A stretch of DNA of 64,000 nucleotides from a virus. The translations under genes were made by a program, and so were the position numbers. Position 1 is the first letter of the stretch. Each line of letters begins with the position of its first letter. Under the pieces are notes generated by a model that saw only the letters and a program-made list of their open reading frames with translations, made no database searches and was not told the origin of the DNA. The DNA lies in the IMG/VR virus record IMGVR_UViG_3300011429_000001, positions 15,962 through 79,961 of that record; one strand, written 5' to 3'. Below, piece by piece: positions 1 through 64,000 of the stretch.

Positions 1-1712
1 GCGCTCAGGTTGATGACCGTCTCCTGCAGCTTCGCCATCTCGCCGTTCCACTCGGCGGTCATGTTTCGCGCCTGCTCCGTCGGCGTCACCGATCCAGCGA
101 CGCACTCCTCGTAGCCCTGGATCGCGAGCGTCGCGATGTCGAACGCAGCGCCGGTCGCGGTTACTCCATCGCCGAGGTTCCGCTGCGCCAAGACCGAGTT
201 CTCGATATCCCGATCCGTCGCGTCGAGGAGTCCGACCCACTGCTGCATCTTCAGCACGCCGAACGTGAACGACTCGCCGACGCTCATCTGCGCGTCGCCG
301 AAGAGCTTCGTGTCGGCGATAGCTGTGCCGATCTTCCACCCGGCGAATCCGGCGGCGGCGATAGCGGCGGCTGTGCCGATCGCGGTAATGCTCGCGATGA
401 CGGCCGGGTTAGCGAGCGCAGCCGCGAGTCCTTGGAACCCGACCGACGCGGCCTTAAACGCCGCGCCCATCCCGAGCATCACTGGACCGGCGACGGCGAC
501 GAGCGCGCCCATCGCGACGATCGTCGTCTGTATCGGTTGCGGGAGCTCCTTGAACATCGAGATCATGAAGTCGATACCCTTCGTGACCTTGTCCGCGCCG
601 TCGAGGAACCCGACGAAGGACGGCTTCATCGCGTCGAACGCGTTCACCGCGTTCGCCTGCATGTTCGCCAGCACCTGATTCCACTTTTGGTCGACGGTCT
701 TCGTCAGCTCCTTGAAGCCCTCGTCGACCTCGTGGAGGTCGGTCCGCATCTTCTTTTGTATTTCGAGCGTCGCCTCGCCTTGACGACCATAAGCACCGAG
801 GACGCCTGTCGCCGCGCGCACGTTACCGATAATCGCGGTGAGCGCCTCGCTGTTCCCCTTCGTCGCCGTCGTCAACTGCATAAAGCCTTCGGCGAGACCC
901 TCCTCGCGAATCTTCTTGCGCACGGCTTCGAGGTTAAACCCCATCGGGAGGAGGCCGCGCTCGCTGAGGTCTTGGAACGCGTCCGTCTGTTCCTTCGTCG
1001 GCGCGCTAATCGTCGTCAGTGCGCCGCGGAGCGCGGTCGCGGCTTCCTCTGCCGAGAGGCCGATCTTTGTCGTCGCGGCCATGAACGCGCCGAGGTCTTG
1101 GAACTTGACGCCCATCTCCGAGGCGATCGGGATGACGCGGCCGAGCGACCCGGCGATAGCGTCGGCCTCGCCCTTACCTTCGCGGACCGTCGCGACGAGG
1201 ACGCGGACCGCCTCCTCCGCGGTGATGTTCTCCTTACCGTAGGCGTTGAGGGCGCTCGTCGCCGCGTCGGCGACCGTCTTCGTCTCGCCGAGGCCGAGCG
1301 CGCTCGCCTTCGCAGAGACGCGCAAGGTATCGAGCGCCGCGGCGCCCTTCTGACCGGACGACGTGATGAAGTAGAGGGCCTCGGCGAGCTCCTGCGGCGA
1401 CTTACCGACCTCTTTCACCATCGCCATTACGCGCTCGCGATACATGTCGACTTGCTCGGCGCTACCGCCAGCGAGCGTCTGGATCTGCGTGAGCGTCTTC
1501 TCGAAGTCCTTCCCGAACTTGAACGCCGCGCCGCCAGCCGCGGCGAGCGCGATCGAGATCGGCATCATGTCGCGCCCGGCCTTTTCGAGGGCCGAGCCCA
1601 TCTTGTCGAGATCCTTCGACATCGAGAGCACGTTGCCGCGCGCGACCTTCAGCGACGGCGACAGCTTGTCGTCGAGAACCAGGTAGCCGATGAGTGTGCC
1701 GATGCTAACCAT
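1..1712 (-). CDS. Tail tape measure protein (TP901-like), 3' end runs off the window
   Basis: My translation from ATG 1712: MVSIGTLIGYLVLDDKLSPSLK...FEKTLTQIQTLAGG...GKSPQELAEALYFITSSG; Ala-rich helical; follows tail chaperones; missing from the ORF track. Confidence 0.93.
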   Translation of the reverse strand, partial: MVSIGTLIGYLVLDDKLSPSLKVARGNVLSMSKDLDKMGSALEKAGRDMMPISIALAAAGGAAFKFGKDFEKTLTQIQTLAGGSAEQVDMYRERVMAMVKEVGKSPQELAEALYFITSSGQKGAAALDTLRVSAKASALGLGETKTVADAATSALNAYGKENITAEEAVRVLVATVREGKGEADAIAGSLGRVIPIASEMGVKFQDLGAFMAATTKIGLSAEEAATALRGALTTISAPTKEQTDAFQDLSERGLLPMGFNLEAVRKKIREEGLAEGFMQLTTATKGNSEALTAIIGNVRAATGVLGAYGRQGEATLEIQKKMRTDLHEVDEGFKELTKTVDQKWNQVLANMQANAVNAFDAMKPSFVGFLDGADKVTKGIDFMISMFKELPQPIQTTIVAMGALVAVAGPVMLGMGAAFKAASVGFQGLAAALANPAVIASITAIGTAAAIAAAGFAGWKIGTAIADTKLFGDAQMSVGESFTFGVLKMQQWVGLLDATDRDIENSVLAQRNLGDGVTATGAAFDIATLAIQGYEECVAGSVTPTEQARNMTAEWNGEMAKLQETVINLS

Positions 1713-1715
1713 TGG

Positions 1716-2185
1716 TCATCGCTTCTTCTTCGGCTTGCGTTGCGTCTTGGCGTATGCGATCTGCGCCGCGATCTTCTTTACGATGTCGGCGTCGGTGCGC
1801 CCGTCCTTCCGCTTCCGACCTCGACGTCGCGAGATGGCTTGATGCATCGCCGCGTCGCCCATCGCCGTGATCCAGTTATCCCAATTCTGAACCGCCGAGT
1901 TCTTCCGCGTCGGCGCTTCAGGCGGCCCGAACTGCGGTAAGAAGTCCTTCGCCTCGTACGGCTGGAACCGCTTCCGCGTATCGCGATTGATGTTCGCTAG
2001 GAGCGCCATCAACATCGCGAAGTGCCAGTCGCTCCGCCGGAACCCGATCGGCTGCAGCGACTTGTACGCCTGCCACTCTACGAACGTGCGATACGGGATG
2101 CGGCGAAGCATCCCGTCCACATCGATCTCGCCGAGGTCGGCCGCCAGCTCGAACGCCGCTTGGCGTAAAGGCTGGCGGCTTAGTC
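1716..2185 (-). CDS. Tail assembly chaperone gpT-like C-terminal segment (reached by -1 frameshift)
   Basis: Frame open from the slippery site through RLSRQPLRQAAFELAADLGEIDVDGMLRRIPYRTFVEWQAY; between chaperone and tape measure genes. Confidence 0.8.
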
Positions 2186-2545
2186 GTTTTTTGCCTGAGC
2201 AACCGTCTCCTCGACGACGCCGTTCAGAACCAGCACGCGGTTCGTGAGCATGTTAACGGTCTTCGAGTCCTTCAACTTCAGGGCCTCGACCATCTTCTGC
2301 TCCTTCTCCGGCGTATCACACAACCGCACCTTGTCTTGCGTCACGAAGCTCCGCGCGAGGAGTAAGAGCCCGGCCTCTTTACGCTTCCCGGCTTGCTCGC
2401 GCTGTTCGAGCCATTCGAGGACTTCGCCCGCGGTAATCGACATCAGGGCGACCTTCTTGCCCCAAGCGTCCGCCTCTGCGTACTGGACGCCGGTCGCGGC
2501 CAGCACGTCGTCGAAACCCATGACACCGACATTCACTGCTTCCAT
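2180..2545 (-). CDS. Tail assembly chaperone gpG-like
   Basis: 121 aa between tail tube and tape measure; AGGAG RBS; ends in slippery site. Confidence 0.85.
   Translation of the reverse strand: MEAVNVGVMGFDDVLAATGVQYAEADAWGKKVALMSITAGEVLEWLEQREQAGKRKEAGLLLLARSFVTQDKVRLCDTPEKEQKMVEALKLKDSKTVNMLTNRVLVLNGVVEETVAQAKND
2186..2192 (-). other. Programmed -1 ribosomal frameshift heptamer A AAA AAC
   Basis: Minus strand GCA AAA AAC GAC TAA at the end of the chaperone ORF; X XXY YYZ pattern; -1 frame is open into 1716..2120. Confidence 0.85.
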
Positions 2546-2593
2546 CGTCTGCTCCTATCTGCTGCTCTACGTTACGGTTGTGTGTCGAGACGT

Positions 2594-3025
2594 TTACAGG
2601 TCGCCGATCTCCACGCCGTTCAGGATGAAGTTCCCCGAGAGGCGGACGGTCAGCGTCGCGGTCTGGATGCCATCGACCGGGCTCGCGCCCTGCAGGCCGC
2701 GCACGAAGCCGGATCCGATCCACTCGTCGCCGTCGGGGTTCTCCAGCTTGAAGCCGGTCTCCTCGTTGGCGATGAGCAGCTCGCGCAATCCGTCGTGCGA
2801 GGGCAGAGCCTGATTGAAGAACACCGGGACCGAGATCGGTTCACGGCGCAGGATGCCCATGATCCACTGGTCGATGTCCTTGTTGTGGATCGACGCGTCG
2901 AACTCGTTACGCATCAATCCCGGCGGCGTGATGTCGCCGAGCTCGGCGACCTCGATGAACGCGCCGCCAGGGGTGGGCTGGAAGGACAGAATCGTTCCGT
3001 GCGAAGAGAGGGCGTCAGTAGCCAT
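2594..3025 (-). CDS. Major tail tube protein
   Basis: GTILSF...IEVAELGDITPPG...GSGFVRG...ATLTVRLSG, lambda-like tail tube pattern and position. Confidence 0.85.
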   Translation of the reverse strand: MATDALSSHGTILSFQPTPGGAFIEVAELGDITPPGLMRNEFDASIHNKDIDQWIMGILRREPISVPVFFNQALPSHDGLRELLIANEETGFKLENPDGDEWIGSGFVRGLQGASPVDGIQTATLTVRLSGNFILNGVEIGDL

Positions 3026-3055
3026 ACGCAGTAGCCTCCAAGAGCCCGCCGAACC

Positions 3056-3478
3056 TTATAGGGTTACGACGGTCGTGTTGCGAACACTTGTAAGAGCGGC
3101 GTATGCCGCTCTCGCCATTGCTTCTGCTGCTGCTGCTGAATTCGCCCGCACCGTTATCTGCGCGGACGGACGCTCGTAGGACGGACCGCTAACGTCGTTC
3201 TGGGTGCGGATACCTGTTACGCCGCCGGTCGCCACGATGTTGAGATACGGACCGGGACCCGGCGGGATCACGGCCTTCGACGAGATGAAGATGTTCGTGC
3301 CGAAGACGCCGACGCCCGCGCCGACGAGGATCGCGACGAGCTCCGTCGAGAACGTCGGCGAGGGTTGCTTCGTGGCGACGACGTTGAACGTCCACTGCGC
3401 TCGGCTCTGGCCGTCGAGCACGCCGGTGTCGAACGGCGGCTGCTGCTCTTGAATGTCCAGATACCATGTGGTGGCCAT
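3056..3478 (-). CDS. Tail terminator / tail completion protein
   Basis: GTNIFIS...TGG...YERPSAQITVRA...AEAMARAAYAAL; immediately before tail tube. Confidence 0.75.
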   Translation of the reverse strand: MATTWYLDIQEQQPPFDTGVLDGQSRAQWTFNVVATKQPSPTFSTELVAILVGAGVGVFGTNIFISSKAVIPPGPGPYLNIVATGGVTGIRTQNDVSGPSYERPSAQITVRANSAAAAEAMARAAYAALTSVRNTTVVTL

Positions 3479-3479
3479 T

Positions 3480-3920
3480 TTACACCATCCGCTCTAGGTT
3501 GAGATCCTTCGCGAGGTCGGCCGGGAGCGTCGAAACGGCCGCCATCAGCGGGCGTTCGAGATATTTCGGTCCGGTGCCGCTCGGCGAGAACGTCACCTGC
3601 ACGCCTTGCCACGATGGCGGCGAGTATTTCGACGGGTGCTCGTGGACCGCGAGCGCGTAGGCCGCGGCGGCGCCGCCGTAGCTTAGTTCGACGGTTACCT
3701 GTCGGCCGAGGTAGTACGGCGGCGAGACCTGCCCGCTGTTCTTCAGGGTCGAGAGATCGACCGGGACGTAGTTCTCCTTCGAGTCGGCCATGATTCGCTG
3801 CGCGCGGCGATACAGCGCACCGGCGACCATCGTGCCGAACTTCGCCTCAAGCGCCAGCAACCTCTTCGTGATGCCGTCGCCGGTGAACTTCCCCTTCGAG
3901 TCCCTACCCGTTATCGCCAT
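3480..3920 (-). CDS. HK97 gp10-like neck protein
   Basis: ADSKENYVPVDLSTLKNSG...YALAVHE...GPKYLERP motifs. Confidence 0.8.
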   Translation of the reverse strand: MAITGRDSKGKFTGDGITKRLLALEAKFGTMVAGALYRRAQRIMADSKENYVPVDLSTLKNSGQVSPPYYLGRQVTVELSYGGAAAAYALAVHEHPSKYSPPSWQGVQVTFSPSGTGPKYLERPLMAAVSTLPADLAKDLNLERMV

Positions 3921-4107
3921 CGGACCTCACGCTCGTGACGCCGCACTCGAACGCCGCCGCGACTTCGTTAAGCCGCGCCGCGACCGCCGGTTCTTCGTCG
4001 ATCGCGACCTCGCGGATCAACGCGGCGACCTCTCGACGGATGTCGGCCATCAACTCCGGCATCGACGTGATCGAGAGCTCGCCGCGTACCGGTTCGCGTG
4101 TATCCAT
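3904..4107 (-). CDS. Hypothetical protein
   Basis: 67 aa ORF coupled to neighbours. Confidence 0.6.
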   Translation of the reverse strand: MDTREPVRGELSITSMPELMADIRREVAALIREVAIDEEPAVAARLNEVAAAFECGVTSVRSDGDNG

Positions 4108-4108
4108 C

Positions 4109-6352
4109 TTACGGCGCCGTTTCGAGAACCGGTTGCATTACTCCGCTCGTCGCCGCGCGCTTCTCTTGTAGCGCAGCCTCGACGAGTCGACAGACTTGCT
4201 GCCCGATATCCGGCCACCGATACTCCGGCCGCTGGACGAGATCGAGTCCGCGCTTGACCGCCGTCTCGTACGCCGTATGGCGACGATAGAGGAGGTCGAG
4301 CGCGTCGATATTCGCTTGCTTACTCGGGACGCCGCCGAGCGTGCCGACCTTCACGCCAGCCATCGGCGAGACGTGATTGAAGGTCGCCGCGACGTCGACG
4401 CACGGTACGAGCATCGCGGCCGGGCGCGCCCACTCGCCAAGCGCGGACCAATCCGGTGCGATCACCGGAACGCCGCACGCCATCGCCTCCATTACCGGGA
4501 GTCCCCAGCCCTCGCCCTGCGTCGTCGTGAAGTAGACGTCGAACGAGTTGTAGATCGCTGCCATCATCGACTCGGGCATCGTTCGCTTCAGCGCTGGCTG
4601 GAAGAGGACGAGCCGATGAAGGAGACCGTAGTACTGCATAATGCTCGACACGTCGAACGCGGCCTCGCTGGTCGGCGCCGTCTGGATGTAGAGGTAAGCG
4701 TCCTCGATACTCGCGGCCTTGACCCACTCGGCGAAATGTACCGCTGTGAGGTCGAGTCGCTTCCGCGGTTGATTACGCGCGATACAACCGACGACGAACG
4801 CGTCGTGGAGTTGCGCCGGGAGCGTCATCGTCTGTCGCGAGAGCCGCTTGTCCTTCGGGTGGAACGTATCGAGGTCGACGCCGAGCGGCACGACGGCCGA
4901 GCGACCGGTAAAGCCGCCGAGCCGCGCCTCGTTCTCTGCGTCTCGCGTCCACCAGATTGCGAGCGCGACGTCGTTCAGGTAATCGCAGCGGACGTTCTTC
5001 CCGTCGATCGGCATAATCGCGACGAACGGCGTCTTGCCGACCGCGCGGATCCAGTTCTGTACATGCCATGGATCGTGCTGCCCGATGACGACGTCCGGTA
5101 CGAACGTCTGAAGCAGGTGCGAGATCCGCGGCTCGATCGCGTTGCCGTTCACCGGCGGATAGACGTCGTATGGGATCTCGTCGCGATCGTAGGGACAGCC
5201 GTCGTGCGTCGTCCCGATCGAGACGACGTCGAACCGCGGCAGGAGCTCGCGGATGATGTTTACGCCCGCGCGGCCGAAGCCGGTCCACGGCGTCGTCGGC
5301 GAGTCGCCGATCCAGAGGAGGCGCGGCTTACGGTCCGAGGCGAGGCGCATATTGCCGCGGTTCTTCGGCGCGTCGGCGATCATCCGCGGTGCCAGCGAGG
5401 CGTCGGCGCGGCACGCTGCGGCGAGCGCGTGCCAGAATCCGGTCCCGAGCTTCTCCCAACTGAAGTCCGCTTCGAGGCGCGCGTATTCCTCATCGCTGAT
5501 CGGGTCCGGCTGCGTCGAGAGGACGCGGACGAGGTGCTCGACTAGCGCGTCGCCGCTCGACTCCGGTACGTAGACCGGGATGCCGCCGAAGAGGAACCGC
5601 TGCTGCGGCGTATCGAAGCAGATCGGCCGGGCGCCACAAGCGGCGCCTTCGAGGACCGGAAGCTCGAAGCCCTCGCCGTGCCGCAGGCCGCTCACCCACC
5701 GCGCGCGGCCGTAGAGGGCGGCGAGGAGCGCGTCGGCGACCGGTCCGATAGCGGACCAGCCCGGGACCTGTGCCGCCATTCCCTCGACCTGCGACGGCCC
5801 GAGGTGGAGCGTCGTCAGGCCGACCCGCTGCGCGGCGAGCGCGACCTCCTCGATCGCCTCTTCCGTAGAGCTCGACACGAACCCGCTCGTCACGATGCCG
5901 ACGTCGCGCGCGGAGTCGCTGCGACGGAAGACGGCGCGGTCGACACCGAGCGGCGCCCAGTAGAGTTGTCGCGCCGCGGGCGCGAGCTCGGCCGACGTAT
6001 AGGTGCTACTAACGCCGCCCCAGTTCATCGATGCGCGGATATCGTGGTGGGTCCAGACCGCGAGGGCCTTCGACCAGACGGTATCCCACGCGTTGAAGCC
6101 TTCCGGTACGACGATCTTCGAGCGGTGGCCGCGCGAGACGTTCTCCATCGTCAGCGCGTGCTGGACGACCGCGTAGCGCGCGGCGCGGATCTTTCGCCGC
6201 GCCTTGAGGTCCGTCGCTTGGATGATCTGGATGTCGGCGCGCTCGGCTTCTCCGGCGATCCGGACCCAGTCGGGCTTCGTATTCGCGAGCGCCTCCGCGA
6301 CGCGCAGTGTGCCGAGGAGCTCCGGCTGTCGGTCGACGTAGACGCTAAGCAT
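4109..6352 (-). CDS. Two-domain GT-B (GT4-like) glycosyltransferase fusion
   Basis: N domain EGFELPVLEGAACG; C domain TGFGRAG...RNQPRKRLD...EGWGLPVMEAMACGVP (EX7E motif). Confidence 0.9.
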   Translation of the reverse strand: MLSVYVDRQPELLGTLRVAEALANTKPDWVRIAGEAERADIQIIQATDLKARRKIRAARYAVVQHALTMENVSRGHRSKIVVPEGFNAWDTVWSKALAVWTHHDIRASMNWGGVSSTYTSAELAPAARQLYWAPLGVDRAVFRRSDSARDVGIVTSGFVSSSTEEAIEEVALAAQRVGLTTLHLGPSQVEGMAAQVPGWSAIGPVADALLAALYGRARWVSGLRHGEGFELPVLEGAACGARPICFDTPQQRFLFGGIPVYVPESSGDALVEHLVRVLSTQPDPISDEEYARLEADFSWEKLGTGFWHALAAACRADASLAPRMIADAPKNRGNMRLASDRKPRLLWIGDSPTTPWTGFGRAGVNIIRELLPRFDVVSIGTTHDGCPYDRDEIPYDVYPPVNGNAIEPRISHLLQTFVPDVVIGQHDPWHVQNWIRAVGKTPFVAIMPIDGKNVRCDYLNDVALAIWWTRDAENEARLGGFTGRSAVVPLGVDLDTFHPKDKRLSRQTMTLPAQLHDAFVVGCIARNQPRKRLDLTAVHFAEWVKAASIEDAYLYIQTAPTSEAAFDVSSIMQYYGLLHRLVLFQPALKRTMPESMMAAIYNSFDVYFTTTQGEGWGLPVMEAMACGVPVIAPDWSALGEWARPAAMLVPCVDVAATFNHVSPMAGVKVGTLGGVPSKQANIDALDLLYRRHTAYETAVKRGLDLVQRPEYRWPDIGQQVCRLVEAALQEKRAATSGVMQPVLETAP

Positions 6353-7565
6353 GCTGCGCCTCCTGCTGCTTCTGAACGACCGGGTGGCCGAGAACGGTAC
6401 GCCGGATTGCGTCGGCCGTCGCGACGCCGATCGACGACCATCGATGCTCGCGCTTATCGCACAGCTTAAACCCGGCGTCGATCATATGCGAGCGGCGCTC
6501 CTTCGAGCGATAGACGCGGTCGAGCGCGGCGCAGAACTCCCGGCGGTCCGCGATACCGCCGATTACGTTCGGCGCGAACGAGTGGCCGGTCGATGGCGTG
6601 GCCGCGTGCGAGTAGCACGGTACCTGCTCGGCGGCAGTCGCCCACTCGCCGAGCGCGCTCCATTGCGGAACGACTTGCGGAACGCCGCACGCCATCCCTT
6701 CCATCTGCGGCAACCCCCAGCCTTCGCCTTGCGTCGTCGTCATCATTACGTCGAAGACGTTATAGATCCGGGCGAGGAGTTCCTCCGGGACGCCCTGCTG
6801 GTCCTTCGTGACGGCGGTCACGATCAGCCGGTCGGTAATGCGGTAGTACTTCGCGAGCTGTTCGAGGTCGAACGCGCGCTCGCCGGTCGGCGCCTGTTGA
6901 ATCCAGAGCGCCGCGTCGGCGACGTCGTACTCGTGGATCCATTCGGCGAAGTATTCGAGGGTGAGGTCGAGTCGCTTCCGGTGCTGGTTGCGACCGACGA
7001 CGCCAACGATGAACGTATCCTCCGGGAGACCGCGCTGCCCGAGCACCTTCGGCATGCTCATCTTTTCGCGGATCGCCGCCTTATCGAGCGGCCGGTAGAT
7101 ATTCAGGTCGACGCCGAGCGGGACGACCGTGCTCTCGCCGCTGTAGCCGCCGAGGCGCGCCTGCTCCTCGCCGAACTTCGTCCAGAAGATCGCGTGCTGG
7201 AGGCCGTTCAGCAACGAGCCGCGGCAGTTCTTACCGTCGATCGCGACGATGCCGACGACCGGCGTCGTGCCGGTCCGCTGGAGGTAGTAGGGGAAGTTCC
7301 ACGGGTCGTTCTGGATCACGCACACGGCGGGACCGATCTTGCCGATCAACTCGTCGGTACGCGCGATCCCGATACCGTCGCCGCCGGAGCAGCGATAGAT
7401 CGGGAACTGATTCTGAACCGGGTGCGGGTCGCCGTCGTAACCGAGCGCGAGGACATGCACGTCGAAGTGCTCGCGCACGACCTTCAAGATCTCATGGGTG
7501 CATCGCGCGAAGCCAGTCGAGACGCCCGCGTCGCCGATCCACAATAGCCGTCGTTTCGTTGTCAT
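6345..7565 (-). CDS. GT4-like glycosyltransferase
   Basis: STGFAR...RNQHRKRLD...EGWGLPQMEGMACGVP. Confidence 0.92.
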   Translation of the reverse strand: MTTKRRLLWIGDAGVSTGFARCTHEILKVVREHFDVHVLALGYDGDPHPVQNQFPIYRCSGGDGIGIARTDELIGKIGPAVCVIQNDPWNFPYYLQRTGTTPVVGIVAIDGKNCRGSLLNGLQHAIFWTKFGEEQARLGGYSGESTVVPLGVDLNIYRPLDKAAIREKMSMPKVLGQRGLPEDTFIVGVVGRNQHRKRLDLTLEYFAEWIHEYDVADAALWIQQAPTGERAFDLEQLAKYYRITDRLIVTAVTKDQQGVPEELLARIYNVFDVMMTTTQGEGWGLPQMEGMACGVPQVVPQWSALGEWATAAEQVPCYSHAATPSTGHSFAPNVIGGIADRREFCAALDRVYRSKERRSHMIDAGFKLCDKREHRWSSIGVATADAIRRTVLGHPVVQKQQEAQHA

Positions 7566-7626
7566 CGTTTTTATCCTTGGCGTTGGCGGTTAGGTCCCTC
7601 GTCGGTTCCACCGCGCTCGCCTGCTG

Positions 7627-7938
7627 CTACTTCTCCGTCTCCTTACCTACTTCATCGACGCGGCGCCAGTAGTTCCCGAACACGGTCTGGCGGCTCGCGT
7701 GAACCACCGAGGACGCGCGCTCGATCTGGCGTCCGCTCCCGCCGTTGTCGCGGCGGTCTTCGTCGCCGGATGTGAACACGAGGTTCACCGTCGGCGCCGG
7801 ATCGTCGGTCTCTAGGATGTTGCCGTGCGCGTCCTTCTTGGCATCGCGGTTGGCGTCTCCCCAGATCGTGGTTAAGACGGCGCCGCGCGCGACGCCCGTC
7901 GTATCCACGTAGACGATCGGGTCACTGAGTTTCAACAT
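7627..7938 (-). CDS. Hypothetical protein
   Basis: 103 aa with GGAGG RBS, inside the GT island. Confidence 0.7.
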   Translation of the reverse strand: MLKLSDPIVYVDTTGVARGAVLTTIWGDANRDAKKDAHGNILETDDPAPTVNLVFTSGDEDRRDNGGSGRQIERASSVVHASRQTVFGNYWRRVDEVGKETEK

Positions 7939-7960
7939 TCCTCCTCACCTCCCTTCGCTT

Positions 7961-8641
7961 TTAGGTTCCGGTCCGCTTGATGTGGGGCTGCATCGCCGGG
8001 TGCTGCTTCTCCCACGGTAGGTACGCGTACTTCGCGATGATATTCTGCTTCGCGATCTCGAACTTCCGATGGTGCGCGTCGATCTCTTCGTTCGTCGCGC
8101 GCGCGTTCGTCTGGCTCCCGCCGTGGAGGACCGTACAGGGCGCATTCTGTTGGAGCCACGCGCCGCCGCCCTCCATGAAGAGCCGGACGCGCATGTCGTA
8201 GTCGATGTCCTCCCAGTACGCGTAGCCGGGCGAGATCGCCTCGTCGAACTTCCCGACCTTCTCGATCGCGCTGTCGCGAATCAAGTAGCAGGAGTAGCCG
8301 TGGCCGAAGACGAGGTCGCCGGGCGTATCGCGTATCTGCTCGACCGCGTCGGCCGTGAACGTGATGTCGTCGTTCGTGATGATTCGGTCCTCTGGCATGT
8401 TCTCGATCAAGTAGTTCCACGACTCGGCGATGCCCATCGGCGTCGGCGGTTCGCAGACGTCGACCGGGAACGGGAGGCCCTCGATCGCTTCGTGGACGCG
8501 GTCGTGCTTCTTCCCGTTGTCGATAATCCAGACCTTCGTCGGGACGAGCGTCCCGGCCGCGGCCGAGAGCAGCATCAACCGCAGGAGGTCGTATCGCCGG
8601 AGGACCGGGACGCCGATGTAGATCTGTTTCTTCTCGCCCAT
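7961..8641 (-). CDS. GT2-like glycosyltransferase
   Basis: Start MGEKKQIYIGVPVLRRYD after AGGAG; IIDNG, ITNDD (DXD), FDE...AYWED. Confidence 0.88.
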   Translation of the reverse strand: MGEKKQIYIGVPVLRRYDLLRLMLLSAAAGTLVPTKVWIIDNGKKHDRVHEAIEGLPFPVDVCEPPTPMGIAESWNYLIENMPEDRIITNDDITFTADAVEQIRDTPGDLVFGHGYSCYLIRDSAIEKVGKFDEAISPGYAYWEDIDYDMRVRLFMEGGGAWLQQNAPCTVLHGGSQTNARATNEEIDAHHRKFEIAKQNIIAKYAYLPWEKQHPAMQPHIKRTGT

Positions 8642-8652
8642 TGCTGCTGCTC

Positions 8653-9882
8653 CTACGCCGCGGTATGCGGCCGAATGAGAACCGTCACGTCCTCGCACCA
8701 AACGAAGTCCGCCGAGGTGTAGCCGGACTTCGCGGCGAACGTCTCTAGGTAGAGGACGTCGCCGCCGTAGAAGTCGCCGAACTCGCCGCGCCGGGCCGGG
8801 TCGTTCGGCACGAGCGCCATCGGCGTACCGACGTTGCCGCACTCGACGATCTGGCTCCGCCAAAGCTCCTGCCCGTTCGCGTAACGCATCCGGAAGATGA
8901 TCGGCCGTCCCGGATTGTTCTGAATCGCTGCGGCCATCAACGTCCGGTAGCCGGGCGCGTAGGCGTCGTCGTCGTCGAGATGCGCGATGTATTCGCACGT
9001 GGCGAGCGGCATCGCTGTATTCCGTTCGGCGTGCCCCCAGTTGTTACCCGGCGCGTGTTGAAGGTAGCGCGCGCGCGGATCGAGTTGCGGCGTCGCGTCG
9101 CCGACGACGATGAGCTCATCTCCCGGACGGAGCTCGATCGACGCCAGCGTCGCGACGAGCGTCGGGCGATTCGAGGTCGCCACGATGAACGAGATGCTAC
9201 CCGGTACCGGGCCGGGCCGGAGCATCGCGGAGAGCTTCTCGACTGCCTCCGCGACGGCCCGCTCGTGGTACTCCATGTGGTTCCCGGGAGCGCGCCGCGC
9301 GGCCTCGCCCTCGATGAAGGTTTGGTCCGGCGCGTGCCCGGCCCAGTCGTGTTGGATCTCGACCTCTCGAAGCTGGACCTGCCGACCGAGGCGGCCCATT
9401 ACGTCGCGTAGGTAGATATCGCCCCAGAAGATGCGCGGGTCGTAGAGGAAGCCGAGCCGATCGGCGACGGCCTTCGAGACGAGCGATAGCGGGAAGTGCG
9501 ACTCGTTATGCGTACGGACGCCGATATTGAAGACGCCGTCCGGATAGCGGTCCGCGGCGGCGAGGATCGCTGGCGCCCAGTCCGGCGTAACGAAGAGGAT
9601 GTCGTCGTTACCGAGCATCAGCACGTCGCCGTGCGCGACGACCGCGAGCTCGTTGAAGAACTTCGGGAGCTCCGCGTAGCCTCCGCCGCGCGGCCCGACG
9701 ATGACCGTGTGCGGCGTTCCGGCGAGGAGCGCGAGCGTCTCGGCGTCATCCTCGTCGGCGCGGAAGACGAGCTCGGATGCGCCCGGCGCAGCGGCCGTCG
9801 TGCGGTCGTAGCTATCGAGCAGCAACCGGAGGCGGTCGAGCCGCTTCCGCGTCGGCACGAGGACCGAGACCTTACGATACAT
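8653..9882 (-). CDS. Tandem GT-A (GT2-like) glycosyltransferase, two domains
   Basis: VSVLVPTRKR...LGNDD and ISFIVATSNR...GHAERN...HLDDDD. Confidence 0.87.
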   Translation of the reverse strand: MYRKVSVLVPTRKRLDRLRLLLDSYDRTTAAAPGASELVFRADEDDAETLALLAGTPHTVIVGPRGGGYAELPKFFNELAVVAHGDVLMLGNDDILFVTPDWAPAILAAADRYPDGVFNIGVRTHNESHFPLSLVSKAVADRLGFLYDPRIFWGDIYLRDVMGRLGRQVQLREVEIQHDWAGHAPDQTFIEGEAARRAPGNHMEYHERAVAEAVEKLSAMLRPGPVPGSISFIVATSNRPTLVATLASIELRPGDELIVVGDATPQLDPRARYLQHAPGNNWGHAERNTAMPLATCEYIAHLDDDDAYAPGYRTLMAAAIQNNPGRPIIFRMRYANGQELWRSQIVECGNVGTPMALVPNDPARRGEFGDFYGGDVLYLETFAAKSGYTSADFVWCEDVTVLIRPHTAA

Positions 9883-10042
9883 GCTTCTCCCGGTGTTGCT
9901 TCCGCAGGTGGTCGAGCACCGCGACGACCTGCTCGTCGGTGAGTACGCCTTCGTCCTCGGCGATTAGGAGCGCGACGTTGTCGTCGTAGCTGGCGCGGCA
10001 CCGAGGGCACCGCGCCAGAAGGGCCGTGAGTTCGTCGCGCAT
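9872..10042 (-). CDS. Small hypothetical protein (56 aa, CxxC)
   Basis: MRDELTALLARCPRC...; TAATG overlap with the radical SAM stop. Confidence 0.55.
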   Translation of the reverse strand: MRDELTALLARCPRCRASYDDNVALLIAEDEGVLTDEQVVAVLDHLRKQHREKHVS

Positions 10043-11658
10043 TAGTGCCCCGCGTAGGTCAGCGACGACGCGGCGGTCAAGGTGCCGTTCGCCGCGGCCT
10101 CGTCCTGCTGCGCTCGGATCCGCTTGTCCTCGTCCCACTCGGCCTTCGCCCATCCGTTCGCGACTTGGAAGTCGAACATCTCCTTCTTCACGCGGAACAT
10201 CTCGTCGACCGTGACGCCGTCCGGCTGGACGAGGATCTCGTCGCGCGCGGAGAACCCGACGATCCACTGGTTGTCGTAGTTGTAGTCGTGGATCGTGATG
10301 CCGCTCTCGCGAGGATGCGTCCACCACCGCGAGCCGGGATACGGGATCCCGACCGCGAGGTTGCAGGAGTCGAGGTAGGGCTTGACCTTCAGGAGCCAGT
10401 CCTGCGTCTCCTTCATCGTGTCGAGCGTCTCGCCCGCCATGCCGATGACGAGGAAGGCGATCGTGTAGAAGCCCTGCTCTTTCGCGCGGATGATCGCGTC
10501 GGTGTTCTGCTGAACCTTCGTGCCCTTCTGGTTCGCGTCGAGCACCTTCTGGCTTCCGCTCTCGATGCCGAAGCACGTGACCTTGCACGACATCCGGTGG
10601 AGGCTCTCGGCGACGTGGTCGTCCATCGTGTTCACGCGGGTGTGAATGCGCGCGGCGAACGCGTTCCGACCGAACGCCGAGTCGATCGAGTCGGCGAGCT
10701 CGCGGAGCTTCGTCCGGTGTAGGGTGTAGGTGTCGTCCTGGAACTTGAACATCCGGACGCCCTTGTCCATCACGCTCGCCATCTCGGCGATGATATTCGC
10801 CGGGCTTCGGTAGCGCGGCTTCTGCCCGATCCACGGCGTCGAGCAGTAGGTACACTTGTAGGGACAGCCGCGCGTACCGATAATCGACATCACGGCGCCG
10901 CTCGCCTCCGGGTGGAACTCGTTCGGGAAGTACTTCTTCTTCATCACGGCGACGCCGTCGTTGTAGATGTGGTCGTGCGGGAGGAGGTCCCACGCCGGGA
11001 ACGGAATAACGTCGAGGTCCATCGCGTCGGCCTTGTCGCCGTAGTAGAACGGCTGGAGCTTCCCGGCGTCCCAATCCGAGAGCGCCTGCAGGACCGCGAC
11101 CTCGCCTTCCATGATGACGACCGTGTCGAAGAGCCGCTCGCCGTCGGCCGCGCGGTAGTCGCGACGCTGCGAGAGGCGGCCCTTATAGTGATAGTGCTCC
11201 TGCCGCCCGGCCTCGTAGGTCTCCTTCGGCTCGTAGCTCGGGTGCGGTCCGCCCGCGACGAGGAGCGCCTCCGGGTTGCGGTCCTTGATGTAGGCCGCGA
11301 GCTCAAGCGCCTCGCCGAACTGCGGCGTGCAGAAGCCGAACATGTGGACGTCCGAGTCCATCGCCTCTTCGGGGAGATGGATGTTGCCCTCGTATCGCTT
11401 GTCGAGCATCGACGTTACGATGACGTCGTGGCCTTGCTCGCGCATCAGACCGGCGATGTAGAGGACGCCGAGCGGCACGTTGGTCTTCGAGTCGGCGAGC
11501 CACGGCGACGACGGCAGGATGCAGTTGATCTTTAACCGCCGTCCTTCCTTCGCGAGGTTCCGGATCGGGAGACCGGACGTCGTCACCGACTCGCAGCTTC
11601 CGGAGCCGCTCATCTGGTAGGCGCTATTCAGCGCCGACACTGGAATTACTTTGCTCAT
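10042..11658 (-). CDS. Cobalamin-binding radical SAM enzyme (class B methylase-like)
   Basis: PLGVLYIA...GGPHPS B12 domain; RGCPYKCTYC (CX3CX2C); FQDDTY; FGIESGSQ. Confidence 0.93.
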   Translation of the reverse strand: MSKVIPVSALNSAYQMSGSGSCESVTTSGLPIRNLAKEGRRLKINCILPSSPWLADSKTNVPLGVLYIAGLMREQGHDVIVTSMLDKRYEGNIHLPEEAMDSDVHMFGFCTPQFGEALELAAYIKDRNPEALLVAGGPHPSYEPKETYEAGRQEHYHYKGRLSQRRDYRAADGERLFDTVVIMEGEVAVLQALSDWDAGKLQPFYYGDKADAMDLDVIPFPAWDLLPHDHIYNDGVAVMKKKYFPNEFHPEASGAVMSIIGTRGCPYKCTYCSTPWIGQKPRYRSPANIIAEMASVMDKGVRMFKFQDDTYTLHRTKLRELADSIDSAFGRNAFAARIHTRVNTMDDHVAESLHRMSCKVTCFGIESGSQKVLDANQKGTKVQQNTDAIIRAKEQGFYTIAFLVIGMAGETLDTMKETQDWLLKVKPYLDSCNLAVGIPYPGSRWWTHPRESGITIHDYNYDNQWIVGFSARDEILVQPDGVTVDEMFRVKKEMFDFQVANGWAKAEWDEDKRIRAQQDEAAANGTLTAASSLTYAGH

Positions 11659-11686
11659 AATTGTGCCTTTCCGTTGTCACCAGCCG

Positions 11687-12421
11687 TTAGGCCGGAGTGG
11701 ATGCCGCACGTTTCCGCATGCAGAGGTTAACGAACGAGTAGTTGTGAACGAAGTCGCCGCGGTAGTCGAAGTCGGTGTCGCCGACGAACTCAAGCCCGAA
11801 CCGCGCCGGGAGCTCGGCGACGAACTCCGGACGGTAGGGCGTGACCTGCAGGTGCCGCGAGACGCTCTGCTCGAAGTGCGCGAGGTCGCGGAAATAGTCG
11901 CTGGTGATAAAAACGAAGCCGCCCGGCTTCGTAATCCGAACCATCTCGCGGAGCGCCGCGTCGTGGTCGTGCACGTGCTCGACTGAACTGATACAGAGCG
12001 TGACGTCGAACTTATCCGTTGCGCCGCCCCAGCCAGGCGTCGCGCCCTCCGGCATGTTTTCCATGTCGAGGTTCCAGCACGGAAGAGAGATCCCGTAGGC
12101 GGCGCGCTGCGCGGCGACCATCGGCGTGACGTCGCCGTATTGCATGTTATCCGTACAGCAGAGCCGCGGATAAAGCTGCGCGAGGAACGGGTCGAAGAAC
12201 GACGCGCCGCTCCCGAGGTCGATCATCTCCGCGTCGCGCGGGACGTCGAGGTCGTGAAGCTGCTGGAGGACGCTCGCGTATTCCCAGAAGCGATGCGGAT
12301 GCCACTCTCGGTGCGGGACGCCGCGCGCGATCATCTCGTCGAGGTGCGCGTGCAGTCGCTCGTCGTAGGCGCGGAGCATCGGGTAGTCGTCCGGGTGTAG
12401 CGAGCGGTTGAACGGTCTCAC
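11687..12421 (-). CDS. Class I SAM-dependent methyltransferase
   Basis: IDLGSG motif I; FDVTLCISSVEHV; KPGG. Confidence 0.9.
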   Translation of the reverse strand: MRPFNRSLHPDDYPMLRAYDERLHAHLDEMIARGVPHREWHPHRFWEYASVLQQLHDLDVPRDAEMIDLGSGASFFDPFLAQLYPRLCCTDNMQYGDVTPMVAAQRAAYGISLPCWNLDMENMPEGATPGWGGATDKFDVTLCISSVEHVHDHDAALREMVRITKPGGFVFITSDYFRDLAHFEQSVSRHLQVTPYRPEFVAELPARFGLEFVGDTDFDYRGDFVHNYSFVNLCMRKRAASTPA

Positions 12422-12753
12422 AGAGTCCTCCAGTTACCGGCCTCGAAGAAGCCGTGCCAGTTACTCTTACCCTTGTGCCAGATACTCGGCGCGAACGTCG
12501 GCGCCGAGACGCTCCCGTCCCACTGCCAATACCCGGCTTGCTTCTCGCCCGCGCGAACGTAGAAGTGATCGTGCTTCGAGACGTAGCCCTCGCCGTTACT
12601 ATTCAGGATGCCGTCCGGCGCGCGATAGCAGAAGAGCGCGACGCCTTGGTAGCGCGCCTCCGGGTATGGGTCGAGGTCGAGGAACCAATCGCCGGTCTCC
12701 CTGACGTCGGCGGCCGACGCGACGCGGCGCCCGGGCGTAATGCCGTCGCTCAT
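12418..12753 (-). CDS. DUF6527-like protein
   Basis: WQWDGSVSAPTFAPSI...WHGF; start at MSDG with ATGA overlap. Confidence 0.65.
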   Translation of the reverse strand: MSDGITPGRRVASAADVRETGDWFLDLDPYPEARYQGVALFCYRAPDGILNSNGEGYVSKHDHFYVRAGEKQAGYWQWDGSVSAPTFAPSIWHKGKSNWHGFFEAGNWRTL

Positions 12754-13547
12754 CGGTAGATGTGCTCCCCGTCGTAGCGTTCCCACAACTTCTTGATATC
12801 GACGCCGTACTCGGCGAGCTGCGCCGTCGCTGCTGCGAGGTCGCGCGGCGCGCCGTGATACGGGTGGAAGTAGAGGAGCTCCGGGATCCGGATCATCTCG
12901 ACGCCAGCCTTATGGAGGCGGAACTGGAACTCGGTCTGCGCGTGCCCCCAGACCGTAAGCTGCTCGTTCATCGCGCCGACCTTCTCGAACGCATCGCGCC
13001 GAATGAGGTAGACGCCGGTATCGATCAGCGTGTATTCGGCCGCGGCGCCGGGTAACGTCTTCAACGAGACCGCGCCGCCGTTAACGCGCCACCCGGCGGC
13101 GTCGCAATCGAGGACCGTCACGTGCAGGTGATAGCAGTCGCCGGTAACGAAGCCGTGCCAGCCGTACCCGCGGACCGCCGCTTGCTGGACGCTCCGCGCG
13201 AGGAGGCCATCGGCGAGGAGATAGTCGGCGCGCGTGAAGAAGACCCACGGCGTCTTGGCCTCTCGGACGGCGACGTTCGTCGACCAGCTGTGCGTCTTCG
13301 TCGGGTCGCCGTGCTTGAAGCTCAGGAGCCGCGTCGGCACCGGGAAGTTCTGCTCGTTGATCGCCGCGGCGATCTCCGGCTGCGAGTCCTCGGTATTGTT
13401 GTCGACGACGACGACCTCGGCGAGCATATCCATGTTCTGACGGCGCAGCGAGTAGAGCGCGGCCCGCAAGTTATCGAGCGTGAGCGACCTGAAGTAGGTC
13501 ATACACGCCGTCGCCTGTAGCCGCGGTACCGGTCCGGCGACGCTCAC
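12750..13547 (-). CDS. GT2-like glycosyltransferase
   Basis: VVVVDNN, FTRADY, WGHAQTEF; GTG start overlapping the upstream TGA. Confidence 0.82.
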   Translation of the reverse strand: MSVAGPVPRLQATACMTYFRSLTLDNLRAALYSLRRQNMDMLAEVVVVDNNTEDSQPEIAAAINEQNFPVPTRLLSFKHGDPTKTHSWSTNVAVREAKTPWVFFTRADYLLADGLLARSVQQAAVRGYGWHGFVTGDCYHLHVTVLDCDAAGWRVNGGAVSLKTLPGAAAEYTLIDTGVYLIRRDAFEKVGAMNEQLTVWGHAQTEFQFRLHKAGVEMIRIPELLYFHPYHGAPRDLAAATAQLAEYGVDIKKLWERYDGEHIYR

Positions 13548-13885
13548 GGCAGGTAGACCTCGTCGTAGATGACGCCCGTCTCGTCTGAGACCGGCTCGAT
13601 GCGAAGCGCCTGGACTTCGAGGCGGTGCGGTTGAAACGGGCTCGTGATATCGAAGCGCATAATCGACGGGTCGTGCGAGACGAGGACGCCGCCGACGATA
13701 CAGAGGACGCTGCTGACTACCTCTTGCCCTGACATGTCGCGAACGAGGTGCGGGCCGCCCTCGTACCGGCAGCGATACTCCGCGCTGCCGCCGCTCGCGA
13801 ACCACGTCCCGGCGCCGTCGACGAAGCCCGGCTGCGCGACGATGGTCGCGTCGAAGAGCGGGAGGAGATCGTCGAGGAACGCCAT
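13544..13885 (-). CDS. Head closure protein (SPP1 gp16-like)
   Basis: YRCRYEGGPHLVRDMSGQEVVSS; follows the adaptor gene. Confidence 0.75.
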   Translation of the reverse strand: MAFLDDLLPLFDATIVAQPGFVDGAGTWFASGGSAEYRCRYEGGPHLVRDMSGQEVVSSVLCIVGGVLVSHDPSIMRFDITSPFQPHRLEVQALRIEPVSDETGVIYDEVYLP

Positions 13886-13889
13886 GCGC

Positions 13890-14258
13890 TCACAGCGCTT
13901 TCAGGATCGCGGGACGCGAGAGGGAAAGGTGGGTGCACTTCTGACGGAGGCCGTTCAGGTAGTTGTCGTAGGCTTCGAGCGCGCTCTGCGTGCCGCCACC
14001 AGCGTATTGGATACGGAGCTTCGAGACGACCTTCTCGACGATACCGCCGGTCGACGCCATCCAGAACGCCATCGCGACGCTTCCGGCTTGCGCCGCCGCG
14101 CAGTACTTCGCGGCCTCGGCCGACGCGCCGTGCGCTTGGACCTCGACGAGGAGCGCCGCGATCGTCGCGTCGGTAACGGCCTCGTCGGTCGGATCGGTAT
14201 CTCCGATGAGGAGGCGGACCCAGTCCTTATCGGTCGGCAGCGACGGGTCGAAGCTCAC
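13890..14258 (-). CDS. Head-tail adaptor protein
   Basis: DWVRLLIGDTD...VTDATI pattern typical of adaptors; position after capsid. Confidence 0.75.
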   Translation of the reverse strand: MSFDPSLPTDKDWVRLLIGDTDPTDEAVTDATIAALLVEVQAHGASAEAAKYCAAAQAGSVAMAFWMASTGGIVEKVVSKLRIQYAGGGTQSALEAYDNYLNGLRQKCTHLSLSRPAILKAL

Positions 14259-14503
14259 GGTCGGCTACCTCCGCGCATCTGCGCCGTACGCGGCTCGTCG
14301 GTACGAATCAGTTCGACCGTCTTACCGCTATCGCCCATTACGTAGGCCATTCCGCCCGCAGGGATGTCGACGTTCTTCGTCGTGCCGTCCTTCAGCTTCA
14401 TTACGATCAGCTTTCCGGTCGGACGCGGCGCGACTTCGTACTCGGCGCACTCGTGCATCTTATGGCCGCGGACGTTCGGGAGCATCACCTTGATGGAAAA
14501 CAT
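14255..14503 (-). CDS. Hypothetical protein
   Basis: 82 aa coupled ORF. Confidence 0.65.
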   Translation of the reverse strand: MFSIKVMLPNVRGHKMHECAEYEVAPRPTGKLIVMKLKDGTTKNVDIPAGGMAYVMGDSGKTVELIRTDEPRTAQMRGGSRP

Positions 14504-14510
14504 CGACGGC

Positions 14511-14954
14511 CTACTTCCGTTTGCCAGCGGTCTTTTTCTTCGCCGTCTTTTTGGACTCGCGCGGCTTCGGCGTCTGCTCGTTCCCGCTCTTCGTCGGCGC
14601 GGCCGGTGGTGCAGCCGGAGGCGGCGGCGGCGGTACTGGCGCCGGTACCGCGGGCGGCGCGGGTGCGACGGGTTCGACCGGCGTAGGCGGCTCCGCGTCG
14701 GCCGCTGGCTCGGGCTCCTGCGTATTTACCGGCTGCGGGATCGGGAGCGGATTCATCTGCATCGAGAGGGCGCGCCCGGCGGCGATCTCTTCGGGCGTCG
14801 CGAGCCGGATCGACTCGTACTTCTCTTCCGCTTGTTCCAGAGAGAGCTCGATCAGGTCGCCGCGCTTTCGCGTGACAAGCGTGCCGCCCTTGCCCCTTGC
14901 GTCGCCGCCCTCGAAGCGTGCGAATTTGCCGAACTCAATAACGTATATGGGCAT
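14511..14954 (-). CDS. Pro/Ala-rich hypothetical protein downstream of the capsid gene
   Basis: AAGGAG RBS; PAPPAVPAPVPPPPPP linker; Lys-rich tail. Confidence 0.7.
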   Translation of the reverse strand: MPIYVIEFGKFARFEGGDARGKGGTLVTRKRGDLIELSLEQAEEKYESIRLATPEEIAAGRALSMQMNPLPIPQPVNTQEPEPAADAEPPTPVEPVAPAPPAVPAPVPPPPPPAAPPAAPTKSGNEQTPKPRESKKTAKKKTAGKRK

Positions 14955-14983
14955 GGGCTGCTACTCCTTCTATGTGGGAAACG

Positions 14984-15021
14984 GACCCGCGGGCGACGAT
15001 GGATTCGCGCGCCCGCGGGTC
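14984..15021 (-). terminator. Strong hairpin after the major capsid gene (terminator/attenuator candidate)
   Basis: 12-bp perfect inverted repeat GACCCGCGGGCG/CGCCCGCGGGTC with 14-nt loop; only a short U tract (CGTTTCCC). Confidence 0.5.
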
Positions 15022-15041
15022 GGTTCTTACGACGTCGAGAT

Positions 15042-16064
15042 CTAGACCGTGTTACCGGTCACGATGCCCGACTGGTCGGTGTAGGTCGTCTTCACGCGCG
15101 GGATAATGCACGCGAGAACGATCCAGTTCATCCCGAGACCGCCGTCCTGATCCCACGAAATAACCGTGGGCTCCTGACCGACGACGAGATCGATAACGTC
15201 GCTCGTGCGCTGCACGAGGACGGTGCGGTTCGCCGGGAGCATATCGGCCGAGCGGACGCGGAGCGTCTGGCCGCCGAACGACATCTGCTCCAGACGCTGA
15301 CGGATGGTCGTCGGGAACGTCGTGACGCCGTCCGTCCAGTTGCGGTTCAGGATCAGGTCGTAGGCCGTGTTCACGTAGAGCGTGTACGGGCCGAACTTCC
15401 TGTCGCCGACCGCGAGCGCGACCATCGCGAGAACGTCGTCGACGATCTCTTGACCGGTCTTGCCCGCCGCGTTCCACGCCTCGCCGCCCGCGTACTGATA
15501 CGCGTTGACGTTCGGCGCGTTCAGCAAGCCCGGGACCGAGCTGCCGAAGACCGGCGTCGGGATGCCGTTGATCGCGGCGTCTTCGATCGCCTCGTTCACG
15601 CGGCGCGTCGCGACCTCGATGAGCGTCGTGTCGAGCGGAACGCCGCCGCCACGCTGGCTCGCCGAGAGGGTGCGGATGCCGAGCTCGAAGCTGTCCCACG
15701 TCAGGTAGACGGGGAGGATCTTCGCACGTCGGTCAACGATGAAGTTCTCGCCGCGGGCGCGAGGCTCCATCGTGCGCTTCGCGCCACCGGCCTCGTTCTG
15801 CTCGTCCCACTGCACCTGCGTGGTGCCCCAGAACGACTGGCCGATGTCGTACGTGAGTCCGTCGCTCATCAAATCGGCGACGACGGAGAGTCGATCGAGA
15901 CCGACCTTGAGGACGGTATCGTCGATCAACTTCTGCGCGTTCTCCGGCAGTGGACGCAAGGCGCGGAACTGCTGGACCGTGAGCTTGCCCTCCACCAGCA
16001 GGCGAAGCGCGGGAGGCGCCCCTGCGGGGAGCGGCTGTCCGATGCTTACAAGGTTCCTCGACAT
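15042..16064 (-). CDS. Major capsid protein, HK97 fold, encapsulin/Linocin-M18-like
   Basis: PLDTTLIEVATRRVNEAIEDAAING...GLLNAP...FGPYTLYV; AGGAGG RBS. Confidence 0.9.
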   Translation of the reverse strand: MSRNLVSIGQPLPAGAPPALRLLVEGKLTVQQFRALRPLPENAQKLIDDTVLKVGLDRLSVVADLMSDGLTYDIGQSFWGTTQVQWDEQNEAGGAKRTMEPRARGENFIVDRRAKILPVYLTWDSFELGIRTLSASQRGGGVPLDTTLIEVATRRVNEAIEDAAINGIPTPVFGSSVPGLLNAPNVNAYQYAGGEAWNAAGKTGQEIVDDVLAMVALAVGDRKFGPYTLYVNTAYDLILNRNWTDGVTTFPTTIRQRLEQMSFGGQTLRVRSADMLPANRTVLVQRTSDVIDLVVGQEPTVISWDQDGGLGMNWIVLACIIPRVKTTYTDQSGIVTGNTV

Positions 16065-16072
16065 GTATCCTC

Positions 16073-16498
16073 CTAAACGGCCTCGACGCGGATACGCGCG
16101 TCGCCGGTGGTGGCGTTCTTGGCTTCGATGGCTCGCGCGAGCGGCACGCCTGCGGCCAGCGCGCGGAGCTTACCCGCACCGGCTGATTCGAGCACGGCAC
16201 CGTCGGCGACGTTCTGACCGGACGCCAGCCACGCGAGGCCGGTCGATCCCGCCGGGAACACGCCTGCCCAGAGCAGGTCGTTTGCCGCGTAGGTATCGTC
16301 GATGGTCTTGTTCATCTCCGGCGCGTCGAGCGCGAGAGTGAGCGGTCCCGCCGCCGCCGCCGGGTGGAAGCCGTAGGCGCCGCCGCTGCGCGCGACGGCC
16401 ATGCCGGGCGTCAACGCGACCGAGGTCGCGATGTCGTTGACGCGGACGATGTTGCCCGCGAGGTGGATTACGTTTGCCGCGTAGTGGGTGATGGCCAT
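16073..16498 (-). CDS. Capsid decoration/cement protein
   Basis: LTPGMAV...GQNVADGAVLESAGAGKL...ARAIEA; between protease and capsid genes. Confidence 0.75.
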   Translation of the reverse strand: MAITHYAANVIHLAGNIVRVNDIATSVALTPGMAVARSGGAYGFHPAAAAGPLTLALDAPEMNKTIDDTYAANDLLWAGVFPAGSTGLAWLASGQNVADGAVLESAGAGKLRALAAGVPLARAIEAKNATTGDARIRVEAV

Positions 16499-16524
16499 TG
16501 TCTGGGTCTCCTCTTACGCGAGGC

Positions 16525-18228
16525 CTAAGCCTGCGCTCCGTTGCGCTTCGCGACAGCCATCGACCACGGCTTCGGCGCTTCGGCGACCTGCGCCGGTTCG
16601 GTCGTCGCCGCGCGGTCGAGCGCCACGTAGTCGACCGACGCGGACTGCGCGGTCGTCAACTGGAGCAGCCCGGCGATGTCCTGGAGCTGTTCGAGCTCCA
16701 TCGTCTTGAGCCGCGCTTCGCTGTACTGCGTCTGCGCGCCCTTCAGTTGGTTCACCAGCACGTTCTTCTGCGCGTTCCTCTGCGCCGTGTGCTGTGCGGC
16801 CATCGAGCGGAGCGTCTGGAGCTCCTCGGCCGGGACCTGGACCGTACCCGCCGCCGCTGCCGTTGCAGCTGCCGTTGCGGCCGCGACGCGTTCCGCTTCC
16901 GCCCGCTCTTCCGCGGTCGGCTCGGCCTGCGCCGTCGCGTGCGTTTCGCACGCGGTGAGTCGGTCCTCGCTCAACGTATCGAGGTAGGCGCGGTCGCCCT
17001 CGTCGAACGGAGAGCGCGGATTGCTGATGAGCGCCGTTACGCGCTCGGCCTTCGTAGGCATCGTCGCTCCTTCTGCGCCCTCGGCGCCTCTGGTACCATG
17101 GCCGCCGCACGTGCAAGCGTGGCGCGCCGTTGAATGTTCCGCTGCTGCTGCTGTAACGGGCACCCACTCGGTCCGTTGCCGGACCGGCGCGCGCTCGTCG
17201 GAGAGGGTCGCCTTGCCGTCGGCCGACAGCGTGTAGCTACGCTGATACGGCTTCAATGGCGTCGGACCGCCAGGGTCCGGGTCGATGAGATAGACGAACG
17301 TCTTGTCGTCCGGCACGACGCTGGTCACCGCGACGAAGTTCGGCTCGACGCGACGGAGCGCCTCGCAGAGGATGTCGCGGAGTTCCGAGTCGCTCATACC
17401 AGCGAGCGTTTCGAGCTGCGCGAGATCGTCGACGCCGACGGCGCCGAGGTAGGCAGCGAGCTTTGGATTCACGGTCGCCTCCGATGCCGCGGTGGCTTCT
17501 TCTTCCTCGGCCGCCGCTGCGGCGGCGCGCAGCGTAGCCGACTCGGCGACTTGCGAGCGCAGCGTTGCGGTCTCGCCGTCGGTGAGCGCGCGGAGCCCAG
17601 TTGGTTCAATGTTGTAGTGCCGAACGGCGTTACGCGGCGTGCCGCAGCCCATCTCGACGCTGCAGGCTCCGATAAGGCCCTCGCGGAGGAGCGCGACGTG
17701 GTCGGGAATGATCTCGCGCCAGATGCTACCGTAGGTCTCGCCGTTCGGCGCGACGCCTTCGATACGCTCGGCGACGACGAAGCAGCCGACGGAGATCTCG
17801 ATCGGCTCGTTCTCGCGGAGGCGGCGGAGGATCTCGGCGCCGTCGGCGACGACCGCGGCGCGACGCGGGTCGATCCAGACTTCGCCCTGTAGCCGCTTCG
17901 ACTCGTAGATCGCGTTGAAGATCTGGCCGAAGCTGTGGCGCTCCAACACCGCGGGCGTATTCGCGGAGACCATCGCGCCCTCTTCCGAGGGATGGTCTCC
18001 TGCCATCAGCACGCGGCCGTTCCATCCGGCCGGTGCGATCTGGAGCGTCTCGGCCGGAACGAACTCCGGCGTCTCAGCGTTGATCGGGAAGATGACCGCG
18101 TCGCCGAGGAGCATTACGATCGGCGCGATGACGTGCTCGACGCCGAGCAGCGTGCCGAGACGGACTTCGGTCGTCGATACGGCGCCGACGAGCCGGATGC
18201 CGCGCAGTTCGCGATTTAGCGAGGTCAT
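16525..18228 (-). CDS. DUF2213-type prohead protease/scaffold
   Basis: HPSE...EISVG...IIPDHVALL...GACSVEMGCG; helical C-terminal scaffold. Confidence 0.85.
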   Translation of the reverse strand: MTSLNRELRGIRLVGAVSTTEVRLGTLLGVEHVIAPIVMLLGDAVIFPINAETPEFVPAETLQIAPAGWNGRVLMAGDHPSEEGAMVSANTPAVLERHSFGQIFNAIYESKRLQGEVWIDPRRAAVVADGAEILRRLRENEPIEISVGCFVVAERIEGVAPNGETYGSIWREIIPDHVALLREGLIGACSVEMGCGTPRNAVRHYNIEPTGLRALTDGETATLRSQVAESATLRAAAAAAEEEEATAASEATVNPKLAAYLGAVGVDDLAQLETLAGMSDSELRDILCEALRRVEPNFVAVTSVVPDDKTFVYLIDPDPGGPTPLKPYQRSYTLSADGKATLSDERAPVRQRTEWVPVTAAAAEHSTARHACTCGGHGTRGAEGAEGATMPTKAERVTALISNPRSPFDEGDRAYLDTLSEDRLTACETHATAQAEPTAEERAEAERVAAATAAATAAAAGTVQVPAEELQTLRSMAAQHTAQRNAQKNVLVNQLKGAQTQYSEARLKTMELEQLQDIAGLLQLTTAQSASVDYVALDRAATTEPAQVAEAPKPWSMAVAKRNGAQA

Positions 18229-18312
18229 TACGAGCGCGAAGAATAGACCATATATCCGCGCGTACGTGAAAGTCCTACTACATCTGGTAGGTTTCTACTG
18301 AAATGGCGAGGC
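18229..18312 (-). promoter_or_regulatory. AT-rich intergenic region upstream of the head operon (possible late promoter)
   Basis: Conspicuously AT-rich 84 bp with TTTCAC, TATATG and TATTCT hexamers and a short CCTAC/GTAGG inverted repeat; spacing not canonical. Confidence 0.3.
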
Positions 18313-18561
18313 CTACGGCTTGCGGATTACCTGCCGACCAGGCGTCGAGATACTCACGCTGACGCGGCCGACGAAGCCGTCCGCGACGAACTCGCGAATT
18401 TGGTCGAGGGAGATGGCGAGCTCGTAGGTGTTCCAGTCGTTTCCGCACTTGCAGACGTGGTGCCGCTTATGCGCGCCGACGCTCGGGACCGGTCGGCTAT
18501 CGGTAACGCGGCCTCGTCGACCGCACTTTAAGCAGAGTTTCGGATTCGCTGGGCGGCTCAT
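18313..18561 (-). CDS. NrdR/Ogr-like zinc-ribbon protein
   Basis: CLKCG...VTDSR...KRHHVCKCGNDWNTYE; ATGA overlap with the MuF stop. Confidence 0.7.
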   Translation of the reverse strand: MSRPANPKLCLKCGRRGRVTDSRPVPSVGAHKRHHVCKCGNDWNTYELAISLDQIREFVADGFVGRVSVSISTPGRQVIRKP

Positions 18562-19268
18562 CGTCGACGCTCCCGCGGCGCGATGGCGAGGACGATCGAG
18601 CAGCGACAATTCGGATGCGCTGGCGGCGCCTTCAGCGGGCCGTTACGACTCGGGAAGGTCGCGTCCATCGGCACTGTAACGCCGTCGAGCGGCCGACAGA
18701 CGGGGCACGTGCGCTCGTCGCGCGCGGTCGACCACCGCTTCTGTTCCGTGCCGCGGAGGAGCCCGTCGCGGACCGCCTGCTCCCATTGTAGAAGCTGGCC
18801 CGCGTTACTCGCCGCGATCGTTTCCGTCCGCGCAATGAGGAGCGCGCGTTGTCGGAGCTGGCGCTCGGAGTATCGCTTCAGCGTCGCCTGCATCCGTTCT
18901 GGCGTGAGGCCGCCGGGCGGCACCTTCAAGACGCCGCGCGGCGCGCCAGGGATCTTCACGCTGACCGCGCGGCCGGTCTGCGTCGCGCGCGCCGCGGCGT
19001 CGAGCAATCGCCGCCTCGCGTTGAGGACCGCGTCGACTTGGTCCGGCCGGAGCCCGACGATCTGTTTGATAATCCGCGACGCCTCGCGCGGTGCGATACC
19101 TTCCTCGAACGCGCGGACGATGGCGCGGCGGATCCCTTCGCGCGTCTCGGCCGTCACCGACGTTACGAGCTCCGCGCTGTGGTTCCTCGCCCACTCGATG
19201 GCTTCCGGCATCGTGCGGTCGAAGGCCATCAGGCACGCTTGTCCAGCGGCCGTTCGGAGTTCGATCAC
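18558..19268 (-). CDS. MuF/SPP1 gp7-like head morphogenesis protein (C-terminal part)
   Basis: LIARTET...KRWSTARDERTCPVCRPLDG...PPAHPNCRC. Confidence 0.9.
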   Translation of the reverse strand: MIELRTAAGQACLMAFDRTMPEAIEWARNHSAELVTSVTAETREGIRRAIVRAFEEGIAPREASRIIKQIVGLRPDQVDAVLNARRRLLDAAARATQTGRAVSVKIPGAPRGVLKVPPGGLTPERMQATLKRYSERQLRQRALLIARTETIAASNAGQLLQWEQAVRDGLLRGTEQKRWSTARDERTCPVCRPLDGVTVPMDATFPSRNGPLKAPPAHPNCRCSIVLAIAPRERRR

Positions 19269-19657
19269 GGCGCGAGGTTCCTCGGCGCGGTGATGAGACC
19301 AGAGACCCGGACGCGCGTCGTCACGCGATGCACGTCGTAGCTGTAGTTCGAGCGGCTCCCGTGAATCGACAGCGTCGACGCCGCGCGCGCGACGTCCTTC
19401 GCCGCGTCGAGGAGGACCGAGAAGCGGCTCTGCTCGTGGCCCGTTTTGAAGCCGTGCTCGCGCCCGTCAGGCGTGATGTAAGAAAAGAACCCCGAGTGAT
19501 CCCACGGCCGCATCTTATCGCGGCGTCCTCCCGGCCGGGTCGACCCGTAGGCGACGAGGACGAACGGCACGTCGCCGAGCGGCCACTTGGTGCCGAGCTC
19601 CTCGCGCTTCACGATCCGGTGCGGGATGTTGCCCATCCGGAAGCGGACGCGGTGCAC
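19265..19657 (-). CDS. Hypothetical protein (start uncertain)
   Basis: Open frame with normal composition coupled to the MuF start. Confidence 0.45.
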   Translation of the reverse strand: MHRVRFRMGNIPHRIVKREELGTKWPLGDVPFVLVAYGSTRPGGRRDKMRPWDHSGFFSYITPDGREHGFKTGHEQSRFSVLLDAAKDVARAASTLSIHGSRSNYSYDVHRVTTRVRVSGLITAPRNLAP

Positions 19658-19692
19658 TTGTATGCGCTTCTCGGCGTCGGCGGTTCGTCGCT

Positions 19693-20016
19693 TCAGATGC
19701 CACCCCCGCTCGAAAACCACGTGGCCTCCATGCCGAGGAGCGACCAGCACGCGGCGATCAGCGGATCGTCGTCCGCGACGTTGTTCGCGAACTGACCGCG
19801 GTAGCCGTCCGGCCCGATCCATCCGATCTCGATCGTCGCGTAGAGCTGCGGCGTCTCGGGATTGCGGACCGCGTAGAGGACGACGCGATCGAAGCGCCAC
19901 TTCCAATCGGCGGCGAACTCGGCGCGCGTGATGAGGCGGCACGCGACGCCCTGCAGCTTCAACTGCACGATCGCGAGCTGGAGCTCGTCGACGTCCGCGG
20001 CGAGGGTGGCGCTCAT
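19693..20016 (-). CDS. Hypothetical protein
   Basis: MSATLAADVDELQ...; ATGA overlap. Confidence 0.6.
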   Translation of the reverse strand: MSATLAADVDELQLAIVQLKLQGVACRLITRAEFAADWKWRFDRVVLYAVRNPETPQLYATIEIGWIGPDGYRGQFANNVADDDPLIAACWSLLGMEATWFSSGGGI

Positions 20017-20270
20017 GCGCTTCGTGGTCTCGTTCCCTGAGAGATGTAGAGCACGGTGTCGGCCTTCTCCGCCGCGTCCCGCAACTTGACCGCGACCGGA
20101 TCGTCGGCGCGCCGGAGCTCGTCGGCGAGCGCGAGCGGCCGTTCGGAGATCCCGGTCGACGCGAGCGCCTTGCCTTCCGCGCCGTCGAGCGCCGGGCGGA
20201 GGCGTCGCCACTCGGGTAACGTCGGACCCGGACTCAAGAACCCGTTCTGGTCGTAGTAGTCGAGCGGCAT
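20013..20270 (-). CDS. Hypothetical protein
   Basis: 85 aa, MPLDYYDQNGF. Confidence 0.6.
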   Translation of the reverse strand: MPLDYYDQNGFLSPGPTLPEWRRLRPALDGAEGKALASTGISERPLALADELRRADDPVAVKLRDAAEKADTVLYISQGTRPRSA

Positions 20271-20321
20271 CGCGGTAGGAAGTTCCGCGTCATTCTACGC
20301 CAAACAGGGAAGAGAAAACCG

Positions 20322-20609
20322 CTACAAGCGGTCGCGGAGCTCGGCCTGCGAGACTTCGGGCAATCGATCGACGTCGGCGATGCTCGCGATCCCTCGCCGG
20401 TACCGGTACGTGACGCGCGGAACGACCTGCCGCCGGTCGGCGATCAGCATATGGAGGCGGACTCCGTTCGCCTTCGCCCAGCGCTGGAGCCGCTTCGCGA
20501 CGCGGCCCGGTACCTCGACGCTCTCCGCGTCGCCTTGCTGAAGCGTATAGACGTTGATGCCGTGCGTCTTCCTACCGATCGTCACGAGGAGATCGGTTAG
20601 TTGTTCCAC
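20322..20609 (-). CDS. Hypothetical protein
   Basis: GTG start after GGAG, VEQLTDLLVTIG. Confidence 0.5.
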   Translation of the reverse strand: MEQLTDLLVTIGRKTHGINVYTLQQGDAESVEVPGRVAKRLQRWAKANGVRLHMLIADRRQVVPRVTYRYRRGIASIADVDRLPEVSQAELRDRL

Positions 20610-21391
20610 CGCAGCCACTCCATAAACATCCCGCCGTCGTCGCTCCGAACGACGACCGCGAAGATCCGATCGTGTCCGGCGGCCCACGCGCTCGCGGCCC
20701 GGACGTCGCCGTCGAGGATGACGCCCTGTTCGTTGACGACGATCGGCGGGACGGGGAGATTCGAGCGATAGCGGACGACGAGCTCGGAGTCGCCGCTCAT
20801 CACGCCGCCGCTCCCGGCCGACGGCTTGAGGTCCGCGATGTAGAGATGCTTGACCTGCGCGCCGGTCGAGTCGAAGCGCGCGACCGCGGCGGCCTCGCGG
20901 AGCGACTGCTCGACCATATCGGCGCGCGGAAGAATGTCGACCGGGCGCCGCAGCGGCGTCGTATCGAGCGCCCGTCGGATGTCGGCCGTCATCGCCACGG
21001 AGTCGTTCCCGATCATACGCCTGACGGCTTGCTCGCTGGCTTCGGCCGTTACCTGAGCCGCCGCGTCGGCTGCAGGGCGCGTGCGCGCGAGCTGCTCGGC
21101 CGGGCTCGTCGTCGGTCGAACGGCGCAGCGAGTCGCGTCGGCGGTATCGGACGCGACGTCGAGGAGCCGCTCGTCGAGCGGCTCGCGCGCGAGGGTGCGG
21201 AGATCGGCATCCTCGACGGCGTGTAGCGCGATGGCGAGCGCCCGGGCTCGGCTCCCGGATTGAATCGCCGACGAGAGCGCGCTCTCGCTGACGCGACCGA
21301 CGCCGCGACGGAGGGCGCCCTCGACGGCGACCGTTAACCGATTAACGTGCCGGTCGGCGACGTTGCGGACCGTGTTCGCTGTCGAGGCCAT
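20597..21391 (-). CDS. MuF-N-like region fused to a ParB/Srx-like domain
   Basis: C-terminal LPVPPIVVNEQGVILDGDVRAASAWAAG resembles the ParB PIvV...liDGhHR motif. Confidence 0.55.
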   Translation of the reverse strand: MASTANTVRNVADRHVNRLTVAVEGALRRGVGRVSESALSSAIQSGSRARALAIALHAVEDADLRTLAREPLDERLLDVASDTADATRCAVRPTTSPAEQLARTRPAADAAAQVTAEASEQAVRRMIGNDSVAMTADIRRALDTTPLRRPVDILPRADMVEQSLREAAAVARFDSTGAQVKHLYIADLKPSAGSGGVMSGDSELVVRYRSNLPVPPIVVNEQGVILDGDVRAASAWAAGHDRIFAVVVRSDDGGMFMEWLRWNN

Positions 21392-21588
21392 CAGGCGTCG
21401 TCCCAGTCTTCCTCGTCGGAAACGTCGCCGAAGCCCTCGCCGTCGAGCGCGTCGTCATCGTCGACGTCGACTTCGAGATCCGAGGCGCATTCTTGGCAGT
21501 CTCCGCTCTCGCTGCACGTTTCGCATCCGTCGCCCTCGCACTCGGGACAGATGCCGGAGTCGTCGCAATTATCGCAGTCTGAGGCCAT
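21391..21588 (-). CDS. Acidic Cys-rich zinc-finger miniprotein
   Basis: Four CxxC pairs, then a D/E-rich tail; GGAG RBS. Confidence 0.65.
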   Translation of the reverse strand: MASDCDNCDDSGICPECEGDGCETCSESGDCQECASDLEVDVDDDDALDGEGFGDVSDEEDWDDA

Positions 21589-21591
21589 TGG

Positions 21592-22233
21592 TTACTCCTC
21601 CTCGTCGTCTTCGTCTTCGAGCAACAGTTCGGCGGCGGCCATCAGTAGGAGGTCGTCGGTCCACCCGGCGTTCTCGGAGTCCATGCTGAGCGGCTCGACT
21701 TCGCGAAGGATGGCGAGCATCGCCGGTCGCAAGGCATCGTGCTCGGCGAGCAGCGAGATCCGCGCGACGGCGAGCGCCGCGGCTTCCGTGTCCGGGATGC
21801 TCCCGGCGGCGAACAGCAACACCCGGAGCTCCGCGGCGCCGGTCGCCTCCGGTGCCTCGACCTCGATGTCCAGCGTCGCCCTCGTAACGACGCCGGAGTC
21901 GGATCGCATCGTCGGCGGGAGGAGCGCGACGTCGGACGTCGCCGCGGCGTGCACGAACGCCTGCGCGGCCGAGGCGAGCTTTAGTGCGGTCAGCGAGAGG
22001 AGGCGCGCGCGGACCCGACCGAACGCGTAAACCTCGACGGCCGGGAGCTCGGCGTCCATCGAGAGCGCGACGACCTGCTTCCGTGGCTTCGGCTTCGGCC
22101 GCCGCCGCTCGCGTTCCCGCTCCTGCTCCTTCTCTCGACGCTGGAACTCTTTGAACCAGTCGAGCACCACGCTGCCGTGGTGTGGCTGCGGAGGCGTCTC
22201 GCCGCCGTAGAAGGAGTGGTAGTCGAGGAGCAC
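21592..22233 (-). CDS. Hypothetical protein
   Basis: 213 aa, acidic C-terminus DDLLLMAAAELLLEDEDDEEE. Confidence 0.65.
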   Translation of the reverse strand: MLLDYHSFYGGETPPQPHHGSVVLDWFKEFQRREKEQERERERRRPKPKPRKQVVALSMDAELPAVEVYAFGRVRARLLSLTALKLASAAQAFVHAAATSDVALLPPTMRSDSGVVTRATLDIEVEAPEATGAAELRVLLFAAGSIPDTEAAALAVARISLLAEHDALRPAMLAILREVEPLSMDSENAGWTDDLLLMAAAELLLEDEDDEEE

Positions 22234-22237
22234 GAAT

Positions 22238-22519
22238 CTACTCGAAACGAACCGTCAGCACTTTCGCGGTGACGCTTCGATTCGTCGCGAACGTATTCAC
22301 CTGAGCGGCCGTCGCGGCAGACTCGACCTTCGCGGAGACGGTGATGACGTACGCGCCGCCGGGCGCCTGCCCGATCGACGGCGTAAGCCCGGCATCAATG
22401 AGGTCGGCGACGAGGAGCTTCGCGGTGGCCTTGCTCATTCCGCCCTGCGCCGTAGCGATCTGCGACGGTGCGGCGAACAGAAGCAGCAGGACGGCGATTA
22501 CGACGCGTGTCTTGGTCAT
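22238..22519 (-). CDS. Secreted protein (Sec signal peptide)
   Basis: MTKTRVVIAVLLLLFAAPSQIATA/QGG. Confidence 0.75.
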   Translation of the reverse strand: MTKTRVVIAVLLLLFAAPSQIATAQGGMSKATAKLLVADLIDAGLTPSIGQAPGGAYVITVSAKVESAATAAQVNTFATNRSVTAKVLTVRFE

Positions 22520-22524
22520 TGGGT

Positions 22525-23187
22525 CTACTCCACTGTGAACATGATGCTGATCGAACCGAACGCGAGGCCGCCTGCGCCCGGCGCGCTAACCGAGACGCTA
22601 ACGCCGTTGGCGGTGCCTGCTGAGATGACGATAGGCTTAGTGCCGCCGTTAAGTCCGTAGACTTGACACTGCTGCGGCTGGCCCGGAACGTCGGCGGTGC
22701 CTGCCGCGAGTTCGCCAACCTGAAATCCCCACTGGTCTAGCGTCGCTCCGATAGTGCCGAGGGTCGGCGTGCGCCGGGCGATGCCGCCGAAGTTGGAGTC
22801 GGCCGGATCCAGCTTGCTCACCGCGTCCGCGCCTGTCCCCTCGGCCGTCAGTGTCGTGCCGCCGGAGCCAGCGGTCGAGCGCCTGTTTACAGTCACGGTA
22901 ACGCCAGCTGCGGCCGTAGCGTTGGTCACGCCGACGCAGATGCGGTGTATGTACACCGTTCCGACCGCCGGTGCCTCCAGCTGCATCGAATACAGCGCGG
23001 TCGTAACGAGCGCGCCACTAGTAGCGATGTAGGTGGCCTTCGAGCTCTGTCCCTGCGCGACCTCCATCGCCTTCTTGGTGTTGACGTTGGCGAGGTCGGC
23101 GCTCGCGCCTCCCTTTATCGGGAGGCCCTGCGCCTGCGCAGCGGTTGCGCATGCGACGACGAGTGCGGCGATCAGTATTCGTTTCAT
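22525..23187 (-). CDS. Secreted beta-rich protein
   Basis: MKRILIAALVVACATAAQA/QGL. Confidence 0.78.
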   Translation of the reverse strand: MKRILIAALVVACATAAQAQGLPIKGGASADLANVNTKKAMEVAQGQSSKATYIATSGALVTTALYSMQLEAPAVGTVYIHRICVGVTNATAAAGVTVTVNRRSTAGSGGTTLTAEGTGADAVSKLDPADSNFGGIARRTPTLGTIGATLDQWGFQVGELAAGTADVPGQPQQCQVYGLNGGTKPIVISAGTANGVSVSVSAPGAGGLAFGSISIMFTVE

Positions 23188-23191
23188 TGTA

Positions 23192-23686
23192 TCAGGCTCC
23201 TGTACAGTGGAAGCGGTGAGTGCCGGTGCTCCCGAAAGGATTAAAGACCATCAGGTCGAAGCCGGTGCCGACGACGCGGTTAGCGATGGTCACATCGAGA
23301 GCGGCGACCGCGACCTGCTCGGGCGTCAGGCCATCGTCGGTGGTGCCGAACGGGCCGCATACGATCTTGCTCGTGCCTGTCACCCACGCCTGCCCGGTAA
23401 CGGTCGTCGAATAGAAGCCGCTGCCGCCGGTCATCGCCAGCGAGACCTCCACGGTGTTCGCGCTACCTCCGGCGCCGACGTTGATCGTGACGACGCCAGC
23501 GCTTGCGGAGCACGTGACGCCGGTACCGGTGCAATCGACGGCGCGCGTCGCGCGGCCGACGTTCGAGCCTTCGTCGCGGAAGAGCAATGGAGGAGTAGAG
23601 ACCGCGCCGCCTGGGTTCGAGCCAGACTGCGCCGCCGCCGGAACCGAGAGCAATACGAGGATGAGGAACGCGAGCGCCTGTCTCAC
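23192..23686 (-). CDS. Secreted protein with a phage-fibre-like motif
   Basis: GTG start; MRQALAFLILVLLSVPAAA/QSG; FRDEGSNVG...TGTGVTC. Confidence 0.75.
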   Translation of the reverse strand: MRQALAFLILVLLSVPAAAQSGSNPGGAVSTPPLLFRDEGSNVGRATRAVDCTGTGVTCSASAGVVTINVGAGGSANTVEVSLAMTGGSGFYSTTVTGQAWVTGTSKIVCGPFGTTDDGLTPEQVAVAALDVTIANRVVGTGFDLMVFNPFGSTGTHRFHCTGA

Positions 23687-26613
23687 TTGACTACCTCCGT
23701 GACGCGAGCGGCGCCGGTCGAATCGGCCGACCAGATGCAACTGATAAGGCCAGTGTAGCCGAACGGTACCGTCAGCGATTGATCCGTGAAGAGTTTATAC
23801 GTGAACGATGTCGTACTCGCCGTCGCTCCGAACTTCACGTAAAGGTCGGATGTCGAATCGTTCGTAACGACCGCACCGAGCCGGTTCGAGTTCGACGAGA
23901 GGCAGGTCGTCGACGTCGCTTGATCGTTTACCGACGTTACGGCTGGCGAGCTCGCGCGCTCGGCCTGCACGACTTGCGTGAAGCCGGGCCACGGCTGCCC
24001 TTTCCCGGACGTCGCGTAGACGTCGAACGCGCTGCCGCTGACCCTGTGGATCTTGATGCTCTCGAAGCCAGCGCACGCGACGAGGTAGTCGCCGCTCGTA
24101 GTGATGCCCTCACCGACTCCCTGAACGAAGGTCGACAGGTTAATCACCGGCAACGGAACCGCGCCGCCGTTCGGCAACGTGCCTGTAATGTCCATCTCTT
24201 GGTCGGTTAGTTCGAGGCTTACGAGGCACGTCGAGTTGTTCACCGTCGATACCGGCAACGTCACGTCGGCGAGGGACGTCACCTGCCCGGTCGAATAAGC
24301 GGCGCTCGCCTCTCGAACGATCAGACCCCAGTCGCTCGGCCCAGGATGCGCGTCGAGGAGCGTCGCCGTCTCTCCGTTGAGTTCGATCGCGTTAATGCCG
24401 ATCGTTCCTTGCACTGCCTGCGATCCGCTCGGGATATTGCGCACGATGAGACCGCGCTCGGTACCCGAAGGGTTTGCTGTCGCTGATGCGATAGCGTTGC
24501 CGCTTCCGTCCTGCGTGCGCGACTGCGCGATCTGGTTACCGTTCGTTTGGTTCGCGCTCGTCGCGGCACCTGTCGGCAGAGGCAGCGACGCCGCGCTGAT
24601 CGGCTGCGTTCCGCTCGGGATATTGCGCGTAATTAATCCGCGCTCCGTCCCTGCTGGTGCCGTCGTCGCCGACTCGATCTGATTGCCTGCGCCGTCCAGC
24701 GTGCGCGTAGACCATTGCCCTGACTGCGAGACGCCGACTATCGACTCGATGTTACTGATGGCGACTGCGCCTGCGACCTTCGCCAGCACCACGTTCGGAA
24801 GCGTATTCGCCGTCGCGGTGATCGTAAGATTCCCAGTCGTCGTGTTCAACAACTCGACGCCGTAGTCTGTAACTCCTGCACCGCCGACGACGACGTACGG
24901 CGTGGTGGACATCTCGTCGAACGGAAGCTCGAACACCGCCCGGTCGCCGCCGACGTCGTAGATCTGAGAGCCGGAGTTCGGCGTCGACCACGTCGCGCCG
25001 TTGTCGGTGCTGTAGACCGCCTTCACGGCGCCGTCCCAACCTCCGGACTGCGCGAACGTGAACGCCGCGTTGGCCCAATTAAAGTAGCGCGTCGAGACCG
25101 TGAACCGCTGGCCGTTCGTCGTCAGCGCGGCCGACGTCGCGCGGTAGGACTGGCCCGCCTCACGCGTGACGAGGCCGCCCGTCGCGGCGCCGGTCGACTT
25201 CTGATCCGTCTCGACTTGCGCCGTGTCGGTCCCGTCGGTCGTGCGCGCGAGCTGCGTGCCGTTCGTTTGGTTGGCCGACGTCGACGCGCCCGTCGGGAGC
25301 GGAAGCGAAGCGGCGCTGATCGGCGACGTGACGCCAGACGGATCGACAGGCTGTCGACCTCCGACGAGCGCGGGCGTCTTCGCGTCGATGCTCGCGAGGC
25401 TGGCGATCTCGCTGGCTTGATTCGCGGCGGTAGAGGCGCCGGTCGGTAACGGCAGCGAGGCGACCGTGACGCTACCGTCCCACATATCCCAGTTCGTTCC
25501 GGCGGCATCCCACTTCATCACGAAGCTCTGGATCTTCGTCAGCTCGGGGTTCGGCGTGTTGTTGATCGGCGCCGCCGCCGTCGGGAGCCCGACCTGCCGC
25601 ACTGTGAGTCCGTAGTTGGTGTCGCCCGGTTCGCCGTTCTGGATTACAGCTTCTTGGTTAAACGCATCGGTCAGGGCGACGAACCACCGAGACGACTGGT
25701 CTCCGACTCCTTGGCGGACGGCGCCGTCCCAGCGGTTCCATGTATTCGAGCTGAATGGATCCCAGACCATCGGGAACGTCTGAATCTTCGTCAGCGTCGG
25801 GTTCGGCGCGGCGTCGGCGAGCGGCGCCGCGGTTGGGAAGCCGACTTGCCGCACGAACAACCCGACGTCGGTGCCGTCGACCTGCGGCGTCGCGCCGTCG
25901 GCGCGGACCGGGCTCCAGATGAATACGCCGCCGCCGGTGTCGACGAGACCACCGATCGGGAACAGCGGCATCTTCGGGTCGCCGATGTCGTAGGAGTCGT
26001 TGCTCTTGACGCCGCTGTGAATCTGCAACCCCCGCGCCACGTTGTCGCTTAGCACCGAGCCGATCGCGTTACCGGCCGAGTCCTGCGTGCGCGACTGCGC
26101 GATCTGGTTCCCGTTCGTCTGGTTCGCGGACGTCGCGGCACCGGTCGGCAGCGGTAAGGCGCTCGCGGTAACGGCGAGCGACGGATTCACAACGGTGACG
26201 TTCGACGCCGCGCCTCCGGAGATCGCCGACGGGAACGTCACCGGCGGAGAGCCGACCATCGCGGCGTTGACGGTTCCCGAGGTGAACGCCGTCGTGTGTG
26301 CCTTGACCTTCACGTATCCGGCCGACGCGATGATGAAGGTATCGTTCGCCGTCGTCGACGTCACGACCGTCTGCGTGCTCACGCGGAGGACGTTTGGGAT
26401 CGCAAAGTAGTCCGTGCCGTTCGTCGTCGCCGAGAACTGCACCGTAGCCGCCCACGTTCCAGTCAGTTGGATGCTGACCGTGCCGTGGCCGTTGAGGTCG
26501 AGGACGAGCTCCTGCGCGTTCGCGGTGAAGGTGCCGGTCGTCGAGACGTCCTGCGCGTAGAGCGGAGCCGCGAACGCGACGAGGATCGCGATGGTTACCA
26601 GTAGCCTCTTCAT
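23683..26613 (-). CDS. 976-aa secreted, repeat-containing fibre-like protein
   Basis: MKRLLVTIAILVAFAAPLYA/QDV; Ser/Thr/Gly-rich; C-terminal NDSTSDLYVKFGATASTTSFTYKL...ARVTE virion-type domain. Confidence 0.8.
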   Translation of the reverse strand: MKRLLVTIAILVAFAAPLYAQDVSTTGTFTANAQELVLDLNGHGTVSIQLTGTWAATVQFSATTNGTDYFAIPNVLRVSTQTVVTSTTANDTFIIASAGYVKVKAHTTAFTSGTVNAAMVGSPPVTFPSAISGGAASNVTVVNPSLAVTASALPLPTGAATSANQTNGNQIAQSRTQDSAGNAIGSVLSDNVARGLQIHSGVKSNDSYDIGDPKMPLFPIGGLVDTGGGVFIWSPVRADGATPQVDGTDVGLFVRQVGFPTAAPLADAAPNPTLTKIQTFPMVWDPFSSNTWNRWDGAVRQGVGDQSSRWFVALTDAFNQEAVIQNGEPGDTNYGLTVRQVGLPTAAAPINNTPNPELTKIQSFVMKWDAAGTNWDMWDGSVTVASLPLPTGASTAANQASEIASLASIDAKTPALVGGRQPVDPSGVTSPISAASLPLPTGASTSANQTNGTQLARTTDGTDTAQVETDQKSTGAATGGLVTREAGQSYRATSAALTTNGQRFTVSTRYFNWANAAFTFAQSGGWDGAVKAVYSTDNGATWSTPNSGSQIYDVGGDRAVFELPFDEMSTTPYVVVGGAGVTDYGVELLNTTTGNLTITATANTLPNVVLAKVAGAVAISNIESIVGVSQSGQWSTRTLDGAGNQIESATTAPAGTERGLITRNIPSGTQPISAASLPLPTGAATSANQTNGNQIAQSRTQDGSGNAIASATANPSGTERGLIVRNIPSGSQAVQGTIGINAIELNGETATLLDAHPGPSDWGLIVREASAAYSTGQVTSLADVTLPVSTVNNSTCLVSLELTDQEMDITGTLPNGGAVPLPVINLSTFVQGVGEGITTSGDYLVACAGFESIKIHRVSGSAFDVYATSGKGQPWPGFTQVVQAERASSPAVTSVNDQATSTTCLSSNSNRLGAVVTNDSTSDLYVKFGATASTTSFTYKLFTDQSLTVPFGYTGLISCIWSADSTGAARVTEVVK
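24520..26170 (-). repeat. Intragenic peptide repeats in the 976-aa protein
   Basis: Four copies of ASxLPLPTGA(A/S)T(S/A)ANQ, two of PTAAP..PNPxLTKIQxFxMxWD..WDG, several GLxVR/GLxTR motifs; degenerate at the DNA level. Confidence 0.85.
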
Positions 26614-27113
26614 TATTGCCTCCCGACGAACTGGACTCTCAGACCGGTCTGCCCGCTATTACAGCTAATGACGATCCCGTTCGAGAGCGACGCGCCGCCG
26701 AAGTTCAACGGCAGGACGGCCTTCGCGCTGACCGGCATCGCCGTGATGTATGGGTTCGCGTCGCCGTCGGCGAGCGTGAAGTGGCGCAACTGCGAGCTGT
26801 CGTTCAGGAGCAGTACGGTGCGGACCGACGTCGTCTGCGCCGTTACGGGAGTCGGCGTGTCGGTGACGTCGAGGATGCCGCTGTCGTAGTTTGGGTCGCT
26901 CGCGCCGCCGAGCGGGCGGACGACGATGCCGAGATCGGTCGGGTCCGGATCGTCTCCGCGGACCTTCGCGATCTTCGACCAGTCCTCCGGATCGCCGATG
27001 CCGATCACCTGCCGCTCGACGAGCGTCGTGTCCGGTTGCTGGAGCGCGACGTTGTCGATCTGCTTGGTGGGTGTAGTCGGCTCGCCTACGCCGACGCGCC
27101 CGGGCGTTATCAC
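26613..27113 (-). CDS. Putative virion structural protein
   Basis: PDPTDLGIVVRP motif shared with the 976-aa protein; no signal peptide. Confidence 0.65.
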   Translation of the reverse strand: MITPGRVGVGEPTTPTKQIDNVALQQPDTTLVERQVIGIGDPEDWSKIAKVRGDDPDPTDLGIVVRPLGGASDPNYDSGILDVTDTPTPVTAQTTSVRTVLLLNDSSQLRHFTLADGDANPYITAMPVSAKAVLPLNFGGASLSNGIVISCNSGQTGLRVQFVGRQ

Positions 27114-27532
27114 TGGCTAGCCGCCACCTTCGGCATGCGGAGGACGCAGATGTCGAGCGTGACCTCGGTGTGCTGGCCGATGATGCTCGCGCGGACCGTC
27201 ATCGCGCCGTCCTGATTCGTCGTGATATCGCCGTCGTAGACCGGCGTCGTCCCGTCGGCGCGATAGAGCCGGAACCACTTCGGCTTACCCTCCGCCTGTG
27301 CGTCCCGGTCCGGCACGACGGCGTTCGCCGTCGCGACGCCGTCGACTGGCGGCATGAACGCGGGACGCGCGAACTGAAGTTTGGCGAGGAGCGTCGCCGT
27401 GCGCGGGATCGCGGCGTCTCCGGTCGACGGCCGCGGGCCGTCGAAGATGCACGCGTAACCGCCGTCGAGGAGCTCGCAGATGGCGGCGCAGGCGGCGTTG
27501 GCCGCCAACGTCGAGAGTGTGATCTTGCTCAT
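27110..27532 (-). CDS. Putative virion structural protein
   Basis: LDGGYACIFDGPRP...LLAKL...GKPKWFRLYRADG...DGDI pattern seen in phage structural genes. Confidence 0.65.
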   Translation of the reverse strand: MSKITLSTLAANAACAAICELLDGGYACIFDGPRPSTGDAAIPRTATLLAKLQFARPAFMPPVDGVATANAVVPDRDAQAEGKPKWFRLYRADGTTPVYDGDITTNQDGAMTVRASIIGQHTEVTLDICVLRMPKVAASQ

Positions 27533-29112
27533 TCGTCGACCTCCTCGACTTGGATGCTGTCGGCGCGACCGCGCGGGTCACGACGAATGGTCAGCGAGCG
27601 GCGGCCCTTCTTCTTCGCCTTCGGTGGCCGAGCGCGTTCGGCGGCCAGTTGGAGCTTCGCCTCCCGCAACCGCGCCGCGAGTTGCTGCGCGTCGGCGACG
27701 TCCGGCATCGCGACGAGCTCGTCTTCTTCCAGTGGGTCGTAGTCGAGGATGTTGTCGCGGATCTCGTTCGTCGTTATGATCTGCTCGCCCTGATCCGCGT
27801 TCGCCTTCGCGGCCTTCGCCGCGAGGTCGAGGCGCTCCGAGAGGTCGAGGTCCTGCACGTCTGGCCAGCGCACCTCGTAGCTCTCGGGCGTCGGCGGGAG
27901 TTGCCCGAGGAGCTGGAGGCGCTCGACGAGCGGCCGCAGGATGACCGACTCGGCGAACTGTCGGCGCCGGTCGCGGATGTTCTGCCCCCAGTTGCCGCGG
28001 TCCTGCGAGCTCGCGAGGTCTCCCATCTCGCTGCCCATGAAGATGCGCTTTGGGATGCCGTATGGCGTCACGATCAACGAGATGAGCGCATCGATCTGCC
28101 GGTCGAACTGCGCGACGTCGCTGCTGCCGACCTCGTCGAGCTTCACGCCGGAGAGGCGGACCCATCGACGAAGGCCGTGCACCAGCTTGTCGATCTCCTC
28201 CTCGATGAGGGCCTCGTCGCCGGTCTTCAGCACCGTGCCCGGGTCGAGGGCGGCGGCGAGCATCGGCTGGACGCGGCGCCAGAACGCCTCGGACCCGGCG
28301 CCCGCGACCTTTTCGAGATCGTCGAGCCAGTTCCAGACGCTCGCGAGCATCGGCTCGCCCCACTCGTCCTCCTCGACCGCCTCGTCGGCGATGTGGATGA
28401 CGCGATTCCAGTGAACGAACTGCGAGCCCGACGTGCCGTTCGACTTCAACAGCTTCGTAAACTGGTAGCGACTCGGTTGCCCGAACCGCGGCGAGAGCCG
28501 GTCGTTGTCGAGGTCGCCGTCCTGCACCTTGACGCGGAGCTCGCTGAACTGCTTGATGTAGGCGACGCTCCCGGGCTTCGTCTTCTTCGCCTCGCCGCCG
28601 AGCGCGCCAGGGTAGCCGAGGAGGAGGACCGAGAAGCGACCGAGCTGCGACAGGATGTCGCCCTTCCGCATCCGGTCCCACGCGCGCGTCCGCGCCGCGA
28701 ACTCGATCCACGCGGCCTCGAACGGCGTCACGATGTCGACGTTGTCGTCCTGGACGAGGTCTGCGCCGGAGCGCCACGTCGCGTTCGGGAGCGCGTTCAC
28801 CAAGCGGCGCGCGACGCCGTTCCGGCGGTAGCGATCCCAGTAGAGCTCCGGCGTGATCGTCCTCGTATAGCCGAGCGCGGTGTAGTAATCGCGCTTGCCC
28901 TCGAACCCGAAGCCGTGGAGGCTCGCGAACGAGAGCCGGTCGTGGATCGCGCCGAGTTGCTTCAGGACTGCTTGCGCTTCGGCGGTCGAGAACCGCGGAT
29001 CCTTGTTCCCCTTCGGCACGACCTCGATCGCGGTGGTGGTGGCGGACGCTGCTGCTGCGGGTATCGTCGCGCGCGTTGTCGTGCGGCGACGCTGCGTCGT
29101 CCTCTTGGCCAT
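27529..29112 (-). CDS. Portal protein (DUF1073 type)
   Basis: YRRNGVARRLV...FIHWNRVIH-like HWNRVIH...GIPKRIFMGSEMGDLASSQD; immediately after TerL. Confidence 0.9.
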   Translation of the reverse strand: MAKRTTQRRRTTTRATIPAAAASATTTAIEVVPKGNKDPRFSTAEAQAVLKQLGAIHDRLSFASLHGFGFEGKRDYYTALGYTRTITPELYWDRYRRNGVARRLVNALPNATWRSGADLVQDDNVDIVTPFEAAWIEFAARTRAWDRMRKGDILSQLGRFSVLLLGYPGALGGEAKKTKPGSVAYIKQFSELRVKVQDGDLDNDRLSPRFGQPSRYQFTKLLKSNGTSGSQFVHWNRVIHIADEAVEEDEWGEPMLASVWNWLDDLEKVAGAGSEAFWRRVQPMLAAALDPGTVLKTGDEALIEEEIDKLVHGLRRWVRLSGVKLDEVGSSDVAQFDRQIDALISLIVTPYGIPKRIFMGSEMGDLASSQDRGNWGQNIRDRRRQFAESVILRPLVERLQLLGQLPPTPESYEVRWPDVQDLDLSERLDLAAKAAKANADQGEQIITTNEIRDNILDYDPLEEDELVAMPDVADAQQLAARLREAKLQLAAERARPPKAKKKGRRSLTIRRDPRGRADSIQVEEVDE

Positions 29113-29118
29113 GTGTGT

Positions 29119-30804
29119 TTACCTTCTCGGTTGCGCCTTCGCGTTGCGCGCGCCGCCCCAGACACCGGCGACCGGCTTCTCGGGCTCGACCTCGCGCTCT
29201 TCTATGCCCGCATATATTACCCCCTCGCCGCGATCCGGCGAGCGTCCGATGCGTTTCTTGATATCTTCCTTCGACTCGACGCGGATGCCGCGGACGGTCA
29301 TCTCGAAGCGCGCGGCCGTTAGGTCGGCGCGCATCTGCGGGTCCGGCGGGAGCGCGACGTTGTGACCCTTCGACGGGTCGAGGAGCTCGCGCATACCCCA
29401 GTGCCACTTCGCGCGTTTGTTGACGAAGCGGATCTCGCCGGTCGAGTCCGTCGACTCCGTACCGTGCCCGCCGTGTAGCCCGATGACCTTCTTGTAGCCG
29501 AGGCCGACCAGCGAGTCCTTCGTCGACGCGCCCTCGGAGTCGGAGTCGATCTGAACGCGGACGTCCTTGTTCGGGACGTGCGTCGCGACGTGCTGCGCGC
29601 CCTCGGGTCCGGTCCTCATCCCGGTCGACCGCTGCGCGACCGGCTCGGCGAACCACGGGCCGTATCGCTTCACGATGACGAACTCGTCGCCGCCGCCCCA
29701 CGACGGGTCGATGCCGACCTGCGTCAGCGGCCAGCTTCCGGCGCCGTCCTCGGTCCACCGTGCCTGCGCCTTCAGGACCCAGTCCGTCGGAATTACCTGA
29801 CGCGGGTGATCTTGAATCGACGCGCCGAAGTTACCTGAGCCCAAATTCCGGAACCCTCCCGAGAGGCCGCCGAGCACCCTCGCGTAGCCGGTCCGCATGT
29901 ATGTCGGGTTGTCCTCTACCGACGATGGGATGAAGGTCCGACTCCGCGGCCAGGCGATTCTACCGCCGCACTCGGGACACTTCATCGGGTTACTCGTCAC
30001 GTCGTGCTTGCACTTCGGGTTGTCGCCGCCGAAGACGATCGCCTGCGGTCGACCGGCGCCGAACTTCGGACCCGGGATCTCGATGTCGACGTCGTTGTCG
30101 TCTGTGACGAACCAGCGGAGCTCGCCCGGCCCGGCAGGGTTCGGATGTCGAAGGTCGAGCCACGGTGCCCAGTAGCGGATGACCCACTCGCCCTCGGACG
30201 TCAGCGGCGGGTTGCCGGTACCGACGACGCGCGTGCGCTGTCCCTCGCGCGACGTGCGCAGCCACGCGATGAGGAGTCGATACGCGCCCTCTGGAATCTC
30301 TGGGATCTCGTCGAAGGCCTTCAGGTCGTGCGGTCGGCCGGACCACTTCAACCACTCGGAGATCGTCGCGCCGGTCTGACCGAACTCCAACTTGCGAGCG
30401 CCGGGCAGCCGCTCGAACATGTGCTTGTTCTGGTTGTAGCGGTCGCGGAGGCCGACCATCTCTTGCGCGACCGCGATGAGGCCCTCGGCGCCGGAGAACT
30501 GCGTGAACTCGCGGCGGAAGATGATCGAGTTCTTGTGCTTCGTCATCGCGAGGCCGAGCGCGAGCTGCGACTTGCCGCCGCCCGGGCCGCCGCCGAAGAA
30601 GAGCTCGTCGGCGAACGACTCGATCGCGAGCTCCTGAGGCGAGAGCACGCGGCCGTCCGGCATGTCGAAGCCGCGGCCCGGTTGTGCGGCGAGCGGCGTC
30701 CAGATCGGCGCAGCGTCGACGGCCGACGCGCCCGCGTCTTCGAGCTCTTGGATCGCCGCGCGCACCGCTTCGTGGAGCGGCGCCGCCGCTTGTCGTCTCG
30801 CCAT
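29119..30804 (-). CDS. Terminase large subunit
   Basis: Walker A FFGGGPGGGKS, Walker B KAFDEI, GTGNPP, nuclease GIDPSWGGGD and SPDRGE. Confidence 0.95.
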   Translation of the reverse strand: MARRQAAAPLHEAVRAAIQELEDAGASAVDAAPIWTPLAAQPGRGFDMPDGRVLSPQELAIESFADELFFGGGPGGGKSQLALGLAMTKHKNSIIFRREFTQFSGAEGLIAVAQEMVGLRDRYNQNKHMFERLPGARKLEFGQTGATISEWLKWSGRPHDLKAFDEIPEIPEGAYRLLIAWLRTSREGQRTRVVGTGNPPLTSEGEWVIRYWAPWLDLRHPNPAGPGELRWFVTDDNDVDIEIPGPKFGAGRPQAIVFGGDNPKCKHDVTSNPMKCPECGGRIAWPRSRTFIPSSVEDNPTYMRTGYARVLGGLSGGFRNLGSGNFGASIQDHPRQVIPTDWVLKAQARWTEDGAGSWPLTQVGIDPSWGGGDEFVIVKRYGPWFAEPVAQRSTGMRTGPEGAQHVATHVPNKDVRVQIDSDSEGASTKDSLVGLGYKKVIGLHGGHGTESTDSTGEIRFVNKRAKWHWGMRELLDPSKGHNVALPPDPQMRADLTAARFEMTVRGIRVESKEDIKKRIGRSPDRGEGVIYAGIEEREVEPEKPVAGVWGGARNAKAQPRR

Positions 30805-30821
30805 CTAGGATCGTCTTAGGG

Positions 30822-31217
30822 TCAGGCTACGTGTTTCGCGTAGTCTAGCGCGGCTCGGAGTCGGCTGCCTTCGCTCGCCAGCGCGCAGAGGATCTCTTCG
30901 CTCAGTTGCTTCGTCGAGAGGGCGCTCGGTGCGTCGAGGAACTGACGCTCGATCGCGGACCAATCGTAACGAAGCCGCACGACGCGCGCGCCGGAGTAGG
31001 GCGACGTCGCGACGGTCGGACCGACGATCGGCAACGGCATCGTGAGCTCGATGTAGTACGCGTTCCTCTGGTCGCTGACCGTGCACCAGTATGAGATCTC
31101 GCGCGCGGCCCACTGAGGGTTCGGACGCGTCGGCCGATCGTAGCGCGCCTTATTCGCGCGCCAGACTCTCCAGTGGCTAGAGTCGGGATCGGTCGGCTGG
31201 ATCTCGACGACGATCAC
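30822..31217 (-). CDS. Hypothetical protein
   Basis: GTGA-coupled start. Confidence 0.55.
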   Translation of the reverse strand: MIVVEIQPTDPDSSHWRVWRANKARYDRPTRPNPQWAAREISYWCTVSDQRNAYYIELTMPLPIVGPTVATSPYSGARVVRLRYDWSAIERQFLDAPSALSTKQLSEEILCALASEGSRLRAALDYAKHVA

Positions 31218-31465
31218 GAGCGGTTCCTCGCGAGCGCCTCGATGCGTTGGGAGAGGTTCATCGTGTAGGTCTCGGCCCGGCCGCGGCGACTCCACGCGCC
31301 GACGGTCGTCCTCGCAACCCCCAGGCGGTCGAGCGTCGCGTGCGCGGCGTTCAGTTCGGCGGCGACGTAACCCTCGATCGGCGCGCGCTTCAGCGGCGGC
31401 GCCGGTGGCGGGTCCGGCCGCGTCTGATTCGTCGGAGGCGGCGTCGGTTGCTTGCGGTCGCCCAC
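31214..31465 (-). CDS. Hypothetical protein, Pro-rich N-terminus
   Basis: GTG start directly after the upstream TAA. Confidence 0.5.
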   Translation of the reverse strand: MGDRKQPTPPPTNQTRPDPPPAPPLKRAPIEGYVAAELNAAHATLDRLGVARTTVGAWSRRGRAETYTMNLSQRIEALARNRS

Positions 31466-31466
31466 C

Positions 31467-31520
31467 TTACTTGCCCCACGGACGCTTCGGCGGCTTCGGC
31501 GGTCTCGGTCTCTTAGCCAC
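31467..31520 (-). CDS. 17-aa Pro/Lys/Arg-rich peptide MAKRPRPPKPPKRPWGK
   Basis: GAGGAGG RBS before GTG; fills the gap between two coupled ORFs exactly. Confidence 0.45.
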   Translation of the reverse strand: MAKRPRPPKPPKRPWGK

Positions 31521-31803
31521 GGATCCTCCTCTGCACGGCCTCGATGCGCTCGCGGCTCGCGTGGATGTGAGTATAGCGATCCCAATACTCGGGAAACGCT
31601 TCCTTGATTCTGCGCAGGTTGTCGGCGTCGGCGTGGTAGCAGAGCTCGGCGAGATGCTTACAAAAGTTGCCGCCGTATTCGCTCATCGCGGCGATCGTGT
31701 TGATGTCGGCGTCCCGCTGCGCGGCGTTCGCCGGGCCGGTGATGCCGAGGATCTCGGGCGGGAGGTTGCTGTCGTCGGGTTCGGTCGAGCGGGTGGTCGC
31801 CAT
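31513..31803 (-). CDS. Conserved phage hypothetical protein
   Basis: YGGNFCKHLAELCYHADADNLRRIKEAFPEYW; AGGAG RBS. Confidence 0.7.
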   Translation of the reverse strand: MATTRSTEPDDSNLPPEILGITGPANAAQRDADINTIAAMSEYGGNFCKHLAELCYHADADNLRRIKEAFPEYWDRYTHIHASRERIEAVQRRIRG

Positions 31804-31941
31804 TCGCTGCTCCTCGTGCGGTAGCTGGCGCCGCCGCACTCGATGCGACGGCGCCGGAACTCCTTCCGCGCGTGGCGGACGAGCTGCTCGAAATACTACC
31901 GCAGGCTGCTGCGACCTGCTACTGCGATCTGCTGCTCCGTC

Positions 31942-32409
31942 CTACATCTCCGACGCGGCGTCTGGCTCCGGCTTCGTCAACGGCTGACCGCTCGTCGGGA
32001 GCGGCAATCCGCCCGGATGGTCGCGCAACTGCTGCTCGGCCTCGGCGGTCGCGGCCTGCTGCTCGCTGCGGTGCTCGCCGACCGACTTCCCTTGATTGAA
32101 GTTCGATTCCGACGTGATGTCGGCGTTCGCGTTATCCGCGCTGTTGGCGTTCATCGGCGTCGCGGCGCCGTTACCCTTCGCGACCGGTGCCGCTGGCGCG
32201 ACGCGCGTGCCGGGAACCGGCTGCGTGGTCGTCGTTGCGTTGCTGCTCCTTCGCTCCGGCGCCGAACGCGGAGCGGGCGCCGCGGGAACGCGCTGCGGAG
32301 CCGGTGCGGTCACCGGACGCGTCGGCGTCGAGGGCGTCGCCGGGGTTCGCGGCGAAGTCTTCGCCGCAGCGGACTTCGGCGCGGGCTTCGTGCCTTTGCT
32401 CTTGCTCAT
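31942..32409 (-). CDS. Low-complexity Pro/Ala/Thr-rich protein
   Basis: GGAGG RBS; TPATPSTPTRPVTAP, TTTTQP. Confidence 0.7.
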   Translation of the reverse strand: MSKSKGTKPAPKSAAAKTSPRTPATPSTPTRPVTAPAPQRVPAAPAPRSAPERRSSNATTTTQPVPGTRVAPAAPVAKGNGAATPMNANSADNANADITSESNFNQGKSVGEHRSEQQAATAEAEQQLRDHPGGLPLPTSGQPLTKPEPDAASEM

Positions 32410-32494
32410 CTGACTACCTCCGCGAGCAAGCTAAAGCGAAACGCGTACCAGCCGCGCCGGATGAACGCGGCTGGCACGACAGAAAGCGCGAGCG

Positions 32495-32788
32495 TCAGGG
32501 GATCGGGTTGTCCGGGTTAGCGCCGAGCGCCTTCAAGCCGTCAGCGACGGCGTTCAGCTCGGCGAGGACGTTCGCCTCGGCCTCGGCCGAGAGCCCTTGC
32601 CCGGTAACCTGTTCCTGCAGCTTTTGGATCCGCTCGGCGATCGAGTTCGTCGCCTCGTTGAACTTCGCGACCAGTGCGTCAAATTCTTCCTTGGTAGCCA
32701 TCTGTTTGAGTCTCCTTCGAGTGAGTTCGCCGCGGACCGCCACCACGGCGACCGCGACGACGACGACGAGCGTGACGATGTCGTTCAT
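32495..32788 (-). CDS. Membrane-anchored coiled-coil protein
   Basis: N-terminal hydrophobic LVVVVAVAVVAV, then heptad repeats. Confidence 0.6.
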   Translation of the reverse strand: MNDIVTLVVVVAVAVVAVRGELTRRRLKQMATKEEFDALVAKFNEATNSIAERIQKLQEQVTGQGLSAEAEANVLAELNAVADGLKALGANPDNPIP

Positions 32789-32799
32789 AGGCGCGTAGT

Positions 32800-33033
32800 C
32801 TACTCCTCGCTGTCCTGCGCGGCGAGGACCGCCTCTTGCTGCCCGCGGTGGAACTCTAGGTAGTCCGTCGTGCCCTTCTCGAACGGGCAACCCTTCGGGA
32901 CCTCCGAGTTCGGCCACGCGCTGTAGGTATATTCGAGGTAGCCCTTGCCGCGTGGACTCGCGGCGTCGTAGTCCGCCCGTATCGGCGGGTGGTCCTCGTC
33001 GATTACTCGTCGCTGCTGCTTCGCTTTCATCAT
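32800..33033 (-). CDS. Hypothetical protein
   Basis: 77 aa coupled ORF. Confidence 0.6.
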   Translation of the reverse strand: MMKAKQQRRVIDEDHPPIRADYDAASPRGKGYLEYTYSAWPNSEVPKGCPFEKGTTDYLEFHRGQQEAVLAAQDSEE

Positions 33034-33215
33034 CAGTTATCCTTCCGTGCGAGCGTGCTCAGAGCGGGGAGTCGCTGCGGTCGCTCGCGTCCGCAGACGA
33101 GGCAGCGCCATTCCGGCCAGACGCGCAAGATGGTGGCCTCGACCGGCTGCAGCTGGAGGCACCGACGACACCACATCCGCGTCTTCATCGCGATGGCGAT
33201 GTTGTAGAAGAGCAC
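33033..33215 (-). CDS. Small zinc-finger protein
   Basis: CRRC...CLVC. Confidence 0.5.
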   Translation of the reverse strand: MLFYNIAIAMKTRMWCRRCLQLQPVEATILRVWPEWRCLVCGRERPQRLPALSTLARKDN

Positions 33216-33230
33216 GGCCGAGAGAATAGC

Positions 33231-33485
33231 TCATCGCTTGGCCGAGTTCCCAACGCGATGCCGAACCCGGTGCAGTTGAATCGCGCGGAGGACGAGCTCG
33301 CGGTCTTCGTCCTTGAGAATGTGCTTCACGCCGTCGACGCGGATGTATGTCGGCGCGGTCTCGCTGTCGACCGAGACGGACTTGCAGTCGGCCGGGATCT
33401 CGTAGCCGACGTGGCGGAGCGCCTCTTGGATCGTCGAGATGACGTCGCCAGAAAGGAACTGCCGGAACGGCGAGCCGCGGCTCAC
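33231..33485 (-). CDS. Hypothetical protein (mini-family member 1)
   Basis: LRHVGYEIP...VSVD..TAPT...HR, similar to 34088..34324. Confidence 0.65.
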   Translation of the reverse strand: MSRGSPFRQFLSGDVISTIQEALRHVGYEIPADCKSVSVDSETAPTYIRVDGVKHILKDEDRELVLRAIQLHRVRHRVGNSAKR

Positions 33486-33883
33486 GAGATCTCCTCCTCG
33501 AACTCGATCGTCTCCTTGACTTCCGGGAGTCGAACGCTATACATCAACGCCCGCACGCTCGACACGCGCACGATCGCCGTCTCGCGCGCGCGGAGGTCGG
33601 CGACGATCCGCCGCGAGTCGTAGGTCAGGAACGTGGCCGCGTAGACGACGTACTCGCGGACGAGGGCCGGGCGTTTGGGGAAGTCTCGCGCGCGCAGGTC
33701 GCCGGTAACGGTGAGCGATCTGACCCGAACGTCCGGCGCAAGCTCGCGCCGCTTGCGGCGCACCTGCTTGAGCAACCTGACGACGACGCGCTGCCGCGCA
33801 ATCTCGGCGGCCGGGCGAGGGAGGTCGTCGACGACGACGTCGACGATGGTCGCGGCGTCCTTCGGGTCGATGCTATCGTTCAT
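33482..33883 (-). CDS. Hypothetical protein
   Basis: 133 aa coupled ORF. Confidence 0.6.
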   Translation of the reverse strand: MNDSIDPKDAATIVDVVVDDLPRPAAEIARQRVVVRLLKQVRRKRRELAPDVRVRSLTVTGDLRARDFPKRPALVREYVVYAATFLTYDSRRIVADLRARETAIVRVSSVRALMYSVRLPEVKETIEFEEEIS

Positions 33884-34091
33884 TGAGTCGTGCCTTTACC
33901 GCGAGGACTTGCATCGCGGCGCCGAGCTTGTGAAGCATCGGGCCGGTAAGGTTGCAGACGAAGATCAATTGAACGACGCCGTCGCCGGACGAGCGGATCT
34001 CCATGTTCACGATCTCGTCCGGGAGCGGGAAGTCCGCCTCTTTCATCGCTTCGTAGAGAAGGTTCGCCTGATCGGATAGCGGGTGCATCAC
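33873..34091 (-). CDS. Hypothetical protein (possible mini-family member 2)
   Basis: AMKEADFPLPDEIVNMEI. Confidence 0.6.
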   Translation of the reverse strand: MMHPLSDQANLLYEAMKEADFPLPDEIVNMEIRSSGDGVVQLIFVCNLTGPMLHKLGAAMQVLAVKARLNER

Positions 34092-34324
34092 CTATCGATC
34101 CTCATCGCGACGACGCGCGACGTGCGGTGGACGTCGAGCGCGGCGATCATCTGCGCGCGTTCGGCCTCTGTGAGGTCGCGAATCACCGCTGGCGCCGGTC
34201 CGCGCATCACGAACGAGACGCGCGTCGGCTCGGTGTAGTTGTCGATGATGACGTGCGACGCTTCCTCCGGGACGTCGAAGTCCATCGAGCGCAGGACGAC
34301 GAGGAGGCTCGGGATGGCGTTCAT
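34088..34324 (-). CDS. Hypothetical protein (mini-family member 3)
   Basis: LRSMDFDVPEEASHVIIDNYTEPT...HR; ATGA overlap. Confidence 0.65.
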   Translation of the reverse strand: MNAIPSLLVVLRSMDFDVPEEASHVIIDNYTEPTRVSFVMRGPAPAVIRDLTEAERAQMIAALDVHRTSRVVAMRIDR

Positions 34325-34533
34325 GCCTTCGGTTCGAGCGTCCAGTCGATCTGCTTCAGCAGGAACGCGATGGCGGCGCCGCTCGCGATGCACCCGTCGC
34401 AGAAGTCCTCGTAGGCTTGCGCCGCGTTGTCCTGATCCTGACCTTCCTCCGGGTCGATCGCGCGGACGGTTATCTCTAGGACTTCCGTCTGCTCGATGTG
34501 TCGCTTGCAGCTCCCGCAGATGCGCGCCATCAC
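34321..34533 (-). CDS. Small zinc-finger protein
   Basis: CGSC...DFCDGC. Confidence 0.65.
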   Translation of the reverse strand: MMARICGSCKRHIEQTEVLEITVRAIDPEEGQDQDNAAQAYEDFCDGCIASGAAIAFLLKQIDWTLEPKA

Positions 34534-34775
34534 GACGGCTTACGCAGTGACTCCGGGAGCGGCATCGGCGGGAGGCGGTGGTCGCGGACCGGCACGCGAC
34601 GAAGGATCTCGACGATCTCGTCGGCGGCCTTCGCGAGGACGGCCATCACCGCTGGATGGTCGCAGCGTTCGAGCTCGCCGTGCGTATGCGTGTGGTCGAG
34701 CGGCTGGATCTGGAGTGCGAACTTTACGTCGATCCCACCAGCGCCAACGGCGCGTCGGTCTAGTTGTATCTTCAT
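34530..34775 (-). CDS. Hypothetical protein (start uncertain)
   Basis: MKIQLDRR start after AGGA. Confidence 0.5.
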   Translation of the reverse strand: MKIQLDRRAVGAGGIDVKFALQIQPLDHTHTHGELERCDHPAVMAVLAKAADEIVEILRRVPVRDHRLPPMPLPESLRKPS

Positions 34776-34837
34776 TGGTTTCCTATCGTAGTTGCCCGCG
34801 CGCGCGGCGAGGACGATCTCCCATCCGGGACCGAACG

Positions 34838-35065
34838 TCAACGCACTATCCTGCCCGGGTCGTCCGGGTCGTCGAAAGGTAGCTGACCGACTACCTGCAT
34901 CGCGCGCTTCGTCGGCCAAATAAACAGCGAGATATGCGCGCGGATACGTTGCCACCTAGTTATGCGCGCGCGGCGAACGGCGTCGCGAAGGACTTGCCCG
35001 TCGTTCCGATCGCGTCTCCGCGGGTAGGGCTTTGCTGGTAGGCTCACATCAAGCTCACTCGCCAC
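34838..35065 (-). CDS. Hypothetical protein
   Basis: 75 aa; QLPF near the C-terminus. Confidence 0.45.
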   Translation of the reverse strand: MASELDVSLPAKPYPRRRDRNDGQVLRDAVRRARITRWQRIRAHISLFIWPTKRAMQVVGQLPFDDPDDPGRIVR

Positions 35066-35382
35066 GGGCCGATCTGTAGGATGGTTAGCGCGTAGTGCTC
35101 GTGGACGTCGCCGTGGTAGCTATCCTGCGACCAGCTCGCGCGACGCCACGAGAGCACGGCGACCTCCCAGAGGTAGCGTTCCTCGAACGAGAACCACTGA
35201 CTATAGAGGCGTCGCTTATGCGTGCGTGCGCGGAGGCAACACCTGTTCCAATCTATGAACCGGCGGAGCCGACTCGATCGAACGCGTCGAACGGCGGCGC
35301 GTAGCCGCTCGGCGGTATAGTCCCGCGGCGGCGCGTTACGGTCCGGCGGAGGCGGCGGAGGAACGTAGCCCATTGGTCGCAT
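35044..35382 (-). CDS. Hypothetical protein
   Basis: Poly-Pro N-terminus, Trp-rich body. Confidence 0.45.
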   Translation of the reverse strand: MRPMGYVPPPPPPDRNAPPRDYTAERLRAAVRRVRSSRLRRFIDWNRCCLRARTHKRRLYSQWFSFEERYLWEVAVLSWRRASWSQDSYHGDVHEHYALTILQIGPWRVSLM

Positions 35383-35402
35383 CCTCGGAATGGTGGCGCC
35401 CA

Positions 35403-35912
35403 CTACGGCAACCGTCCGGCCTTCGCGTCCTCGTCGTCGAACCAATCGCGACAGGCGCCGAAGTGAATCGAGCACGCAGCGTGGCACTTCCCGTCCGGGC
35501 TTCGGAAGACGACCGTCACCGGCGCTCCGAAGAGGATCTTCACGCGCTGCAGAAACGAGAGCCGCCGGTCGGACGAGAACCGCTTCCCGCTTCCGAGTTG
35601 CGCTTGGAGGTACCACGGGAACCCGGGCTTGAGTTGATCGACGTAGAGCGTGTAGAGGTCCGGAGCTTGCCGCATCCACCGGTCGTGCTGTCCGAGCTCC
35701 GTCTCGTGGTAGCCGCGCGTCCCGTCCGCGTTCGCTCGGACTTCGAGGTGGCCGTCAGGCGTCGTATAGCCGAGCGGCTTACTACTCCCGTCGTCCGGGA
35801 CGTCGTGCCCGGCCTCGCGCGCGAACCCGGTCTCGGTTCCGCAGTCGCACATCCCGCCGGTCCGCCGCTCGCAATCGCTCGCGTGATCTTCGATGTCGTC
35901 GCCGAACGTCAT
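35403..35912 (-). CDS. Hypothetical protein (His/Cys-rich)
   Basis: AAGGAG RBS; HASDC...CDC. Confidence 0.65.
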   Translation of the reverse strand: MTFGDDIEDHASDCERRTGGMCDCGTETGFAREAGHDVPDDGSSKPLGYTTPDGHLEVRANADGTRGYHETELGQHDRWMRQAPDLYTLYVDQLKPGFPWYLQAQLGSGKRFSSDRRLSFLQRVKILFGAPVTVVFRSPDGKCHAACSIHFGACRDWFDDEDAKAGRLP

Positions 35913-35925
35913 TGGCTGCTGCTCC

Positions 35926-36150
35926 TTACGTCTTCTTGTTAAGTTGCTTCCACTTGTCGACGTCCGGCTCGACCGACTCGATGGTGCAGGAAGTAGTCGC
36001 GAGCCCGGCGAGCCCGAACGTCTGCACCATCGCTTGCGTGCAGGCGTCGAGCGGCGAGTAGGCAAAGCATTTGACCTCTGTCCGAACCGGCGCGGCGTCG
36101 TCGCTCGCGACCGCTCGGAGCTTCACGATGAACGGGAGTGGCTCCGGCAT
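35926..36150 (-). CDS. Hypothetical protein
   Basis: 74 aa coupled ORF. Confidence 0.55.
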   Translation of the reverse strand: MPEPLPFIVKLRAVASDDAAPVRTEVKCFAYSPLDACTQAMVQTFGLAGLATTSCTIESVEPDVDKWKQLNKKT

Positions 36151-36395
36151 TAGACGTGCTGCATTATACGTTCTCGACGGCTCGGTATCGGGTCGTCGAT
36201 CTTGACGCCGTTCCGCAACATAATCCGCCGCTTAAAGTCGCAGATCGTCGCGAAGAGATCCGCCCAGTCCTCGGCCGTTACGCAGGCGTGCGGCTTCCCC
36301 TTCTTGTATTGCGCCCACGCCCGCTCCTCCGTCGGCGTGAGCTTCGCGTTCACCGCGCGCAGCATCTCGCCGCGCGTCGTCGTTCGCGCCGTCAT
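36150..36395 (-). CDS. Hypothetical protein
   Basis: ATGA-coupled start MTARTTT. Confidence 0.55.
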   Translation of the reverse strand: MTARTTTRGEMLRAVNAKLTPTEERAWAQYKKGKPHACVTAEDWADLFATICDFKRRIMLRNGVKIDDPIPSRRERIMQHV

Positions 36396-36889
36396 CCGTT
36401 CCCCGGCGGCGTGGACTCTCCGCACGTGCAGATCGCGAGCGCCTCGTAGACGGACCCGAGCGGAGTCGTCGTCCACCTCGCGCAGGTATCCTTATGAAAT
36501 AGCATGTCGGATCCGGGGAGCGGCGAGGCGAGCGGGTTCGCCTTCTTGTCCGCTTGCTTGAGGCGGCACTTCTCGATGACCTCTGGTCGATTCACGCGCC
36601 CGATCTCCAACGCGGCGCAGCGATGCATGTCGAGACCGTGGGCGGCGCAGAACCCGGCGAGCGTCAGAAGCACACCCCCGACCTCCTGCTCCGACGTGCC
36701 CGGCTTCCGGCCGTAGACGTACTCGACGAGCGCGTGGGCCTCGTGCTGCGATGCGCCCGCCGCCTGTCCGAGTTCGAGCGCCTCTTCGAGGAAGCGATGG
36801 GTCCGCTCCCGCTTGTCCTTGCTCGATTCGTCGCCGAACGCGCGCGAGATCCAGCGGGTAACGAGCGCCTGAAAGACTTGCATTATCAC
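36392..36889 (-). CDS. MazG-like (all-alpha NTP pyrophosphatase) protein
   Basis: RFLEEALEL...EQEVGGVLLTL (EExxE...ExG pattern). Confidence 0.7.
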   Translation of the reverse strand: MIMQVFQALVTRWISRAFGDESSKDKRERTHRFLEEALELGQAAGASQHEAHALVEYVYGRKPGTSEQEVGGVLLTLAGFCAAHGLDMHRCAALEIGRVNRPEVIEKCRLKQADKKANPLASPLPGSDMLFHKDTCARWTTTPLGSVYEALAICTCGESTPPGNG

Positions 36890-36911
36890 TGCTGCTGCTC
36901 CTTCTTTATTC

Positions 36912-37349
36912 TCATAGCGTTAACGGCGGGAACGACTCCTTGAATGGATGGACCTCGACGTTCGAGAGCGCCTCGGCGTCGTGAACCTCGACGTCGGTAT
37001 ACGTCGTGACGTAGACGCGCATGCTCCCCGTCAGGAGCAGGCGGAGGCGGTCGGCGCCGGAGAGTCGAACGTTGATCTGCGTGCGGAGGAACGTCCGCGT
37101 CTCGTGGTCCTTGACCGGCCACCACTTCGTCGGGAAGATCTTCCCCTCGATGTAGTTCCAGACCGACTTCGTCTGGACCATCCCGGCTTCGGCGACGAGC
37201 GGCGCGCCCTGAAGCCGCGCGCGGACGATGAAGAGTTTCCGTTCGCGCGCGAGACGCCGAGCGGCGACGACTCGCGCGGCCGACGGCACGAGGAGCACGA
37301 GCGCGACGATGACCGGGAGGAACGCGAGGATCGCGGCGACGGGCTTCAC
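36912..37349 (-). CDS. Membrane-anchored hypothetical protein
   Basis: N-terminal TM segment; TQINVRLSGADRLRLLLTG. Confidence 0.6.
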   Translation of the reverse strand: MKPVAAILAFLPVIVALVLLVPSAARVVAARRLARERKLFIVRARLQGAPLVAEAGMVQTKSVWNYIEGKIFPTKWWPVKDHETRTFLRTQINVRLSGADRLRLLLTGSMRVYVTTYTDVEVHDAEALSNVEVHPFKESFPPLTL

Positions 37350-37636
37350 GTTCGCCTCGGTCGAAGCCGCGGGACGAGGCGGAGCGGTGTCTTACGTTCG
37401 AGACGCAGACCGAACGCGGTCAGGTCGAGGAGGCGCATCGGGTTCATATCGTCGTGGTTATTGGTGGCCCATCTTAGCGCGACCTGTGCGCCGTACGCCA
37501 ATAGCTGCAAGGAGCGGTTCGGCGCCTTGAGGTCGACGTAGCGGGCGAGCGCGGCGAGCTCCGCGCGCTGCCGTTCCGGGAGCTGGAGGCCGTCGCGGCG
37601 TCGACGCGGACGGACCGCGCGGAGGCTACTCGGCAT
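37346..37636 (-). CDS. Hypothetical protein
   Basis: Coupled ORF. Confidence 0.5.
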   Translation of the reverse strand: MPSSLRAVRPRRRRDGLQLPERQRAELAALARYVDLKAPNRSLQLLAYGAQVALRWATNNHDDMNPMRLLDLTAFGLRLERKTPLRLVPRLRPRRT

Positions 37637-37934
37637 CGTCCCACTCCGGAAGGTTCGAGATGCGGTCGGCGAGCGTGACCCAACTGCGGTCCCACTGCCC
37701 GAGCTCTGTCCACGGCTTCTTCGGATCCGGCCGCGAGAACATGCGGAAGCCGCCGTCGTCCTTCCCGTAGCCCATCTGCATTCCGTTCGCGAACGTCCTA
37801 TGCACCGTCACGTGCTGCTGCTCCTCTTTCATCGCTCCCCTCCATAGAACGTCGTCGATGCCCTCGGCGAGAAGCTCGGTGGCCATCGCGACCGTCGCCG
37901 GGTTCGCGCCGCCGCCGTAGAGGCGCGACGCCAT
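37626..37934 (-). CDS. Hypothetical protein
   Basis: 102 aa ORF. Confidence 0.6.
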   Translation of the reverse strand: MASRLYGGGANPATVAMATELLAEGIDDVLWRGAMKEEQQHVTVHRTFANGMQMGYGKDDGGFRMFSRPDPKKPWTELGQWDRSWVTLADRISNLPEWDDAE

Positions 37935-37960
37935 CTCGTAGGCGCGACGCCGCTCGGGCT

Positions 37961-38287
37961 TCAGAATAGCACCTGCTGTTCGACGACTGTGCCGATGATC
38001 TTAGCGCCCGGGACGACCGACGTGATGTGCCCGTTCGCAAGGTCGACGGTAATCTGCTCTCCGACGTGTAGCCTCACCATCGACGTGAGCATGACGAGAC
38101 TCCCGTCCGCCATCTGTATCTTCGTCGCGTAGTGCGGCGCGCGCCGCGGCTGCGTGAGCCGACTCTTGACCTCGGCGATCTGCGCGATGAGCCGCGTCCT
38201 CCGTTCGAGGTAGAAGATGACCGACCAGAGGCCGCCGATCAGCGCGAGGTAGCCGACCGCAATGACGGTGTTCTCGTAAGTCCACAC
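37961..38287 (-). CDS. Membrane-anchored hypothetical protein
   Basis: N-terminal TM helix, small beta domain. Confidence 0.6.
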   Translation of the reverse strand: MWTYENTVIAVGYLALIGGLWSVIFYLERRTRLIAQIAEVKSRLTQPRRAPHYATKIQMADGSLVMLTSMVRLHVGEQITVDLANGHITSVVPGAKIIGTVVEQQVLF

Positions 38288-38289
38288 GG

Positions 38290-38556
38290 TTACATTCTCG
38301 CCGTGCGGTTTTCCGGGACCTCAGGCGGCCACGACTTACCTCGCAATCGTTCCTTGATGCGGAGGAGCCGCGTCCGGTACGCGATGTATCGGTAGAGCCC
38401 GGCCGAGATCGCGATGGCGACGAGCCCGACGACCGCCGCGCCCGGCTCGCCGCCGCGGTACCACTCGACGGACCCGAGCAGCGTCACGACCACGCCGAAG
38501 AACCCGGCGAACCCGGCCGGGATAACCAAGCCCGCGATGTCGATCTCTTCGCTCAC
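38290..38556 (-). CDS. Two-TM small membrane protein
   Basis: GTGA-coupled start; two hydrophobic helices and a basic C-tail. Confidence 0.6.
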   Translation of the reverse strand: MSEEIDIAGLVIPAGFAGFFGVVVTLLGSVEWYRGGEPGAAVVGLVAIAISAGLYRYIAYRTRLLRIKERLRGKSWPPEVPENRTARM

Positions 38557-38765
38557 GCGCCGTCCTCCTTCAGCGCCGGGTCGACGGCGTTCCACGCGCC
38601 TATGAACGCTTCGAGGAGTTCGATCGGGACGTAGACCTCCTCGCGTCGACCGCGGCCTTCGCGGTTCGGGCCGACCTCGATCGCGATGTGCGCGCTCCCG
38701 GTCTCGCAGTAGCGGATCGTCGTCGTCGTCGCGCCGACGACGCACGACTTCTCGATCGTAATCAC
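38553..38765 (-). CDS. Hypothetical protein
   Basis: 70 aa with GGAGGAG RBS. Confidence 0.6.
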   Translation of the reverse strand: MITIEKSCVVGATTTTIRYCETGSAHIAIEVGPNREGRGRREEVYVPIELLEAFIGAWNAVDPALKEDGA

Positions 38766-39295
38766 ATCTCCTCCAGTGGCGTATCATACGCGAGTCGGCT
38801 CGGGTGCCGCGGCCGACCGTCGGCCGTCTTCCCGAGGCACTTGACGTTGCCCTTCCGGAGGTTCCGGAGGAGCGACAAGACCTCGCCGTCGCGCCCGGCG
38901 GTCCACCCGGTTCCCCACGCGACGACGACGGTCGCGAGCGGCGGCGCGCTACAGGCCCACGCGATGTGCTCGTCGTTCATCGTGCCGACGACGTCGGACC
39001 GGGCCCACGTCGCGAGCTTCCGCCGGAGCTCGTTCGGGTCGGTCGCGCGGAGGGCGAAGAGGTTGACGAGGATCACGCCGCCGTGCCGGTGCCGCTTCGC
39101 GAAGCCGATCGTCTTCGCCAGCGTGAGGTCAGAGCGCGTCGCGTCGGCGACGCTCGGGTTCATCCCGCAGAAGACCATTACCGGCAGCGAGAGGTCCCAC
39201 ATCCGGTGGAGGCGGTAGCGGTAGAGGCCGCACGTCGAGACGATCGCTCCGGCCTTCTGCTCCGCCGTCAAGGGCGCGTCGAGCTCGAACATCAC
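38762..39295 (-). CDS. DUF1643 family protein
   Basis: CGLYRYRLHRMW...MNPSVAD...VNLFALRATDP...VVAWG...PRHP. Confidence 0.85.
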   Translation of the reverse strand: MMFELDAPLTAEQKAGAIVSTCGLYRYRLHRMWDLSLPVMVFCGMNPSVADATRSDLTLAKTIGFAKRHRHGGVILVNLFALRATDPNELRRKLATWARSDVVGTMNDEHIAWACSAPPLATVVVAWGTGWTAGRDGEVLSLLRNLRKGNVKCLGKTADGRPRHPSRLAYDTPLEEM

Positions 39296-39537
39296 GAGAC
39301 CGTCGGCCGGAGGAACTTCACCTGAAGCATGACCATCTTCTGGTCGACGCTGCGCTGGACGACCGGACAGACTGTATCGTCCCTCGTATCGAACCGATAC
39401 TCTGCGCCGCAGGTCAGGCAGTTGATGCCGGAGATGGCGAGGACGTTCGCGCTGAGGTCTTCGAGCGCGGCGATCTTCCAATCGAACTGGAGCTTGGGCT
39501 CGTGGCAGCAGTAGCCCGGGATCGGTTCCTTCGTCAT
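39292..39537 (-). CDS. Small Cys-rich hypothetical protein
   Basis: CCH...CLTC. Confidence 0.55.
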   Translation of the reverse strand: MTKEPIPGYCCHEPKLQFDWKIAALEDLSANVLAISGINCLTCGAEYRFDTRDDTVCPVVQRSVDQKMVMLQVKFLRPTVS

Positions 39538-39968
39538 ACCCAATACCAGAGGCCGGTCCGCGCGTTCGGGCCGACGCTCGCGAGATAGAGCTCGATGCCG
39601 TCGACGTCCTTCAGTGGGTCGTACCACTCGATGCCCGGACCCGGGTCGTAGACGCGGCCGTCGTGCCAGACGACCCAGTGTTGCATTCGCCGGTTCGCGT
39701 CGCGGCGCGTCTCGTGCGGCACGTCGGCGTTGATCTTCACGATGGCGAGCTTCGAGCGCGGCGGCGCGTACCGGTACGTGACGCCGAGGACGGTCCGGTG
39801 CATCGCGTCGAGCTGTCGCTGAAGCATCGCGCCGTTCATCCCGTAGGTCGGCCGCCAGTTCTGCGCGAGCTGCGCGCGCTTCCGAACGAGCTCGTACGTC
39901 TTGCCGGTCACCATCGCGATGCAGGCGACGCCGCAGCCCTTCCGGTCGGCTTGCTGGACGAGCGTCAC
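39534..39968 (-). CDS. C39-like papain-fold cysteine peptidase
   Basis: QQ...GCGVACIAMV...HWVVW...VYDP (Gln/Cys/His/Asp pattern). Confidence 0.75.
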   Translation of the reverse strand: MTLVQQADRKGCGVACIAMVTGKTYELVRKRAQLAQNWRPTYGMNGAMLQRQLDAMHRTVLGVTYRYAPPRSKLAIVKINADVPHETRRDANRRMQHWVVWHDGRVYDPGPGIEWYDPLKDVDGIELYLASVGPNARTGLWYWV

Positions 39969-40222
39969 AGCAATCCCGAGGCGTTGGCGAGGTCGCGCGT
40001 GACGCGGATGAGGAGGTCGTAGTGCTCGACCCACGTCTGTTCGTGCGACGAGCTCCAGCGCCCGGCGCGGATCGCCTCGACCGTCTTCGTCCCTTCGCAC
40101 TGCGGGCACGGCGTCGGCGTCACCTGCTCGTGCCAGCGGAGGTGGTCGCGCCATTTGACGTGCGACGCGCGGCCCTCGTCGAGGATCGCGAGCGCCTTCT
40201 CGACGTCGGCGCCGCTAACCAA
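39965..40222 (-). CDS. Hypothetical protein (CxxC)
   Basis: CPQC; coupled ORF. Confidence 0.55.
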   Translation of the reverse strand: MVSGADVEKALAILDEGRASHVKWRDHLRWHEQVTPTPCPQCEGTKTVEAIRAGRWSSSHEQTWVEHYDLLIRVTRDLANASGLL

Positions 40223-40724
40223 GGTTGCACTCCATGTTTCCGCGCTCGAAGAACTGGCAGACTGCCGCCGTGCTCGCGTCGAGGCCGCCGGTCCCGGCGC
40301 CCTTGAAGACGATGTCGATGATCTCCCGACCCTCGACGTGCCAGAGGATCGAGAGCTTCTCGATCGACGGCTGCGCGGCGAGCTCGGTCGCGTGCGCGAG
40401 GAACCACGACGCGAGCTTCTCGTCGGCCCACAGCCAGAGCTGCCCGGCCCAGACGTGGTCGCCTTGGTAGAGGCCGAGCCGCGCCTCTTGCTCGATGCAG
40501 TAGCCGCACATCGACGCGTCGGTGCAGCGGTGCCCCGAGCACGACTGAAGCGTGCAGAGGCGGTGGAGGCGGTTCAGGCGATCGACGAACGCGTAGATCT
40601 CCGGGTCCGGGTAGCCGTGCCCGCCGACGAATCCCGCCGGAGGGTTGATCGTGCGCTGGCGCTTCGCGGCTTCCCACGAGCGGAGCTCGACGGCCTTGTC
40701 GTCCTGCGTTAGATAGCGTCCCAT
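40215..40724 (-). CDS. TYW3-like fold protein
   Basis: DPEIYAFVDRLN...TLQSCSGH resembles the TYW3 D..I..L...IN...TxSSCSG signature. Confidence 0.5.
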   Translation of the reverse strand: MGRYLTQDDKAVELRSWEAAKRQRTINPPAGFVGGHGYPDPEIYAFVDRLNRLHRLCTLQSCSGHRCTDASMCGYCIEQEARLGLYQGDHVWAGQLWLWADEKLASWFLAHATELAAQPSIEKLSILWHVEGREIIDIVFKGAGTGGLDASTAAVCQFFERGNMECNLG

Positions 40725-40727
40725 GGG

Positions 40728-41117
40728 TTACTCCTTCGGCGGCGTGCCGACGCGGAGCGCGCTCGGCTTTAGGAGGATGCCGCCCTTCGTCCATCGATCG
40801 GAGACGTGCGGGTCGACGCCGATATAACTCTCGACCGGCGCCCCGAACGGCACGGTGGCGCCCATCTCGGTCGTCGCGATCTCGTACTCGCCGTCGGGGA
40901 GCGTCGCGAGCTTCGCCGAGATGTTCAGCGCGCAGTGTTTGCCGACGACCTTCGGGTCCGGCCAGGCGACCACGGTTGGGTTCTTCGGCGCGTTGACCGA
41001 GACGCCGACGACGGCGCCGTCGATGCCGCACGCCATCTCCGCGCGCTTGACGACGAGCGGCTCGATGTAGCCAGCGTTCCCGCTGAGGAGGATGAACCAA
41101 ATAGTGAGAGCTTCCAT
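40728..41117 (-). CDS. Hypothetical protein
   Basis: 129 aa, TAATG-coupled. Confidence 0.6.
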   Translation of the reverse strand: MEALTIWFILLSGNAGYIEPLVVKRAEMACGIDGAVVGVSVNAPKNPTVVAWPDPKVVGKHCALNISAKLATLPDGEYEIATTEMGATVPFGAPVESYIGVDPHVSDRWTKGGILLKPSALRVGTPPKE

Positions 41118-41263
41118 TACGATCGAACTCCTTTCACGACGAGGACCGCGAGCGCGACGAGCCCGATGCAGAACGCGACGACGGCGACGATGCAGAGGAC
41201 GGCGATGGCGATTAGCGTCCGGCCCGCGCGCTCCATCTCGACCTCAGATTCACGCTGGTCCAT
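41117..41263 (-). CDS. 48-aa single-pass membrane peptide
   Basis: MDQRESEVEMERAGRTLIAIAVLCIVAVVAFCIGLVALAVLVVKGVRS; missing from the ORF track. Confidence 0.55.
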   Translation of the reverse strand: MDQRESEVEMERAGRTLIAIAVLCIVAVVAFCIGLVALAVLVVKGVRS

Positions 41264-41462
41264 TTCGTCCCTTCTCTCGGCCGAAAGCATACGCCAAGAG
41301 GATGCCGATCACGACGCCCTGTGGTGCCCGGTCGAGCGCGGCGAAGATGGCGACGAAGAGACCGATCGTCTGGCCCTTCGTCGAGGTCGCGAGCGCGAGC
41401 ATCAGGAGGAACGCAAACGCGACGAGCTCGCCGAGATAGACCGGTACGGCGACGGGTTCCAT
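41250..41462 (-). CDS. Small membrane protein
   Basis: 70 aa, mostly hydrophobic. Confidence 0.55.
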   Translation of the reverse strand: MEPVAVPVYLGELVAFAFLLMLALATSTKGQTIGLFVAIFAALDRAPQGVVIGILLAYAFGREKGRNGPA

Positions 41463-42200
41463 CTAGGTCCCGGTCTCCCGCTCAGGCGTGACGTCGATGG
41501 CGTCGAGGACGCCGAACCGCTTCTTGAGCGCCGCCGCGAGCGCCGTCCGGATCTCTGGCATCGACGCCGTGATGCCGATGATGTCGCCGACGAGGGCCGA
41601 GACGATCGACGCGACCTGCGACGTCGGGACGTAGCCCGCGTCAGGCTGCTGGTCGACGCCGAGGAGCTTCCTGCGGCTCTCGCCGTTCCGCCGGAGCTGC
41701 GACGCCGCGTCGAGCCGGAGGCGCGCGAGCGGCTCGGCCTTCACCGGGACGGTAACGGTCCGCTGCTTCTTCCCGCTCCCGACCTTGACCCTGTCGCCAG
41801 CGACCTCGCCGCGGGCGACGGGAAGGAGCTGGCGGTCTAGCTGGTCGAGGCGCGCGAGCTCCATCTGTAGCCAGTGCTGCTGCGTCTGGACGGTCTCGCG
41901 CGTCGTCTCGTCGGCCATCTCGTGGATGTCCTTGCAGACCGTCTTCGCCGTGCAGGGCATCTTGTTCGCCGAGAGGTAGTCGGCGATGGCCTGCATCGTC
42001 ATCCGCTCGTAGACGTAGAGGTGCCAGGCGAGCTTCTTCCGTTCGCGGCGCGCGGCCTCTTGGGTCGCCTCGGCCTTGTTCCCGCCTGTCGGCGTCAGCG
42101 GGCCTGGCGCCGTCCGACCGGGTCGGCGCTTTCCGGCTTTAGCATTACCGGGCTTGCGGCCGCGCTTCTTCTTCGTTACGGGACGAGTCCTCCGCGTCAT
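41463..42200 (-). CDS. Terminase small subunit-like HTH protein
   Basis: AWHLY...TMQAIADYL...TVCKDI HTH; ELARLDQL; RRKLLGVDQ. Confidence 0.75.
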   Translation of the reverse strand: MTRRTRPVTKKKRGRKPGNAKAGKRRPGRTAPGPLTPTGGNKAEATQEAARRERKKLAWHLYVYERMTMQAIADYLSANKMPCTAKTVCKDIHEMADETTRETVQTQQHWLQMELARLDQLDRQLLPVARGEVAGDRVKVGSGKKQRTVTVPVKAEPLARLRLDAASQLRRNGESRRKLLGVDQQPDAGYVPTSQVASIVSALVGDIIGITASMPEIRTALAAALKKRFGVLDAIDVTPERETGT

Positions 42201-42490
42201 CGCGGGTCCTTCACGCCGAGGATCTCCCGGCGAACGATGTCGCTGTCGATGAGCTCGCCGAGCTCGACGCCGGAGACCATCCGCTTGCCGTAGGTCCGGC
42301 CGTCCTTCCGGCAGGTATACCAGCTGCGCTCGTAGGCCTCGACGTCGCCGTCGAATCGGCGCGCGAGGACCCGCAGCGCGGTCGAGAGCTTGATGTCCCG
42401 AATCTTGGCGAGAGCTTCGAGCCGCCGTCTGGTCTCCTCGGGGAGCAGGCGCCAGCGCACGCGGTCGGCCTTCCTGAGCTTACCGGCCAT
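42197..42490 (-). CDS. Array paralog (UBA/RHH-like module)
   Basis: RVRWRLLPEE...LEALAK...ALRVLARRFDGDVE. Confidence 0.7.
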   Translation of the reverse strand: MAGKLRKADRVRWRLLPEETRRRLEALAKIRDIKLSTALRVLARRFDGDVEAYERSWYTCRKDGRTYGKRMVSGVELGELIDSDIVRREILGVKDPR

Positions 42491-42692
42491 GGCGGCCCTC
42501 CGGATCGTAGGTCGCGACGAGGCCCTGCGGACCGGCGACGTCGATGCGCTTCCGGCCGTCGAGCGCGTCCTGTTCGATCGCCGCGGCGAGCGCCTTCGCC
42601 GTCGACGTGCCAGCGAGCTTCCCGAGCCGCCGGATGACCGGTCGGAACCACGCCGGGACGAAGCGCATCCGGACCCTATCGGCTCGCGTCAT
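42480..42692 (-). CDS. Array paralog (RHH-like)
   Basis: GGAGGAG RBS; ADRVRMRFVP...LGKLAGTSTAKALAAAI. Confidence 0.65.
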   Translation of the reverse strand: MTRADRVRMRFVPAWFRPVIRRLGKLAGTSTAKALAAAIEQDALDGRKRIDVAGPQGLVATYDPEGRHGR

Positions 42693-42966
42693 CGACGCTC
42701 CTCCGGATGAAGTCAAGGAACCCTGGCTCTTCATCGCACTGGACGTCGTGCTCCGACGGACCGAGGACTACCTTGATGGCCGCCACGGCGCGCTGCTTCC
42801 GCCACGCGTTGTAGAGGATGTTGAACCGCTCGACGCTCCCGTCGCACATAACGAGCCCTTCGACGATGGTCTCGCGCGAGAAGATGCGGAGCGGCCACGC
42901 CTGTTCGACGACCTCCTTGCAGGTCGCCTCGACGAGACGACGGCGGACGGTCTCTGCTTGCGTCAC
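42676..42966 (-). CDS. Array paralog
   Basis: VRRRLVEA...EGLVMCDGSVERF; GTGA start. Confidence 0.65.
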   Translation of the reverse strand: MTQAETVRRRLVEATCKEVVEQAWPLRIFSRETIVEGLVMCDGSVERFNILYNAWRKQRAVAAIKVVLGPSEHDVQCDEEPGFLDFIRRSVDDASR

Positions 42967-43328
42967 GTCTTGCCCTTCTTGCGGAGCCGGTCGACGGTCT
43001 GCGCGGCGCGGAACTTCCGCGAGGCGTAGGGTCCGATCGACGCGATGGTGTTCCGCAGCTCGCCGGTGTCGATCGGCGTCCGCTGCTTCGTCTCCTCGAA
43101 GAGCTTCGCTGCGAGGTGTTCCAGTGCGGTTTCGAGTTTCTTCACCGTCGCCTCGACGTCGCCGCCGTCCTTCACGATGAAGTAGGCCGCCATCTCGGTG
43201 TCGCCGCCGAGCATCTGCGCGACCCTGGCGACTTCGGCCGGGCGCGCCGCGGTGAGCACGCGGATGGCGACGCGCGTCTCCTGCGACATTATGAGGACTT
43301 CGCCCTTCGCGCGGAGCTCGACCTTCAC
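42963..43328 (-). CDS. Array paralog with gp10-like tail motif
   Basis: VAQMLGG...KDGGDVEA; PIDTGELRNTI. Confidence 0.65.
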   Translation of the reverse strand: MKVELRAKGEVLIMSQETRVAIRVLTAARPAEVARVAQMLGGDTEMAAYFIVKDGGDVEATVKKLETALEHLAAKLFEETKQRTPIDTGELRNTIASIGPYASRKFRAAQTVDRLRKKGKT

Positions 43329-43804
43329 GGGAGTCCTTCCGGCCCGACGCATCGACAGTTCGGATGCGGCTCGACCTTCGGCGGAACATGGTCGCGATAG
43401 AGTTGCCCGGCGTCTCCGTCGTAGCGTTCGGCGAGCAACGTCAGCGCCTCGTCGAGCGTGATGTTGCCGAGGTCGACGGTCAGGCCGACCGTGTTCTTCT
43501 GAAGCCCGGAGAGCAATCGCCAGCGGACGGCGTTCTCCTTCGACACTTCCAGTGGTACACCGTTCGTGCGTCGGATGCGTTCGAGCAAGCGGGCGCACTT
43601 CGGTCTGTTCTCGAACCGCGTGCGATCGAAGGCGACGCCGTCGACGGCCGCGAGGATGAGCTCGACGTCGCCGTCGGCGAGGAGCAACGCCTCGATCGCG
43701 ACGTCGCTCGGGATCCCATGGTCGTTCTGGAGGCGATCGATCAACGGCTTGTTCGACGTTTCAAGGAGGCGGCGTCGGACGAGGTAGGGCGAGGTGCCGC
43801 TCAT
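43325..43804 (-). CDS. Array paralog, two modules, MuF-like tail motif
   Basis: VRRRLLE...EALLLADGDVE; VRWRLL...YDGDAG; PHPNCRC. Confidence 0.7.
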   Translation of the reverse strand: MSGTSPYLVRRRLLETSNKPLIDRLQNDHGIPSDVAIEALLLADGDVELILAAVDGVAFDRTRFENRPKCARLLERIRRTNGVPLEVSKENAVRWRLLSGLQKNTVGLTVDLGNITLDEALTLLAERYDGDAGQLYRDHVPPKVEPHPNCRCVGPEGLP

Positions 43805-44157
43805 GGCTTCTCCTGTCCGGTTAGCGCGAAGTGAACGTCTGCGAGGTAGGCCGGGAACTGCCGGTCGCCGGAGATGAGGCGGTCGGCGACGGCGCGCTCG
43901 GCGATCTCGGTGTTCGTTCCATCCGACGCGAGCTTACTCGGCCAGCCATTCGGCGGGTTCTTCCGCGACTCCTTCACGATGTTGTAGATGGCAGCGGCGC
44001 GGAACTCGTCGACGTCTCCGTTGTAGTCATGGACCAACGCGCGAACGGCGCGGCGCATCGGTAAGTCGCAGATCTCGCATACGAGGTGGACCGTCCGCTG
44101 CGCCCGCGGCGGAAGTAGTCTGAACGCGGCGTCGGCCGCGGCGCCTCGGAGCTTCAC
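43801..44157 (-). CDS. Array paralog
   Basis: FRLLP...RALVHDYNGDVDEF. Confidence 0.65.
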   Translation of the reverse strand: MKLRGAAADAAFRLLPPRAQRTVHLVCEICDLPMRRAVRALVHDYNGDVDEFRAAAIYNIVKESRKNPPNGWPSKLASDGTNTEIAERAVADRLISGDRQFPAYLADVHFALTGQEKP

Positions 44158-44408
44158 GATCGGATCCTCTTCTTCGCGTAGGTGACGAAGTCCTCGTAGC
44201 CACCGCCGACGCTACCGCCGCCCCACGCCGCGAAGAGGTCGAGGATCCGCATCGGCGGGTCCGGGTAGCCGTCGGCGAGTCGAACGAGGTCGACGATCAA
44301 CGACCGGTGTAGGTGCGTCTTCGCGTGCACGAGGCTGACGCCTTGACAGAAGGCCGCCTCGACGAGTCTCCGGCGCACGCGCTCGACGCGTCGCTCCTCC
44401 TGCGTCAC
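44154..44408 (-). CDS. Array paralog with C5-MTase motif-I-like tail
   Basis: VRRRLVEA...LADG; MRILDLFAAWGGGSVG. Confidence 0.65.
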   Translation of the reverse strand: MTQEERRVERVRRRLVEAAFCQGVSLVHAKTHLHRSLIVDLVRLADGYPDPPMRILDLFAAWGGGSVGGGYEDFVTYAKKRIRS

Positions 44409-44680
44409 AGTCTACGCTCCTTGATGAAGTCCATCAAGTGACGAGTCGCGCCGGGCGTACTCGCGCCAGGTCGTTTACCGGCGCCGAGCTCGTCGAGACG
44501 GAGCCATGCGTCGATCGCTCGGCCGAACCGCGCGCGGTCTCCGCCGACGGCGATCAGGATGTCGGCCGTGTCGTCCGGTTCCCAACCTACGACCGAGCGA
44601 CAGTGGTCGATCACGTCGCCGAAGTTCGCATACATAAGGCGACGACGGAGGCGGACCGCCGGAGAGAAGATGGCGGTCAT
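44405..44680 (-). CDS. Array paralog
   Basis: LRRRLM...VVGWEPD...VGGDRARF; ATGA start. Confidence 0.65.
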   Translation of the reverse strand: MTAIFSPAVRLRRRLMYANFGDVIDHCRSVVGWEPDDTADILIAVGGDRARFGRAIDAWLRLDELGAGKRPGASTPGATRHLMDFIKERRL

Positions 44681-45186
44681 AGCTTCGGCAGCGGTCGACG
44701 CCGTAGGTGCGTGATGAAGTCGGCGACCGGGCCGTGCTGTTTTCGCTTCGGGTCGACCCACTTCGCGAACTCGATCTGGAACTCCTCTGGGCTGCCGCAG
44801 AGTTCGAGGCACGTCACGATCTCGTTCTCCGGCCAATACTTCTCGACGCGCGCTGCGATGAAGTCCGCGTAGTTCGATCGGATCATCCGGCGCCGGACCT
44901 CCTTCGCGCGCGCCAGTTCCCGATCGCGCTCAGCGTGAAGCGCGGAGAGGAAGGACCGGAGCGCGTCGTGCCCGCGGCCGACGTCCGACGGCGGTACGTT
45001 CAGTGCCGCGATCCATTCCTTATGCGAGGCGCGGAGCCTCTCGACGTCGCCGTCGCAGACGAGGAGCATCTCGACGATGCTCTCCTTGTCCCAGCCCATC
45101 GTCTCGTGGAGCTCGTCGATGTATCGCCGGTGGATGGTCTCGACGAGCCGACGCGAGACGGCGCCTGCAGGGTTCGCGAACTTCAC
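44677..45186 (-). CDS. Array paralog, two modules
   Basis: SRRLVE...IDELHETMGWDKESIVEMLLVCDGDVERL; VRRRMI...CLELCGSPEEF. Confidence 0.7.
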   Translation of the reverse strand: MKFANPAGAVSRRLVETIHRRYIDELHETMGWDKESIVEMLLVCDGDVERLRASHKEWIAALNVPPSDVGRGHDALRSFLSALHAERDRELARAKEVRRRMIRSNYADFIAARVEKYWPENEIVTCLELCGSPEEFQIEFAKWVDPKRKQHGPVADFITHLRRRPLPKL

Positions 45187-45551
45187 GGCGTCGCCTCAGG
45201 AGTTGTTAACCGGTTAACGTCGACGCCCGCTCGGTCGAGCAAGGCGTAGCAGTCGAAGAGGAACGGTGCGCGGGCCATCCCGGCAGGGTCGGAGGCGATG
45301 CCGCGCGAGCGGCCGTAGACCTTTCGCCGCTGCGTCAACGACATCAGTCGTAGGATGTGCCCGAGCGCGATGCCGCAGCGGTCCTTGACCTTCGTCGCTT
45401 CGGCGATGCAGAAGTCGATGTGCCCGTCGTCCATGTTTCCGTCGTCGAGCGCGATGTGGAGCGGGCCGCCGTTCTCGTTGCCTTCCATCATGTAGTAGGC
45501 GTCCGAGAGGTAGACGACGTCTGGCACGGTCGGTCGCTTCGGGTTCTTCAT
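45183..45551 (-). CDS. Hypothetical protein embedded in the array (different family)
   Basis: GGPLHIALDDGN motif; lacks the array module. Confidence 0.65.
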   Translation of the reverse strand: MKNPKRPTVPDVVYLSDAYYMMEGNENGGPLHIALDDGNMDDGHIDFCIAEATKVKDRCGIALGHILRLMSLTQRRKVYGRSRGIASDPAGMARAPFLFDCYALLDRAGVDVNRLTTPEATP

Positions 45552-45865
45552 CGCTTCAACCGTTGGCCCATATCCATTCCGGCGAACCGGATCGCGTTCG
45601 AGACGAGGTCCCGCTCGTAGCTCGCGAGTACGCTCCGCTTCTGAACGTCGCGCGGGAACCGCGTCTTGATGGCGCTATACGCGCGCTGGATCGCCTCGCG
45701 CGTGCGTCCCTTGTATTGGAGGCACGCCACGAAGATCAGCGCGGCCGAGTTAAGTCCGATCTGGTAGTTGTTCGCGAGCTCGCGCACGAACTTGTCTTGC
45801 TCTAAGAGCCGGGCCTTGACGCGCCAGACCTCGTGGACGTCGACGGTCGACGTTATGCGGGACAC
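45548..45865 (-). CDS. Array paralog (divergent)
   Basis: VKARLLE...VRELANNYQIG...CLQYKG. Confidence 0.55.
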   Translation of the reverse strand: MSRITSTVDVHEVWRVKARLLEQDKFVRELANNYQIGLNSAALIFVACLQYKGRTREAIQRAYSAIKTRFPRDVQKRSVLASYERDLVSNAIRFAGMDMGQRLKR

Positions 45866-46176
45866 GACTCGGCCTTCTGCGCCTCGCGCACTTCGATCAT
45901 GTGAAGGACTAGCATCTCGGGGAAGCCGTTCCACTTCTCGCCGCTCGTGAAGATGCGCGCGACCCACGGAGGGTCGTCATCCATCGCGCGCTTGAGCGCG
46001 TACTCCGCGACGGCGACGTCGCCCTCGAAGACGGCGAGGACAAGGGCCGCGGTCGGCCGCCGGTAGTCGTCGGCCATCTCGTGAAGGATCCGCGCGAGCG
46101 TCTCGACGCCTTCAGGGTTCGCGCTCGCGACGAGCGCCGCCTGAACCTCAAGCACCCGCGCGTTTACGATACGCAC
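45853..46176 (-). CDS. Array paralog
   Basis: VQAALV...LVLAVFEGDVAVAE. Confidence 0.65.
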   Translation of the reverse strand: MRIVNARVLEVQAALVASANPEGVETLARILHEMADDYRRPTAALVLAVFEGDVAVAEYALKRAMDDDPPWVARIFTSGEKWNGFPEMLVLHMIEVREAQKAESCPA

Positions 46177-46517
46177 GTCACGACTCCGAGGTTGCGTGGC
46201 GCGACGACCTCGGCGCCGTAGTTCGAGATGCGATAGCGGAGCGCGTCGGCGGCGTCCTTCGCGTAGAGGCTTTTGCCGCCGCCCGGATTACCGCCGAATA
46301 GCATCGCTGCCTCACTGGTCTTCACCAGGTTGTCCGCGACGTCCTTCATCGCGCTCTCGATCGACGCCTCGGCGGCCTCGACGTTCCAGCCGTGAGCTTG
46401 GGCGAGCGCCATTACGACGCCCGCCGGGATCCGCGTGCGCTCCGAGACGACGCGAACCTCCGCGGCGATCAGCGCGCGGCGAACGACGTCGAGAGGATCC
46501 TCTGGTTGCTGCTTCAT
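46164..46517 (-). CDS. Array paralog with TerL Walker-A-like tail
   Basis: VRRALI..EVRVVSERTRIP...AHGWNVEAAE; LFGGNPGGGKS. Confidence 0.7.
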   Translation of the reverse strand: MKQQPEDPLDVVRRALIAAEVRVVSERTRIPAGVVMALAQAHGWNVEAAEASIESAMKDVADNLVKTSEAAMLFGGNPGGGKSLYAKDAADALRYRISNYGAEVVAPRNLGVVTCVS

Positions 46518-46536
46518 TGCTGCTCCTTCGCCGCCG

Positions 46537-46758
46537 TCACTCTACGTTGATGTTCTCCGCGCGCGGTCCCTTGGCTCCGTGGCCGGACTCGTAGGTGACG
46601 CGGTCGCCTTCGTTGACGTCGCTGAAGGTCGCGTTCTGAAGCGCGGTGTGATGGAAGAAGATCTCGTCGCCGCCGCCCTCCGGCTCGATGAAGCCGAAGC
46701 CCTTCCGCTTACCGGTTGCCTTGTCGACGACGATGGTCTTGATCTTGCCTGCTGCCAT
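46537..46758 (-). CDS. cspA: Cold-shock domain protein
   Basis: KGFGFI (RNP1), IFFHHTAL (RNP2), EGDRVTYE...KGPRAENI. Confidence 0.95.
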   Translation of the reverse strand: MAAGKIKTIVVDKATGKRKGFGFIEPEGGGDEIFFHHTALQNATFSDVNEGDRVTYESGHGAKGPRAENINVE

Positions 46759-46781
46759 GTGACGCTCCTAGTTGAGGTTGT

Positions 46782-48197
46782 TCACGAATTATAACCGCCG
46801 CCGTAGCCGCTGTACTGCGGTCCGGGATCGCCGTCGGCCTCCGGCATCACGGCGAGGTTCGCCCACCGCGCTTGCTCCGAGATGAACGCGAGCTTCACCG
46901 TGCCGACCGGGCCGCCGCGGTTCTTCGCGATGATGACCTCCGCGATCCCTTGGACGGCCTCGTCGTTCGGCGTATACATTTCCTGTCGGAACAACAGCAT
47001 CACGAGGTCGGCGTCGAACTCCAACGCGCCGGACTCGCGGAGGTCCGATAGGTGCGGGCGCTTGTCGTTGCGCTTCTCGGCGTCGCGGCCGAGCGCGGCG
47101 ACGGCGACCATCGCGATGTCCTCGTGCTTCGCGAGCGTCTTTAAGCCGCGCGAGATCGTCGCGACCTCCTGCTGTCGATCCCTCGCCGCCGGGTTCCCCA
47201 TCAACTGGAGGTAGTCGAGGAAGAGGAGCCGGACGCCGTACTTGTCGCGCAGCCGACGCGCCCACGCCGAGAGTTGCGTCAGCGTGTTCGCCGAGCTCAC
47301 GAAGTAGAGCGGCCGGTCGGCGAGCTTCCCGATCGCCGCCGTCACCTGCGCCCATCCACGCTCGTCGACGAGGCGACGACGGACGCGGTCCGGTGAGACC
47401 TTCGAGTGCGCGGCGACGAGGTTCCCAGCGAGCGTCTCGTCGTCCATCTCCAGCGTAATGTAGCCGACCGGTTCGTTGCGAGCGGTGACGAGGTCGGCGA
47501 TCGACGTGATGAGGCTGCTCTTACCGACGCTCGGCCGCGCCGCGACGATCGACAACTTCTTGCGCTCGAAGCCGCCGACCATGCTGTCGACGTCGGTGAG
47601 GCCGGTCAGAATGCCGGGCGCCTTGTCGGAGACCAGCGTATCGGTATACGACTTCAGTGCATCGTTGAGCGACCGCTCGCCGACCGCACCAGTGTCGGCG
47701 AGCTTCAGCAACGCGTTGACGCCTTCCTCGATGACGAGGTTGGCCGACTGGTCCGCCTCGTACGCGGCGCCGAGCAAGCGATTGGCTGCGAAGATGGCGA
47801 GCCGCAGCCGCGACTTCTCGCGCACGACCTCGCAGTAGTAGACGACGTTCGTCGAGCGCGGCACGCCGTCGACGAGGGAGGCGAGGTAGGCCGGGCCGCC
47901 GACTTCTTCGAGGTCGCCTTCCTGTTCGAGATCCTCCTTGAGGAGCACGAGGTCGAGTGGCTTGCTCGCCTGCGCCAACCGCTCCAGCCCGCGGAAGATG
48001 CGCTTGTGCGCGTCGCGGAAGAAGTCGTCGGCCGTCACGAGGAGCGCGATGTCCGTCCACGTCGAGTTCTCGATCATCGCCGCGCCGAAGATGCTGCGCT
48101 CGGCTTCGAGGTTGTACGGCAACGTCCGCTGTTGCGCCGCGTCGTGCGGCGGCGGGTCCGGGCGCGGATCGTCTTTTACTTCTGCTGCGTCGGCCAC
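46782..48197 (-). CDS. dnaB: Replicative DNA helicase
   Basis: LPYNLEAERS; AARPSVGKS; LDYLQLM; RPHLSDLRESGALEFDAD; KNRGGP; true start is the GTG at 48197. Confidence 0.96.
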   Translation of the reverse strand: MADAAEVKDDPRPDPPPHDAAQQRTLPYNLEAERSIFGAAMIENSTWTDIALLVTADDFFRDAHKRIFRGLERLAQASKPLDLVLLKEDLEQEGDLEEVGGPAYLASLVDGVPRSTNVVYYCEVVREKSRLRLAIFAANRLLGAAYEADQSANLVIEEGVNALLKLADTGAVGERSLNDALKSYTDTLVSDKAPGILTGLTDVDSMVGGFERKKLSIVAARPSVGKSSLITSIADLVTARNEPVGYITLEMDDETLAGNLVAAHSKVSPDRVRRRLVDERGWAQVTAAIGKLADRPLYFVSSANTLTQLSAWARRLRDKYGVRLLFLDYLQLMGNPAARDRQQEVATISRGLKTLAKHEDIAMVAVAALGRDAEKRNDKRPHLSDLRESGALEFDADLVMLLFRQEMYTPNDEAVQGIAEVIIAKNRGGPVGTVKLAFISEQARWANLAVMPEADGDPGPQYSGYGGGYNS

Positions 48198-48529
48198 TCG
48201 ATGATCTCCGGTGCGCGTTTCCGCGGGCGCCAAATGTGGAGCTCGCGTCGACAATGCTTCGACCACTTCACTTCGCCGAACGCCTTCTCTGCGTCCTTTA
48301 TCAGCGTCGCCGTCGGCTTGCCTCCGCCCTTCGTCTGGACGAAGACCGGTACGTCGACCGCGAGGTAGAGGAGGTCGCTGCCGAATTGATCCTTCTTCGT
48401 CGTGAAGACGCCGTTCGGCGTGTGGTTCGTTCGGACGATCTCCATGTCGGCGACCGGGTGGCCGCGTTCGAGGAGCCAGTCCTTGCTTCGCTTCTTGTAG
48501 TAGGCGCCGCGCGAGGAGTTGCTCGACAC
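48176..48529 (-). CDS. PD-(D/E)xK nuclease, Holliday-junction-resolvase-like
   Basis: RGAYY...WL...DQFGSDLL...FVQTK. Confidence 0.7.
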   Translation of the reverse strand: MSSNSSRGAYYKKRSKDWLLERGHPVADMEIVRTNHTPNGVFTTKKDQFGSDLLYLAVDVPVFVQTKGGGKPTATLIKDAEKAFGEVKWSKHCRRELHIWRPRKRAPEIIEWPTQQK

Positions 48530-49080
48530 TACAACCCCCTGCGCTTCCAGTCGGCGGCGATCTCGTACGCGCCGACCGGCGGCCGACCGAGCGGGCCGCG
48601 CGCAAACACCGATCGTCGAGCTCGACGCACGGCGCCGCGCATAAAGCGGCGCGCCCTAGCGACGTTCGTCGGGTCGTTATACCAGCGATTGATGCCGGAC
48701 GGATGCGGCATCACGACGACGTCGGCCGCGCCGATGCGCCGCTTCGCGAAGTAGACGTCGCGCACGCCGAACGCCGCGGCGGTCCGGTGCCCGAGCAGGA
48801 TGACGAGACGGCCGCGCACGAACTTCGTCGCGAGCCGCTCTGCACCGCGCCTAGCCTCGACCATCGGGAACTGCGCGCCCTTCGAGGCGCCGGGACCGGG
48901 CCACGCGTCGAGCACGTTGGCGCGGGCGAAGAGGCGAAGGAACTCTGTGATGTCGACGCCGCCGAGCGCGGCGAGGATCGACCCGCAGCGACCATCGATC
49001 GGACGGTTCAGCATGCCGGTGCGGTTCGGCGCCTCGCCGATGACGAGCGGGCGCGGCTCAGATTGGGACGGCGTTCGCAT
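48529..49080 (-). CDS. Uracil-DNA glycosylase superfamily protein
   Basis: VIGEAP (motif A), ILLG, MPHPSG (motif B). Confidence 0.82.
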   Translation of the reverse strand: MRTPSQSEPRPLVIGEAPNRTGMLNRPIDGRCGSILAALGGVDITEFLRLFARANVLDAWPGPGASKGAQFPMVEARRGAERLATKFVRGRLVILLGHRTAAAFGVRDVYFAKRRIGAADVVVMPHPSGINRWYNDPTNVARARRFMRGAVRRARRSVFARGPLGRPPVGAYEIAADWKRRGL

Positions 49081-50434
49081 CGCGTTCGAGCTCCATGCCG
49101 AAGTTGTCGATCTCGTCGCGGACGACGAGGTCAGGTCGCGGAATAAGTTTATTGGATCTGAATCCAGAGTAGTCGACGTGATGATGCCACCGTCCCCACT
49201 TCTCGACGAGCGTCGAGATGTCCGGGTGGAGCTTCACTTGCATCTGCGACTTCGGGAGCGTGCCCTCGTGCGCGTAGAACTCCGCGGTGTTCCCGCCGCC
49301 GAGGACCTGCGTCGTCGTCTTCATCTGAAGGAACGAGTTGAACTGCACCGTCACGAGACCGGCTCGAAGCATCCGGATGGAGAGGTCGGTGTCTTCGTTG
49401 TAGCGCGCGCGCCACCGATAGGGGAGGTCGTTCCGAATGAGGTTGCACGAATAGATGCGCGTGTTGAGGACGAGCGGCGGCATGATCGTCTTCCGGCTCG
49501 CGAACATAAAGTAGTTCGGCCCGGCCATGCCGACGTTTGTATAGCGGTCGACGAACGCCTCCATGCATCGGAAGATCGCGCCGGTCACGCAGGGCGTCTT
49601 CAGGTTCTGATAGAGGCGGTAGAAGCCGTCGATGTTGTCGTCCATTACCCAGTGCCACCGCGCGCCGCTCGCAATCGCGTGGTCCCAGACGAAGTTGCGC
49701 GCCGGGCCTGGGCCCTTCCCCTTCGTGCTTCCGAGGTCGTCGCACGTGTCGTATTCGTCCTGATAGGTTGTGTCGAGGACGAGCAGCGTCGCCGTCGAGT
49801 CGACGGCCGCCGCGTATTGGTCGAGCTCCTGCGCCTCCACGACGATGTAGTGCGGGACGCCCATTGCGTGAAGCGACTTGCTGGTGAGTCGACTCTCCCA
49901 TCGTCCTTTCGAGACGATGTAGATCGGGTGCATCGGAACGACCGGCGCGCCGCGGACGACGAACCGCTTGTCGACCATCGAGGCGATCTCCGCTTTCGGA
50001 TACCAGAGGGAGCGCGTCCGGTCGGTGATCGTCTGACCGATCAGGGCCGCGAACGCGTCGCGACCGGCGTCGTCCTTGAAGTGCACGGACAAGCTCTGCT
50101 TCGGCGTCAGGTCGCGTTGCTCGAACTCCGGCATCCCGCGCCAGAGATCCTTCCATCGAGGTTCGAGGTCTCCGAAGAGGGAGACCTGCCCGTCGCCGAC
50201 GTCCTCCGTCTCGACGCCGCCGAGCCAACTCGACTCGGCGGCTTCTGGTTGCTCGGTCGGCGACGGCTCGGCGACCGCGTCGATCGGCGCATCGTCAGAT
50301 CGCTCTTCCTGCTCGCGTTGCTCTTGCCGCTCCTCGATGACCTCGACGACCGCGGGCGGGATGACCGGCGCGACCGACGCGTCATTGACGTCGAGAAACG
50401 AGAGCAGAGGTTGATCGGTAATGCGCTTCTTCAC
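49058..50434 (-). CDS. TAGT/GREB1-like DNA base glycosyltransferase with fused WxGMPEF N-domain
   Basis: PIYIVSKGR...IVVE..E...Y; GPARN..W; WVMDDNI; YNEDTDLS; HHHVDY. Confidence 0.78.
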   Translation of the reverse strand: MKKRITDQPLLSFLDVNDASVAPVIPPAVVEVIEERQEQREQEERSDDAPIDAVAEPSPTEQPEAAESSWLGGVETEDVGDGQVSLFGDLEPRWKDLWRGMPEFEQRDLTPKQSLSVHFKDDAGRDAFAALIGQTITDRTRSLWYPKAEIASMVDKRFVVRGAPVVPMHPIYIVSKGRWESRLTSKSLHAMGVPHYIVVEAQELDQYAAAVDSTATLLVLDTTYQDEYDTCDDLGSTKGKGPGPARNFVWDHAIASGARWHWVMDDNIDGFYRLYQNLKTPCVTGAIFRCMEAFVDRYTNVGMAGPNYFMFASRKTIMPPLVLNTRIYSCNLIRNDLPYRWRARYNEDTDLSIRMLRAGLVTVQFNSFLQMKTTTQVLGGGNTAEFYAHEGTLPKSQMQVKLHPDISTLVEKWGRWHHHVDYSGFRSNKLIPRPDLVVRDEIDNFGMELERDANAVPI

Positions 50435-50450
50435 TGGTGGCCTCGCGCGG

Positions 50451-51008
50451 TTAGAGGAGCTTCGCCCGCAAGTACGCGACCATCGCGTCGCGGCACTTCA
50501 ACGTGTCCTTCTGATCGAGGTTCGCCGGTTGAAGCCGCGCGTAGAAGCCGTCGGCGAAGTAGACGTTGATGTAGCGGTTCTTCTCCTCGGACCGCACGTC
50601 GACGATCTTAAGCTTCGTCGCGTCGTCCGGGAACGCGGTCAGCGAGAACGTCGTGCCCTCGTCGCCGGTCGGTGCGGCAGCCGCCTTCCGACGCGTCGTC
50701 GTCGGCCGAGCCGCGCTCCGCTTCGCCTTCTTCGCCGCCGACTTCTTCGCCTTTCGTCCGCTGGTCTTGCGTGATCGCTTTGCCTTTGCCATTGCTTCTC
50801 CTTCTAGTGGTGCTGCTACTTCTGTTGACGTGTCTTGCGCTACCGGCGGTGTCGCTTCTCCCGCGTCGACCGGCCTCGACTCGGGCTCGCCCATCGTCTC
50901 GTCTTCTGTCTTTGGTGTCGTCACTTTCCGTCCCTCCGGCTTCCTCGACCGCCGAGCCTTTGCGATCTCGTCGGCGATCCGTTGCATCTCTTGGGCGATC
51001 CTACTCAT
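50451..51008 (-). CDS. Hypothetical protein with basic histone-H1-like linker
   Basis: KAKRSRKTSGRKAKKSAAKKAKR; internal AAGGAG-ATG at about 50791. Confidence 0.65.
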   Translation of the reverse strand: MSRIAQEMQRIADEIAKARRSRKPEGRKVTTPKTEDETMGEPESRPVDAGEATPPVAQDTSTEVAAPLEGEAMAKAKRSRKTSGRKAKKSAAKKAKRSAARPTTTRRKAAAAPTGDEGTTFSLTAFPDDATKLKIVDVRSEEKNRYINVYFADGFYARLQPANLDQKDTLKCRDAMVAYLRAKLL

Positions 51009-51009
51009 G

Positions 51010-51594
51010 TCATGCTCCGCGCTCGGAGGTGGTGTAGCCTTCGGCCTCCAGCCGCTTCTGTAGCTTCGTTCGATCGGCGTCGCTCTTACACTTCACCATC
51101 AGCCAATAAGAGAGCTCGGCGCCGGAGCCCTCCGCCTTGAGGTTGGCCTTTAGCTTCGAGACGGTCCACGGCTCGGCGCCGTCTCCGGCCGCCGCCTTGT
51201 CGAGCCACTTCGATTGCTCGCGCGGCGGGAGCTTCGCGACCGCCTGATGGTGCGAGTAGGTTAACTCCTCCATGTGCCGGACTTCCATCGGCACCTTCTC
51301 GGCCGCCCACTCGTAGGCGCGCACCGTCTCGTGCGACCAGCCGGTCGCGGCAGTGATGATCTGGTCGGCCTTCTCGCCCCACCGCTCGCGGAGATACTTC
51401 GCCATGTCGCCGATACCGAACTGGATACCCTTCTCCATCGAGCGGAGCTGCTTCCAGCCCTCGTTGCATTCTGAGTAGTCCGGCTCGCCTCGCACGATGA
51501 GGCCGTGCGGCGTAAGCGTGAAGTGCTTCGTTACGAGGACCGGCGCGAAGTCCGGGCCGATACGTTGCAGTTGCTCGGTCGACTGATTCGTCAT
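51010..51594 (-). CDS. LmbU-like DNA-binding protein
   Basis: FGIGD...TGWSHETVRAYEW...LTYSHHQAVA...EQSKWL...WTVSKL. Confidence 0.65.
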   Translation of the reverse strand: MTNQSTEQLQRIGPDFAPVLVTKHFTLTPHGLIVRGEPDYSECNEGWKQLRSMEKGIQFGIGDMAKYLRERWGEKADQIITAATGWSHETVRAYEWAAEKVPMEVRHMEELTYSHHQAVAKLPPREQSKWLDKAAAGDGAEPWTVSKLKANLKAEGSGAELSYWLMVKCKSDADRTKLQKRLEAEGYTTSERGA

Positions 51595-52205
51595 TGTGCG
51601 CGCTCGAAGATGGATAGCAAACGGATTCGATGATTTGTGGACCGTTGAATATAGATCATTCCGACGGTGGCCCATTGATCCTTTCGATGCATCGGCCACT
51701 GCGTATCGAGCCAGCAGAGAAGCGCGCCCGGCGTCGCGACCCGCGCGAGTCCGGCGAGCGCGCGGCGTCGGTTCGGCGGCGGCGATTGATACTTCTTCGA
51801 GTCTGCCGTCGAGTAGGGCGTGTCGGCCACGACGAGCTCGAACGGCTCGACGTCGTCCGGGATCGACGCGACGTCGCACTTGAGCTCCGCGTCCTTGACG
51901 ACGTCGCAGCGCGTGTATGGTCCGGGCGGGAGGCTCCCGCTGAAGGCGTGCAGGACGCGACCGCCGAGCGGCAGCATGCCGGTAATGAGCGGGTAGTCGG
52001 GAAACATCGCCTGAAGCCGTTCGAGGTAGTTGCCGGGATACGCGCCATAGTAGTCGCTCTTGTTCCTGTAGTCCTGCCCGAACATCCAGATGCCCTGCAG
52101 CGTCTCTCGGCCCTCGGCGCCGACGAGAACCTGTAGGTGGCTCCCCTTGAACTCCGGGAAGACGCGCGCGTAGTTCTCCGCCCGCTCGCGCAGCGAGAGC
52201 TTCAC
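51591..52205 (-). CDS. Putative amino-methyltransferase (DTPY variant)
   Basis: LHAFSG SAM-binding motif; VVADTPY in place of DPPY. Confidence 0.65.
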   Translation of the reverse strand: MKLSLRERAENYARVFPEFKGSHLQVLVGAEGRETLQGIWMFGQDYRNKSDYYGAYPGNYLERLQAMFPDYPLITGMLPLGGRVLHAFSGSLPPGPYTRCDVVKDAELKCDVASIPDDVEPFELVVADTPYSTADSKKYQSPPPNRRRALAGLARVATPGALLCWLDTQWPMHRKDQWATVGMIYIQRSTNHRIRLLSIFERAQ

Positions 52206-52924
52206 GCAACCCCCAAGTCGAACGCGATCTGTTTGCCGCGGCGGCCCGGAACGCGGGCCATCCGCTCGTCGAGCTCAGTCTGTTGAAGGCGCCGCGCCGC
52301 GTCCTCGCACTTCTTCTCGTCGATCTCGACGAGGAGCGCGCGTCGGCCGCACATCTTCGCCGCGACGCCGGTCGTACCTGACCCGGCGAAGAAGTCGGCG
52401 ATGAGCTCGTCGACGTCGGTGAAGTCGCGCACAAGTTGGAGCATCAGCGAGACCGGCTTCTGCGTCTCGTGGACCCGATCGTCGCCCTTAACGATCGGCG
52501 CTCTCCACTTCCCCATCTTCCCGTTGCCGTTCCATCGCTTAACGCCGTCCGGGTGCCAGATGGCGATGCCCTCGGCGCCCTGCGCCGGGCGGTCGCCGGA
52601 GATTTGCGGCGTGCCGCCGTCGCGGTCCCAGACGCCGGACCGGATCCATCGGTCGCCGGTAAGGCGCTTGTAGTCTCCGAGCATTTCGAGCGCGCAGAAC
52701 GCGAGCGCCCAACGGCGCGGCTTCACGATCGCGACGACGTCGGCCGGGTCGATCGGCGCGAAACCGATCTTGAAGCCCTTCGAGTTCGACCTCGCACCGT
52801 CGTGCGTCTTCTCGTCGTACGGCGGGTCACCGATGAAGTGGTCGTAGTTGTAGAGCGACGGCGCGAGCTCGCGCGAGTCGCCGAGATACAACGTGACCGC
52901 GTCGTCGGCGTAGTAGGGCGTCAC
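52202..52924 (-). CDS. DNA N6-adenine/N4-cytosine methyltransferase (beta class)
   Basis: DPPY, HETQKP, DFFAGSGTT. Confidence 0.92.
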   Translation of the reverse strand: MTPYYADDAVTLYLGDSRELAPSLYNYDHFIGDPPYDEKTHDGARSNSKGFKIGFAPIDPADVVAIVKPRRWALAFCALEMLGDYKRLTGDRWIRSGVWDRDGGTPQISGDRPAQGAEGIAIWHPDGVKRWNGNGKMGKWRAPIVKGDDRVHETQKPVSLMLQLVRDFTDVDELIADFFAGSGTTGVAAKMCGRRALLVEIDEKKCEDAARRLQQTELDERMARVPGRRGKQIAFDLGVA

Positions 52925-53133
52925 GATAGTCCCTTTACGAGCGCCACGTTGAACCTCAGCTCGGACGTCAGCCGCTCGATCTCGCGTAGCAGTCGCTGAA
53001 GATCGTCGGCCGTCGACTTGTCCGAGACGTTCGCGGTCAGGACGCGGACCGAGAGCGCGAGCGCGACCTCCTGCAGTTGCTGGCTATCGCGGACGATGCG
53101 GACGCGCTGACGGAACGCGACGCCTGAGATCAC
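52921..53133 (-). CDS. Small coiled-coil protein
   Basis: GTGA-coupled start after GGAGG. Confidence 0.55.
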   Translation of the reverse strand: MISGVAFRQRVRIVRDSQQLQEVALALSVRVLTANVSDKSTADDLQRLLREIERLTSELRFNVALVKGLS

Positions 53134-53570
53134 GCGACCTCCTCCCATACGCCGTGCCCTTCCCGCGTCGCGCGGATCGGTCCGTCGCACCCACGGTCGG
53201 TGAGCTCCTTGATTCGGATCTGGTTCTGGTCGTACATCTGCGAGTGTTTTCGGCATAGCATCATCGAGTGCTCGACGCAGTGGCGTAGCTCCGGCGCCTG
53301 ACCCATCGTCTTGCTTCGACGATGGGTCTCGTTGTAGTGCGACCATTCGCTCGGCCCTTCGCACGCTCCGAAGAGTTCGAGCCGCGTCTCCTGCGGCGCC
53401 GACTGCAGGCGGCAGTAGCCGTCTCGATCGGCGACTCGCGGCCGCACCTTTTTGATGACGGCCGTCTCCTCGCGATCCTCTCGACCCTTCTGCGTGCTCC
53501 GGCGCTCGCCCTTCGGATTCGCCAGCACGCTGTAGTCGATGCCGGTCCTACTCTTCTTCTGGCGGAGCAT
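53130..53570 (-). CDS. HNH-like protein
   Basis: RDGYC...C...WSH...MLCRKH. Confidence 0.55.
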   Translation of the reverse strand: MLRQKKSRTGIDYSVLANPKGERRSTQKGREDREETAVIKKVRPRVADRDGYCRLQSAPQETRLELFGACEGPSEWSHYNETHRRSKTMGQAPELRHCVEHSMMLCRKHSQMYDQNQIRIKELTDRGCDGPIRATREGHGVWEEVA

Positions 53571-53835
53571 CGTCGTCGTCGACCTTGACTTTAACTTTCA
53601 CCTTCTCGATGCCGTCGGGTGGTTCCAGTGTTACTTCGACGCCGCCGTAGGCGTAGTGCTTCCGGTTGTGCTTGTGCATCAACTCGCGGACCTCACCCTT
53701 CGCCTCGACCTCCTCTTCGGTCAACTTCATGCGCGCCTTCTTGATCTTGTCGTACTTGAGCGCGGCCTTTTCGAGATCTTTGATCGCGCGATCCTCCATG
53801 CCGGGTAGGTCCGCGTTGCCCGCCTTCTTCGCCAT
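53548..53835 (-). CDS. Hypothetical protein
   Basis: AGGAGGAG RBS; helical, ends KVKVKV. Confidence 0.7.
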   Translation of the reverse strand: MAKKAGNADLPGMEDRAIKDLEKAALKYDKIKKARMKLTEEEVEAKGEVRELMHKHNRKHYAYGGVEVTLEPPDGIEKVKVKVKVDDDDAPPEEE

Positions 53836-54496
53836 GCTTCTCCTCCTCCTGCGTTACCGGCGGCAACTGCCGCTGGGCCTTCCCGTCGAGTCGACCGACC
53901 GCGACCTCGAACGCCGCGCGCACTTCGCCGCGGGCCGAGACGACGCCGATCGCGATGTTCGGCCGCCGCTCGTAGCGCCCGGCGCCACCTTCGAGCAAGC
54001 CGCGGAGCCGCGCCGGTTCGACGACGACGAGCGTCGAGTCTTGCGCCTGCCGCCGCAGATCGCGGTACGCCGCGAGGAACTGCTGGCGCTTCAGCGCGAG
54101 CTCCGGTCCCGGTTCCTGCGCGCACCAGTTCGGCCACGAGCCGAAGACTTGAAGCAACGCCGCGGCGGCGACAGTGTCCTCGAACTCGATCGATTGGTAG
54201 GCGCCGATCTTCATCGCCGCCGTTTCCATACTCGTCCACGCGAGCAGCGCCTCGTCGTCCGGCGTCGGCATCAACTGTCGCCGGATCTCGGCGACGCTCG
54301 GGAAGAACCCGCTGCCCTCGCGACGGACGCGCCGGAAGGCAGCGATCACCTGTTCGGCCGGGAGGTCGGCGAGGTCCGCGGCGTAGATGCGGATGCGCGC
54401 CTCGGTCAGCTTCGCGCCGCACGCTTCCGCGGCTTCGAGGATGATGCGCCCGAACCATTCGGAGACGTTGCCGTCTCGGTCTACGCTGCTCGTCAT
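53693..54496 (-). CDS. Helicase loader/inhibitor-like protein (DUF6475-like)
   Basis: IYAADLADL...FFPSVAEI...GAYQSIEFED...FGSWPNWC...FLAAY. Confidence 0.7.
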   Translation of the reverse strand: MTSSVDRDGNVSEWFGRIILEAAEACGAKLTEARIRIYAADLADLPAEQVIAAFRRVRREGSGFFPSVAEIRRQLMPTPDDEALLAWTSMETAAMKIGAYQSIEFEDTVAAAALLQVFGSWPNWCAQEPGPELALKRQQFLAAYRDLRRQAQDSTLVVVEPARLRGLLEGGAGRYERRPNIAIGVVSARGEVRAAFEVAVGRLDGKAQRQLPPVTQEEEKHGEEGGQRGPTRHGGSRDQRSRKGRAQVRQDQEGAHEVDRRGGRGEG

Positions 54497-55599
54497 ACCC
54501 GCATCGGCATCAGGATATAGCTGTAGTCGTAGCCCTCGGTGCCGACGGCCTTGAAGAGCGCCTGACTGACTTCGTCCTTGAGCTCGACCGAGATCTTCTC
54601 GCCGTCGACGGCCGCGAGGAAGTCCTGCAAATACTTCGCGTTGAACTTCATCGTCAACGGCGCGCCGTCGTATTCGGCGGCGACGCTGTCCGCCGCTTCG
54701 CCCGACTCGGCGTTCACGCAGTTGATGCCCACCTTCCCCTTTTCGAGCGCGAACTCGACGGCGCGGCTCCGGCTGTCGGCCATGATCGCGACGCGGCTCA
54801 CCGCCGCTTGCAGTGGCTCGCGCGCGATGGTGACGCGCTTGTCGTGTCCCTTCGGAATGATCTTGTCGTAGGCCGGGAACTGCGCGTCGATGACGCGCGA
54901 GATCAAGAGGCGCGGACCGCAGTTGAAGAACAGGTGATTCTCGCCGCGCTTGAACGTGACGTCTGGACCGTCGCCGTCGAGCATCGAGGCGAGCTCCTTC
55001 AACGTCGCCGCCGGAAGGATCGCCGTGCCGTCCTCTCCGGCGAGCGGCCCGACGACGTGGGTCAACCGGTGCCCGTCCGTCGCCGCCATCGTCGCCATGC
55101 CGTTCGCGAAGGCCAGCTGCGACCCGGCGAGGTAGAACCGCGTGTCGTCGGCGGAGAGGGAGAACCGCGTCTTGCGAACCATCTCGCGGAGAAGCGCGCG
55201 CGGCATCGTGATGCCGCCGTCGACCGGTTCCTCGGCGAGCGTCGGGAAGTCGGCGGCTGGAAGCACGTTCAGCTTCGAGACGAAGCCGCCGCACGCGACC
55301 TTCGCCGTACCCTTGCCGTCGAACTCGATCGTCACTTCCTCGCCAGACGGGAGCGCCTGCACGATCTGGTAGAGCTTCTCGGCCGGGAGTAGGACGGCGC
55401 CGTCTGCGACGTCCCACGACACGAGGTCGAACGTGCTTCGCATCGCGATGTTGAGGTCCGTCGCCGAGAGGCGGCAGCCCTGACCCTCGCGCGTCAGCAA
55501 GACGTACGCGAGCGTCGGGATGGTTGACTTGCGACTCGCGACTCCTTGAACGGCGTGCAGCTGTTGCTGAAGCACCGACCTATCGAACTGCAACTTCAT
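54493..55599 (-). CDS. dnaN: DNA polymerase III beta sliding clamp
   Basis: SATDL, ATDGHRL, FPAY..IIP, FNAKYL.D, C-terminal MPMR. Confidence 0.96.
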   Translation of the reverse strand: MKLQFDRSVLQQQLHAVQGVASRKSTIPTLAYVLLTREGQGCRLSATDLNIAMRSTFDLVSWDVADGAVLLPAEKLYQIVQALPSGEEVTIEFDGKGTAKVACGGFVSKLNVLPAADFPTLAEEPVDGGITMPRALLREMVRKTRFSLSADDTRFYLAGSQLAFANGMATMAATDGHRLTHVVGPLAGEDGTAILPAATLKELASMLDGDGPDVTFKRGENHLFFNCGPRLLISRVIDAQFPAYDKIIPKGHDKRVTIAREPLQAAVSRVAIMADSRSRAVEFALEKGKVGINCVNAESGEAADSVAAEYDGAPLTMKFNAKYLQDFLAAVDGEKISVELKDEVSQALFKAVGTEGYDYSYILMPMRV

Positions 55600-55614
55600 A
55601 CGGTCTCCTTCGTC

Positions 55615-56055
55615 CTACTTCTTGCGTCCCATTGCCTTCGTAACTTCGTGAACGTTGCTCGCCGTCTTCTCCTGCAGCGGGCTTCCGCGACTTCGTTTCA
55701 ACATCAGATACTGCGAGTGGTGCATGAAGTCCGAGACGTGCGACGACCGAACCTTCGAGACGACCGGATCGCCGCCCTTCTCGACCGGCCGTGCCGCGAG
55801 GAAGAAGTCGACGATGAGCGACGAGACGACCTCCTCGCCCCACGCCTCGCCCATCTTCTTGAGGATCGAGAGGTCGCGAACCTCGAAGAACTGGACAGGA
55901 TACGGATGCCCCCACGCCTTCGCGTAGCCGACCATGAACTTGCCGAGGAGCCGCTGCGAGAGCGTCTCCGAGGCCAGACGCTTTTCGAGCGTCATCGGCG
56001 CGCGCTTCTTCCTGACCTTCCCTTCCGACGGCCGCAGCACGAGTTCGTCGCTCAT
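55615..56055 (-). CDS. Hypothetical replication-associated protein
   Basis: 146 aa between sbcC and dnaN. Confidence 0.6.
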   Translation of the reverse strand: MSDELVLRPSEGKVRKKRAPMTLEKRLASETLSQRLLGKFMVGYAKAWGHPYPVQFFEVRDLSILKKMGEAWGEEVVSSLIVDFFLAARPVEKGGDPVVSKVRSSHVSDFMHHSQYLMLKRSRGSPLQEKTASNVHEVTKAMGRKK

Positions 56056-56336
56056 AACATCGAGAGCTGCTTCTCCGCCGGTTCCGGCAGCGGCTCTGGC
56101 GCGACGACGTCGGCGCCGGACGCGAGCCTCGCGGCGGCGGCCTTCGACTTCCCGCGGAGGAGGAGCGCGTGGTCCTTGACGACGGCGCCGACCGCGTGCT
56201 TGACGAAGCGCTGGACTTGCTTGCGCGTCGCCCGGCGCCGAACCTTGTCGCGCTTCTCGGTCGACGCCGCGGCGAAGAACTTCGCGATCACCAACCGATC
56301 GTGTTCACTGACTTCGAGTAACAGTCGGACCTTCAC
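56052..56336 (-). CDS. Hypothetical protein ending in QLSML
   Basis: 94 aa coupled ORF. Confidence 0.6.
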   Translation of the reverse strand: MKVRLLLEVSEHDRLVIAKFFAAASTEKRDKVRRRATRKQVQRFVKHAVGAVVKDHALLLRGKSKAAAARLASGADVVAPEPLPEPAEKQLSML

Positions 56337-58795
56337 GCCGCCCTCCGAATCGCTTTCACTTGTCCGTCCTCGACGACGACGACCGCGTCGGCCATCGCCG
56401 CGAGCTCCGCGTTGTGCGTAATGAACACCAGTTGTTCCGTGCCCGAGAGCTCGCGCAACTTCCGCAGCATCAGGAGGTAGCGCGGCGCCGCCTCGTCGTC
56501 GAGACCACCGTCGGCCTCGTCGCGCCAGATCGTCTTCGGTGGCTGTCGGCTATGCAGGCTGACGTAGCATGCGATGGCCGCGCGGATCGCTTCCTCGACC
56601 ACGACGCGTTCGCCGCCGGAGAGATCGCCGACGTCGCGCGGCTCGCCGCCGTGCGCGTTGTCGAGAACCTCGATGGTGAACTTCTCCTTCATGTCCTTCT
56701 TGTCGGCCGTCGCTACCTGGGTCACGATGCTGACCGCGAACCGCGGACCCCATCCGACTTCGAGGAGTTGATTGGCGAGGTCAGATACTACCGGACCTGC
56801 AGCGTCGATCTCCAATCTTTGTAGGCCGTCGCGTCCGAGCCGGTTCGCCAGCGCCTTCCACGCCAGCATCTCGTCCTCGCCCACGCGGCGCCTCCGTTCG
56901 AGCTCCTCGTTGCGGGCGTGCAGCCGTTCGAGCTTCGCCTGCGCGTCGACGAGGTGCGCGCGCTCCTGCGTCAGCTTCGCGAGCTCCCGCTCGGCCGCGG
57001 AGACCGAGCCCTGTAGCTCGACGCACGCGGCCGAGACCTGCGCGAGGAGGACCGGCGCGCTGGCCAAGGCGTCGACGTCGACGGCCGCGGCGGCGGCTAC
57101 CTCGCGCTGCTTCGCGAGCTCGGCCGCCAACTCCGTCGACCGCGCGGCGTTCGCGAGCTGCGCCTGCTTCAGCGTCTCCTCGGCCTCTCCGAGCTCGCGC
57201 CCGCGCGTCGCGTCGGCGTCGGCGACTTCGGCGTCGAGCGCCATAATCGCGACGACGTAGGCCTCGTTAGCGCGCCCTTGGTCGGCGCGATACTCGGCGA
57301 TCCGTTCCTCGGCCGCGGCAAGGTACGGTTGCCGCTGCACGTCGGCCTTCGACTTTGCGACGACGTCTTCGGCTTCCCTGATATCCCGGAGCGCCGCGGC
57401 TATCGCTTGGCCGTGTCGGACCTGCTCCGCCGACCAGTGCGAGATCGCGACTTGGAGTTCGTGCGCCGGTTCGGCCGCGAGCTTCAGCGCGGGGATCTTC
57501 TCGCGCGCCGCGGCGGCATCGGTCACGAGCGGGCAGACAGGGTCGACGGCGCAGTCGTCGCCGAACTTCACGGTGTCGATCAACGCGGCGCGCTTCGTCG
57601 CCGCGTCGAGTTCGGCTCCGGCGCTCACGCAGGCGCCGAGTTGTTTCTGCGCCTCGGCCTCCTTCTCGCGCGCGGTCGTTTGGTTCGTCCGCTCCGCGGC
57701 TTCCGTCTCGCGGCGCTTGGCGATTAACGCCAGCGCGTCGTCCGACTTCTTCGCAGCCGATTCGATCTGCGCCTTCTCGGCAACGAGCGCCTCGTTGTTC
57801 CGGATCCGTTCGTCGCGGTCGACCTTCGCCTTGTCGTAGTTCGCGGTCGTCGCCGAGCGTCGTCGAGCGATGCCGTCGAGCGCGTTCCGGTGGCGCGTCT
57901 CGATCTCGCGCACGCGATCCGCGTGGGCGCGTATCGGCGTCGCGACGTCGACGGCGTCGAGCGCCGCCTGCGCGCGAGCAACGTCGTTGTTCGCCGCGCG
58001 CGATCGTTCCTTCGCGGCGGCGTGCTTCTGCGCTTCTCCCTGTAGCCGCTCGCGGTTCTGCTCGCCGCCGCGCAGCGCCTCGCGCGCGCCGTCCAGCGTC
58101 GCGTTCCAGTTAATCTCCAACCGATCGATCTCGTCGAGGCGATTGACGATGAAGACCGGGTTCGCGGCGTCGACTTCCTGTCGGATCGTGGCGAGCGCGA
58201 CGCGGATCCGTTCGACGACGCTCTCTGCTACTTCGTGACACCGCCGCGCCGTCGCTGCGCGCTGTTCGAGGTAGGCGAGATCGGCGAGCTCTACGAAGAG
58301 TTCGAGCCGCTCGCGTTGCCCGAGCTCGCCGAAGCTCCCGCGGCGAGTCTGCCCGGCGAACGGCCCGGCGAGCAACGACCGCTGCGATGGGAAGCGCGCG
58401 TTGACCGCCTCGCGAAACGTCGAGATCTTTCCGTCGCCGAGCGGCGTCTCCGTCCCGTCCTCTCGAAGCTGCGTCAAGATCGCGTCGGTCGATCTGTTCT
58501 GCCCGTCGACGTTGACTCGCACGCGGAAGCGCCCGGCGGCGAGCTCCCAGACGTCCTCGATGAACGCCTCTCGGCTCGTCGCGTAGCGCGCCAGCGGACC
58601 CTCGCGGCTCGCGAACGCCTTCTGCTGGACGCCCGGACCGAAGAGCCCGGCGAGCGGGCCTTCGAGCGCGAGGCTGGTCTTGCCCTGACCGTTTCGCCCG
58701 GTGATCGCGACGAGTCCTGGCAGCGACGCGAAGTCGAGCTCGAACTTGCCGGATAGGTGGTTGAACCCGCCCATCTTGTGCGTTAGTAGTTTCAT
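56333..58795 (-). CDS. sbcC: SbcC/Rad50-like SMC ATPase
   Basis: GRNGQGKTS, Q-loop, coiled coil with Cys hook, LSGGE, DEADGGLD, FITH. Confidence 0.9.
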   Translation of the reverse strand: MKLLTHKMGGFNHLSGKFELDFASLPGLVAITGRNGQGKTSLALEGPLAGLFGPGVQQKAFASREGPLARYATSREAFIEDVWELAAGRFRVRVNVDGQNRSTDAILTQLREDGTETPLGDGKISTFREAVNARFPSQRSLLAGPFAGQTRRGSFGELGQRERLELFVELADLAYLEQRAATARRCHEVAESVVERIRVALATIRQEVDAANPVFIVNRLDEIDRLEINWNATLDGAREALRGGEQNRERLQGEAQKHAAAKERSRAANNDVARAQAALDAVDVATPIRAHADRVREIETRHRNALDGIARRRSATTANYDKAKVDRDERIRNNEALVAEKAQIESAAKKSDDALALIAKRRETEAAERTNQTTAREKEAEAQKQLGACVSAGAELDAATKRAALIDTVKFGDDCAVDPVCPLVTDAAAAREKIPALKLAAEPAHELQVAISHWSAEQVRHGQAIAAALRDIREAEDVVAKSKADVQRQPYLAAAEERIAEYRADQGRANEAYVVAIMALDAEVADADATRGRELGEAEETLKQAQLANAARSTELAAELAKQREVAAAAAVDVDALASAPVLLAQVSAACVELQGSVSAAERELAKLTQERAHLVDAQAKLERLHARNEELERRRRVGEDEMLAWKALANRLGRDGLQRLEIDAAGPVVSDLANQLLEVGWGPRFAVSIVTQVATADKKDMKEKFTIEVLDNAHGGEPRDVGDLSGGERVVVEEAIRAAIACYVSLHSRQPPKTIWRDEADGGLDDEAAPRYLLMLRKLRELSGTEQLVFITHNAELAAMADAVVVVEDGQVKAIRRAA

Positions 58796-59760
58796 TGCCA
58801 ATCTATCCTAGGGAGTTGAAGTGGACGTCTTCCTGACTCGCGTTCGATAGTCTCGAAATTAAAGTTCGGATCTTTATTCTTTTTTCCCCAATGATTTATG
58901 CGAGCGCGGCTAATCGCTATGCGTATTTGCGAAGAGCAAGTCGCCCGCTCTGAATCAGCCACGCTGCAAGGGACACCGAAGAATCGATCTTGCGTTCTCG
59001 GATCGATGGTTACGCAACGATCGAGCGGTATAGGGATCGGGCATTTGCGCGCGGCGGCGTACCATTCACGAGCCGCCTTCTCCGCCGACTCGTCGTGCGC
59101 GCGCAGATCGCACGCGATCCATATCATCGGTTGGTTGCTTTCAGATATATAGATGTCCCAGATAACCCTCCGAACGTGGACGCAGCATTGGTCTAGCTCG
59201 AAGTCGATATTGTCGTAGCCGCAGATTGCGGACAGCGCGAGGAAGGCTCTCGTCGAATGTCTCGGGCTCGCGACGGTGTTGAACGACGTTCGATAGCGCG
59301 TCTCTATGAAGTCCTGGAGGACCATCTCGCGCGCGGCGTCCGTCTCTCTAGCTCCCATAATGGTTGCGCAAAGAACTACGTCCGGTCTACACTTGGCGAT
59401 CTGGAACAGCGTGTGCGTGAGCCTATCGCTGTAGTTTCCGATTCCGTCGAAGTCGACGACGTCGACGTCCGGAATACGACGATGAAGAGCGTCGACGAAG
59501 TCGAGGCCGACCGTATTTACCGGCTCGAATCCTGCCGCCCTACATTTCATTGTTATATGAGCGCAGTGAGCTGGATTATCATTTACCGCCCAGAGGTTTT
59601 TGGGTTGGTATCCTCGCCGAAGATAGAACATGGTGTCGAGCGCGTCGGACGTATCGAGGTAGGCGACTCGTTGCGCGCGCGGATTGCCTCCGCGAATCCT
59701 CTCGATCGCGCTCGCACGCCGCGCTCGATACGTCGACTTATTATCGAAGTCGTATTTCAT
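58792..59760 (-). CDS. AT-rich gene, putative Rossmann/SAM-MTase-fold protein
   Basis: AYLD...LWAVN...DVVDFDG resembles class I MTase strands; base composition differs visibly from flanks; both ends ATGA-coupled. Confidence 0.55.
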   Translation of the reverse strand: MKYDFDNKSTYRARRASAIERIRGGNPRAQRVAYLDTSDALDTMFYLRRGYQPKNLWAVNDNPAHCAHITMKCRAAGFEPVNTVGLDFVDALHRRIPDVDVVDFDGIGNYSDRLTHTLFQIAKCRPDVVLCATIMGARETDAAREMVLQDFIETRYRTSFNTVASPRHSTRAFLALSAICGYDNIDFELDQCCVHVRRVIWDIYISESNQPMIWIACDLRAHDESAEKAAREWYAAARKCPIPIPLDRCVTIDPRTQDRFFGVPCSVADSERATCSSQIRIAISRARINHWGKKNKDPNFNFETIERESGRRPLQLPRIDWQ

Positions 59761-61073
59761 TGACCTACCTCGACCAGCGGTTCAAGCCGCGCCTCTACAT
59801 CGGCGACGACGGCGTCACCGTCCTCGGTCGCGAGGAGAAGCGCGGCGCACCGCTCGACGTCTCCGGCCCACTCGGTGCCGTCGAGACGCGCCATCGCCTT
59901 CAGCTTCTCCTCGACCGTCGTCGCCGCTGCGACTTCTGGCGCGCGCAACTGGCGGTCCGGCACGGCGGAGAGTTCGATCTCTAGGTGCCGCGCGCCTGGG
60001 AACATATTGGCGATGCGCTCGCGGGCGTCGCCGATTACCGCGCGCTCCGACTGCGGGTACTTCGCTCGGACGCGAACGTCGCAGCCGGTCCAGTCGACGA
60101 CCTCCTCCGAGTCGACGACGTCGCAGGCTATCGAGAGTAGGTCGCCGACGAGCTCGGTGTGCGTCGGCTTGAGCGCGCGGATGTGGCGCGCCGTCGGCGG
60201 TTCGTCCGTCGGACCGTCTGGTCCCTTGCGCACCTGCCAGTCGAAGGCGTCGCGCGAGAGGGTGCCCTGAACGTGATACATCGAAGGGATCGCGAGCTCC
60301 TTGAACGTCCAGCTATGACGCCACGGCTTCGCGTCGCGTTCGTTTCTGAACTCGACGAGGAGCCATCCTTTACGTTCGGTCTCGCCCCAGTCCATCCGGC
60401 AGGAGCTCCCGACGTAGACGGCGTCGCCGACGACCTGATGCTTGTGAATGTGCCCGAAGACTTTCGGCACGTCGCCGTAGCGCGCGAGCGTCAGCGGATC
60501 CATTTCGAGCTCGACGGCGACGAGCGGTTGCCCGACCGACGTCACGGCGCCGCGGATAGTCAAGTGTCCGACGACCATCCGCGGACCGCGGTCGCCCTCC
60601 CACGAGGCCGCGTCGACCATCGCCATCAGGTCGAACGCGTCGTGCGCGATCTGGACCTGCGACTCGCGCGTCGCTCCGGCGGCGACCATCGCGGCCTTCG
60701 ACGGATAGGGCAGGACGGCGAACGTCACGCCGCCGAGTCGCAGGATCTCCGGCGACGTAACGACGCGGATCTCGTGCTTCGACTTCAGTCGCGCGTAGAT
60801 GTTCGTGTCCTTCTGCCGCCCGTGGTTCCCTTCGACTTCGAGGAACGGCGCGAGGTCGGCCGCGCGCTGGACGAGGTCCGCGACCGCGAGCCGGTCCTCC
60901 GGCGTCGACGTCGTGTGAAAGACGTCGCCCATGTGAACGATCGCGGCGAGGCGCGGGAGCTTCGAGGCCGCGTCGATCGCGTCCGCGAACGCGCGGAGCC
61001 GGTCGGCGTTCCGCCAGTGCGTCGACTGTAGATGCGTGTCGCCGATGCAGGCGACCTGAACGAGTTCGCTCAT
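59757..61073 (-). CDS. sbcD: SbcD/Mre11-like metallophosphoesterase nuclease
   Basis: GDTH, GDVFH, GNHG, GHL, GHIH, YVGS. Confidence 0.92.
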   Translation of the reverse strand: MSELVQVACIGDTHLQSTHWRNADRLRAFADAIDAASKLPRLAAIVHMGDVFHTTSTPEDRLAVADLVQRAADLAPFLEVEGNHGRQKDTNIYARLKSKHEIRVVTSPEILRLGGVTFAVLPYPSKAAMVAAGATRESQVQIAHDAFDLMAMVDAASWEGDRGPRMVVGHLTIRGAVTSVGQPLVAVELEMDPLTLARYGDVPKVFGHIHKHQVVGDAVYVGSSCRMDWGETERKGWLLVEFRNERDAKPWRHSWTFKELAIPSMYHVQGTLSRDAFDWQVRKGPDGPTDEPPTARHIRALKPTHTELVGDLLSIACDVVDSEEVVDWTGCDVRVRAKYPQSERAVIGDARERIANMFPGARHLEIELSAVPDRQLRAPEVAAATTVEEKLKAMARLDGTEWAGDVERCAALLLATEDGDAVVADVEARLEPLVEVGQ

Positions 61074-61765
61074 AACATCACCGTTAGCTCTCCGCCGCTC
61101 GGCGTCTCGACTTGAAGGAATAAGCACGACTCGCGACCGACCATCCTCGGCTTCGCTCCGCCCCGGACGGCCGCTGCGATGTTCGTCAACGTCTCCTCGT
61201 CGCGCCACCTGAGAGCGCCGACGAGGGCGGCGTTCAGGTCCGGGCTGACGTCCTTCTCGACGAGGTCGGCGACTTCCTTCGCCAGATCGCCGCGTAACTT
61301 CTTCACGCCCTTATCCGGCAGCTTGTTCAGGATTACATCGCCCCACGTCCGAAACGATCGCCAGACGAAGAACGGGATCGTTGGATCCGCTTCGAGTCGG
61401 TCGCATAGCTTCTTGTAGAACTCGCGAAGCTCGGCGACCGGCGCCGACGTCAACGGGAGCAGGTGCTCCTCGCTATCAAACTCGCACTTGTCGACGTCCG
61501 CCTTCTCGTGCGCTGTCGCGAGACCGCGAATAATTGGGATCCACTTCTCGATCATTGCATCGACGTCCACGCTGCTTCTCCTTCTCCGACTCGGATGCTC
61601 TACGGCATACATCAGGAACATCCGCATGCCGTCGATGTTTAGTTTGCTGTTCCGAACCGACAGCGGGCGCTCCGGGTCCCCGCCGCGGTAGATCATCACG
61701 AGCTGCTCGGCGAGCTTTACGTTGCTCCAGATCGCCATCACCGCGGATCGGACGTCTTCAGTCAT
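61070..61765 (-). CDS. Hypothetical protein
   Basis: ATGA start; strong internal RBS plus GTG at 61570. Confidence 0.6.
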   Translation of the reverse strand: MTEDVRSAVMAIWSNVKLAEQLVMIYRGGDPERPLSVRNSKLNIDGMRMFLMYAVEHPSRRRRSSVDVDAMIEKWIPIIRGLATAHEKADVDKCEFDSEEHLLPLTSAPVAELREFYKKLCDRLEADPTIPFFVWRSFRTWGDVILNKLPDKGVKKLRGDLAKEVADLVEKDVSPDLNAALVGALRWRDEETLTNIAAAVRGGAKPRMVGRESCLFLQVETPSGGELTVML

Positions 61766-62058
61766 GGAATCCTTTGCGGCGGCAGCATCTTCCGCGCCGC
61801 GCCCTGAATCTCTTGCTCCGTCGGTTCCGGACACGTCCAGTGTTGGACGCGCTCGGCCGCGCGGACGGTCCGCAGCAAGCCGAGAACCTCGGTGCGTTCG
61901 TAGCCGTCGGCCTCGCGCACGTCGCGCTTCGTCAGCGTGTATTCGTAGGACCCGAGCTGGAACTTGTAGACGGTCCGGTTCGCGCACGTGTGTGCGTGGA
62001 CCGACGCGTTCTCGAACAAGCGCAGCTGCACGATAACGTCCTGAAGGATGATGCCCAC
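61762..62058 (-). CDS. Hypothetical protein
   Basis: 98 aa coupled ORF. Confidence 0.55.
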   Translation of the reverse strand: MGIILQDVIVQLRLFENASVHAHTCANRTVYKFQLGSYEYTLTKRDVREADGYERTEVLGLLRTVRAAERVQHWTCPEPTEQEIQGAARKMLPPQRIP

Positions 62059-62312
62059 TAGTCCCTCCGGACCGTCGCCTTCGATAGACGCAGGAGCGCC
62101 TCGACGTGGACGTCCTTCCAGTATGTCGTCTTCGAGATGAGCCCGGCGTCGCGCATTGCTTCGACGACCGCGCGCCGCCGAGGGTCAGCCTCGCCCTGCC
62201 AGTCTCGATGTAGCTGCGGTCGCGCACGTAGCCACTCGACGCGCTCGCGAACAGACGACGCGTGGCGCCCGCGCTTCCGCTCCATCGTCATCCCTCGCCC
62301 GCGGCCGGTCAA
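62058..62312 (-). CDS. Hypothetical protein
   Basis: Coupled ORF. Confidence 0.55.
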   Translation of the reverse strand: MTGRGRGMTMERKRGRHASSVRERVEWLRARPQLHRDWQGEADPRRRAVVEAMRDAGLISKTTYWKDVHVEALLRLSKATVRRD

Positions 62313-62605
62313 AAGCGCACCACGAACTGCGAGGCCTTCCGCTCCAAGAGGAGGCGGAGGATCTGATCGAGCGTGCCGCCTGGCAGCGAGGTATAAAGCG
62401 CCGCGACGATCGCCTCGGCGTCGACGACGTGGATCCGCGCGTGGGCCGCGAGGTCGGAGCCGTGCTTATAGTCCGGCATCTCGTTCGTCGCGGCGATGCA
62501 GAGCGGCGGAACGCCGACGCCCTGCGCCTTGAACGCCATCGTGACTTCGAGTCCCTCGCCGCCGCGTTGGACGGCGAGGGTCGGATCGAATTGCGACGTG
62601 GCCAT
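62309..62605 (-). CDS. Hypothetical protein
   Basis: 98 aa ORF. Confidence 0.6.
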   Translation of the reverse strand: MATSQFDPTLAVQRGGEGLEVTMAFKAQGVGVPPLCIAATNEMPDYKHGSDLAAHARIHVVDAEAIVAALYTSLPGGTLDQILRLLLERKASQFVVRF

Positions 62606-62606
62606 T

Positions 62607-63902
62607 TCAGTACTTCAGGCCGCCCGGCGCCGAGCTCTCGATGATCTGCCGGTACGGTTCGTTGCCGACCATCACGCGCTCGGTCGAGATCTCGCGCGGC
62701 TGGCCGTCCTTCTTCGCGGCCATCATCGGCTTGAGCATTCCCTCGTCGGTGAAGTAGAGCGTGCTGCCTTCCTTTGTCTCGACGAAGTACTGCGAGTCGA
62801 CGCCCTTCCCTTTGCGGCGGACGTTCGTCACGGTGTAGATCGTCCCGACCGGCTTCACCGGTTCGTCGACGAGCTCCTCCGCGTCGGACGGCGGCGCCGC
62901 GGTCTTCATCCGCTCGGCGGCCTCCGGCTCGGCGTCCTCGACGACTTCGCCGGGCAGCGTGTGCATCGGCTCGCCGTGCGCGTGCGTGAGCGGCGCGCCC
63001 TCGCCGGACGGGAGCGCGGCGCCGGGATACATCGAGAAGCGGGCGCCGAGGTTCGCGGCCGTGACCATCTTCGCGATCTCCGGGTTCGACATGTCCGGCA
63101 TGAACATTGGCCGCATCACGACGAACGGCTTCCGCTTCAACTCGTCGATCGTGTAGCCCTGCCGAACGCCCAGCCGCCGCGAGAGGCCGTTGAGCGACTT
63201 CGTCTTCGCGAGCTGACGCCCGTACTTCCGGACACCGGCGACGCGCTCACCGGTCCAGCCGTTGATCGGCTCGGGCTTGATCTTCCACTTCTCCTTCTCC
63301 GGCGCGTTCTTCTTCTGCTCCTCGGCGATCTTGACGCGCTTCGCCCATTCCTCCGGCGTCCACTCGCCGATGTCCGCCGAGCCGTCGCGCGCGTCGAGCG
63401 ATCCGATCCCGGCGGGCAACTTGCGGACGCGGCCGTCGAACTCGATGACGTCACCGGCGGTCTCGCAGACCCAGAGGTAGCGTTCCCGCGAACCGTCCTG
63501 CGTCCAGATGCTGTCGTGGACGTTGACGCCGACCGCGGCGAGGATGCGCGCGAGGCCCTGCGCGTTGAGGCTGACCTCGACCGGGACGTAGTCGTAGCCG
63601 CCGCCGGGCCGGTCCACCTTCTTGCTCTTGTGGATGCTCCGCTGGAAGTAGACGTCGGCGCCGCGACCGCTCTCCGGGTCGACGCTCGGATCGATGACGA
63701 CGATTACCGGCACGATCTCGTAGCCGGGCGCGATCGACGCGACGGCCGTCGTCGGCGAGAGGATGAACGCGTGCTCTTGCGCGAACGCGATCCGGTCGCG
63801 GAGTTCCTGCGGCGTCTTAATGTTGCTGGCGACGATTTGCGCGAGCGCCTGCTGGTGAACTTCGCTCGCCTTGACTAACTCGGCTTGTGCCTGTGGTGAC
63901 AT
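62607..63902 (-). CDS. Putative single-strand annealing/recombination protein
   Basis: AKTKSLNGLSRRLGVRQGYTIDELKRKPFVV core; position upstream of sbcD/sbcC; function inferred from context. Confidence 0.55.
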   Translation of the reverse strand: MSPQAQAELVKASEVHQQALAQIVASNIKTPQELRDRIAFAQEHAFILSPTTAVASIAPGYEIVPVIVVIDPSVDPESGRGADVYFQRSIHKSKKVDRPGGGYDYVPVEVSLNAQGLARILAAVGVNVHDSIWTQDGSRERYLWVCETAGDVIEFDGRVRKLPAGIGSLDARDGSADIGEWTPEEWAKRVKIAEEQKKNAPEKEKWKIKPEPINGWTGERVAGVRKYGRQLAKTKSLNGLSRRLGVRQGYTIDELKRKPFVVMRPMFMPDMSNPEIAKMVTAANLGARFSMYPGAALPSGEGAPLTHAHGEPMHTLPGEVVEDAEPEAAERMKTAAPPSDAEELVDEPVKPVGTIYTVTNVRRKGKGVDSQYFVETKEGSTLYFTDEGMLKPMMAAKKDGQPREISTERVMVGNEPYRQIIESSAPGGLKY

Positions 63903-63912
63903 TTCGCTGCTC

Positions 63913-64000
63913 CTATGGGATCTTCGTGAACGGGTGCTTCGCCGCGTCGGCGCGCACGGTCTGATGAAAGAAACGGCCCTTGCTTTCCGAGGTGAGGAAC
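63913..64000 (-). CDS. KTSC-domain protein, C-terminal fragment
   Basis: FLTSESKGRFFHQTVR...FTKIP* matches the KTSC A.SkG.ff...Ir pattern. Confidence 0.65.
   Translation of the reverse strand, partial: FLTSESKGRFFHQTVRADAAKHPFTKIP

What the first reader, a model, noticed from the sequence alone, without database searches (positions are those of the whole stretch)
3904..13547. ~9.6-kb glycosylation island inside the head-tail joining module
Seen: five GT genes with seven GT domains (three GT-B, four GT-A), a B12 radical SAM enzyme, a class I MTase and small ORFs, all coupled, lie between head closure (13544) and the gp10-like neck gene (3920). Established: some mycobacteriophages use virion-operon GTs to glycosylate capsid and tail-tube proteins. 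Inference: late-expressed machinery building a complex, methyl-tailored glycan on the virion or the exported fibre proteins. No nucleotide-sugar synthesis, flippase or polymerase genes are present, which favours cytoplasmic protein glycosylation with host donors over O-antigen conversion.
Basis: partly seen in the sequence, partly recalled or inferred. Interest (0 to 1): 0.82.

Follow-up and report, generated by a model that had tools for sequence, protein, structure and literature searches.

The report
Phage neck-module glycosylation island with radical enzyme
A complete, uncultivated 100-kb phage carries, between its head-completion and tail genes, a 9.6-kb block of seven sugar-transferase domains, a methyltransferase and a phage-only B12-type radical SAM enzyme. 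The block most likely coats the virus particle with a tailored glycan, but neither the target nor the chemistry has been shown.

Summary
Window 3904-13547 (minus strand) holds five GT genes with three GT-B/GT4 and four GT-A domains, a class B radical SAM (rSAM) enzyme, a class I methyltransferase, a DUF6527/BubE-like protein and three small ORFs. The genes overlap or lie at most 61 nt apart, between head-completion genes and Neck1/terminator/tail-tube genes.

The genome is complete, with terminal repeats. It has no integrase, GtrA or common nucleotide-sugar synthesis genes. No island protein has a transmembrane helix.

About 35 uncultivated phage loci carry homologous cassettes in structural operons, but two place the rSAM-MTase-GT-A trio beside replication genes. 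The rSAM is the most conserved gene (median 79% identity; capsid 45%). It is almost absent from cellular genomes and sometimes carries an intein at its Fe-S motif.

The GT4/GalT-like pair matches a cassette in cyanophage S-CBS4. The proven mycobacteriophage GTs are not detectably homologous.

Best reading (about 0.55): late cytoplasmic glycosylation of virion proteins. The target is unknown. "Methyl-tailored" is uncertain, because the nearest solved structure is the diol dehydratase AprD4.

The scan has reported similar cassettes before on other DNA. I found no paper describing a B12-rSAM in such a cassette. I rate it a new variant of a known kind.

The parts
12750..13547 (-). GTA265: single-domain GT-A glycosyltransferase, the conserved partner of the rSAM and MTase. 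Its GTG start overlaps the upstream stop (GTGA).
   Evidence: AlphaFold model pLDDT 90.9 with GT-A fold; Foldseek hits WrtF, K4CP, SpsA and ppGalNAc-Ts. The profile hits PDB GT-A enzymes at E 4.5e-7. PF00535 six-frame hit of 32.4 bits. Homologs in 25+ loci.
12418..12753 (-). DUF6527/BubE-like small protein (111 aa), ATGA-coupled.
   Evidence: PF20137 at 30.5 bits against a cut-off of 23.6, and PHROG 15183. The family was described as a Ser-His peptidase (bioRxiv 10.1101/2024.11.21.623953). It is also present inside the cassette in L010 and L058.
11687..12421 (-). MT244: class I SAM-dependent methyltransferase.
   Evidence: Methyltransf_11 at 36.6 bits against a cut-off of 21.2. Median 62% identity in 20 related loci, always next to the rSAM.
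10042..11658 (-). Class B (B12-binding-domain) radical SAM enzyme of a phage-specific clade.
   Evidence: PF04055 at 69 bits and PF02310 at 46.3 bits. Cluster motif at C265, C269 and C272. Model pLDDT 85; nearest structures are AprD4, MgmA and TsrM, then PH0819, Fom3 and BchE. No NCBIfam equivalog is reached. More than 110 metagenomic clusters at 49% identity or more. Only one close hit in GTDB genomes.
9872..10042 (-). s56: small CPRC-motif ORF that overlaps the rSAM stop by 1 nt.
   Evidence: Conserved directly after the rSAM in at least 8 loci at 38-56% identity. No family or Atlas assignment.
8653..9882 (-). GTA409: fusion of two GT-A domains (N roughly 1-228, C roughly 229-409).
   Evidence: C-half: PF00535 at 41.5 bits; profile hit at E 3.5e-8 to PDB chain 9jma, a GT-A glycosyltransferase. 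N-half: PHROG 14945 at 8.5e-13 and an invariant NDD motif. The halves are separate genes in most relatives, often with GTA226 between them.
7961..8641 (-). GTA226: GalT-like GT-A glycosyltransferase.
   Evidence: PHROG 29879 'galactosyl transferase' at 1e-18. 30% identity over its full length to S-CBS4 gp15. PF00535 at 20.6 bits, below cut-off. Invariant NDD motif.
7627..7938 (-). s103: small ORF of unknown function.
   Evidence: Found only in the near-identical contig L001/L031. Its Atlas neighbours are viral hypothetical proteins.
6345..7565 (-). GT406: GT4 (GT-B) glycosyltransferase.
   Evidence: Pfam Glyco_trans_1_4 and Glycos_transf_1 above cut-off; PHROG 2170. Homologs lie directly upstream of Neck1/terminator/tail-tube genes in 29 loci. 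28% identity to S-CBS4 gp14.
4109..6352 (-). GT747: two GT-B domains. The N-half (roughly 1-340) is a free-standing gene in some relatives; the C-half is a paralog of GT406.
   Evidence: The N-domain exists as a separate ORF in L038, L041, L042 and L044.
3904..4107 (-). s67: small ORF that overlaps the Neck1 start by 17 nt.
   Evidence: ORF with GC3 0.82. Found only in the near-identical contig L001/L031.
13544..13885 (-). Upstream flank: 113-aa putative head-closure protein (assigned by position only).
   Evidence: No Pfam or PHROG hit. Conserved in L001 and L010.
3480..3920 (-). Downstream flank: Neck1/tail-completion protein.
   Evidence: PHROG 5 at E 4.9e-4. It is followed by the tail terminator 3056-3478 (PF12691, E 1.8e-4) and the tail tube 2594-3025 (PHROG 158).

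Best explanation
The island is a late-expressed, cytoplasmic protein-glycosylation pathway of a virulent siphovirus.

It is transcribed as part of the head-completion/tail operon. Its soluble GT4 and GT-A enzymes use host nucleotide sugars to start and extend an oligosaccharide on one or more virion structural proteins. Candidates are the capsid, the decoration protein, the tail tube or an accessory protein.

A conserved sub-module of GT-A GTA265, class I methyltransferase and class B radical SAM enzyme makes and installs a chemically tailored residue. That residue would be C-methylated or deoxygenated, and O-methylated.

Shown: gene content, folds, coupling, conserved synteny, absence of membrane and lysogeny components. 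Inferred: late expression, a protein acceptor, the chemistry, and the function of the coat (shielding or adsorption).
For: Gene content and tight coupling:
- Seven GT domains, an MTase and an rSAM are verified.
- Gene overlaps are tight and there are no internal promoter or terminator signals above chance.

Conserved position in structural operons:
- The slot between MCP/connector genes and Neck1/terminator/tail tube is conserved in about 20 sipho-type loci whose MCPs are only 30-49% identical.
- A second lineage has the island just before the adaptor/Neck1/tape-measure genes (L058).
- A 34%-identical rSAM sits in another GT/MT/sulfotransferase cassette after the portal gene of an unrelated 89-kb phage.

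No membrane or lysogeny components:
- No island protein has a TM helix.
- The complete DTR genome has no integrase, resolvase, GtrA, epimerase or NTP-transferase.

The rSAM clade is phage-specific:
- It is nearly absent from 185,579 cellular genomes.

Precedents:
- Corndog has an MT plus three GTs inside its virion operon (PMC4351075).
- Virion glycosylation was shown for Che8, Corndog and Myrna, as cited in PMC12363180 and PMC11256854.
- PBCV-1 has multidomain GT+MT proteins that glycosylate its capsid protein (PMC7826918).
- A homologous GT4+GalT(+MT) cassette lies between portal and protease in cyanophage S-CBS4.
Against:
- No structural protein has an obvious Ser/Thr-rich acceptor tail.
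- The island GTs are not detectably homologous to the experimentally implicated Corndog GTs.
- In two contigs the rSAM-MT-GT-A trio lies beside replication genes, not structural genes.
- One lineage has the rSAM in the head module without a detectable GT or MT.
- Soluble GT4 and GT2 enzymes also build LPS core and lipid-linked glycans, so the absence of TM segments is not decisive.
Confidence: 0.55

Rival explanations
1. Late remodelling of the host envelope. The soluble GTs modify LPS core, an Und-P-linked O-unit or EPS on the cytoplasmic face, and host machinery exports the product. This could mask receptors so that progeny are not trapped on debris, or exclude competing phages.
For: GT4 and GT2 enzymes without TM segments are typical of LPS-core and EPS assembly. 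NCBIfam gives weak hits to EpsD, EpsE, HfsG, WcaA and WcaL. The endolysin is GH24 and the nearest cultured relatives infect Brevundimonas, which is compatible with a Gram-negative host.
Against: The complete genome has no integrase or resolvase, so this is not lysogenic conversion. There is no GtrA, flippase or other TM protein. The position is fixed inside head-tail genes across lineages with very different structural proteins. The rSAM clade is virtually absent from cellular genomes, where envelope pathways reside.
Confidence: 0.15
2. The radical SAM enzyme, with or without MT244, modifies a virion protein directly. An example would be C-methylation of a side chain, as MgmA and Mmp10 do on methyl-coenzyme M reductase. 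The GTs would act independently. In that case the island combines two separate virion-maturation chemistries.
For: MgmA (a protein glutamine C-methylase) is the second-best structural match, and NCBIfam gives generic hits to the MCR methylase and RiPP rSAM models. L059 has the rSAM in a head module without a detectable GT or MT. The conserved N- and C-terminal extensions (ending in YAGH) could be docking elements.
Against: The rSAM is 75-96% identical among phages whose structural proteins are 30-49% identical. That fits an invariant small-molecule substrate better than a fast-evolving protein. It co-occurs with GTA265 and MT244 even when displaced to the replication region. The best structural match acts on a sugar (AprD4).
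Confidence: 0.15
3. DNA or nucleotide hypermodification. The GT-A enzymes glycosylate modified bases and the rSAM and MTase prepare or tailor the adduct.
For: In L053 and the P0068 contig the rSAM, MT244 and GTA265 homologs sit beside DnaB, primase, PolA and SNF2 genes. GT-A-fold enzymes glycosylate DNA bases in other systems (my own knowledge). An earlier scan note reads a different rSAM+GT-A cassette this way (e1-3271779).
Against: Seven GT domains imply an oligosaccharide, which is implausible on packaged DNA. The island lies between head and tail genes in about 35 loci. There are no nucleic-acid-binding, kinase or hydroxymethylase partners in the island.
Confidence: 0.08
4. Synthesis of a free glycosylated small molecule or glycopeptide. 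Examples are an aminoglycoside-like compound, or a RiPP with s56 as precursor.
For: AprD4 (aminoglycoside pathway) is the nearest solved structure. The small ORF s56 immediately follows the rSAM in several loci.
Against: s56 is missing from many cassettes, and GTA265 and MT244, not s56, are the constant partners. There are no transporter, scaffold-forming or leader-peptidase genes. Placement in the neck module is unexplained by this reading.
Confidence: 0.05

Closest known systems
Mycobacteriophage virion glycosylation (Corndog gp35-38; also Che8 and Myrna)
   Same: A methyltransferase and several GTs are encoded inside the virion structural operon (Corndog, between portal and protease). The enzymes are made in infected cells but are not part of the virion, and capsid modification was proposed and later demonstrated (PMC4351075; Freeman et al. 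2023 as cited in PMC12363180 and PMC11256854).
   Different: There is no detectable sequence or profile homology to Corndog gp35-38. This island is larger (seven GT domains, including three GT-B) and sits in the neck rather than the head-protease slot. It adds a class B radical SAM enzyme and a BubE-like protein. The host is probably not an actinobacterium. Che8's GTs lie at the genome end, not in the structural operon.
Synechococcus siphovirus S-CBS4 gp14-gp16 cassette (GT4, galactosyl transferase, SAM-MTase between portal and protease)
   Same: GT406 and GTA226 are full-length homologs of gp14 and gp15 (28% and 30% identity, E 1e-34 and 4e-17). The genes are adjacent in both phages, lie in the structural region and have a class I MTase nearby.
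   Different: S-CBS4 has no rSAM, no GTA265 or GTA409 homologs and no second GT-B gene. Its cassette is uncharacterised, so it offers homology but no functional proof.
Chlorovirus PBCV-1 capsid glycosylation enzymes A064R and A111/114R
   Same: These are virus-encoded, cytoplasmic, multidomain GT (and GT+methyltransferase) proteins that build a methyl-capped glycan on the major capsid protein without host ER/Golgi enzymes (PMC7826918). They parallel the fused GT-GT genes plus MTase found here.
   Different: It is a eukaryotic giant virus with N-linked atypical glycans. No radical SAM enzyme is involved, and no sequence relationship was tested.
Class B radical SAM enzymes: AprD4 (PDB 6fd2), MgmA (9ccb), TsrM, Fom3
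   Same: Same two-domain architecture (Rossmann B12-type domain plus rSAM barrel with CxxxCxxC). Foldseek gives E 2.8e-21 and TM 0.74 to AprD4, which acts on a sugar. Swiss-Prot neighbours are mostly C-methylases, including Fom3, which acts on a nucleotide-linked substrate.
   Different: Identity is only 14-23%. All NCBIfam subfamily scores are far below cut-off. The phage clade has its own conserved N-terminal extension, a 27-residue insert and a C-terminal YAGH tail. Substrate and reaction type are unknown.
Sequential cytoplasmic O-glycosylation of serine-rich-repeat adhesins (GtfA/GtfB, Gtf3, GalT1) and flagellin O-GlcNAcylation by GmaR
   Same: These pathways work the way the island is proposed to work. 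Soluble GT4 and GT2 enzymes glycosylate a folded or nascent protein in the cytoplasm one sugar at a time (my own knowledge). There are weak profile hits to Gtf1/GtfA, GalT1 and GmaR.
   Different: The hits are weak (E 4e-4 to 0.06). There is no accessory Sec system and no serine-rich acceptor here. This is an analogy of mechanism, not membership.

Membership tests
Phage virion-glycosylation cassettes (Corndog/Che8 type) | Phage-encoded GTs (with or without an MTase) co-oriented with and embedded among virion structural genes | tested here: met
   The Corndog layout is given in PMC4351075.
Phage virion-glycosylation cassettes (Corndog/Che8 type) | Homology to the experimentally implicated GTs (Corndog gp36-38) | tested here: not met
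   BLASTP E values are 0.19 or higher, and hhalign probabilities are below 1%. Che8 proteins were not fetched.
Phage virion-glycosylation cassettes (Corndog/Che8 type) | Glycans covalently attached to capsid or tail-tube subunits | not testable with these tools
   This needs virions and MS or staining. The phage is uncultivated (IMG/VR record).
GT4 / GT-B glycosyltransferases | Pfam GT4 models above cut-off and an EX7E-type motif in the C-terminal Rossmann domain | tested here: met
   GT406 and GT747C are shown. GT747N has the motif, and its profile hits MshA at E 2.9e-7.
GT-A / GT2-like glycosyltransferases | GT-A fold with a DxD-type motif (GTA265 and GTA409C) | tested here: met
   GTA265 model and Foldseek hits. 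GTA409C scores 41.5 bits on PF00535.
GT-A / GT2-like glycosyltransferases | The same, for GTA226 and GTA409N | tested here: inconclusive
   Both are below the PF00535 cut-off (20.6 and 13 bits), and PDB hits are weak or absent. However, they hit PHROG GT families at 1e-18 and 8.5e-13, have invariant NDD motifs, and GTA226 is homologous to S-CBS4 gp15.
Class B (cobalamin-binding) radical SAM enzymes | CxxxCxxC rSAM domain plus an N-terminal B12-binding-type domain, and the matching fold | tested here: met
Class B (cobalamin-binding) radical SAM enzymes | Membership of a named functional subfamily (PhpK, HpnJ, BchE, AprD4, HpnR, TsrM and others) | tested here: not met
   The best score is 105.9 bits against cut-offs of 251-775 bits.
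Class B (cobalamin-binding) radical SAM enzymes | Actual cobalamin binding and methyl transfer | not testable with these tools
   AprD4, the top structural match, is a diol dehydratase, not a methylase (PDB title). By my recollection it works without cobalamin. The question therefore cannot be settled from sequence.
Serotype-converting phage glycan systems (GtrABC/Oac type) | Membrane-embedded flippase or transferase components | tested here: not met
   The maximum KD19 is 1.63 or less in all island proteins. There is no GtrA family hit in the genome.
Serotype-converting phage glycan systems (GtrABC/Oac type) | Temperate phage, with the genes near integrase/att and expressed in the lysogen | tested here: not met
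   The genome is complete with terminal repeats and has no integrase or resolvase. The island lies in the middle of the late operon.
BubE/DUF6527 serine peptidases | PF20137 domain above cut-off | tested here: met
   30.5 bits against a cut-off of 23.6.
BubE/DUF6527 serine peptidases | Ser-His dyad, C4 zinc finger, and an operon with E1, E2 and Ubl genes | tested here: inconclusive
   A Ser and a His lie 10 residues apart, as described for S92/H102, but this copy was not aligned to BubE sequences. It has only one Cys, so there is no C4 finger. No E1, E2 or Ubl genes are nearby.

The most novel reading that the evidence does not exclude
The rSAM-MTase-GT-A trio is a phage-specific pathway that uses radical chemistry (C-methylation or deoxygenation) to make a sugar not supplied by the host, and installs it on virus particles. 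This would be the first radical-SAM-dependent step in virion glycosylation. It would be widespread in soil phages and important enough that the rSAM is the best-conserved gene of these genomes, is exchanged between lineages and hosts inteins at its Fe-S motif.
Probability: 0.35. Interest if true: 0.8.

Novelty: new variant of a known kind. Interest (0 to 1): 0.6.

Why it matters
Virion glycosylation in phages has been shown only for a few mycobacteriophages, where it alters antibody recognition. Here the same genomic logic appears in a large, unrelated group of uncultivated high-GC phages, with a much richer enzyme set.

If the reading is right, self-glycosylation of phage particles is widespread. 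It would also use chemistry (a class B radical SAM enzyme) not previously linked to virus particles.

This has three consequences:
- It bears on phage stability, adsorption, and evasion of host or environmental recognition.
- It matters for annotating "auxiliary" GT genes in viromes.
- It offers a compact, soluble, host-independent glycosylation toolkit. The very high conservation of the rSAM makes it a convenient marker gene for such cassettes.

Tried and rejected
- A near-identity DNA search of the island against 50,697 phage records found no match.
- The Freeman et al. 2023 paper could not be read, so it is cited only through papers that cite it.
- Two literature searches for a phage radical SAM enzyme in a virion glycosylation cassette found nothing relevant.
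- Direct and profile comparisons with Corndog gp35-38 were negative.
- The GTA226 profile against PDB gave no hit. hhalign among the four GT-A profiles was only weakly positive.
- Atlas look-ups for s56 and s103 were uninformative.
- PHROG scans of the rSAM neighbours in L059 and L053 gave nothing useful.
- Host assignment failed. There are no tRNAs in the flanks. The only cellular-genome hit is a probable phage contig binned in a Sulfuricaulis MAG. The GH24 endolysin and distant Brevundimonas-phage relatives only hint at a Gram-negative host.
- I looked for Ser/Thr-rich acceptor tails in the structural proteins and found none.
- Lysogenic conversion is rejected: there is no integrase or resolvase.
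- Recent acquisition is rejected: GC and GC3 match the rest of the genome.


Full report
**Setting.** The window is bases 15962-79961 of a single-contig IMG/VR virus record of 100,629 bp. The record has direct terminal repeats and an estimated completeness of 100%. GC is about 65% throughout. Every convincing ORF lies on the minus strand, with GC3 of 0.80-0.92.

PHROG and Pfam scans give a canonical siphovirus late operon, read from high to low coordinates:
- TerL 29119-30804 and portal 27529-29112.
- MuF-like protein 18558-19268 and protease/scaffold 16525-18228.
- Head decoration protein 16073-16498 and MCP 15042-16064.
- Four small connector-region ORFs, then the island.
- Neck1 3480-3920 and tail terminator 3056-3478 (weak hit).
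- Tail tube 2594-3025, two chaperone ORFs and the tape measure.

The 'head closure' label for 13544-13885 is positional only. It has no family hit.

The gene model was refined with start-codon inspection. It comprises GTA265, a DUF6527 protein, MT244, the rSAM, s56, GTA409, GTA226, s103, GT406, GT747 and s67. Successive genes overlap by 1-17 nt or are separated by 1-61 nt. Promoter- and terminator-like sites are no more frequent than in shuffled sequence.

Three GT-B domains are supported:
- GT406 and the C-half of GT747 pass the Pfam GT4 cut-offs.
- These two are 43% identical paralogs.
- The N-half of GT747 carries the EX7E-type motif. A nine-sequence profile of it hits the GT4 enzyme MshA at E 2.9e-7.
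- The N-half is a free-standing gene in several relatives.

Four GT-A domains are supported to different degrees:
- A six-frame PF00535 search of the whole genome returns exactly four matches, all inside the island.
- GTA265 gives a confident GT-A model at pLDDT 90.9. Foldseek matches WrtF, K4CP, SpsA and ppGalNAc-Ts.
- GTA409C passes the Pfam cut-off and hits PDB GT2 enzymes.
- GTA226 and GTA409N are sub-threshold in Pfam. They match PHROG glycosyltransferase families at 1e-18 and 8.5e-13, and both keep an invariant NDD motif.

The rSAM has PF04055 and PF02310 above cut-off and the cluster motif at C265, C269 and C272. MT244 is a class I methyltransferase.

**What the genome lacks.**
- No island protein has a hydrophobic 19-mer typical of a TM helix.
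- The complete genome has no hit to Epimerase, NTP_transferase, GtrA, tyrosine integrase or serine recombinase families. All control genomes were positive for the first two.
- The phage is therefore probably virulent. It brings no common nucleotide-sugar synthesis genes and no membrane glycan-export parts.

**Relatives.** No cultured phage is close. The MCP and portal reach only about 32-34% identity, to Brevundimonas siphoviruses and a haloarchaeal virus.

IMG/VR, GTDB and the protein collection yielded about 55 loci. I mapped the window's proteins onto them with tblastn. This shows the following:
- **Main lineage.** About 20 siphovirus loci carry the core GTA265 - MT244 - rSAM - GTA409N - (GTA226) - GTA409C - GT406 in the same slot. 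That slot lies after the MCP/connector genes and directly before Neck1/terminator/tail tube. Their MCPs are only 30-49% identical to this one.
- **Second lineage.** About 12 loci, plus L058, have GTA265-MT-rSAM-GTA409N-GTA409C just upstream of the head-tail adaptor, Neck1 and tape measure.
- **Partial cassettes.** Fourteen further loci have only the GT406-type GT4, with or without a GT747N-like or GTA226-like gene, in the same neck slot.
- **A distant cassette.** A 34%-identical rSAM sits after TerL-portal in an unrelated 89-kb phage. It is accompanied by a sulfotransferase, a sulfatase-family protein, two GT2s, two MTases, a GT4 and a giant GT2+GT4 fusion.

There are real exceptions:
- In L053 (rSAM 70% identical, on a 122.8-kb contig) and in the P0068 contig, the rSAM lies beside DnaB, primase and PolA.
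- In L053, an MT244 homolog and two GTA265 homologs lie within 8 kb.
- In L059 the rSAM is in a head module with no detectable GT or MT.

The constant unit is therefore rSAM + MT244 + GTA265. The other GTs are a variable periphery.

**The radical SAM enzyme is the most remarkable component.**
- *Conservation across loci.* Median identity to the window protein is rSAM 79%, MT244 62%, GTA409N 53%, GTA265 50%, GT406 45%, MCP 45% and tail tube 40%.
- *No tracking of capsid divergence.* L002 and L003 have MCPs at 49% and 43% but rSAMs at 93% and 92%.
- *Evidence of exchange.* In the 97%-identical sister contig L001, the rSAM gene alone drops to 92-93% nucleotide identity. This indicates allelic replacement. 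Strong constraint and exchange between phages are both at work.
- *Size and distribution of the family.* It comprises more than 110 clusters at 49% identity or more, then falls sharply to 40% and 34%. Among 185,579 cellular species genomes there is one close hit, on a phage-like contig of a MAG.
- *Inteins.* Several homologs are 855-908 aa long because they carry inteins. In L055 the intein sits between Y271 and C272, the third cysteine of the cluster motif.
- *Clade-specific features.* Main-clade members share an N-terminal extension, a 27-residue insert and an invariant C-terminal YAGH.
- *Structural neighbours.* The model (pLDDT 85) is closest to AprD4, a diol dehydratase acting on an aminoglycoside sugar. 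MgmA, TsrM, CysS, TokK and OxsB follow.
- *Swiss-Prot neighbours.* These are mostly C-methylases, including Fom3.
- *Subfamily.* No NCBIfam subfamily cut-off is approached.

The reaction type (methylation, dehydration or other) and B12 use are therefore open. 'Methyl-tailored' is secure only for MT244.

**Mechanism.** The best-supported reading is cytoplasmic glycosylation of virion proteins during late infection. It rests on several lines of evidence:
- The island is integrated into the late operon.
- The slot is conserved across lineages with very different structural proteins.
- All components are soluble.
- There are no lysogeny or export functions.
- The rSAM clade is restricted to phages.
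- There are precedents.

The precedents are as follows:
- Corndog carries an O-methyltransferase and three GTs between portal and protease. They are made in infected cells but are absent from virions (PMC4351075).
- Virion glycosylation of Che8, Corndog and Myrna has since been shown, as cited in PMC12363180 and PMC11256854.
- PBCV-1 uses multidomain GT and GT+MT proteins on its capsid protein (PMC7826918).
- GT406 and GTA226 are full-length homologs of adjacent genes gp14 and gp15 of cyanophage S-CBS4. Those lie with an MTase between portal and protease.

The high conservation of the rSAM and MT244, against fast-evolving GTs, leads me to infer a division of labour. The rSAM and MT244 would tailor an invariant small substrate, such as a nucleotide sugar or the first sugar. 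The GTs would face the variable acceptor.

The acceptor is unknown. No structural protein has a Ser/Thr-rich tail. GT406's constant adjacency to the neck and tail-tube genes is only a hint.

**Rivals** are listed with weights in the report sections:
- Late remodelling of LPS or EPS. Soluble GT4 and GT2 enzymes also do this, and the missing flippase is not decisive.
- Direct protein modification by the rSAM.
- DNA hypermodification. This is favoured only by the two replication-module contexts.
- A free glycoside or RiPP.

**Comparison and novelty.** By architecture the island belongs with phage virion-operon glycosylation cassettes. By homology it is unrelated to the proven mycobacteriophage enzymes and is related to the uncharacterised S-CBS4 cassette.

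I found no paper describing a B12-type rSAM in such a cassette. The scan itself has already reported similar GT/MT/B12-rSAM cassettes in the head modules of other uncultivated phages. These are unchecked AI notes and are not independent evidence.

I rate this a new variant of a known kind. It is of moderate-to-high interest, mainly because of the phage-only, hyper-conserved, intein-bearing rSAM and the size of the GT set.

Noticed in passing
L055:10001-12727 (also P0029, P0030, P0035, P0049, P0052, P0086, P0090): Some homologs of the island's radical SAM enzyme carry an intein of about 375 aa. In L055 it is inserted between Y271 and C272, so the +1 extein residue is the third cysteine of the CxxxCxxC iron-sulfur motif.
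   Followed up: partly
window 10000-11500 versus L001: The sister contig L001 is 97% identical overall and 98-100% identical in most 500-nt bins. Identity drops to 92-93% across the rSAM gene only, which suggests allelic replacement of that gene.
   Followed up: partly
window 12418-12753; L058:6093-6446: A DUF6527/BubE-like protein recurs inside the glycosylation cassette in two diverged lineages. The family was recently described as a Ser-His peptidase of bacterial ubiquitin-like conjugation operons. This copy keeps a Ser and His 10 residues apart but lacks the C4 zinc finger. It may be a deconjugating counter-defence or acceptor-processing enzyme.
   Followed up: partly
window 23683-26613 and 22238-22519: Two ORFs in the head operon begin with classical Sec-type signal peptides (hydrophobic core, then A-x-A followed by Q). 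The 976-aa protein is Thr/Ser-rich with repeated LPLPTGA motifs. This is unusual for genes between portal and MuF.
   Followed up: no
L046/L047:9294-19147: An unrelated 89-kb phage has a different cassette after TerL-portal: a sulfotransferase, a 34%-identical B12-rSAM, two GT2s, a sulfatase-family protein, two MTases, a GT4 and a roughly 1,020-1,050-aa GT2+GT4 fusion. It suggests sulfated virion glycans.
   Followed up: no
L009:4420-6986; L059:7574-9289; L056:11972-14809: Relatives insert Gly_rich_2 and Laminin_G_3 (lectin-fold) proteins between the MCP and the connector genes. This phage's 945-aa tail protein has TIG and Laminin_G_3 domains. These are possible glycan-binding or glycan-bearing appendages.
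   Followed up: no
window 14511-14954: A 147-aa ORF between the MCP and the connector genes has a long Pro/Ala-rich segment followed by a Lys-rich tail. It has no family hit and is a conceivable linker-type acceptor or scaffold.
   Followed up: no
window 8653-9882 versus L003, L004, L007-L009: The two GT-A halves of GTA409 are separate genes in most relatives, usually with the GTA226 gene between them. In this phage they are fused and GTA226 follows, which is a gene fusion with rearrangement.
   Followed up: partly
L045:173-5086: A 6.5-kb metagenomic contig has two B12-rSAM genes (one 40% identical to the island's) with two methyltransferases and no GT. This is a different use of the nearest outgroup of the rSAM clade.
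   Followed up: no

Follow-up and report, generated by a model that had tools for sequence, protein, structure and literature searches.

Within the head operon of an uncultured tailed phage of ~100 kb (genome 100.6 kb, GC 65%), which encodes an HK97-type capsid, portal, terminase and tape-measure protein, lie four adjacent, translationally coupled late genes whose products are 976, 164, 220 and 93 amino acids long. In the window, the 64,000-nucleotide stretch of this genome that was analysed and to which all positions refer, they occupy the minus strand between the portal and MuF genes and upstream of the protease, decoration and capsid genes, in the order P0004, a giant mosaic fibre gene (23683..26613), P0003, a short fibre gene (23192..23686), P0002, a jelly-roll gene (22525..23187), and P0001, a gene for a small protein with predicted export (22238..22519). 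The coupled run is headed by the portal gene (27529..29112, minus strand; phrog_146, E 3e-50, with PF06381 in orthologues), to which is coupled a gene for a 140-residue PHROG 'virion structural protein' (27110..27532, minus strand; phrog_3758, E 5e-17) conserved in the sister phages L002, L004 and L005. Directly upstream of P0004 is gene X (26613..27113, minus strand), which encodes 166 residues without a signal peptide, has no match in Pfam, PHROG or NCBIfam, and shares with P0004 a stop and start overlapping as TAATG. The MuF-like head morphogenesis gene (18558..19268, minus strand; phrog_3517, E 7e-42) lies downstream of the set, and a decoration-like gene at 16073-16498 is separate from it. 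Each of the four starts follows a Shine-Dalgarno-like motif. That of P0003 is the GTG at 23686, which is preceded by GGAGG and overlaps the P0004 stop as GTGA; a TTG at 23740 was rejected as its start, the orthologues beginning at the position of the GTG, and the ESM Atlas entry is the same 164-residue form, identical to the letter. No promoter or terminator signals above chance were found within the coupled late operon, and the four genes are translated with the portal and head genes from one tightly coupled message.

Export signals were judged by the n-, h- and c-region and −3/−1 rules and by comparison with homologues, and on this rule-based footing the four adjacent signal-peptide ORFs that the initial annotation had placed between portal and MuF are confirmed. 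The leader of P0001 (residues 1-24) consists of MTKTR, 12 hydrophobic residues and PSQIATA/Q, that of P0002 (residues 1-19) of MKR, 13 hydrophobic residues and AQA/Q, that of P0003 (residues 1-19) of MR, 13 hydrophobic residues and PAAA/Q, and that of P0004 (residues 1-20; 26554..26613, minus strand) of MKR, 13 hydrophobic residues and PLYA/Q. All four have a short, positively charged n-region, an uncharged h-region of 12-13 residues with best 8- to 10-residue Kyte-Doolittle windows of 3.2-3.8, and a c-region with small residues at −3/−1 and Gln at +1 (ATA/Q, AQA/Q, AAA/Q and LYA/Q). In P0004 a crude rule allows a second cleavage site, AFA/A, five residues earlier, but LYA/Q is favoured because orthologues conserve xA/QD. 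AF2 models of P0002 and P0003 show the leader as a helix of its own, with a low-confidence linker after it. The rest of the 100.6-kb genome holds a single further signal-peptide-like start, that of a lipoprotein gene near the endolysin, and the chance of four such genes among ~125 being adjacent is p ~1e-5, so the cluster of leaders exceeds chance. Going by these sequence features the four proteins almost certainly leave the cytoplasm via the host secretion pathway, and we infer that their leaders are cut by signal peptidase I after Sec export. No type IX C-terminal sorting domain (TIGR04183 / PF18962 or type B) was found at NCBIfam E<=1 and Pfam E<=0.1.

The expectation that the signal would be conserved in homologues was borne out, with leader-like N-termini in 117 of 119 P0002 homologues (98%) and 117 of 150 P0003 homologues (78%), as well as in L002, L004 and L005. 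Per-column identity of the mature parts is 56% in the P0002 family and 32% in the P0003 family; the first ~20 residues vary, and the leader is the least conserved portion of alignment A1, in which charge, hydrophobicity and the −3/−1 pattern nevertheless persist. Because the hydrophobic property is kept while the sequence drifts, the leaders are read as export signals, and their behaviour as such across hundreds of homologues is supported by the alignments; in about one sixth of the P0003 family the leader is very short and uncharged, unlike a textbook Sec signal. Cysteines follow the leaders. Even, non-zero Cys counts occur in 114/116 leader-bearing members of the P0002 family and 106/116 of the P0003 family, counts taken from related sequences and so not independent events. 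The knob pair of P0003 (Cys110/Cys161) is present in 115/116 and 112/116 leader-bearing sequences as against 12/18 and 13/18 leaderless ones, Cys density among P0004 relatives is twofold higher in leader-bearing than in leaderless members (p 2e-4), and a distant leaderless relative of P0002 has zero Cys.

A Gln at +1, to which the initial annotation had attached special significance, does hold for all four proteins and for all clear-cut orthologous leaders of L002, L004 and L005. The Q-rule accounts for it; across the families Q is the commonest residue at +1, with D, A and G found there too. The Q-rule for host signal peptidase substrates has been defined in Bacteroidetes (PMC5837995), and the +1 Gln is an ordinary property of such substrates. 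Q-rule signal-peptide genes have already been found in Porphyromonas phages, where those of P. gingivalis phages were interpreted as an adaptation to the host export and glutaminyl-cyclase machinery (PMC10367356). The genes here resemble them in signal peptides that obey the rule; in contrast to the present phage with its GC of 65%, the P. gingivalis phages are temperate with a known host, and no fibre-like folds, cassette structure or Cys pattern were described for their genes (PMC10367356). A glutaminyl cyclase was not found among the phage's own genes, and the plant-type cyclase family model matches the control genomes Caulobacter and Deinococcus.

The mature parts of the proteins are of the kinds met at the virion periphery. 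P0003 comprises the leader, a conserved N-terminal motif (DEG...C.G.GVTC), a Gly linker and a C-terminal knob (residues 73-164; 23195..23470, minus strand; AF2 pLDDT 93-98), with four Cys. In the PDB the knob is best matched by H-type lectins and by the domains at the very C-terminal end of phage tailspikes and fibres: the top 14 rows (Z 6.1-8.3) hold 11 tailspike, depolymerase or pyocin-fibre C-terminal domains and three H-type lectins, including LKA1 gp49 (Z 8.3), K64-1 S2-4 (7.9), AP22 gp54 (7.6), R1/R2 pyocin fibres (6.2-6.9) and H-type lectins (6.3-7.2), and in AFDB the matches are H-type lectin and Peptidase_S74 fibre entries. As modelled, P0003 ends in a tailspike-type, H-lectin-like knob. 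P0002 has a leader, a flexible arm (residues 20-46) and an eight-strand jelly roll (47-220) with an invariant pair Cys84/Cys174, which matches cement, turret and fibre-tip domains including the HFTV1 turret and the KHP40 and BPP-1 cement proteins; against capsid cement and decoration jelly rolls Z is 6.6-8.8, and for so common a fold Z 7-9 is background level. The only relative of P0002 near a capsid gene is the distant leaderless, Cys-free one of L023/L024, two genes after the major head protein. P0001 has a mature part of 69 residues without Cys, and orthologues only in L004 (58% identity, E 2e-23) and L005, none being present in L002. The four proteins lack a lipobox, a membrane anchor with coiled coil and an enzymatic domain. 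Spanins were considered and rejected on the missing lipobox, the all-beta folds and an endolysin more than 30 kb away, as were receptor-blocking lipoproteins (Llp, Cor) on type I rather than type II cleavage motifs and the coupled late operon.

P0004 carries its signal peptide, four LPLPTGA repeats, a conserved C-terminal domain and four Cys in the mature part, and has three predicted beta-sandwich regions, one of them backed by structure search and two from sequence only. The first mature domain (~residues 21-125; 26239..26553, minus strand) is the backed sandwich, with residues 18-124 matching at TM 0.91 (by hit) a viral Atlas cluster that is 27% Pfam XepA, and in leaderless homologues the same domain begins at residues 3-8. 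At the other end the C-terminal domain (residues 888-976; 23686..23952, minus strand) has NDSTSDLYVKFG and two Cys, is present in L002, L005, L006, L010 and L012, and is the only part matched by Manatee Spring phage records (45% identity). Orthologues of P0004 vary from 915 to 1269 residues and are alignable over only 17-54% of the length, and no sequence or domain detectably shared with any other gene of the genome was found, the phage's own tail proteins included. Motifs quoted in the initial annotation as virion-fibre-like proved to be features of these families, namely RDEG...C.G.GVTC, the conserved mature N-terminus of the P0003 family, the motif just given for the P0004 C-terminal domain and the fourfold LPLPTGA.

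The P0003/P0002-type pair occurs in the window and in L006-L008, L010, L013-L020 and L022, the P0002-type gene directly following the P0003-type gene in 13 of the 13 further loci with both detected. It lies between portal and MuF here, L006 and L008 have it next to an SU10-type adaptor, and in MW202637 lysis-like genes adjoin it; found thus in unrelated backbones at different operon positions, the knob and jelly-roll pair is a mobile cassette, and it is conserved across phages of very different GC content. Ahead of the giant fibre gene, L002, L004 and L005 have a homologue of gene X, as does L006 with its unrelated backbone (phmmer E 8e-12 to 8e-102, L006 included). Among 50,697 records, none from a cultured phage has the families, and a pattern scan of 185,579 bacterial and archaeal genomes did not find them, so they seem not to be prophage-borne. 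A proposed link to the glycosyltransferase island found no support, the cassette recurring with no glycosyltransferase family listed within ~10 kb. The Sec pathway exports unfolded chains, which also argues against prior cytoplasmic glycosylation.

Several known systems share part of this picture. XepA, the 'PBSX exported protein' of Bacillus subtilis PBSX (PDB 6I56), is a late product that is exported and not found in particles (PMC6834076), and is like the cassette products in being a late phage-element protein of beta sandwiches. Its fold matches the P0002 jelly roll with Z 8.2 (rmsd 2.9 over 106 residues), within the Z 7-9 of jelly-roll background, and the Atlas cluster matched by the first P0004 domain is partly annotated XepA, jelly rolls again being common; no sequence match to PF27453 (XepA) was found in P0002, in P0004 or in the 16 N-terminal domains taken from P0004 relatives, and one homologue, P0110, has a precomputed PF27453 match. 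XepA differs in having no signal peptide (its export is non-classical), a monoderm host and a place in a lysis cassette, whereas here there is a multi-gene set with Sec leaders and Cys pairs. The MAT fibres of Bdellovibrio bacteriovorus are likewise tail-fibre-like, mosaic, Sec-exported and extracytoplasmic with variable tips, but are encoded by the bacterium and displayed on its own surface (PMC10769870); the sole link to them is Bd1399, weakly matched by Foldseek (E 3e-3, TM <0.2). In lambda stf-tfa, T4 gp37-gp38 and Mu S-U a variable-length fibre gene is followed by a small conserved partner, as in P0003-P0002, yet those proteins are cytoplasmic and without leaders, and no sequence or family match to the cassette was found. 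The phage proteins T5 Llp, T1/phi80 Cor, P1 Sim and T4 Sp and RI likewise carry export signals, and their place of action is the periplasm or outer membrane; all are small single genes, early or prophage-borne, often lipoproteins and not fibre-like, whereas the cassette proteins are late, large, multi-gene and without a lipobox. Filamentous phage pIII and pVIII are virion proteins with Sec leaders, pIII also with disulfide bonds, but those phages assemble at the membrane without lysis, in contrast to the HK97-type machinery here.

The initial annotation had proposed an extracytoplasmic structure, made of fibres added to the virion at lysis or of a layer on the infected cell. What stands of this is an exported set of fibre-like proteins, as judged by leaders, Cys pairs and virion-periphery folds; a single structure, addition to virions and a coat on cells are conjecture. 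We tentatively favour, at somewhat less than an even chance, a self-contained exported glycan-binding complex working off the particle, which seems more likely than docking on virions at lysis. The separate leaderless tail set of the phage (a Gp80-like fibre and a TIG/Laminin_G_3 protein) and the lack of sequence kinship between P0004 and other genes point off the particle. Possible, and less probable, is that these are exported virion parts, peripheral fibres that meet the particle when holin opens the inner membrane or after lysis, as head or neck fibres here and tail fibres in other backbones, docking perhaps via gene X or the conserved N-terminal motif. The folds, the leaderless virion-type relatives, the mosaicism of P0004 and the structural-operon position fit this equally well: the genes are coupled to portal and head genes, the knobs are of tailspike and fibre type, the jelly roll matches the HFTV1, KHP40 and BPP-1 proteins, L023/L024 have a leaderless Cys-free P0002 relative after the major head protein, the first domain or motif of leaderless P0004 and P0003 relatives is placed like an anchor at the very N-terminus, and P0004 is mosaic and hypervariable as receptor-binding proteins are. 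Gene X, which is leaderless and inherited together with the giant fibre, might supply a docking partner carried on the virion. However, we know of no tailed phage that adds exported fibres to virions, docking after lysis competes with dilution, and the phage is already equipped with tail fibres. Attachment sites are normally backbone-specific, and the P0003/P0002 pair is conserved in unrelated backbones at varied operon positions; its termini are conserved though backbones differ, which argues against such a docking site.

A more specific form of the off-particle reading is receptor masking or superinfection exclusion, in which the exported knobs would attach to the receptor of this phage itself or to phages arriving later, after the manner of T5 Llp, Cor, P1 Sim or T4 Sp. 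Exported, lectin-like and hypervariable proteins suit it, and co-release would shield progeny from adsorbing to debris. We consider it improbable, since known exclusion proteins are small and early or prophage-made whereas these are late, large and seemingly not prophage-borne, since P0004 has no detectable domain in common with the phage's tail proteins, and since a knob and jelly roll conserved across phages of diverse GC are unlikely to track variable receptors. That the proteins are lysis or release accessories, helping to breach or loosen the envelope late as proposed for XepA, draws on the XepA-like beta sandwiches, on late expression and on MW202637, where the cassette is flanked by a putative endolysin gene (identified by eye) on one side and small membrane-protein genes on the other. 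It is very unlikely for the window phage, whose endolysin and lipoprotein gene are more than 30 kb off and whose four proteins have no lipobox, anchor with coiled coil or enzymatic domain; nor does a generic lysis role sit easily with a hypervariable fibre of 900-1700 residues. We give as little credence to the view that nothing is exported and that the hydrophobic N-termini are docking or oligomerisation helices of cytoplasmic virion fibres mimicking signal peptides. Signal-peptide predictors are known to score some phage capsid proteins wrongly as positive (PMC10367356), and a short, uncharged leader class exists, but a docking helix should keep its sequence where the first ~20 residues are instead the least conserved, Cys pairs and even Cys counts go with the leader, and leaders are dispensable in homologues whose first domain begins at the N-terminus.

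Under the favoured reading of an off-particle complex, the four genes and the leaderless gene X would form a mobile late-gene cassette. Its exported products would be counterparts of proteins of the virion periphery, with P0004 as giant mosaic fibre, P0003 as short fibre ending in a lectin-like knob, P0002 as jelly-roll partner and P0001 as the small protein. The host Sec machinery would export the four and signal peptidase I would cut before Gln, which may then cyclise, provided the host has a glutaminyl cyclase; disulfide-bonded folding would follow in the periplasm of a diderm host, for which the short leaders and the lipoprotein gene near the lysozyme-type endolysin are the indications. 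Proteins exported in this way could not enter the cytoplasmic head and tail assembly line. The complex may work within the infected cell's envelope, or after lysis on envelope debris and neighbouring surfaces, much as XepA of PBSX is late, exported and non-virion. The locus belongs to a widespread, previously undescribed phage gene cassette.

The four leader-bearing genes lie inside a late run of a complete 100,629 bp genome (an IMG/VR record, bases 15962-79961 of which make up the window) with direct terminal repeats and 65% GC, every real gene of which is on the minus strand. Read along that strand, the run holds the terminase large subunit (29119-30804), the portal (27529-29112), a 140-aa PHROG 'virion structural protein' (27110-27532) and the leaderless 166-aa gene X (26613-27113), and then the cassette, namely a giant mosaic fibre (P0004, 976 aa, 23683-26613), a short fibre with a C-terminal knob (P0003, 164 aa, 23192-23686), a jelly-roll protein (P0002, 220 aa, 22525-23187) and a small protein (P0001, 93 aa, 22238-22519). 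Next come a 213-aa acidic protein, a 65-aa Cys-rich protein, a 264-aa protein and several small genes, followed by MuF (18558-19268), a protease or scaffold (16525-18228), a decoration-like gene (16073-16498) and the major capsid gene (15042-16064). Throughout this run stops and starts overlap or stand 4-5 bases apart, a GGAG-type motif precedes each of the four cassette starts, and a search for a moron-like promoter or terminator belonging to the cassette gave no site above chance; the tight spacing and this negative search together make the four genes part of the late head message. The GC3 of the cassette (0.77-0.83, against 0.83-0.90 for its neighbours) differs too little for recent transfer to be called, and no near DNA match for the window was found among deposited phages. 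In the 213-aa protein directly after the cassette (21592-22233, minus strand), a linker rich in Lys, Arg and Glu connects a conserved N-terminus (MLLDYHSFYGGETPPQPHH...) to an acidic tail; the sister phages conserve the protein, which has no family match. The very acidic 65-aa protein, two genes after the cassette (21391-21588, minus strand), carries four CxxC units (CDNCDDSG, CPECEGDG, CETCSESG and CQEC, with xxxG after three), recalling the DnaJ zinc-finger repeat; sister phages L002 and L005 keep this protein, and in L004 it is replaced. Outside the window, the tail and lysis region (L025, genome positions 1-15961, with genes at 11523-14809, 5065-5586 and 2304-2819) encodes a Gp80-like fibre protein (PF23140), a 945-aa protein with TIG and Laminin_G_3 domains, a phage-lysozyme endolysin that has no leader, and a lipoprotein-like 171-aa product which may be an outer-membrane spanin-type protein.

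The initial annotation had described four adjacent genes of exported type with Gln at +1, and rule-based prediction bears this out. The N-termini read MTKTR, MKR, MR and MKR and are followed by 12-13 uncharged hydrophobic residues, and the c-regions, with their small residues, end ATA, AQA, AAA or LYA, with Gln next in all four. For the knob protein P0003 the start is taken as GTG at 23686 and not the first listed TTG at 23740, because the GTG lies in a GTGA overlap with the stop of the 976-aa gene and has GGAGG upstream; the orthologues in L002 and L005 begin at the same overlap, and the ESM Atlas entry is the 164-aa form, letter for letter. The rest of the genome has one further leader-type start only, in the lipoprotein-like gene near the endolysin, and plain membrane helices occur in a handful of small proteins genome-wide. 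With leaders detected by crude hydrophobicity plus the -3/-1 rule, four such genes side by side among about 125 give a p of about 1e-5.

Sister phages from three other metagenomes (L002/L003, L004 and L005) are syntenic with the window from terminase to capsid, and their corresponding genes keep leaders whose sequences diverge more than the mature N-termini. A leader-like start is found in 117 of 119 homologues of the jelly-roll protein P0002, a family with a mean column identity of 56% over the mature part and its greatest variability in the first ~20 residues, and in 117 of 150 representatives of the P0003 family (440 clusters at E <=1e-3 in 1.8 billion proteins). Relatives of the giant fibre P0004 have one in only 30% of 119, the first domain beginning at residues 3-8 in the leaderless forms and directly after an AQ|D site in the others. 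AF2 models the leaders as separate helices with low-confidence linkers behind them. Conservation in the sister phages, the family-wide occurrence and the cysteines that track the leader argue that the leaders are real, and so the cassette proteins are very probably genuinely exported; that they are not exported at all is the less likely reading.

Some N-termini depart from the canonical form. In P0077, a homologue of the 976-aa protein, the ...VLAQ|D junction is retained and the segment preceding it is charged and non-hydrophobic, as if a signal peptide had decayed. Very short uncharged leaders form a class found in 26/150 of the P0003 family (ids P0243-P0392) and 10/119 of the P0002 family (ids P0124-P0242), including loci L015-L018; these are 10-13 residues long (M, 8-11 hydrophobic residues, A/G/S, then Q), have no possible upstream start, are joined to even cysteine counts in 25/26 cases, and may be minimal signal peptides of some host group or serve another targeting route. 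The jelly-roll genes of two sister phages (L002:14293-15078 and L005:4165-4953) have a bipartite N-terminus, in which a conserved MIRFxIDP leads into a first hydrophobic segment and a basic loop joins this to a second segment of leader-like type; the whole would be either a two-helix membrane anchor or an autotransporter-like extended signal peptide.

The cysteines run in the direction predicted by export into an oxidising compartment, as far as sequence comparison can tell. P0002 has an invariant pair (Cys84 and Cys174), and cysteine counts, which come from related sequences and so are not independent events, are even and non-zero in 114/116 leader-bearing relatives of P0002 and 106/116 of P0003. 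Leader-bearing sequences retain the knob pair Cys110/Cys161 in 115/116 and 112/116 cases, leaderless ones in 12/18 and 13/18, and among P0004 relatives the cysteine density is about twofold higher in leader-bearing than in leaderless proteins (p 2e-4). A distant leaderless relative of P0002 has zero cysteines.

Signal peptidase I of Bacteroidetes leaves Gln exposed on about 70% of its substrates, and a glutaminyl cyclase facing the periplasm turns this Gln into pyroglutamate (PMC5837995); five signal-peptide genes of Porphyromonas gingivalis phages obey the same rule (PMC10367356). The weight originally placed on pyroglutamate capping has a known counterpart in this rule. In the cassette families Gln is the commonest +1 residue without being universal, with Asp, Ala and Gly found too, and so looks like a host adaptation rather than a requirement of the proteins. 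A search of the phage for its own DsbA, signal peptidase or glutaminyl cyclase found none; the Caulobacter and Deinococcus control genomes contain the plant-type cyclase family. The nearest cultured relatives of the portal, at ~33% identity, are from a Halorubrum virus and Brevundimonas phages, and the lysozyme-type endolysin together with the lipoprotein gene fits a host that is bacterial and probably diderm. No relatives of P0002 or P0003 came out of pattern scans over 185,579 genomes of bacteria and archaea. Gln at +1 and the style of leader may aid host assignment.

None of the four proteins, nor the neighbours searched, has a significant match in Pfam, PHROGs, NCBIfam or the PDB sequences; the structural matches hold at fold level only. 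The P0003 model (mean pLDDT 85, knob 93-98) has a leader, two beta hairpins with a DEG...C.G.GVTC signature, a glycine linker and, at the C-terminus, a sandwich. This sandwich matches best with H-type lectins and with the domains that stand at the extreme C-terminus of tailspikes, depolymerases and pyocin fibres (Z 6.1-8.3); the knob forms the C-terminal end of family proteins spanning 83 to 1045 residues. P0002 (mean pLDDT 82.5) is modelled as an eight-strand jelly roll preceded by a leader and a flexible arm, with generic matches (Z 7-9) to small plant-virus capsids, the HFTV1 turret, the KHP40 and BPP-1 cement proteins, XepA and the TNF family, and in the AlphaFold DB baseplate-J-like, DUF1983 and Mtd-type proteins have this fold as their C-terminal domain. 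By sequence, neither P0002 nor P0004 matches the XepA family. P0004 combines beta sandwiches with four LPLPTGA repeats and a conserved C-terminal domain into a mosaic, and its orthologues (915-1269 aa) are alignable over 17-54% of their length only. P0001, with a mature part of 69 aa, occurs in the sister phages only. A type IX secretion sorting domain behind the conserved C-terminal domains had no match in Pfam or NCBIfam, and a C-terminal domain shared by gene X and P0004, suspected by eye, is unsupported (BLASTP E 76).

HMM searches place a P0003-type gene directly upstream of a P0002-type gene in the window and in L006, L007, L008, L010, L013-L020 and L022, that is, in every fetched locus with both genes detected and upstream sequence present, with the P0003-type gene ranging from 157 to 618 aa. 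Gene X stands ahead of the giant fibre gene in the sister phages and L006. The position of the cassette varies. In this phage it stands between portal and MuF; L006 has it flanked by capsid-side genes and an SU10-type adaptor, L008 has it after the adaptor, and in L007 it closes the late operon. In the Manatee Spring record MW202637 its neighbours are a putative endolysin gene (assigned by eye) on one side and genes for small membrane proteins on the other. Gene order thus shows a cassette that is mobile between unrelated phage backbones. In the Manatee Spring record (L010, MW202637.1, 6936-9255) three further envelope-targeted genes stand ahead of it, a 112-aa leader-bearing one, a 489-aa lipoprotein-like one and a lipoprotein-like one with an HExxH-type motif. 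Accessory genes are swapped among the sister phages. The second place in L004 is taken by an unrelated leader-bearing gene of 159 aa, which shows no similarity to P0003 or P0002 and so is read as a replacement, and L002 and L005 have a divergent P0002-type gene, L002 being without P0001. Among 50,697 deposited phage records the cassette families were found in no cultured phage and in metagenome-assembled records only.

Leaderless counterparts suggest that the cassette proteins are exported versions of types which other phages make cytoplasmically. L011 (135 kb, 50% GC; 5504-14675) has five leader-bearing genes in a row, for a 962-aa Collar-domain protein and then proteins of 139, 1583 (the fibre), 153 and 150 aa, and L012 (58 kb, 65% GC; 8579-12663) has the fibre and the next gene in a leaderless version (37% identity, E 1e-11). 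The gene following is leaderless in both (27% identity, E 7e-12), and the neighbourhood in L012 is without head or tail genes. In two podovirus-like contigs (L023:1255-1803 and L024:2894-3442) the distant, Cys-free and leaderless P0002 relative, of 182 aa, is encoded two genes past a phrog_212 major head protein, ahead of a phrog_394 tail protein, and is possibly the cytoplasmic, virion-borne ancestor type.

Of the cassette's likely working, the steps shown are late co-expression as read from the gene layout, canonical leaders, the strict gene pair, mobility between backbones, and family-wide conservation of leaders and cysteine pairs. In the further steps Sec would export the cassette proteins, cleavage would fall before Gln, oxidative folding would follow in the periplasm, and the knob would bind glycan. 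Tentatively, we favour an off-particle, self-contained complex as the product. In unrelated backbones, and at different insertion sites, the most conserved parts retain their termini, which is unexpected if they have to match a backbone-specific socket; a complete leaderless tail set, the Gp80-like fibre and the TIG/Laminin_G_3 protein included, is already present; and P0004 has no detectable similarity to the genome's other genes. There is also a precedent in XepA of PBSX, a late, exported beta-sandwich protein absent from particles (PMC6834076).

Docking of the proteins on virions at lysis, the main rival, draws support from the virion-type folds, the hypervariable fibre, the leaderless partner gene X and the operon context, and is held to be rather unlikely given that same conservation of termini and the tail set already in place. 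A lysis role and a masking of receptors by the cassette proteins are less likely still. The link first proposed to the glycosyltransferase island (3904-13547) is unsupported, and nothing ties the island to the cassette proteins. By precomputed Pfam lists the cassette is found in loci that have no glycosyltransferase within ~10 kb, and the Sec pathway exports chains unfolded, which speaks against their being glycosylated in the cytoplasm beforehand.

In textbook tailed phages all virion parts are built in the cytoplasm, and to our knowledge the few known exported phage proteins are all small exclusion or lysis factors. Literature searches found no description of exported tail fibres in tailed phages. 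Large fibre- and knob-type proteins with predicted leaders and disulfide signatures are, by these comparisons, a conserved mobile cassette in the structural operons of many uncultured phages. A bolder and doubtful reading is that in many uncultured tailed phages the apparatus for host recognition or decoration is matured in part outside the cytoplasm, the fibre, knob and jelly-roll proteins being exported by Sec, disulfide-bonded in the periplasm and joined late to an otherwise finished particle at holin opening or lysis. If true, tailed phages would have a second assembly line, one that runs outside the cytoplasm. The jelly roll P0002 and its knob partner P0003 are small, well modelled and testable proteins. 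The cassette would mean either that virion assembly has a periplasmic branch so far unrecognised or that phages deploy late, exported complexes of a new glycan-binding class, and both outcomes would change the annotation of structural operons, since a 'tail fibre' label may not mean a virion protein.

Follow-up and report, generated by a model that had tools for sequence, protein, structure and literature searches.

A lineage-specific family of small, predicted helical-bundle genes arrayed in tandem in an uncultured phage

Why would a phage keep 13 small, overlapping genes in an unbroken row, and what might their products do? We addressed these questions for an uncultured phage with a complete 100.6-kb genome and direct terminal repeats, working from a 64,000-nucleotide window (the whole stretch of DNA that was analyzed). 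A preliminary description of the window had proposed that 12 of the 13 genes carry 14 copies of one module resembling ubiquitin-associated (UBA) or ribbon-helix-helix (RHH) domains.

Organization of the locus

The array spans positions 42197-46517 on the minus strand, as do all array genes described below. Its 13 consecutive small genes overlap at every junction by 4 to 17 nt, and 8 of the 12 internal junctions are ATGA or GTGA overlaps. GC3 periodicity tracks the frame of each ORF, supporting the coding status of the 13 overlapping ORFs noted in the preliminary description. The 5′ flank holds a gene for a cold-shock-domain protein (csp; 46537..46758, minus strand; Pfam CSD, E = 2e-17) and dnaB (46782-48605; Pfam DnaB_C, E = 2e-74), in the same synteny as in the related phages L009, L010, and L012. 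The chain runs on past the last array gene, G13, into G14 (41463..42200, minus strand), which is translationally coupled to G13 by an ATGA overlap. G14 encodes a conserved basic protein of 245 amino acids (aa) and anchors the array on its 3′ side in every relative that reaches that far; its sole match in PHROGs is phrog_645 (E = 1.8e-7), and searches of Pfam and the PDB returned no match. The array adjoins replication genes and lies 11 kb from the terminase, portal, and head genes. The locus represents a multigene family specific to this lineage, organized as one translationally coupled operon between dnaB/csp and the 245-aa gene.

Family membership and gene content

Membership was scored with an HMM trained only on members from other phages, with orthologs at ≥40% identity left out and E-values adjusted to a search space of 1456 ORFs, the six-frame total for the genome. 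At E ≤ 2e-3, the model recognized 11 module copies in 9 genes (two copies each in G5 and G9, and one each in G6, G7, G8, and G10 to G13). All nine genes overlap their neighbors head to tail in one transcription unit; three or more such genes define a tandem multigene family. Copies share the pattern V-R-R-R-L, ∼17 residues, G-W, ∼13 residues, (D)G-D, a W-bearing helix, a variable linker, and F-L-x-F-V-R. Codons for the motif arginines differ among copies, so the module is conserved at the protein level. The final helix, F-x-x-F-(V/I)-R, is conserved across copies. At least 9 of the 13 genes are old, divergent copies of one domain of ∼85 residues.

The first four genes are where the original count of 12 genes and 14 copies loses ground. 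G1 (46164..46517; 117 aa), which opens the operon, falls short of significance by HMM (E = 1.6), G2 (45853..46176; 107 aa) is marginal (E = 0.09; 3 of 300 shuffled sequences reach its score), and G3 (45548..45865; 105 aa) is a probable or marginal distant member (E = 0.015; 0 of 300 shuffles). In profile-profile alignments of G1 to G3 with the family by hhalign, the register was correct and P values lay between 1.6e-4 and 6e-4 (6e-4 for the G1 ortholog group, 4.6e-4 for G2, and 1.6e-4 for G3), which leaves all three as no more than possible remote members. G1 is kept at the 5′ end of the L009, L010, and L012 arrays. It also has a GxxxxGKS-like glycine-rich motif, and G2 shows the pattern RV..V.A.L ... 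FEGDV. G4 (45183..45551; 122 aa) gave no family signal by HMM, shuffle test, or profile-profile comparison; it is a nonmember, an orphan restricted to the lineage and inserted among the array genes, with only 4 homologs among 5.8 billion clusters.

The two ORFs thought to carry two copies do so, with an HMM match to each module. In the 169-aa G5 protein, the first module (about residues 1 to 85; 44932..45186; E = 1.3e-18) is followed by a second (about residues 86 to 169; 44677..44931; E = 1.8e-13), an architecture also present in orthologs P0002-P0004 and in P0014. G9 joins a subfamily A module (43565..43804; E = 8.7e-13) to a subfamily B module (43325..43564; E = 3.1e-6). The former is a stand-alone gene of 83 to 85 aa in relatives (P0022 and P0038) and the latter a stand-alone 87-aa gene elsewhere (P0016); because both occur separately, G9 is a gene fusion.

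Single modules make up G6 (44405..44680; 91 aa; E = 3.3e-13), G7 (44154..44408; 84 aa; E = 7.2e-11), and the archetypal G11 (42676..42966; 96 aa; E = 2.3e-16). Subfamily B includes G8 (43801..44157; 118 aa; FRLLPP ... YNGDVDEF; E = 1.9e-3), which matches G13 by BLASTP (E = 3e-6 in a small database), the short G12 (42480..42692; 70 aa; RVRMRFVP...; E = 6.1e-4), with orthologs in L009 and L010, and G13 (42197..42490; 97 aa; RVRWRLLPEE ... RFDGDVEAY; E = 3.3e-9). G10 (42963..43328; 121 aa) combines a divergent module (HMM E = 1.3e-4; hhalign P = 5e-5) with a C-terminal stretch that resembles a motif found at the N terminus of HK97-gp10-like neck proteins. It scores 21.3 bits against Pfam HK97-gp10_like, just under the cutoff of 21.4, and weakly matches the gp10-like protein that the phage itself encodes (E = 0.019).

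The family had only 38 matches among 1.84 billion representatives, nearly all of them proteins of the same kind and 80 to 200 aa in length, and 97 module sequences fell into 42 clusters at 50% identity. Neither Pfam nor PHROGs gave a match above threshold. The domain family is new to both libraries and very rare.

Predicted structure of the module

AF2 monomer models suggest that each copy of this previously undescribed domain is a compact five-helix bundle. The G11 model (pLDDT, 88.5; pTM, 0.77) has helices at residues 3-15, 17-26, 31-40, 45-58, and 80-95, and in the G13 model core residues 11-60 are all helical (pLDDT, ∼90). In these models, a UBA-like three-helix core (a helix, the G-W loop, a helix, the (D)G-D turn, and the Trp-bearing helix) would be clamped by the basic N-terminal V-R-R-R-L helix and by the amphipathic C-terminal F-L-x-F-V-R helix, with a linker of variable length between helices 4 and 5. 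No gaps are needed to align subfamily B with subfamily A, in which the third and fourth helices are integral to the fold. Conservation is highest in V-R-R-R-L (R8 in 40 and R10 in 42 of 47 members), and the best-conserved polar residues are R8, R10, D36, D44, and R88. The pI of the copies ranges from 4.8 to 11.4, so they are not uniformly like DNA-binding proteins.

The UBA-like character suggested at first is partly supported. AF2 helices 2 to 4 superpose on UBA, CUE, and TS-N bundles, ∼15 of the best 50 PDB neighbors of the G13 model are UBA-like, and a profile built from ten window copies matched the tandem UBA-like region of an OTU protease (E = 2.5e-5). At the loop position corresponding to the UBA M-G-F/Y, G is found in 18 of 45 members and W, F, or I in 37 of 47. 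Pfam matches were weak (UBA_2 at E = 2.5e-4 to 6e-4 and UBA at E = 0.067, each in 2 of 47 members), as was a match to the 1wj7 UBA domain (E = 0.33), and none of the 47 members reached the gathering cutoff of any UBA-clan model. With the profile of the enlarged family (A2), designed HEAT-like repeats (E = 0.007) outranked every UBA chain in the PDB.

Cassette turnover among relatives

Three relatives with both flanks (L009, L010, and L012) share the DnaB-CSP-array-G14 synteny and hold different cassette sets, so copy number and content vary at a fixed position; gene counts across the close relatives are 13, 13, 18, and about 14. Runs of members also occur on three shorter contig fragments (L011, L013, and L014). 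Compared with L010, which has five extra cassettes relative to the window, G1 to G4, G6, G7, and G10 are 87 to 99% identical at the protein level (dS, 0.08 to 0.39), whereas G5, the first module of G9, G8, and G11 to G13 are 32 to 68% identical (dS, 0.54 to 0.95; dN/dS, 0.27 to 0.95). Flanking genes are 92 to 99% identical between phages in which at least five cassettes have been gained, lost, or replaced. Differences between arrays reflect recombinational turnover of whole cassettes by gain, loss, fusion, and replacement.

We found no near-identical copies indicative of recent amplification within the window, where the closest paralogs share 42% identity over 45 aa. Because dN/dS is <1 everywhere in the array, the comparisons give no direct indication of positive selection; the paralogs are old, and each is under purifying selection. 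The term "rapidly diversifying," used in the preliminary description, needs recasting, as what turns over is cassettes. Its view of an expanded, diversified family is sustained; the proteins are small and nonenzymatic, and no library describes them.

Possible functions

With confidence somewhat short of even, we consider the best overall explanation to be a diversified panel of nonenzymatic host-interaction binding proteins from a lineage-specific family; the functional part, that the modules act in host interaction, is held at low confidence. We infer such a role from the small size, binder-type fold, position among nonstructural genes, and cassette turnover of the sort characteristic of accessory or arms-race loci. 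Neither catalytic motifs nor enzyme-family matches were seen among the copies. The modules would bind host components for takeover or counter-defense; the conserved residues would form a scaffold, and each paralog would owe its own target to its variable linker and helix surfaces. The natural fusions in G5 and G9 suggest that modules may also pair with one another. As a counterpoint to the scaffold role, R8, R10, D36, D44, and R88 could mark one common ligand, such as nucleic acid. Two further counterpoints, to host binding itself, are the dN/dS below 1 throughout and the lack of ubiquitin-pathway genes in the phage.

A nucleic acid ligand is central to an alternative that we regard as unlikely, in which the modules are small regulators that bind DNA or RNA through the Arg-rich N-terminal helix, rather than an RHH ribbon, and thereby control middle or late transcription, antitermination, or replication. 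The predominance of V-R-R-R-L in the conservation profile, the very basic members (pI 11.4 for G12, 10.3 for G13, and 10.5 for G3), the K/R-rich C-terminal tails of some relatives (P0026, P0032, and P0034), the neighboring dnaB and nucleic-acid-binding cold-shock genes, and the presence of PDCD5, MerR-like, and ParB helical domains among weak structural neighbors are all consistent with it. However, other members are acidic (pI 4.8 for G2, 5.4 for G11, and 5.9 for G9), and no HTH or RHH family rises above noise in Pfam. The arginines number just three and flank a hydrophobic stripe, so they may instead form structural salt bridges to D36 and D44. It would also be hard to account for 10 to 18 distinct regulators in a 100-kb phage.

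Rather than host targets, the paralogs might bind one another and form a phage scaffold or other heteromeric structure, such as an accessory complex that includes G14 and serves replication or packaging. Strict translational coupling through G14 would fix stoichiometry, G1 to G5, G10, and G14 are conserved anchors, and fusions of adjacent modules (conserved in G5; from genes separate elsewhere in G9) are Rosetta-stone hints of module contact. A defined complex should nevertheless not tolerate the exchange of five or more cassettes between phages with near-identical flanks, and we consider this arrangement quite improbable.

The proposal that the two 3′-most copies fit the CopG/RHH pattern was not supported. 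In its broader form, the modules, or at least those of subfamily B (G8, the second module of G9, G12, and G13), would be RHH (Arc/MetJ/CopG) repressors with R-V-R-W-R-L as the DNA-reading beta-ribbon of a dimer. The segment R-V-R-x-R-L-L-P-E-E, a helix, a G/S turn, and a helix does fit RHH spacing, and the ribbon of an obligate dimer would be invisible to AF2 monomers. Yet the segment is helical in both monomer models (pLDDT, 87 to 94 in G11 and ∼92 in G13), including RVRWRL of G13 itself (∼90), the gap-free alignment ties subfamily B to the additional helices of subfamily A, and the core position aligned with W is Arg in most members. G12 and G13 matched no Pfam family at E ≤ 0.1, the other 42 A2 members (5 further subfamily B relatives among them) matched no RHH family at E ≤ 1, and PDB profile searches returned no RHH chain. 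RHH repressors are, on this evidence, very improbable.

We likewise see only a slight chance that the modules are true UBA-type binders and the array a sponge or decoy panel against bacterial ubiquitin-like (Ubl) conjugation defense (Bil/Bub/CBASS-Cap2-type) or another polymorphic host defense protein, each paralog neutralizing a different host allele and cassette swaps tracking host diversity. If so, no Ubl-binding domain family would have been described in phages before this one. Searches of the phage for JAB or E1 ubiquitin-pathway genes found none, and the targets once suggested, EF-Tu or bacterial Ubls, gained no support.

Finally, it is highly doubtful that these are virion-packaged, ejected internal proteins, with an N terminus ending in L-x-E as a capsid-targeting and protease cleavage signal and variable bodies as antirestriction cargo: the array is a hypervariable set of small proteins with a common N-terminal motif in which RRR is followed by L-[VIL]-E in ∼45% of members, but the motif sits in a confidently folded AF2 helix, is kept internally in the two-module proteins G5 and G9, and is part of homology that covers the whole domain rather than a leader, and the locus is beside replication genes, distant from the head genes.

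Comparison with known systems

The module has in common with UBA, CUE, the EF-Ts TS-N domain, and the NAC C terminus the succession of a helix, a G-(W/F/I) loop, a helix, a (D)G-D-V-E turn, and a helix. Unlike those bundles, it is about twice as long, with a conserved basic N-terminal helix and a conserved C-terminal helix predicted to pack on the core. Subfamily B resembles Arc/MetJ/CopG in its basic N-terminal segment of alternating Arg and hydrophobic residues, followed by a pair of helices with a G/S turn between them, but the segment is predicted to be a helix rather than a strand, helices 4 and 5 are extra and conserved, and there is no RHH signal in Pfam.

T-even phages have polymorphic internal-protein (IP) loci, in which hypervariable small genes share a conserved N-terminal motif often ending in L-x-E. 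The present array is likewise a hypervariable block of small genes with such a motif; in contrast to IP loci, homology extends over the entire domain, the motif forms a predicted structural helix that also occurs internally, and the locus is outside the head module.

Viral multigene families can also expand and contract by tandem duplication as "genomic accordions," a phage example being segmental amplification of antidefense loci (PMC13096335). Accordions resemble this locus in that head-to-tail paralogs share an operon and close relatives vary in the number and identity of copies. They differ in that the copies here are ancient (≤42% identity) and the arrays have diverged by cassette exchange, loss, and fusion rather than by recent amplification.

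Operon structure and genome setting

The window covers bases 15962 to 79961 of a 100,629-bp IMG/VR virus record with direct terminal repeats that is rated complete. It has a G+C content of ∼66% and carries almost all of its genes on the minus strand. Recognizable neighbors include genes for the portal (27529 to 29112), the large terminase (29119 to 30804), a sliding clamp, and SbcC/D-like proteins, and immediately upstream of the array are genes for DnaB (46782 to 48605) and a cold-shock-domain protein (CSP; 46537 to 46758). The longest dnaB open reading frame (ORF) begins with TTG and encodes 607 amino acids, including an Arg/Pro-rich N-terminal extension of ∼140 amino acids; orthologs on the related contigs L009 and L012 have 451 to 467 amino acids without this extension, and the true start is probably internal.

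Positions 42197 to 46517 are filled by 13 small minus-strand ORFs, here numbered G1 to G13 from the operon 5′ end, and third-position G+C follows the frame of each ORF in turn. With the start codons that we chose, which are supported by purine runs resembling ribosome binding sites, genes overlap by 4 to 17 nt at every junction, and 8 of the 12 internal junctions have the form ATGA or GTGA. Because the overlapping chain extends into the next gene, G14 (41463 to 42200, 245 amino acids), and no promoter-like site or convincing terminator was found to break it, we conclude that the array is one translationally coupled operon. About 4% of the genome of this lineage is given over to a single module family.

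Module membership

All-against-all BLASTP of the array proteins resolved two groups, a core group (G5a, G5b, G6, G7, G9a, and G11, where a and b denote the first and second module copies in the two-module genes G5 and G9) and a second group, subfamily B (G9b, G13, G8, and G12). Ten copies align essentially without gaps from V-R-R-R-L through (D)G-D (alignment A1). The Arg codons of the motif vary among copies (CGC, CGT, CGG, CGA, and AGA), indicating conservation at the protein level. A DNA-level repeat or recombination site was rejected, as both Arg and Leu codons differ between copies, and a Tat signal was rejected because no hydrophobic h-region follows the RR.

For an unbiased count, each module was searched with a hidden Markov model (HMM) built only from members in other phages, leaving out those at least 40% identical to it, with E values calculated for a search space of 1456 ORFs, the six-frame total of the genome. 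The preliminary description had proposed 12 paralogs with 14 module copies, of which nine genes with 11 copies are solid by this measure: G5a (E = 1e-18), G11 (2e-16), G5b (2e-13), G6 (3e-13), G9a (9e-13), G7 (7e-11), G13 (3e-9), G9b (3e-6), G10 (1e-4), G12 (6e-4), and G8 (2e-3). G3 (0.015), G2 (0.09), and G1 (1.6) are possible remote members on sequence grounds, their ortholog groups each matching the family in the correct register in profile-profile comparisons (P = 1.6e-4 to 6e-4). G4 (E = 180) is unrelated to the family. BLASTP with the array proteins detected no further copies in the genome outside the array, and searches for other family members likewise found none beyond it.

Distribution of the family

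Scans of all 13 array proteins against Pfam and PHROGs returned nothing above threshold. Searching 1.84 billion representatives with the ten-copy profile (HMMER) retrieved 38 proteins at E ≤ 1e-3, nearly all of the same type and 80 to 200 residues long. Three of these are not family members: P0012 (insect allergen repeats) and P0033 (a Ser/Thr-rich wall-type protein) are repetitive and were rejected as spurious, and the third, 473 amino acids long, combines an OTU protease domain with two UBA-like repeats at its C terminus (E = 2.5e-5). On other contigs, P0008, P0015, and P0020 fuse the family module to a second C-terminal domain of ∼100 amino acids, which has its own C-D-G-D/K-G-D-I helix-turn motif and lacks a VRRRL helix; these fusions suggest that additional domain shuffling has occurred around this core.

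Two related contigs, L009 (97.4 kb) and L010 (13 kb), were reached through orthologs of G5, and another, L012, through a distant member with two modules; the short loci L011, L013, and L014 supplied additional members. DnaB, CSP, the array, and a G14-like gene occur in the same order in every contig that reaches both flanks, and the arrays hold 13 (window), 13 (L009), 18 (L010), and ∼14 (L012) genes with differing cassette sets. A blastn search of cultured phages in INPHARED with the locus matched dnaB only and found nothing else resembling the region. With G14 as the probe, neither IMG/VR nor 185,579 GTDB genomes yielded a relative, indicating that the lineage is rare and shows no sign of a prophage form; a metagenome scan yielded three short loci. 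The sole environmental hint is the name of a contig with a distant G14 relative (L015, ERZ1292625…Hain-H41-01um…), which points to a 0.1-μm groundwater filtrate. The 97 module sequences that we collected fall into 80 clusters when grouped at 95% identity and 42 when grouped at 50%; single linkage at 40% leaves 23 groups. They represent a new, confidently foldable domain family of ∼85 residues outside Pfam and PHROGs in one rare phage lineage.

Predicted fold and structural likeness

The AlphaFold2 model of G11, made with a 47-sequence family alignment (A2), has a mean pLDDT of 88.5 and a pTM of 0.77. Its predicted helices span residues 3 to 15 (helix 1, containing V-R-R-R-L), 17 to 26, 31 to 40, 45 to 58 (helix 4, bearing a conserved Trp), and 80 to 95 (helix 5, F-L-D-F-I-R-R), with a short hairpin inside the variable linker. 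The most conserved columns are mainly core hydrophobics (V7, L11, I20, W29, L38, F48, W55, F83, F86, and V87), together with R8, R9, R10, H16, D36, G43, D44, and R88. In the MAFFT alignments, every single-module sequence fell on the N-terminal half of the two-module proteins G5 and G9, which left no balanced alignment for these two.

Foldseek searches with the G11 model gave no significant match in the PDB, AFDB clusters, or BFVD; an ESM Atlas shape search gave weak and nonsignificant matches, and ESM Atlas feature searches with G11 and G5 gave no usable match. In exhaustive alignments with VIA, neighbors of G11 include ECF sigma region 2, AAA+ lid domains, ParB, and PDCD5. UBA, CUE, or UBA-like domains account for ∼15 of the top 50 neighbors of G13 (Tap, TDP2, Dcn1, Rad23, NBR1, EDD, TNK1, UBAP1, HypK, and EF-Ts). 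Signals below threshold came from Pfam UBA_2 (E = 6e-4 for G5 and 2.5e-4 for the best of 47 members) and a mouse UBA domain (E = 0.33), and the match to the OTU-UBA protein agrees with them. Weighing against a UBA assignment, a larger family profile matched designed HEAT-like alphaRep repeats (E = 0.007, a sum over several weak matches to single repeats), and the helix-GW-helix-GD pattern is therefore to some extent generic. We read the module as a new five-helix domain with a core best described as UBA-like. The UBA-like bundle proposed in the preliminary description is partly supported, as a likeness of the core rather than as membership of the UBA superfamily.

Cassette turnover

The nearest paralogs inside the window are only 25 to 42% identical, which means that no recent amplification has taken place. 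Comparison with L010 revealed a mosaic, in which dS is compressed by extreme GC3 bias and serves for comparative use only: G1 to G4, G6, G7, and G10 are 87 to 99% identical in protein sequence (dS, 0.08 to 0.39), the flanking G14 and CSP are both 92% identical (dS, 0.24 and 0.51; dN/dS, 0.24 and 0.07), and G5, G8, G9a, G11, G12, and G13 are 32 to 68% identical (dS, 0.54 to 0.95; dN/dS, 0.27 to 0.95). Between G5 and G6, and again between G10 and G11, L010 carries two additional genes, and a different gene pair takes the position of G13. The second half of G9 is missing in L010, and in other phages the two parts of this fusion gene (P0022/P0038-like plus P0016) are encoded separately; the two-module architecture of G5 is kept across the lineage. 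The divergent cassettes have the higher dS, which favors their replacement by distant alleles via recombination over local acceleration. All copies are under purifying selection. Near-identical flanks around cassettes swapped for 32 to 68% identical alleles are a signature of phage-host conflict loci.

Unusual array components

G1 (46164 to 46517) encodes a 117-amino-acid protein with a Walker-A-like G-N-P-G-G-G-K-S at residues 75 to 82, retained in orthologs as GGGPGGGK(S/Q). Its Pfam matches are weak (AAA and T2SSE; E = 0.06 to 0.19), and it is too small for an NTPase. G4 (45183 to 45551), the non-family orphan within the array, has a conserved G-G-P-L-H-I-A-L-D-D-G-N-x-D-D-G-H-I-D-F motif and only four homologs in 5.8 billion clusters, one of which, 78 amino acids long, is encoded by an unrelated contig of 43.8 kb.

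After its N-terminal module, G10 (42963 to 43328) carries at residues ∼60 to 101 a stretch (…TPIDTGELRNT…) resembling the N-terminal motif of neck/tail-completion proteins, and this motif is kept in the L009, L010, and L012 orthologs. G10 scores 21.3 bits against Pfam HK97-gp10_like (cutoff, 21.4), matches three PHROG "tail completion/Neck1" families (E = 0.01 to 0.03), and aligns weakly with the phage's own gp10-like protein at 3480 to 3926 (29% identity, E = 0.019). The stretch may act as a decoy, or it may have been recruited as a fragment.

G14, which is coupled in translation to G13 and anchors the array in all relatives, is conserved and has a very basic, Gly/Pro-rich N terminus and a helix-turn-helix-like segment; its sole match is phrog_645, labeled "Rnase E" (E = 1.8e-7). 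Its features recall a small-terminase-type or DNA-binding protein, but the gene for the large terminase is 11 kb away.

Proposed function

The anatomy and evolution of the locus, as described above, are well supported. For function, we tentatively favor a panel of diversified binding proteins through which the phage would interact with its host, in takeover or counter-defense, because the array proteins are small, have no detectable enzymatic features, range in pI from 4.8 to 11.4, share a predicted fold whose type serves mostly in macromolecular recognition, and occupy a fixed-position cassette-turnover hotspot adjoining replication genes. In this reading, the family-specific helices 1 and 5 would serve as the scaffold, and specificity would come from the variable surfaces and the linker. 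The G5 and G9 fusions hint at module-module pairing.

R8 and R10 lie on either side of the helix 1 hydrophobic stripe, where they may form either salt bridges to D36 and D44 or a shared binding site; that all copies bind a common nucleic-acid ligand through this Arg-rich helix seems unlikely. A self-assembling heteromeric complex is more doubtful still. Ribbon-helix-helix (RHH) repressors are very improbable. A CopG/RHH pattern had been noted in the 3′-most copies, and G13, the most RHH-looking of them, was modeled with a subfamily-B-centered alignment (A5); the same four N-terminal helices were recovered (pLDDT, ∼90; C-terminal helix less certain), and in both models the N-terminal basic segment is predicted to form a helix that packs against the bundle rather than a strand. 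There is slighter probability yet that the panel consists of sponges for bacterial ubiquitin-like modifiers or defense proteins. The suggestion of EF-Tu or such modifiers as targets found no support: the phage has no JAB or ThiF/E1 genes, and the EF-Ts neighbors are weak. Cargo packaged like the T-even internal proteins is just as remote.

Given the conflict signature of the mosaic, the family, read as a host-interaction panel, offers a well-delimited candidate set for new host-takeover or counter-defense activities, with the G5 and G9 fusions and the neck-protein-like fusion of G10 as concrete experimental handles. Should the UBA-like core turn out to be functional, phages would be tied through it to bacterial ubiquitin-like biology. 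Tandem, variable multigene families of small orphan phage proteins are a kind of locus already known in principle; the protein family that makes up this one is previously undescribed.
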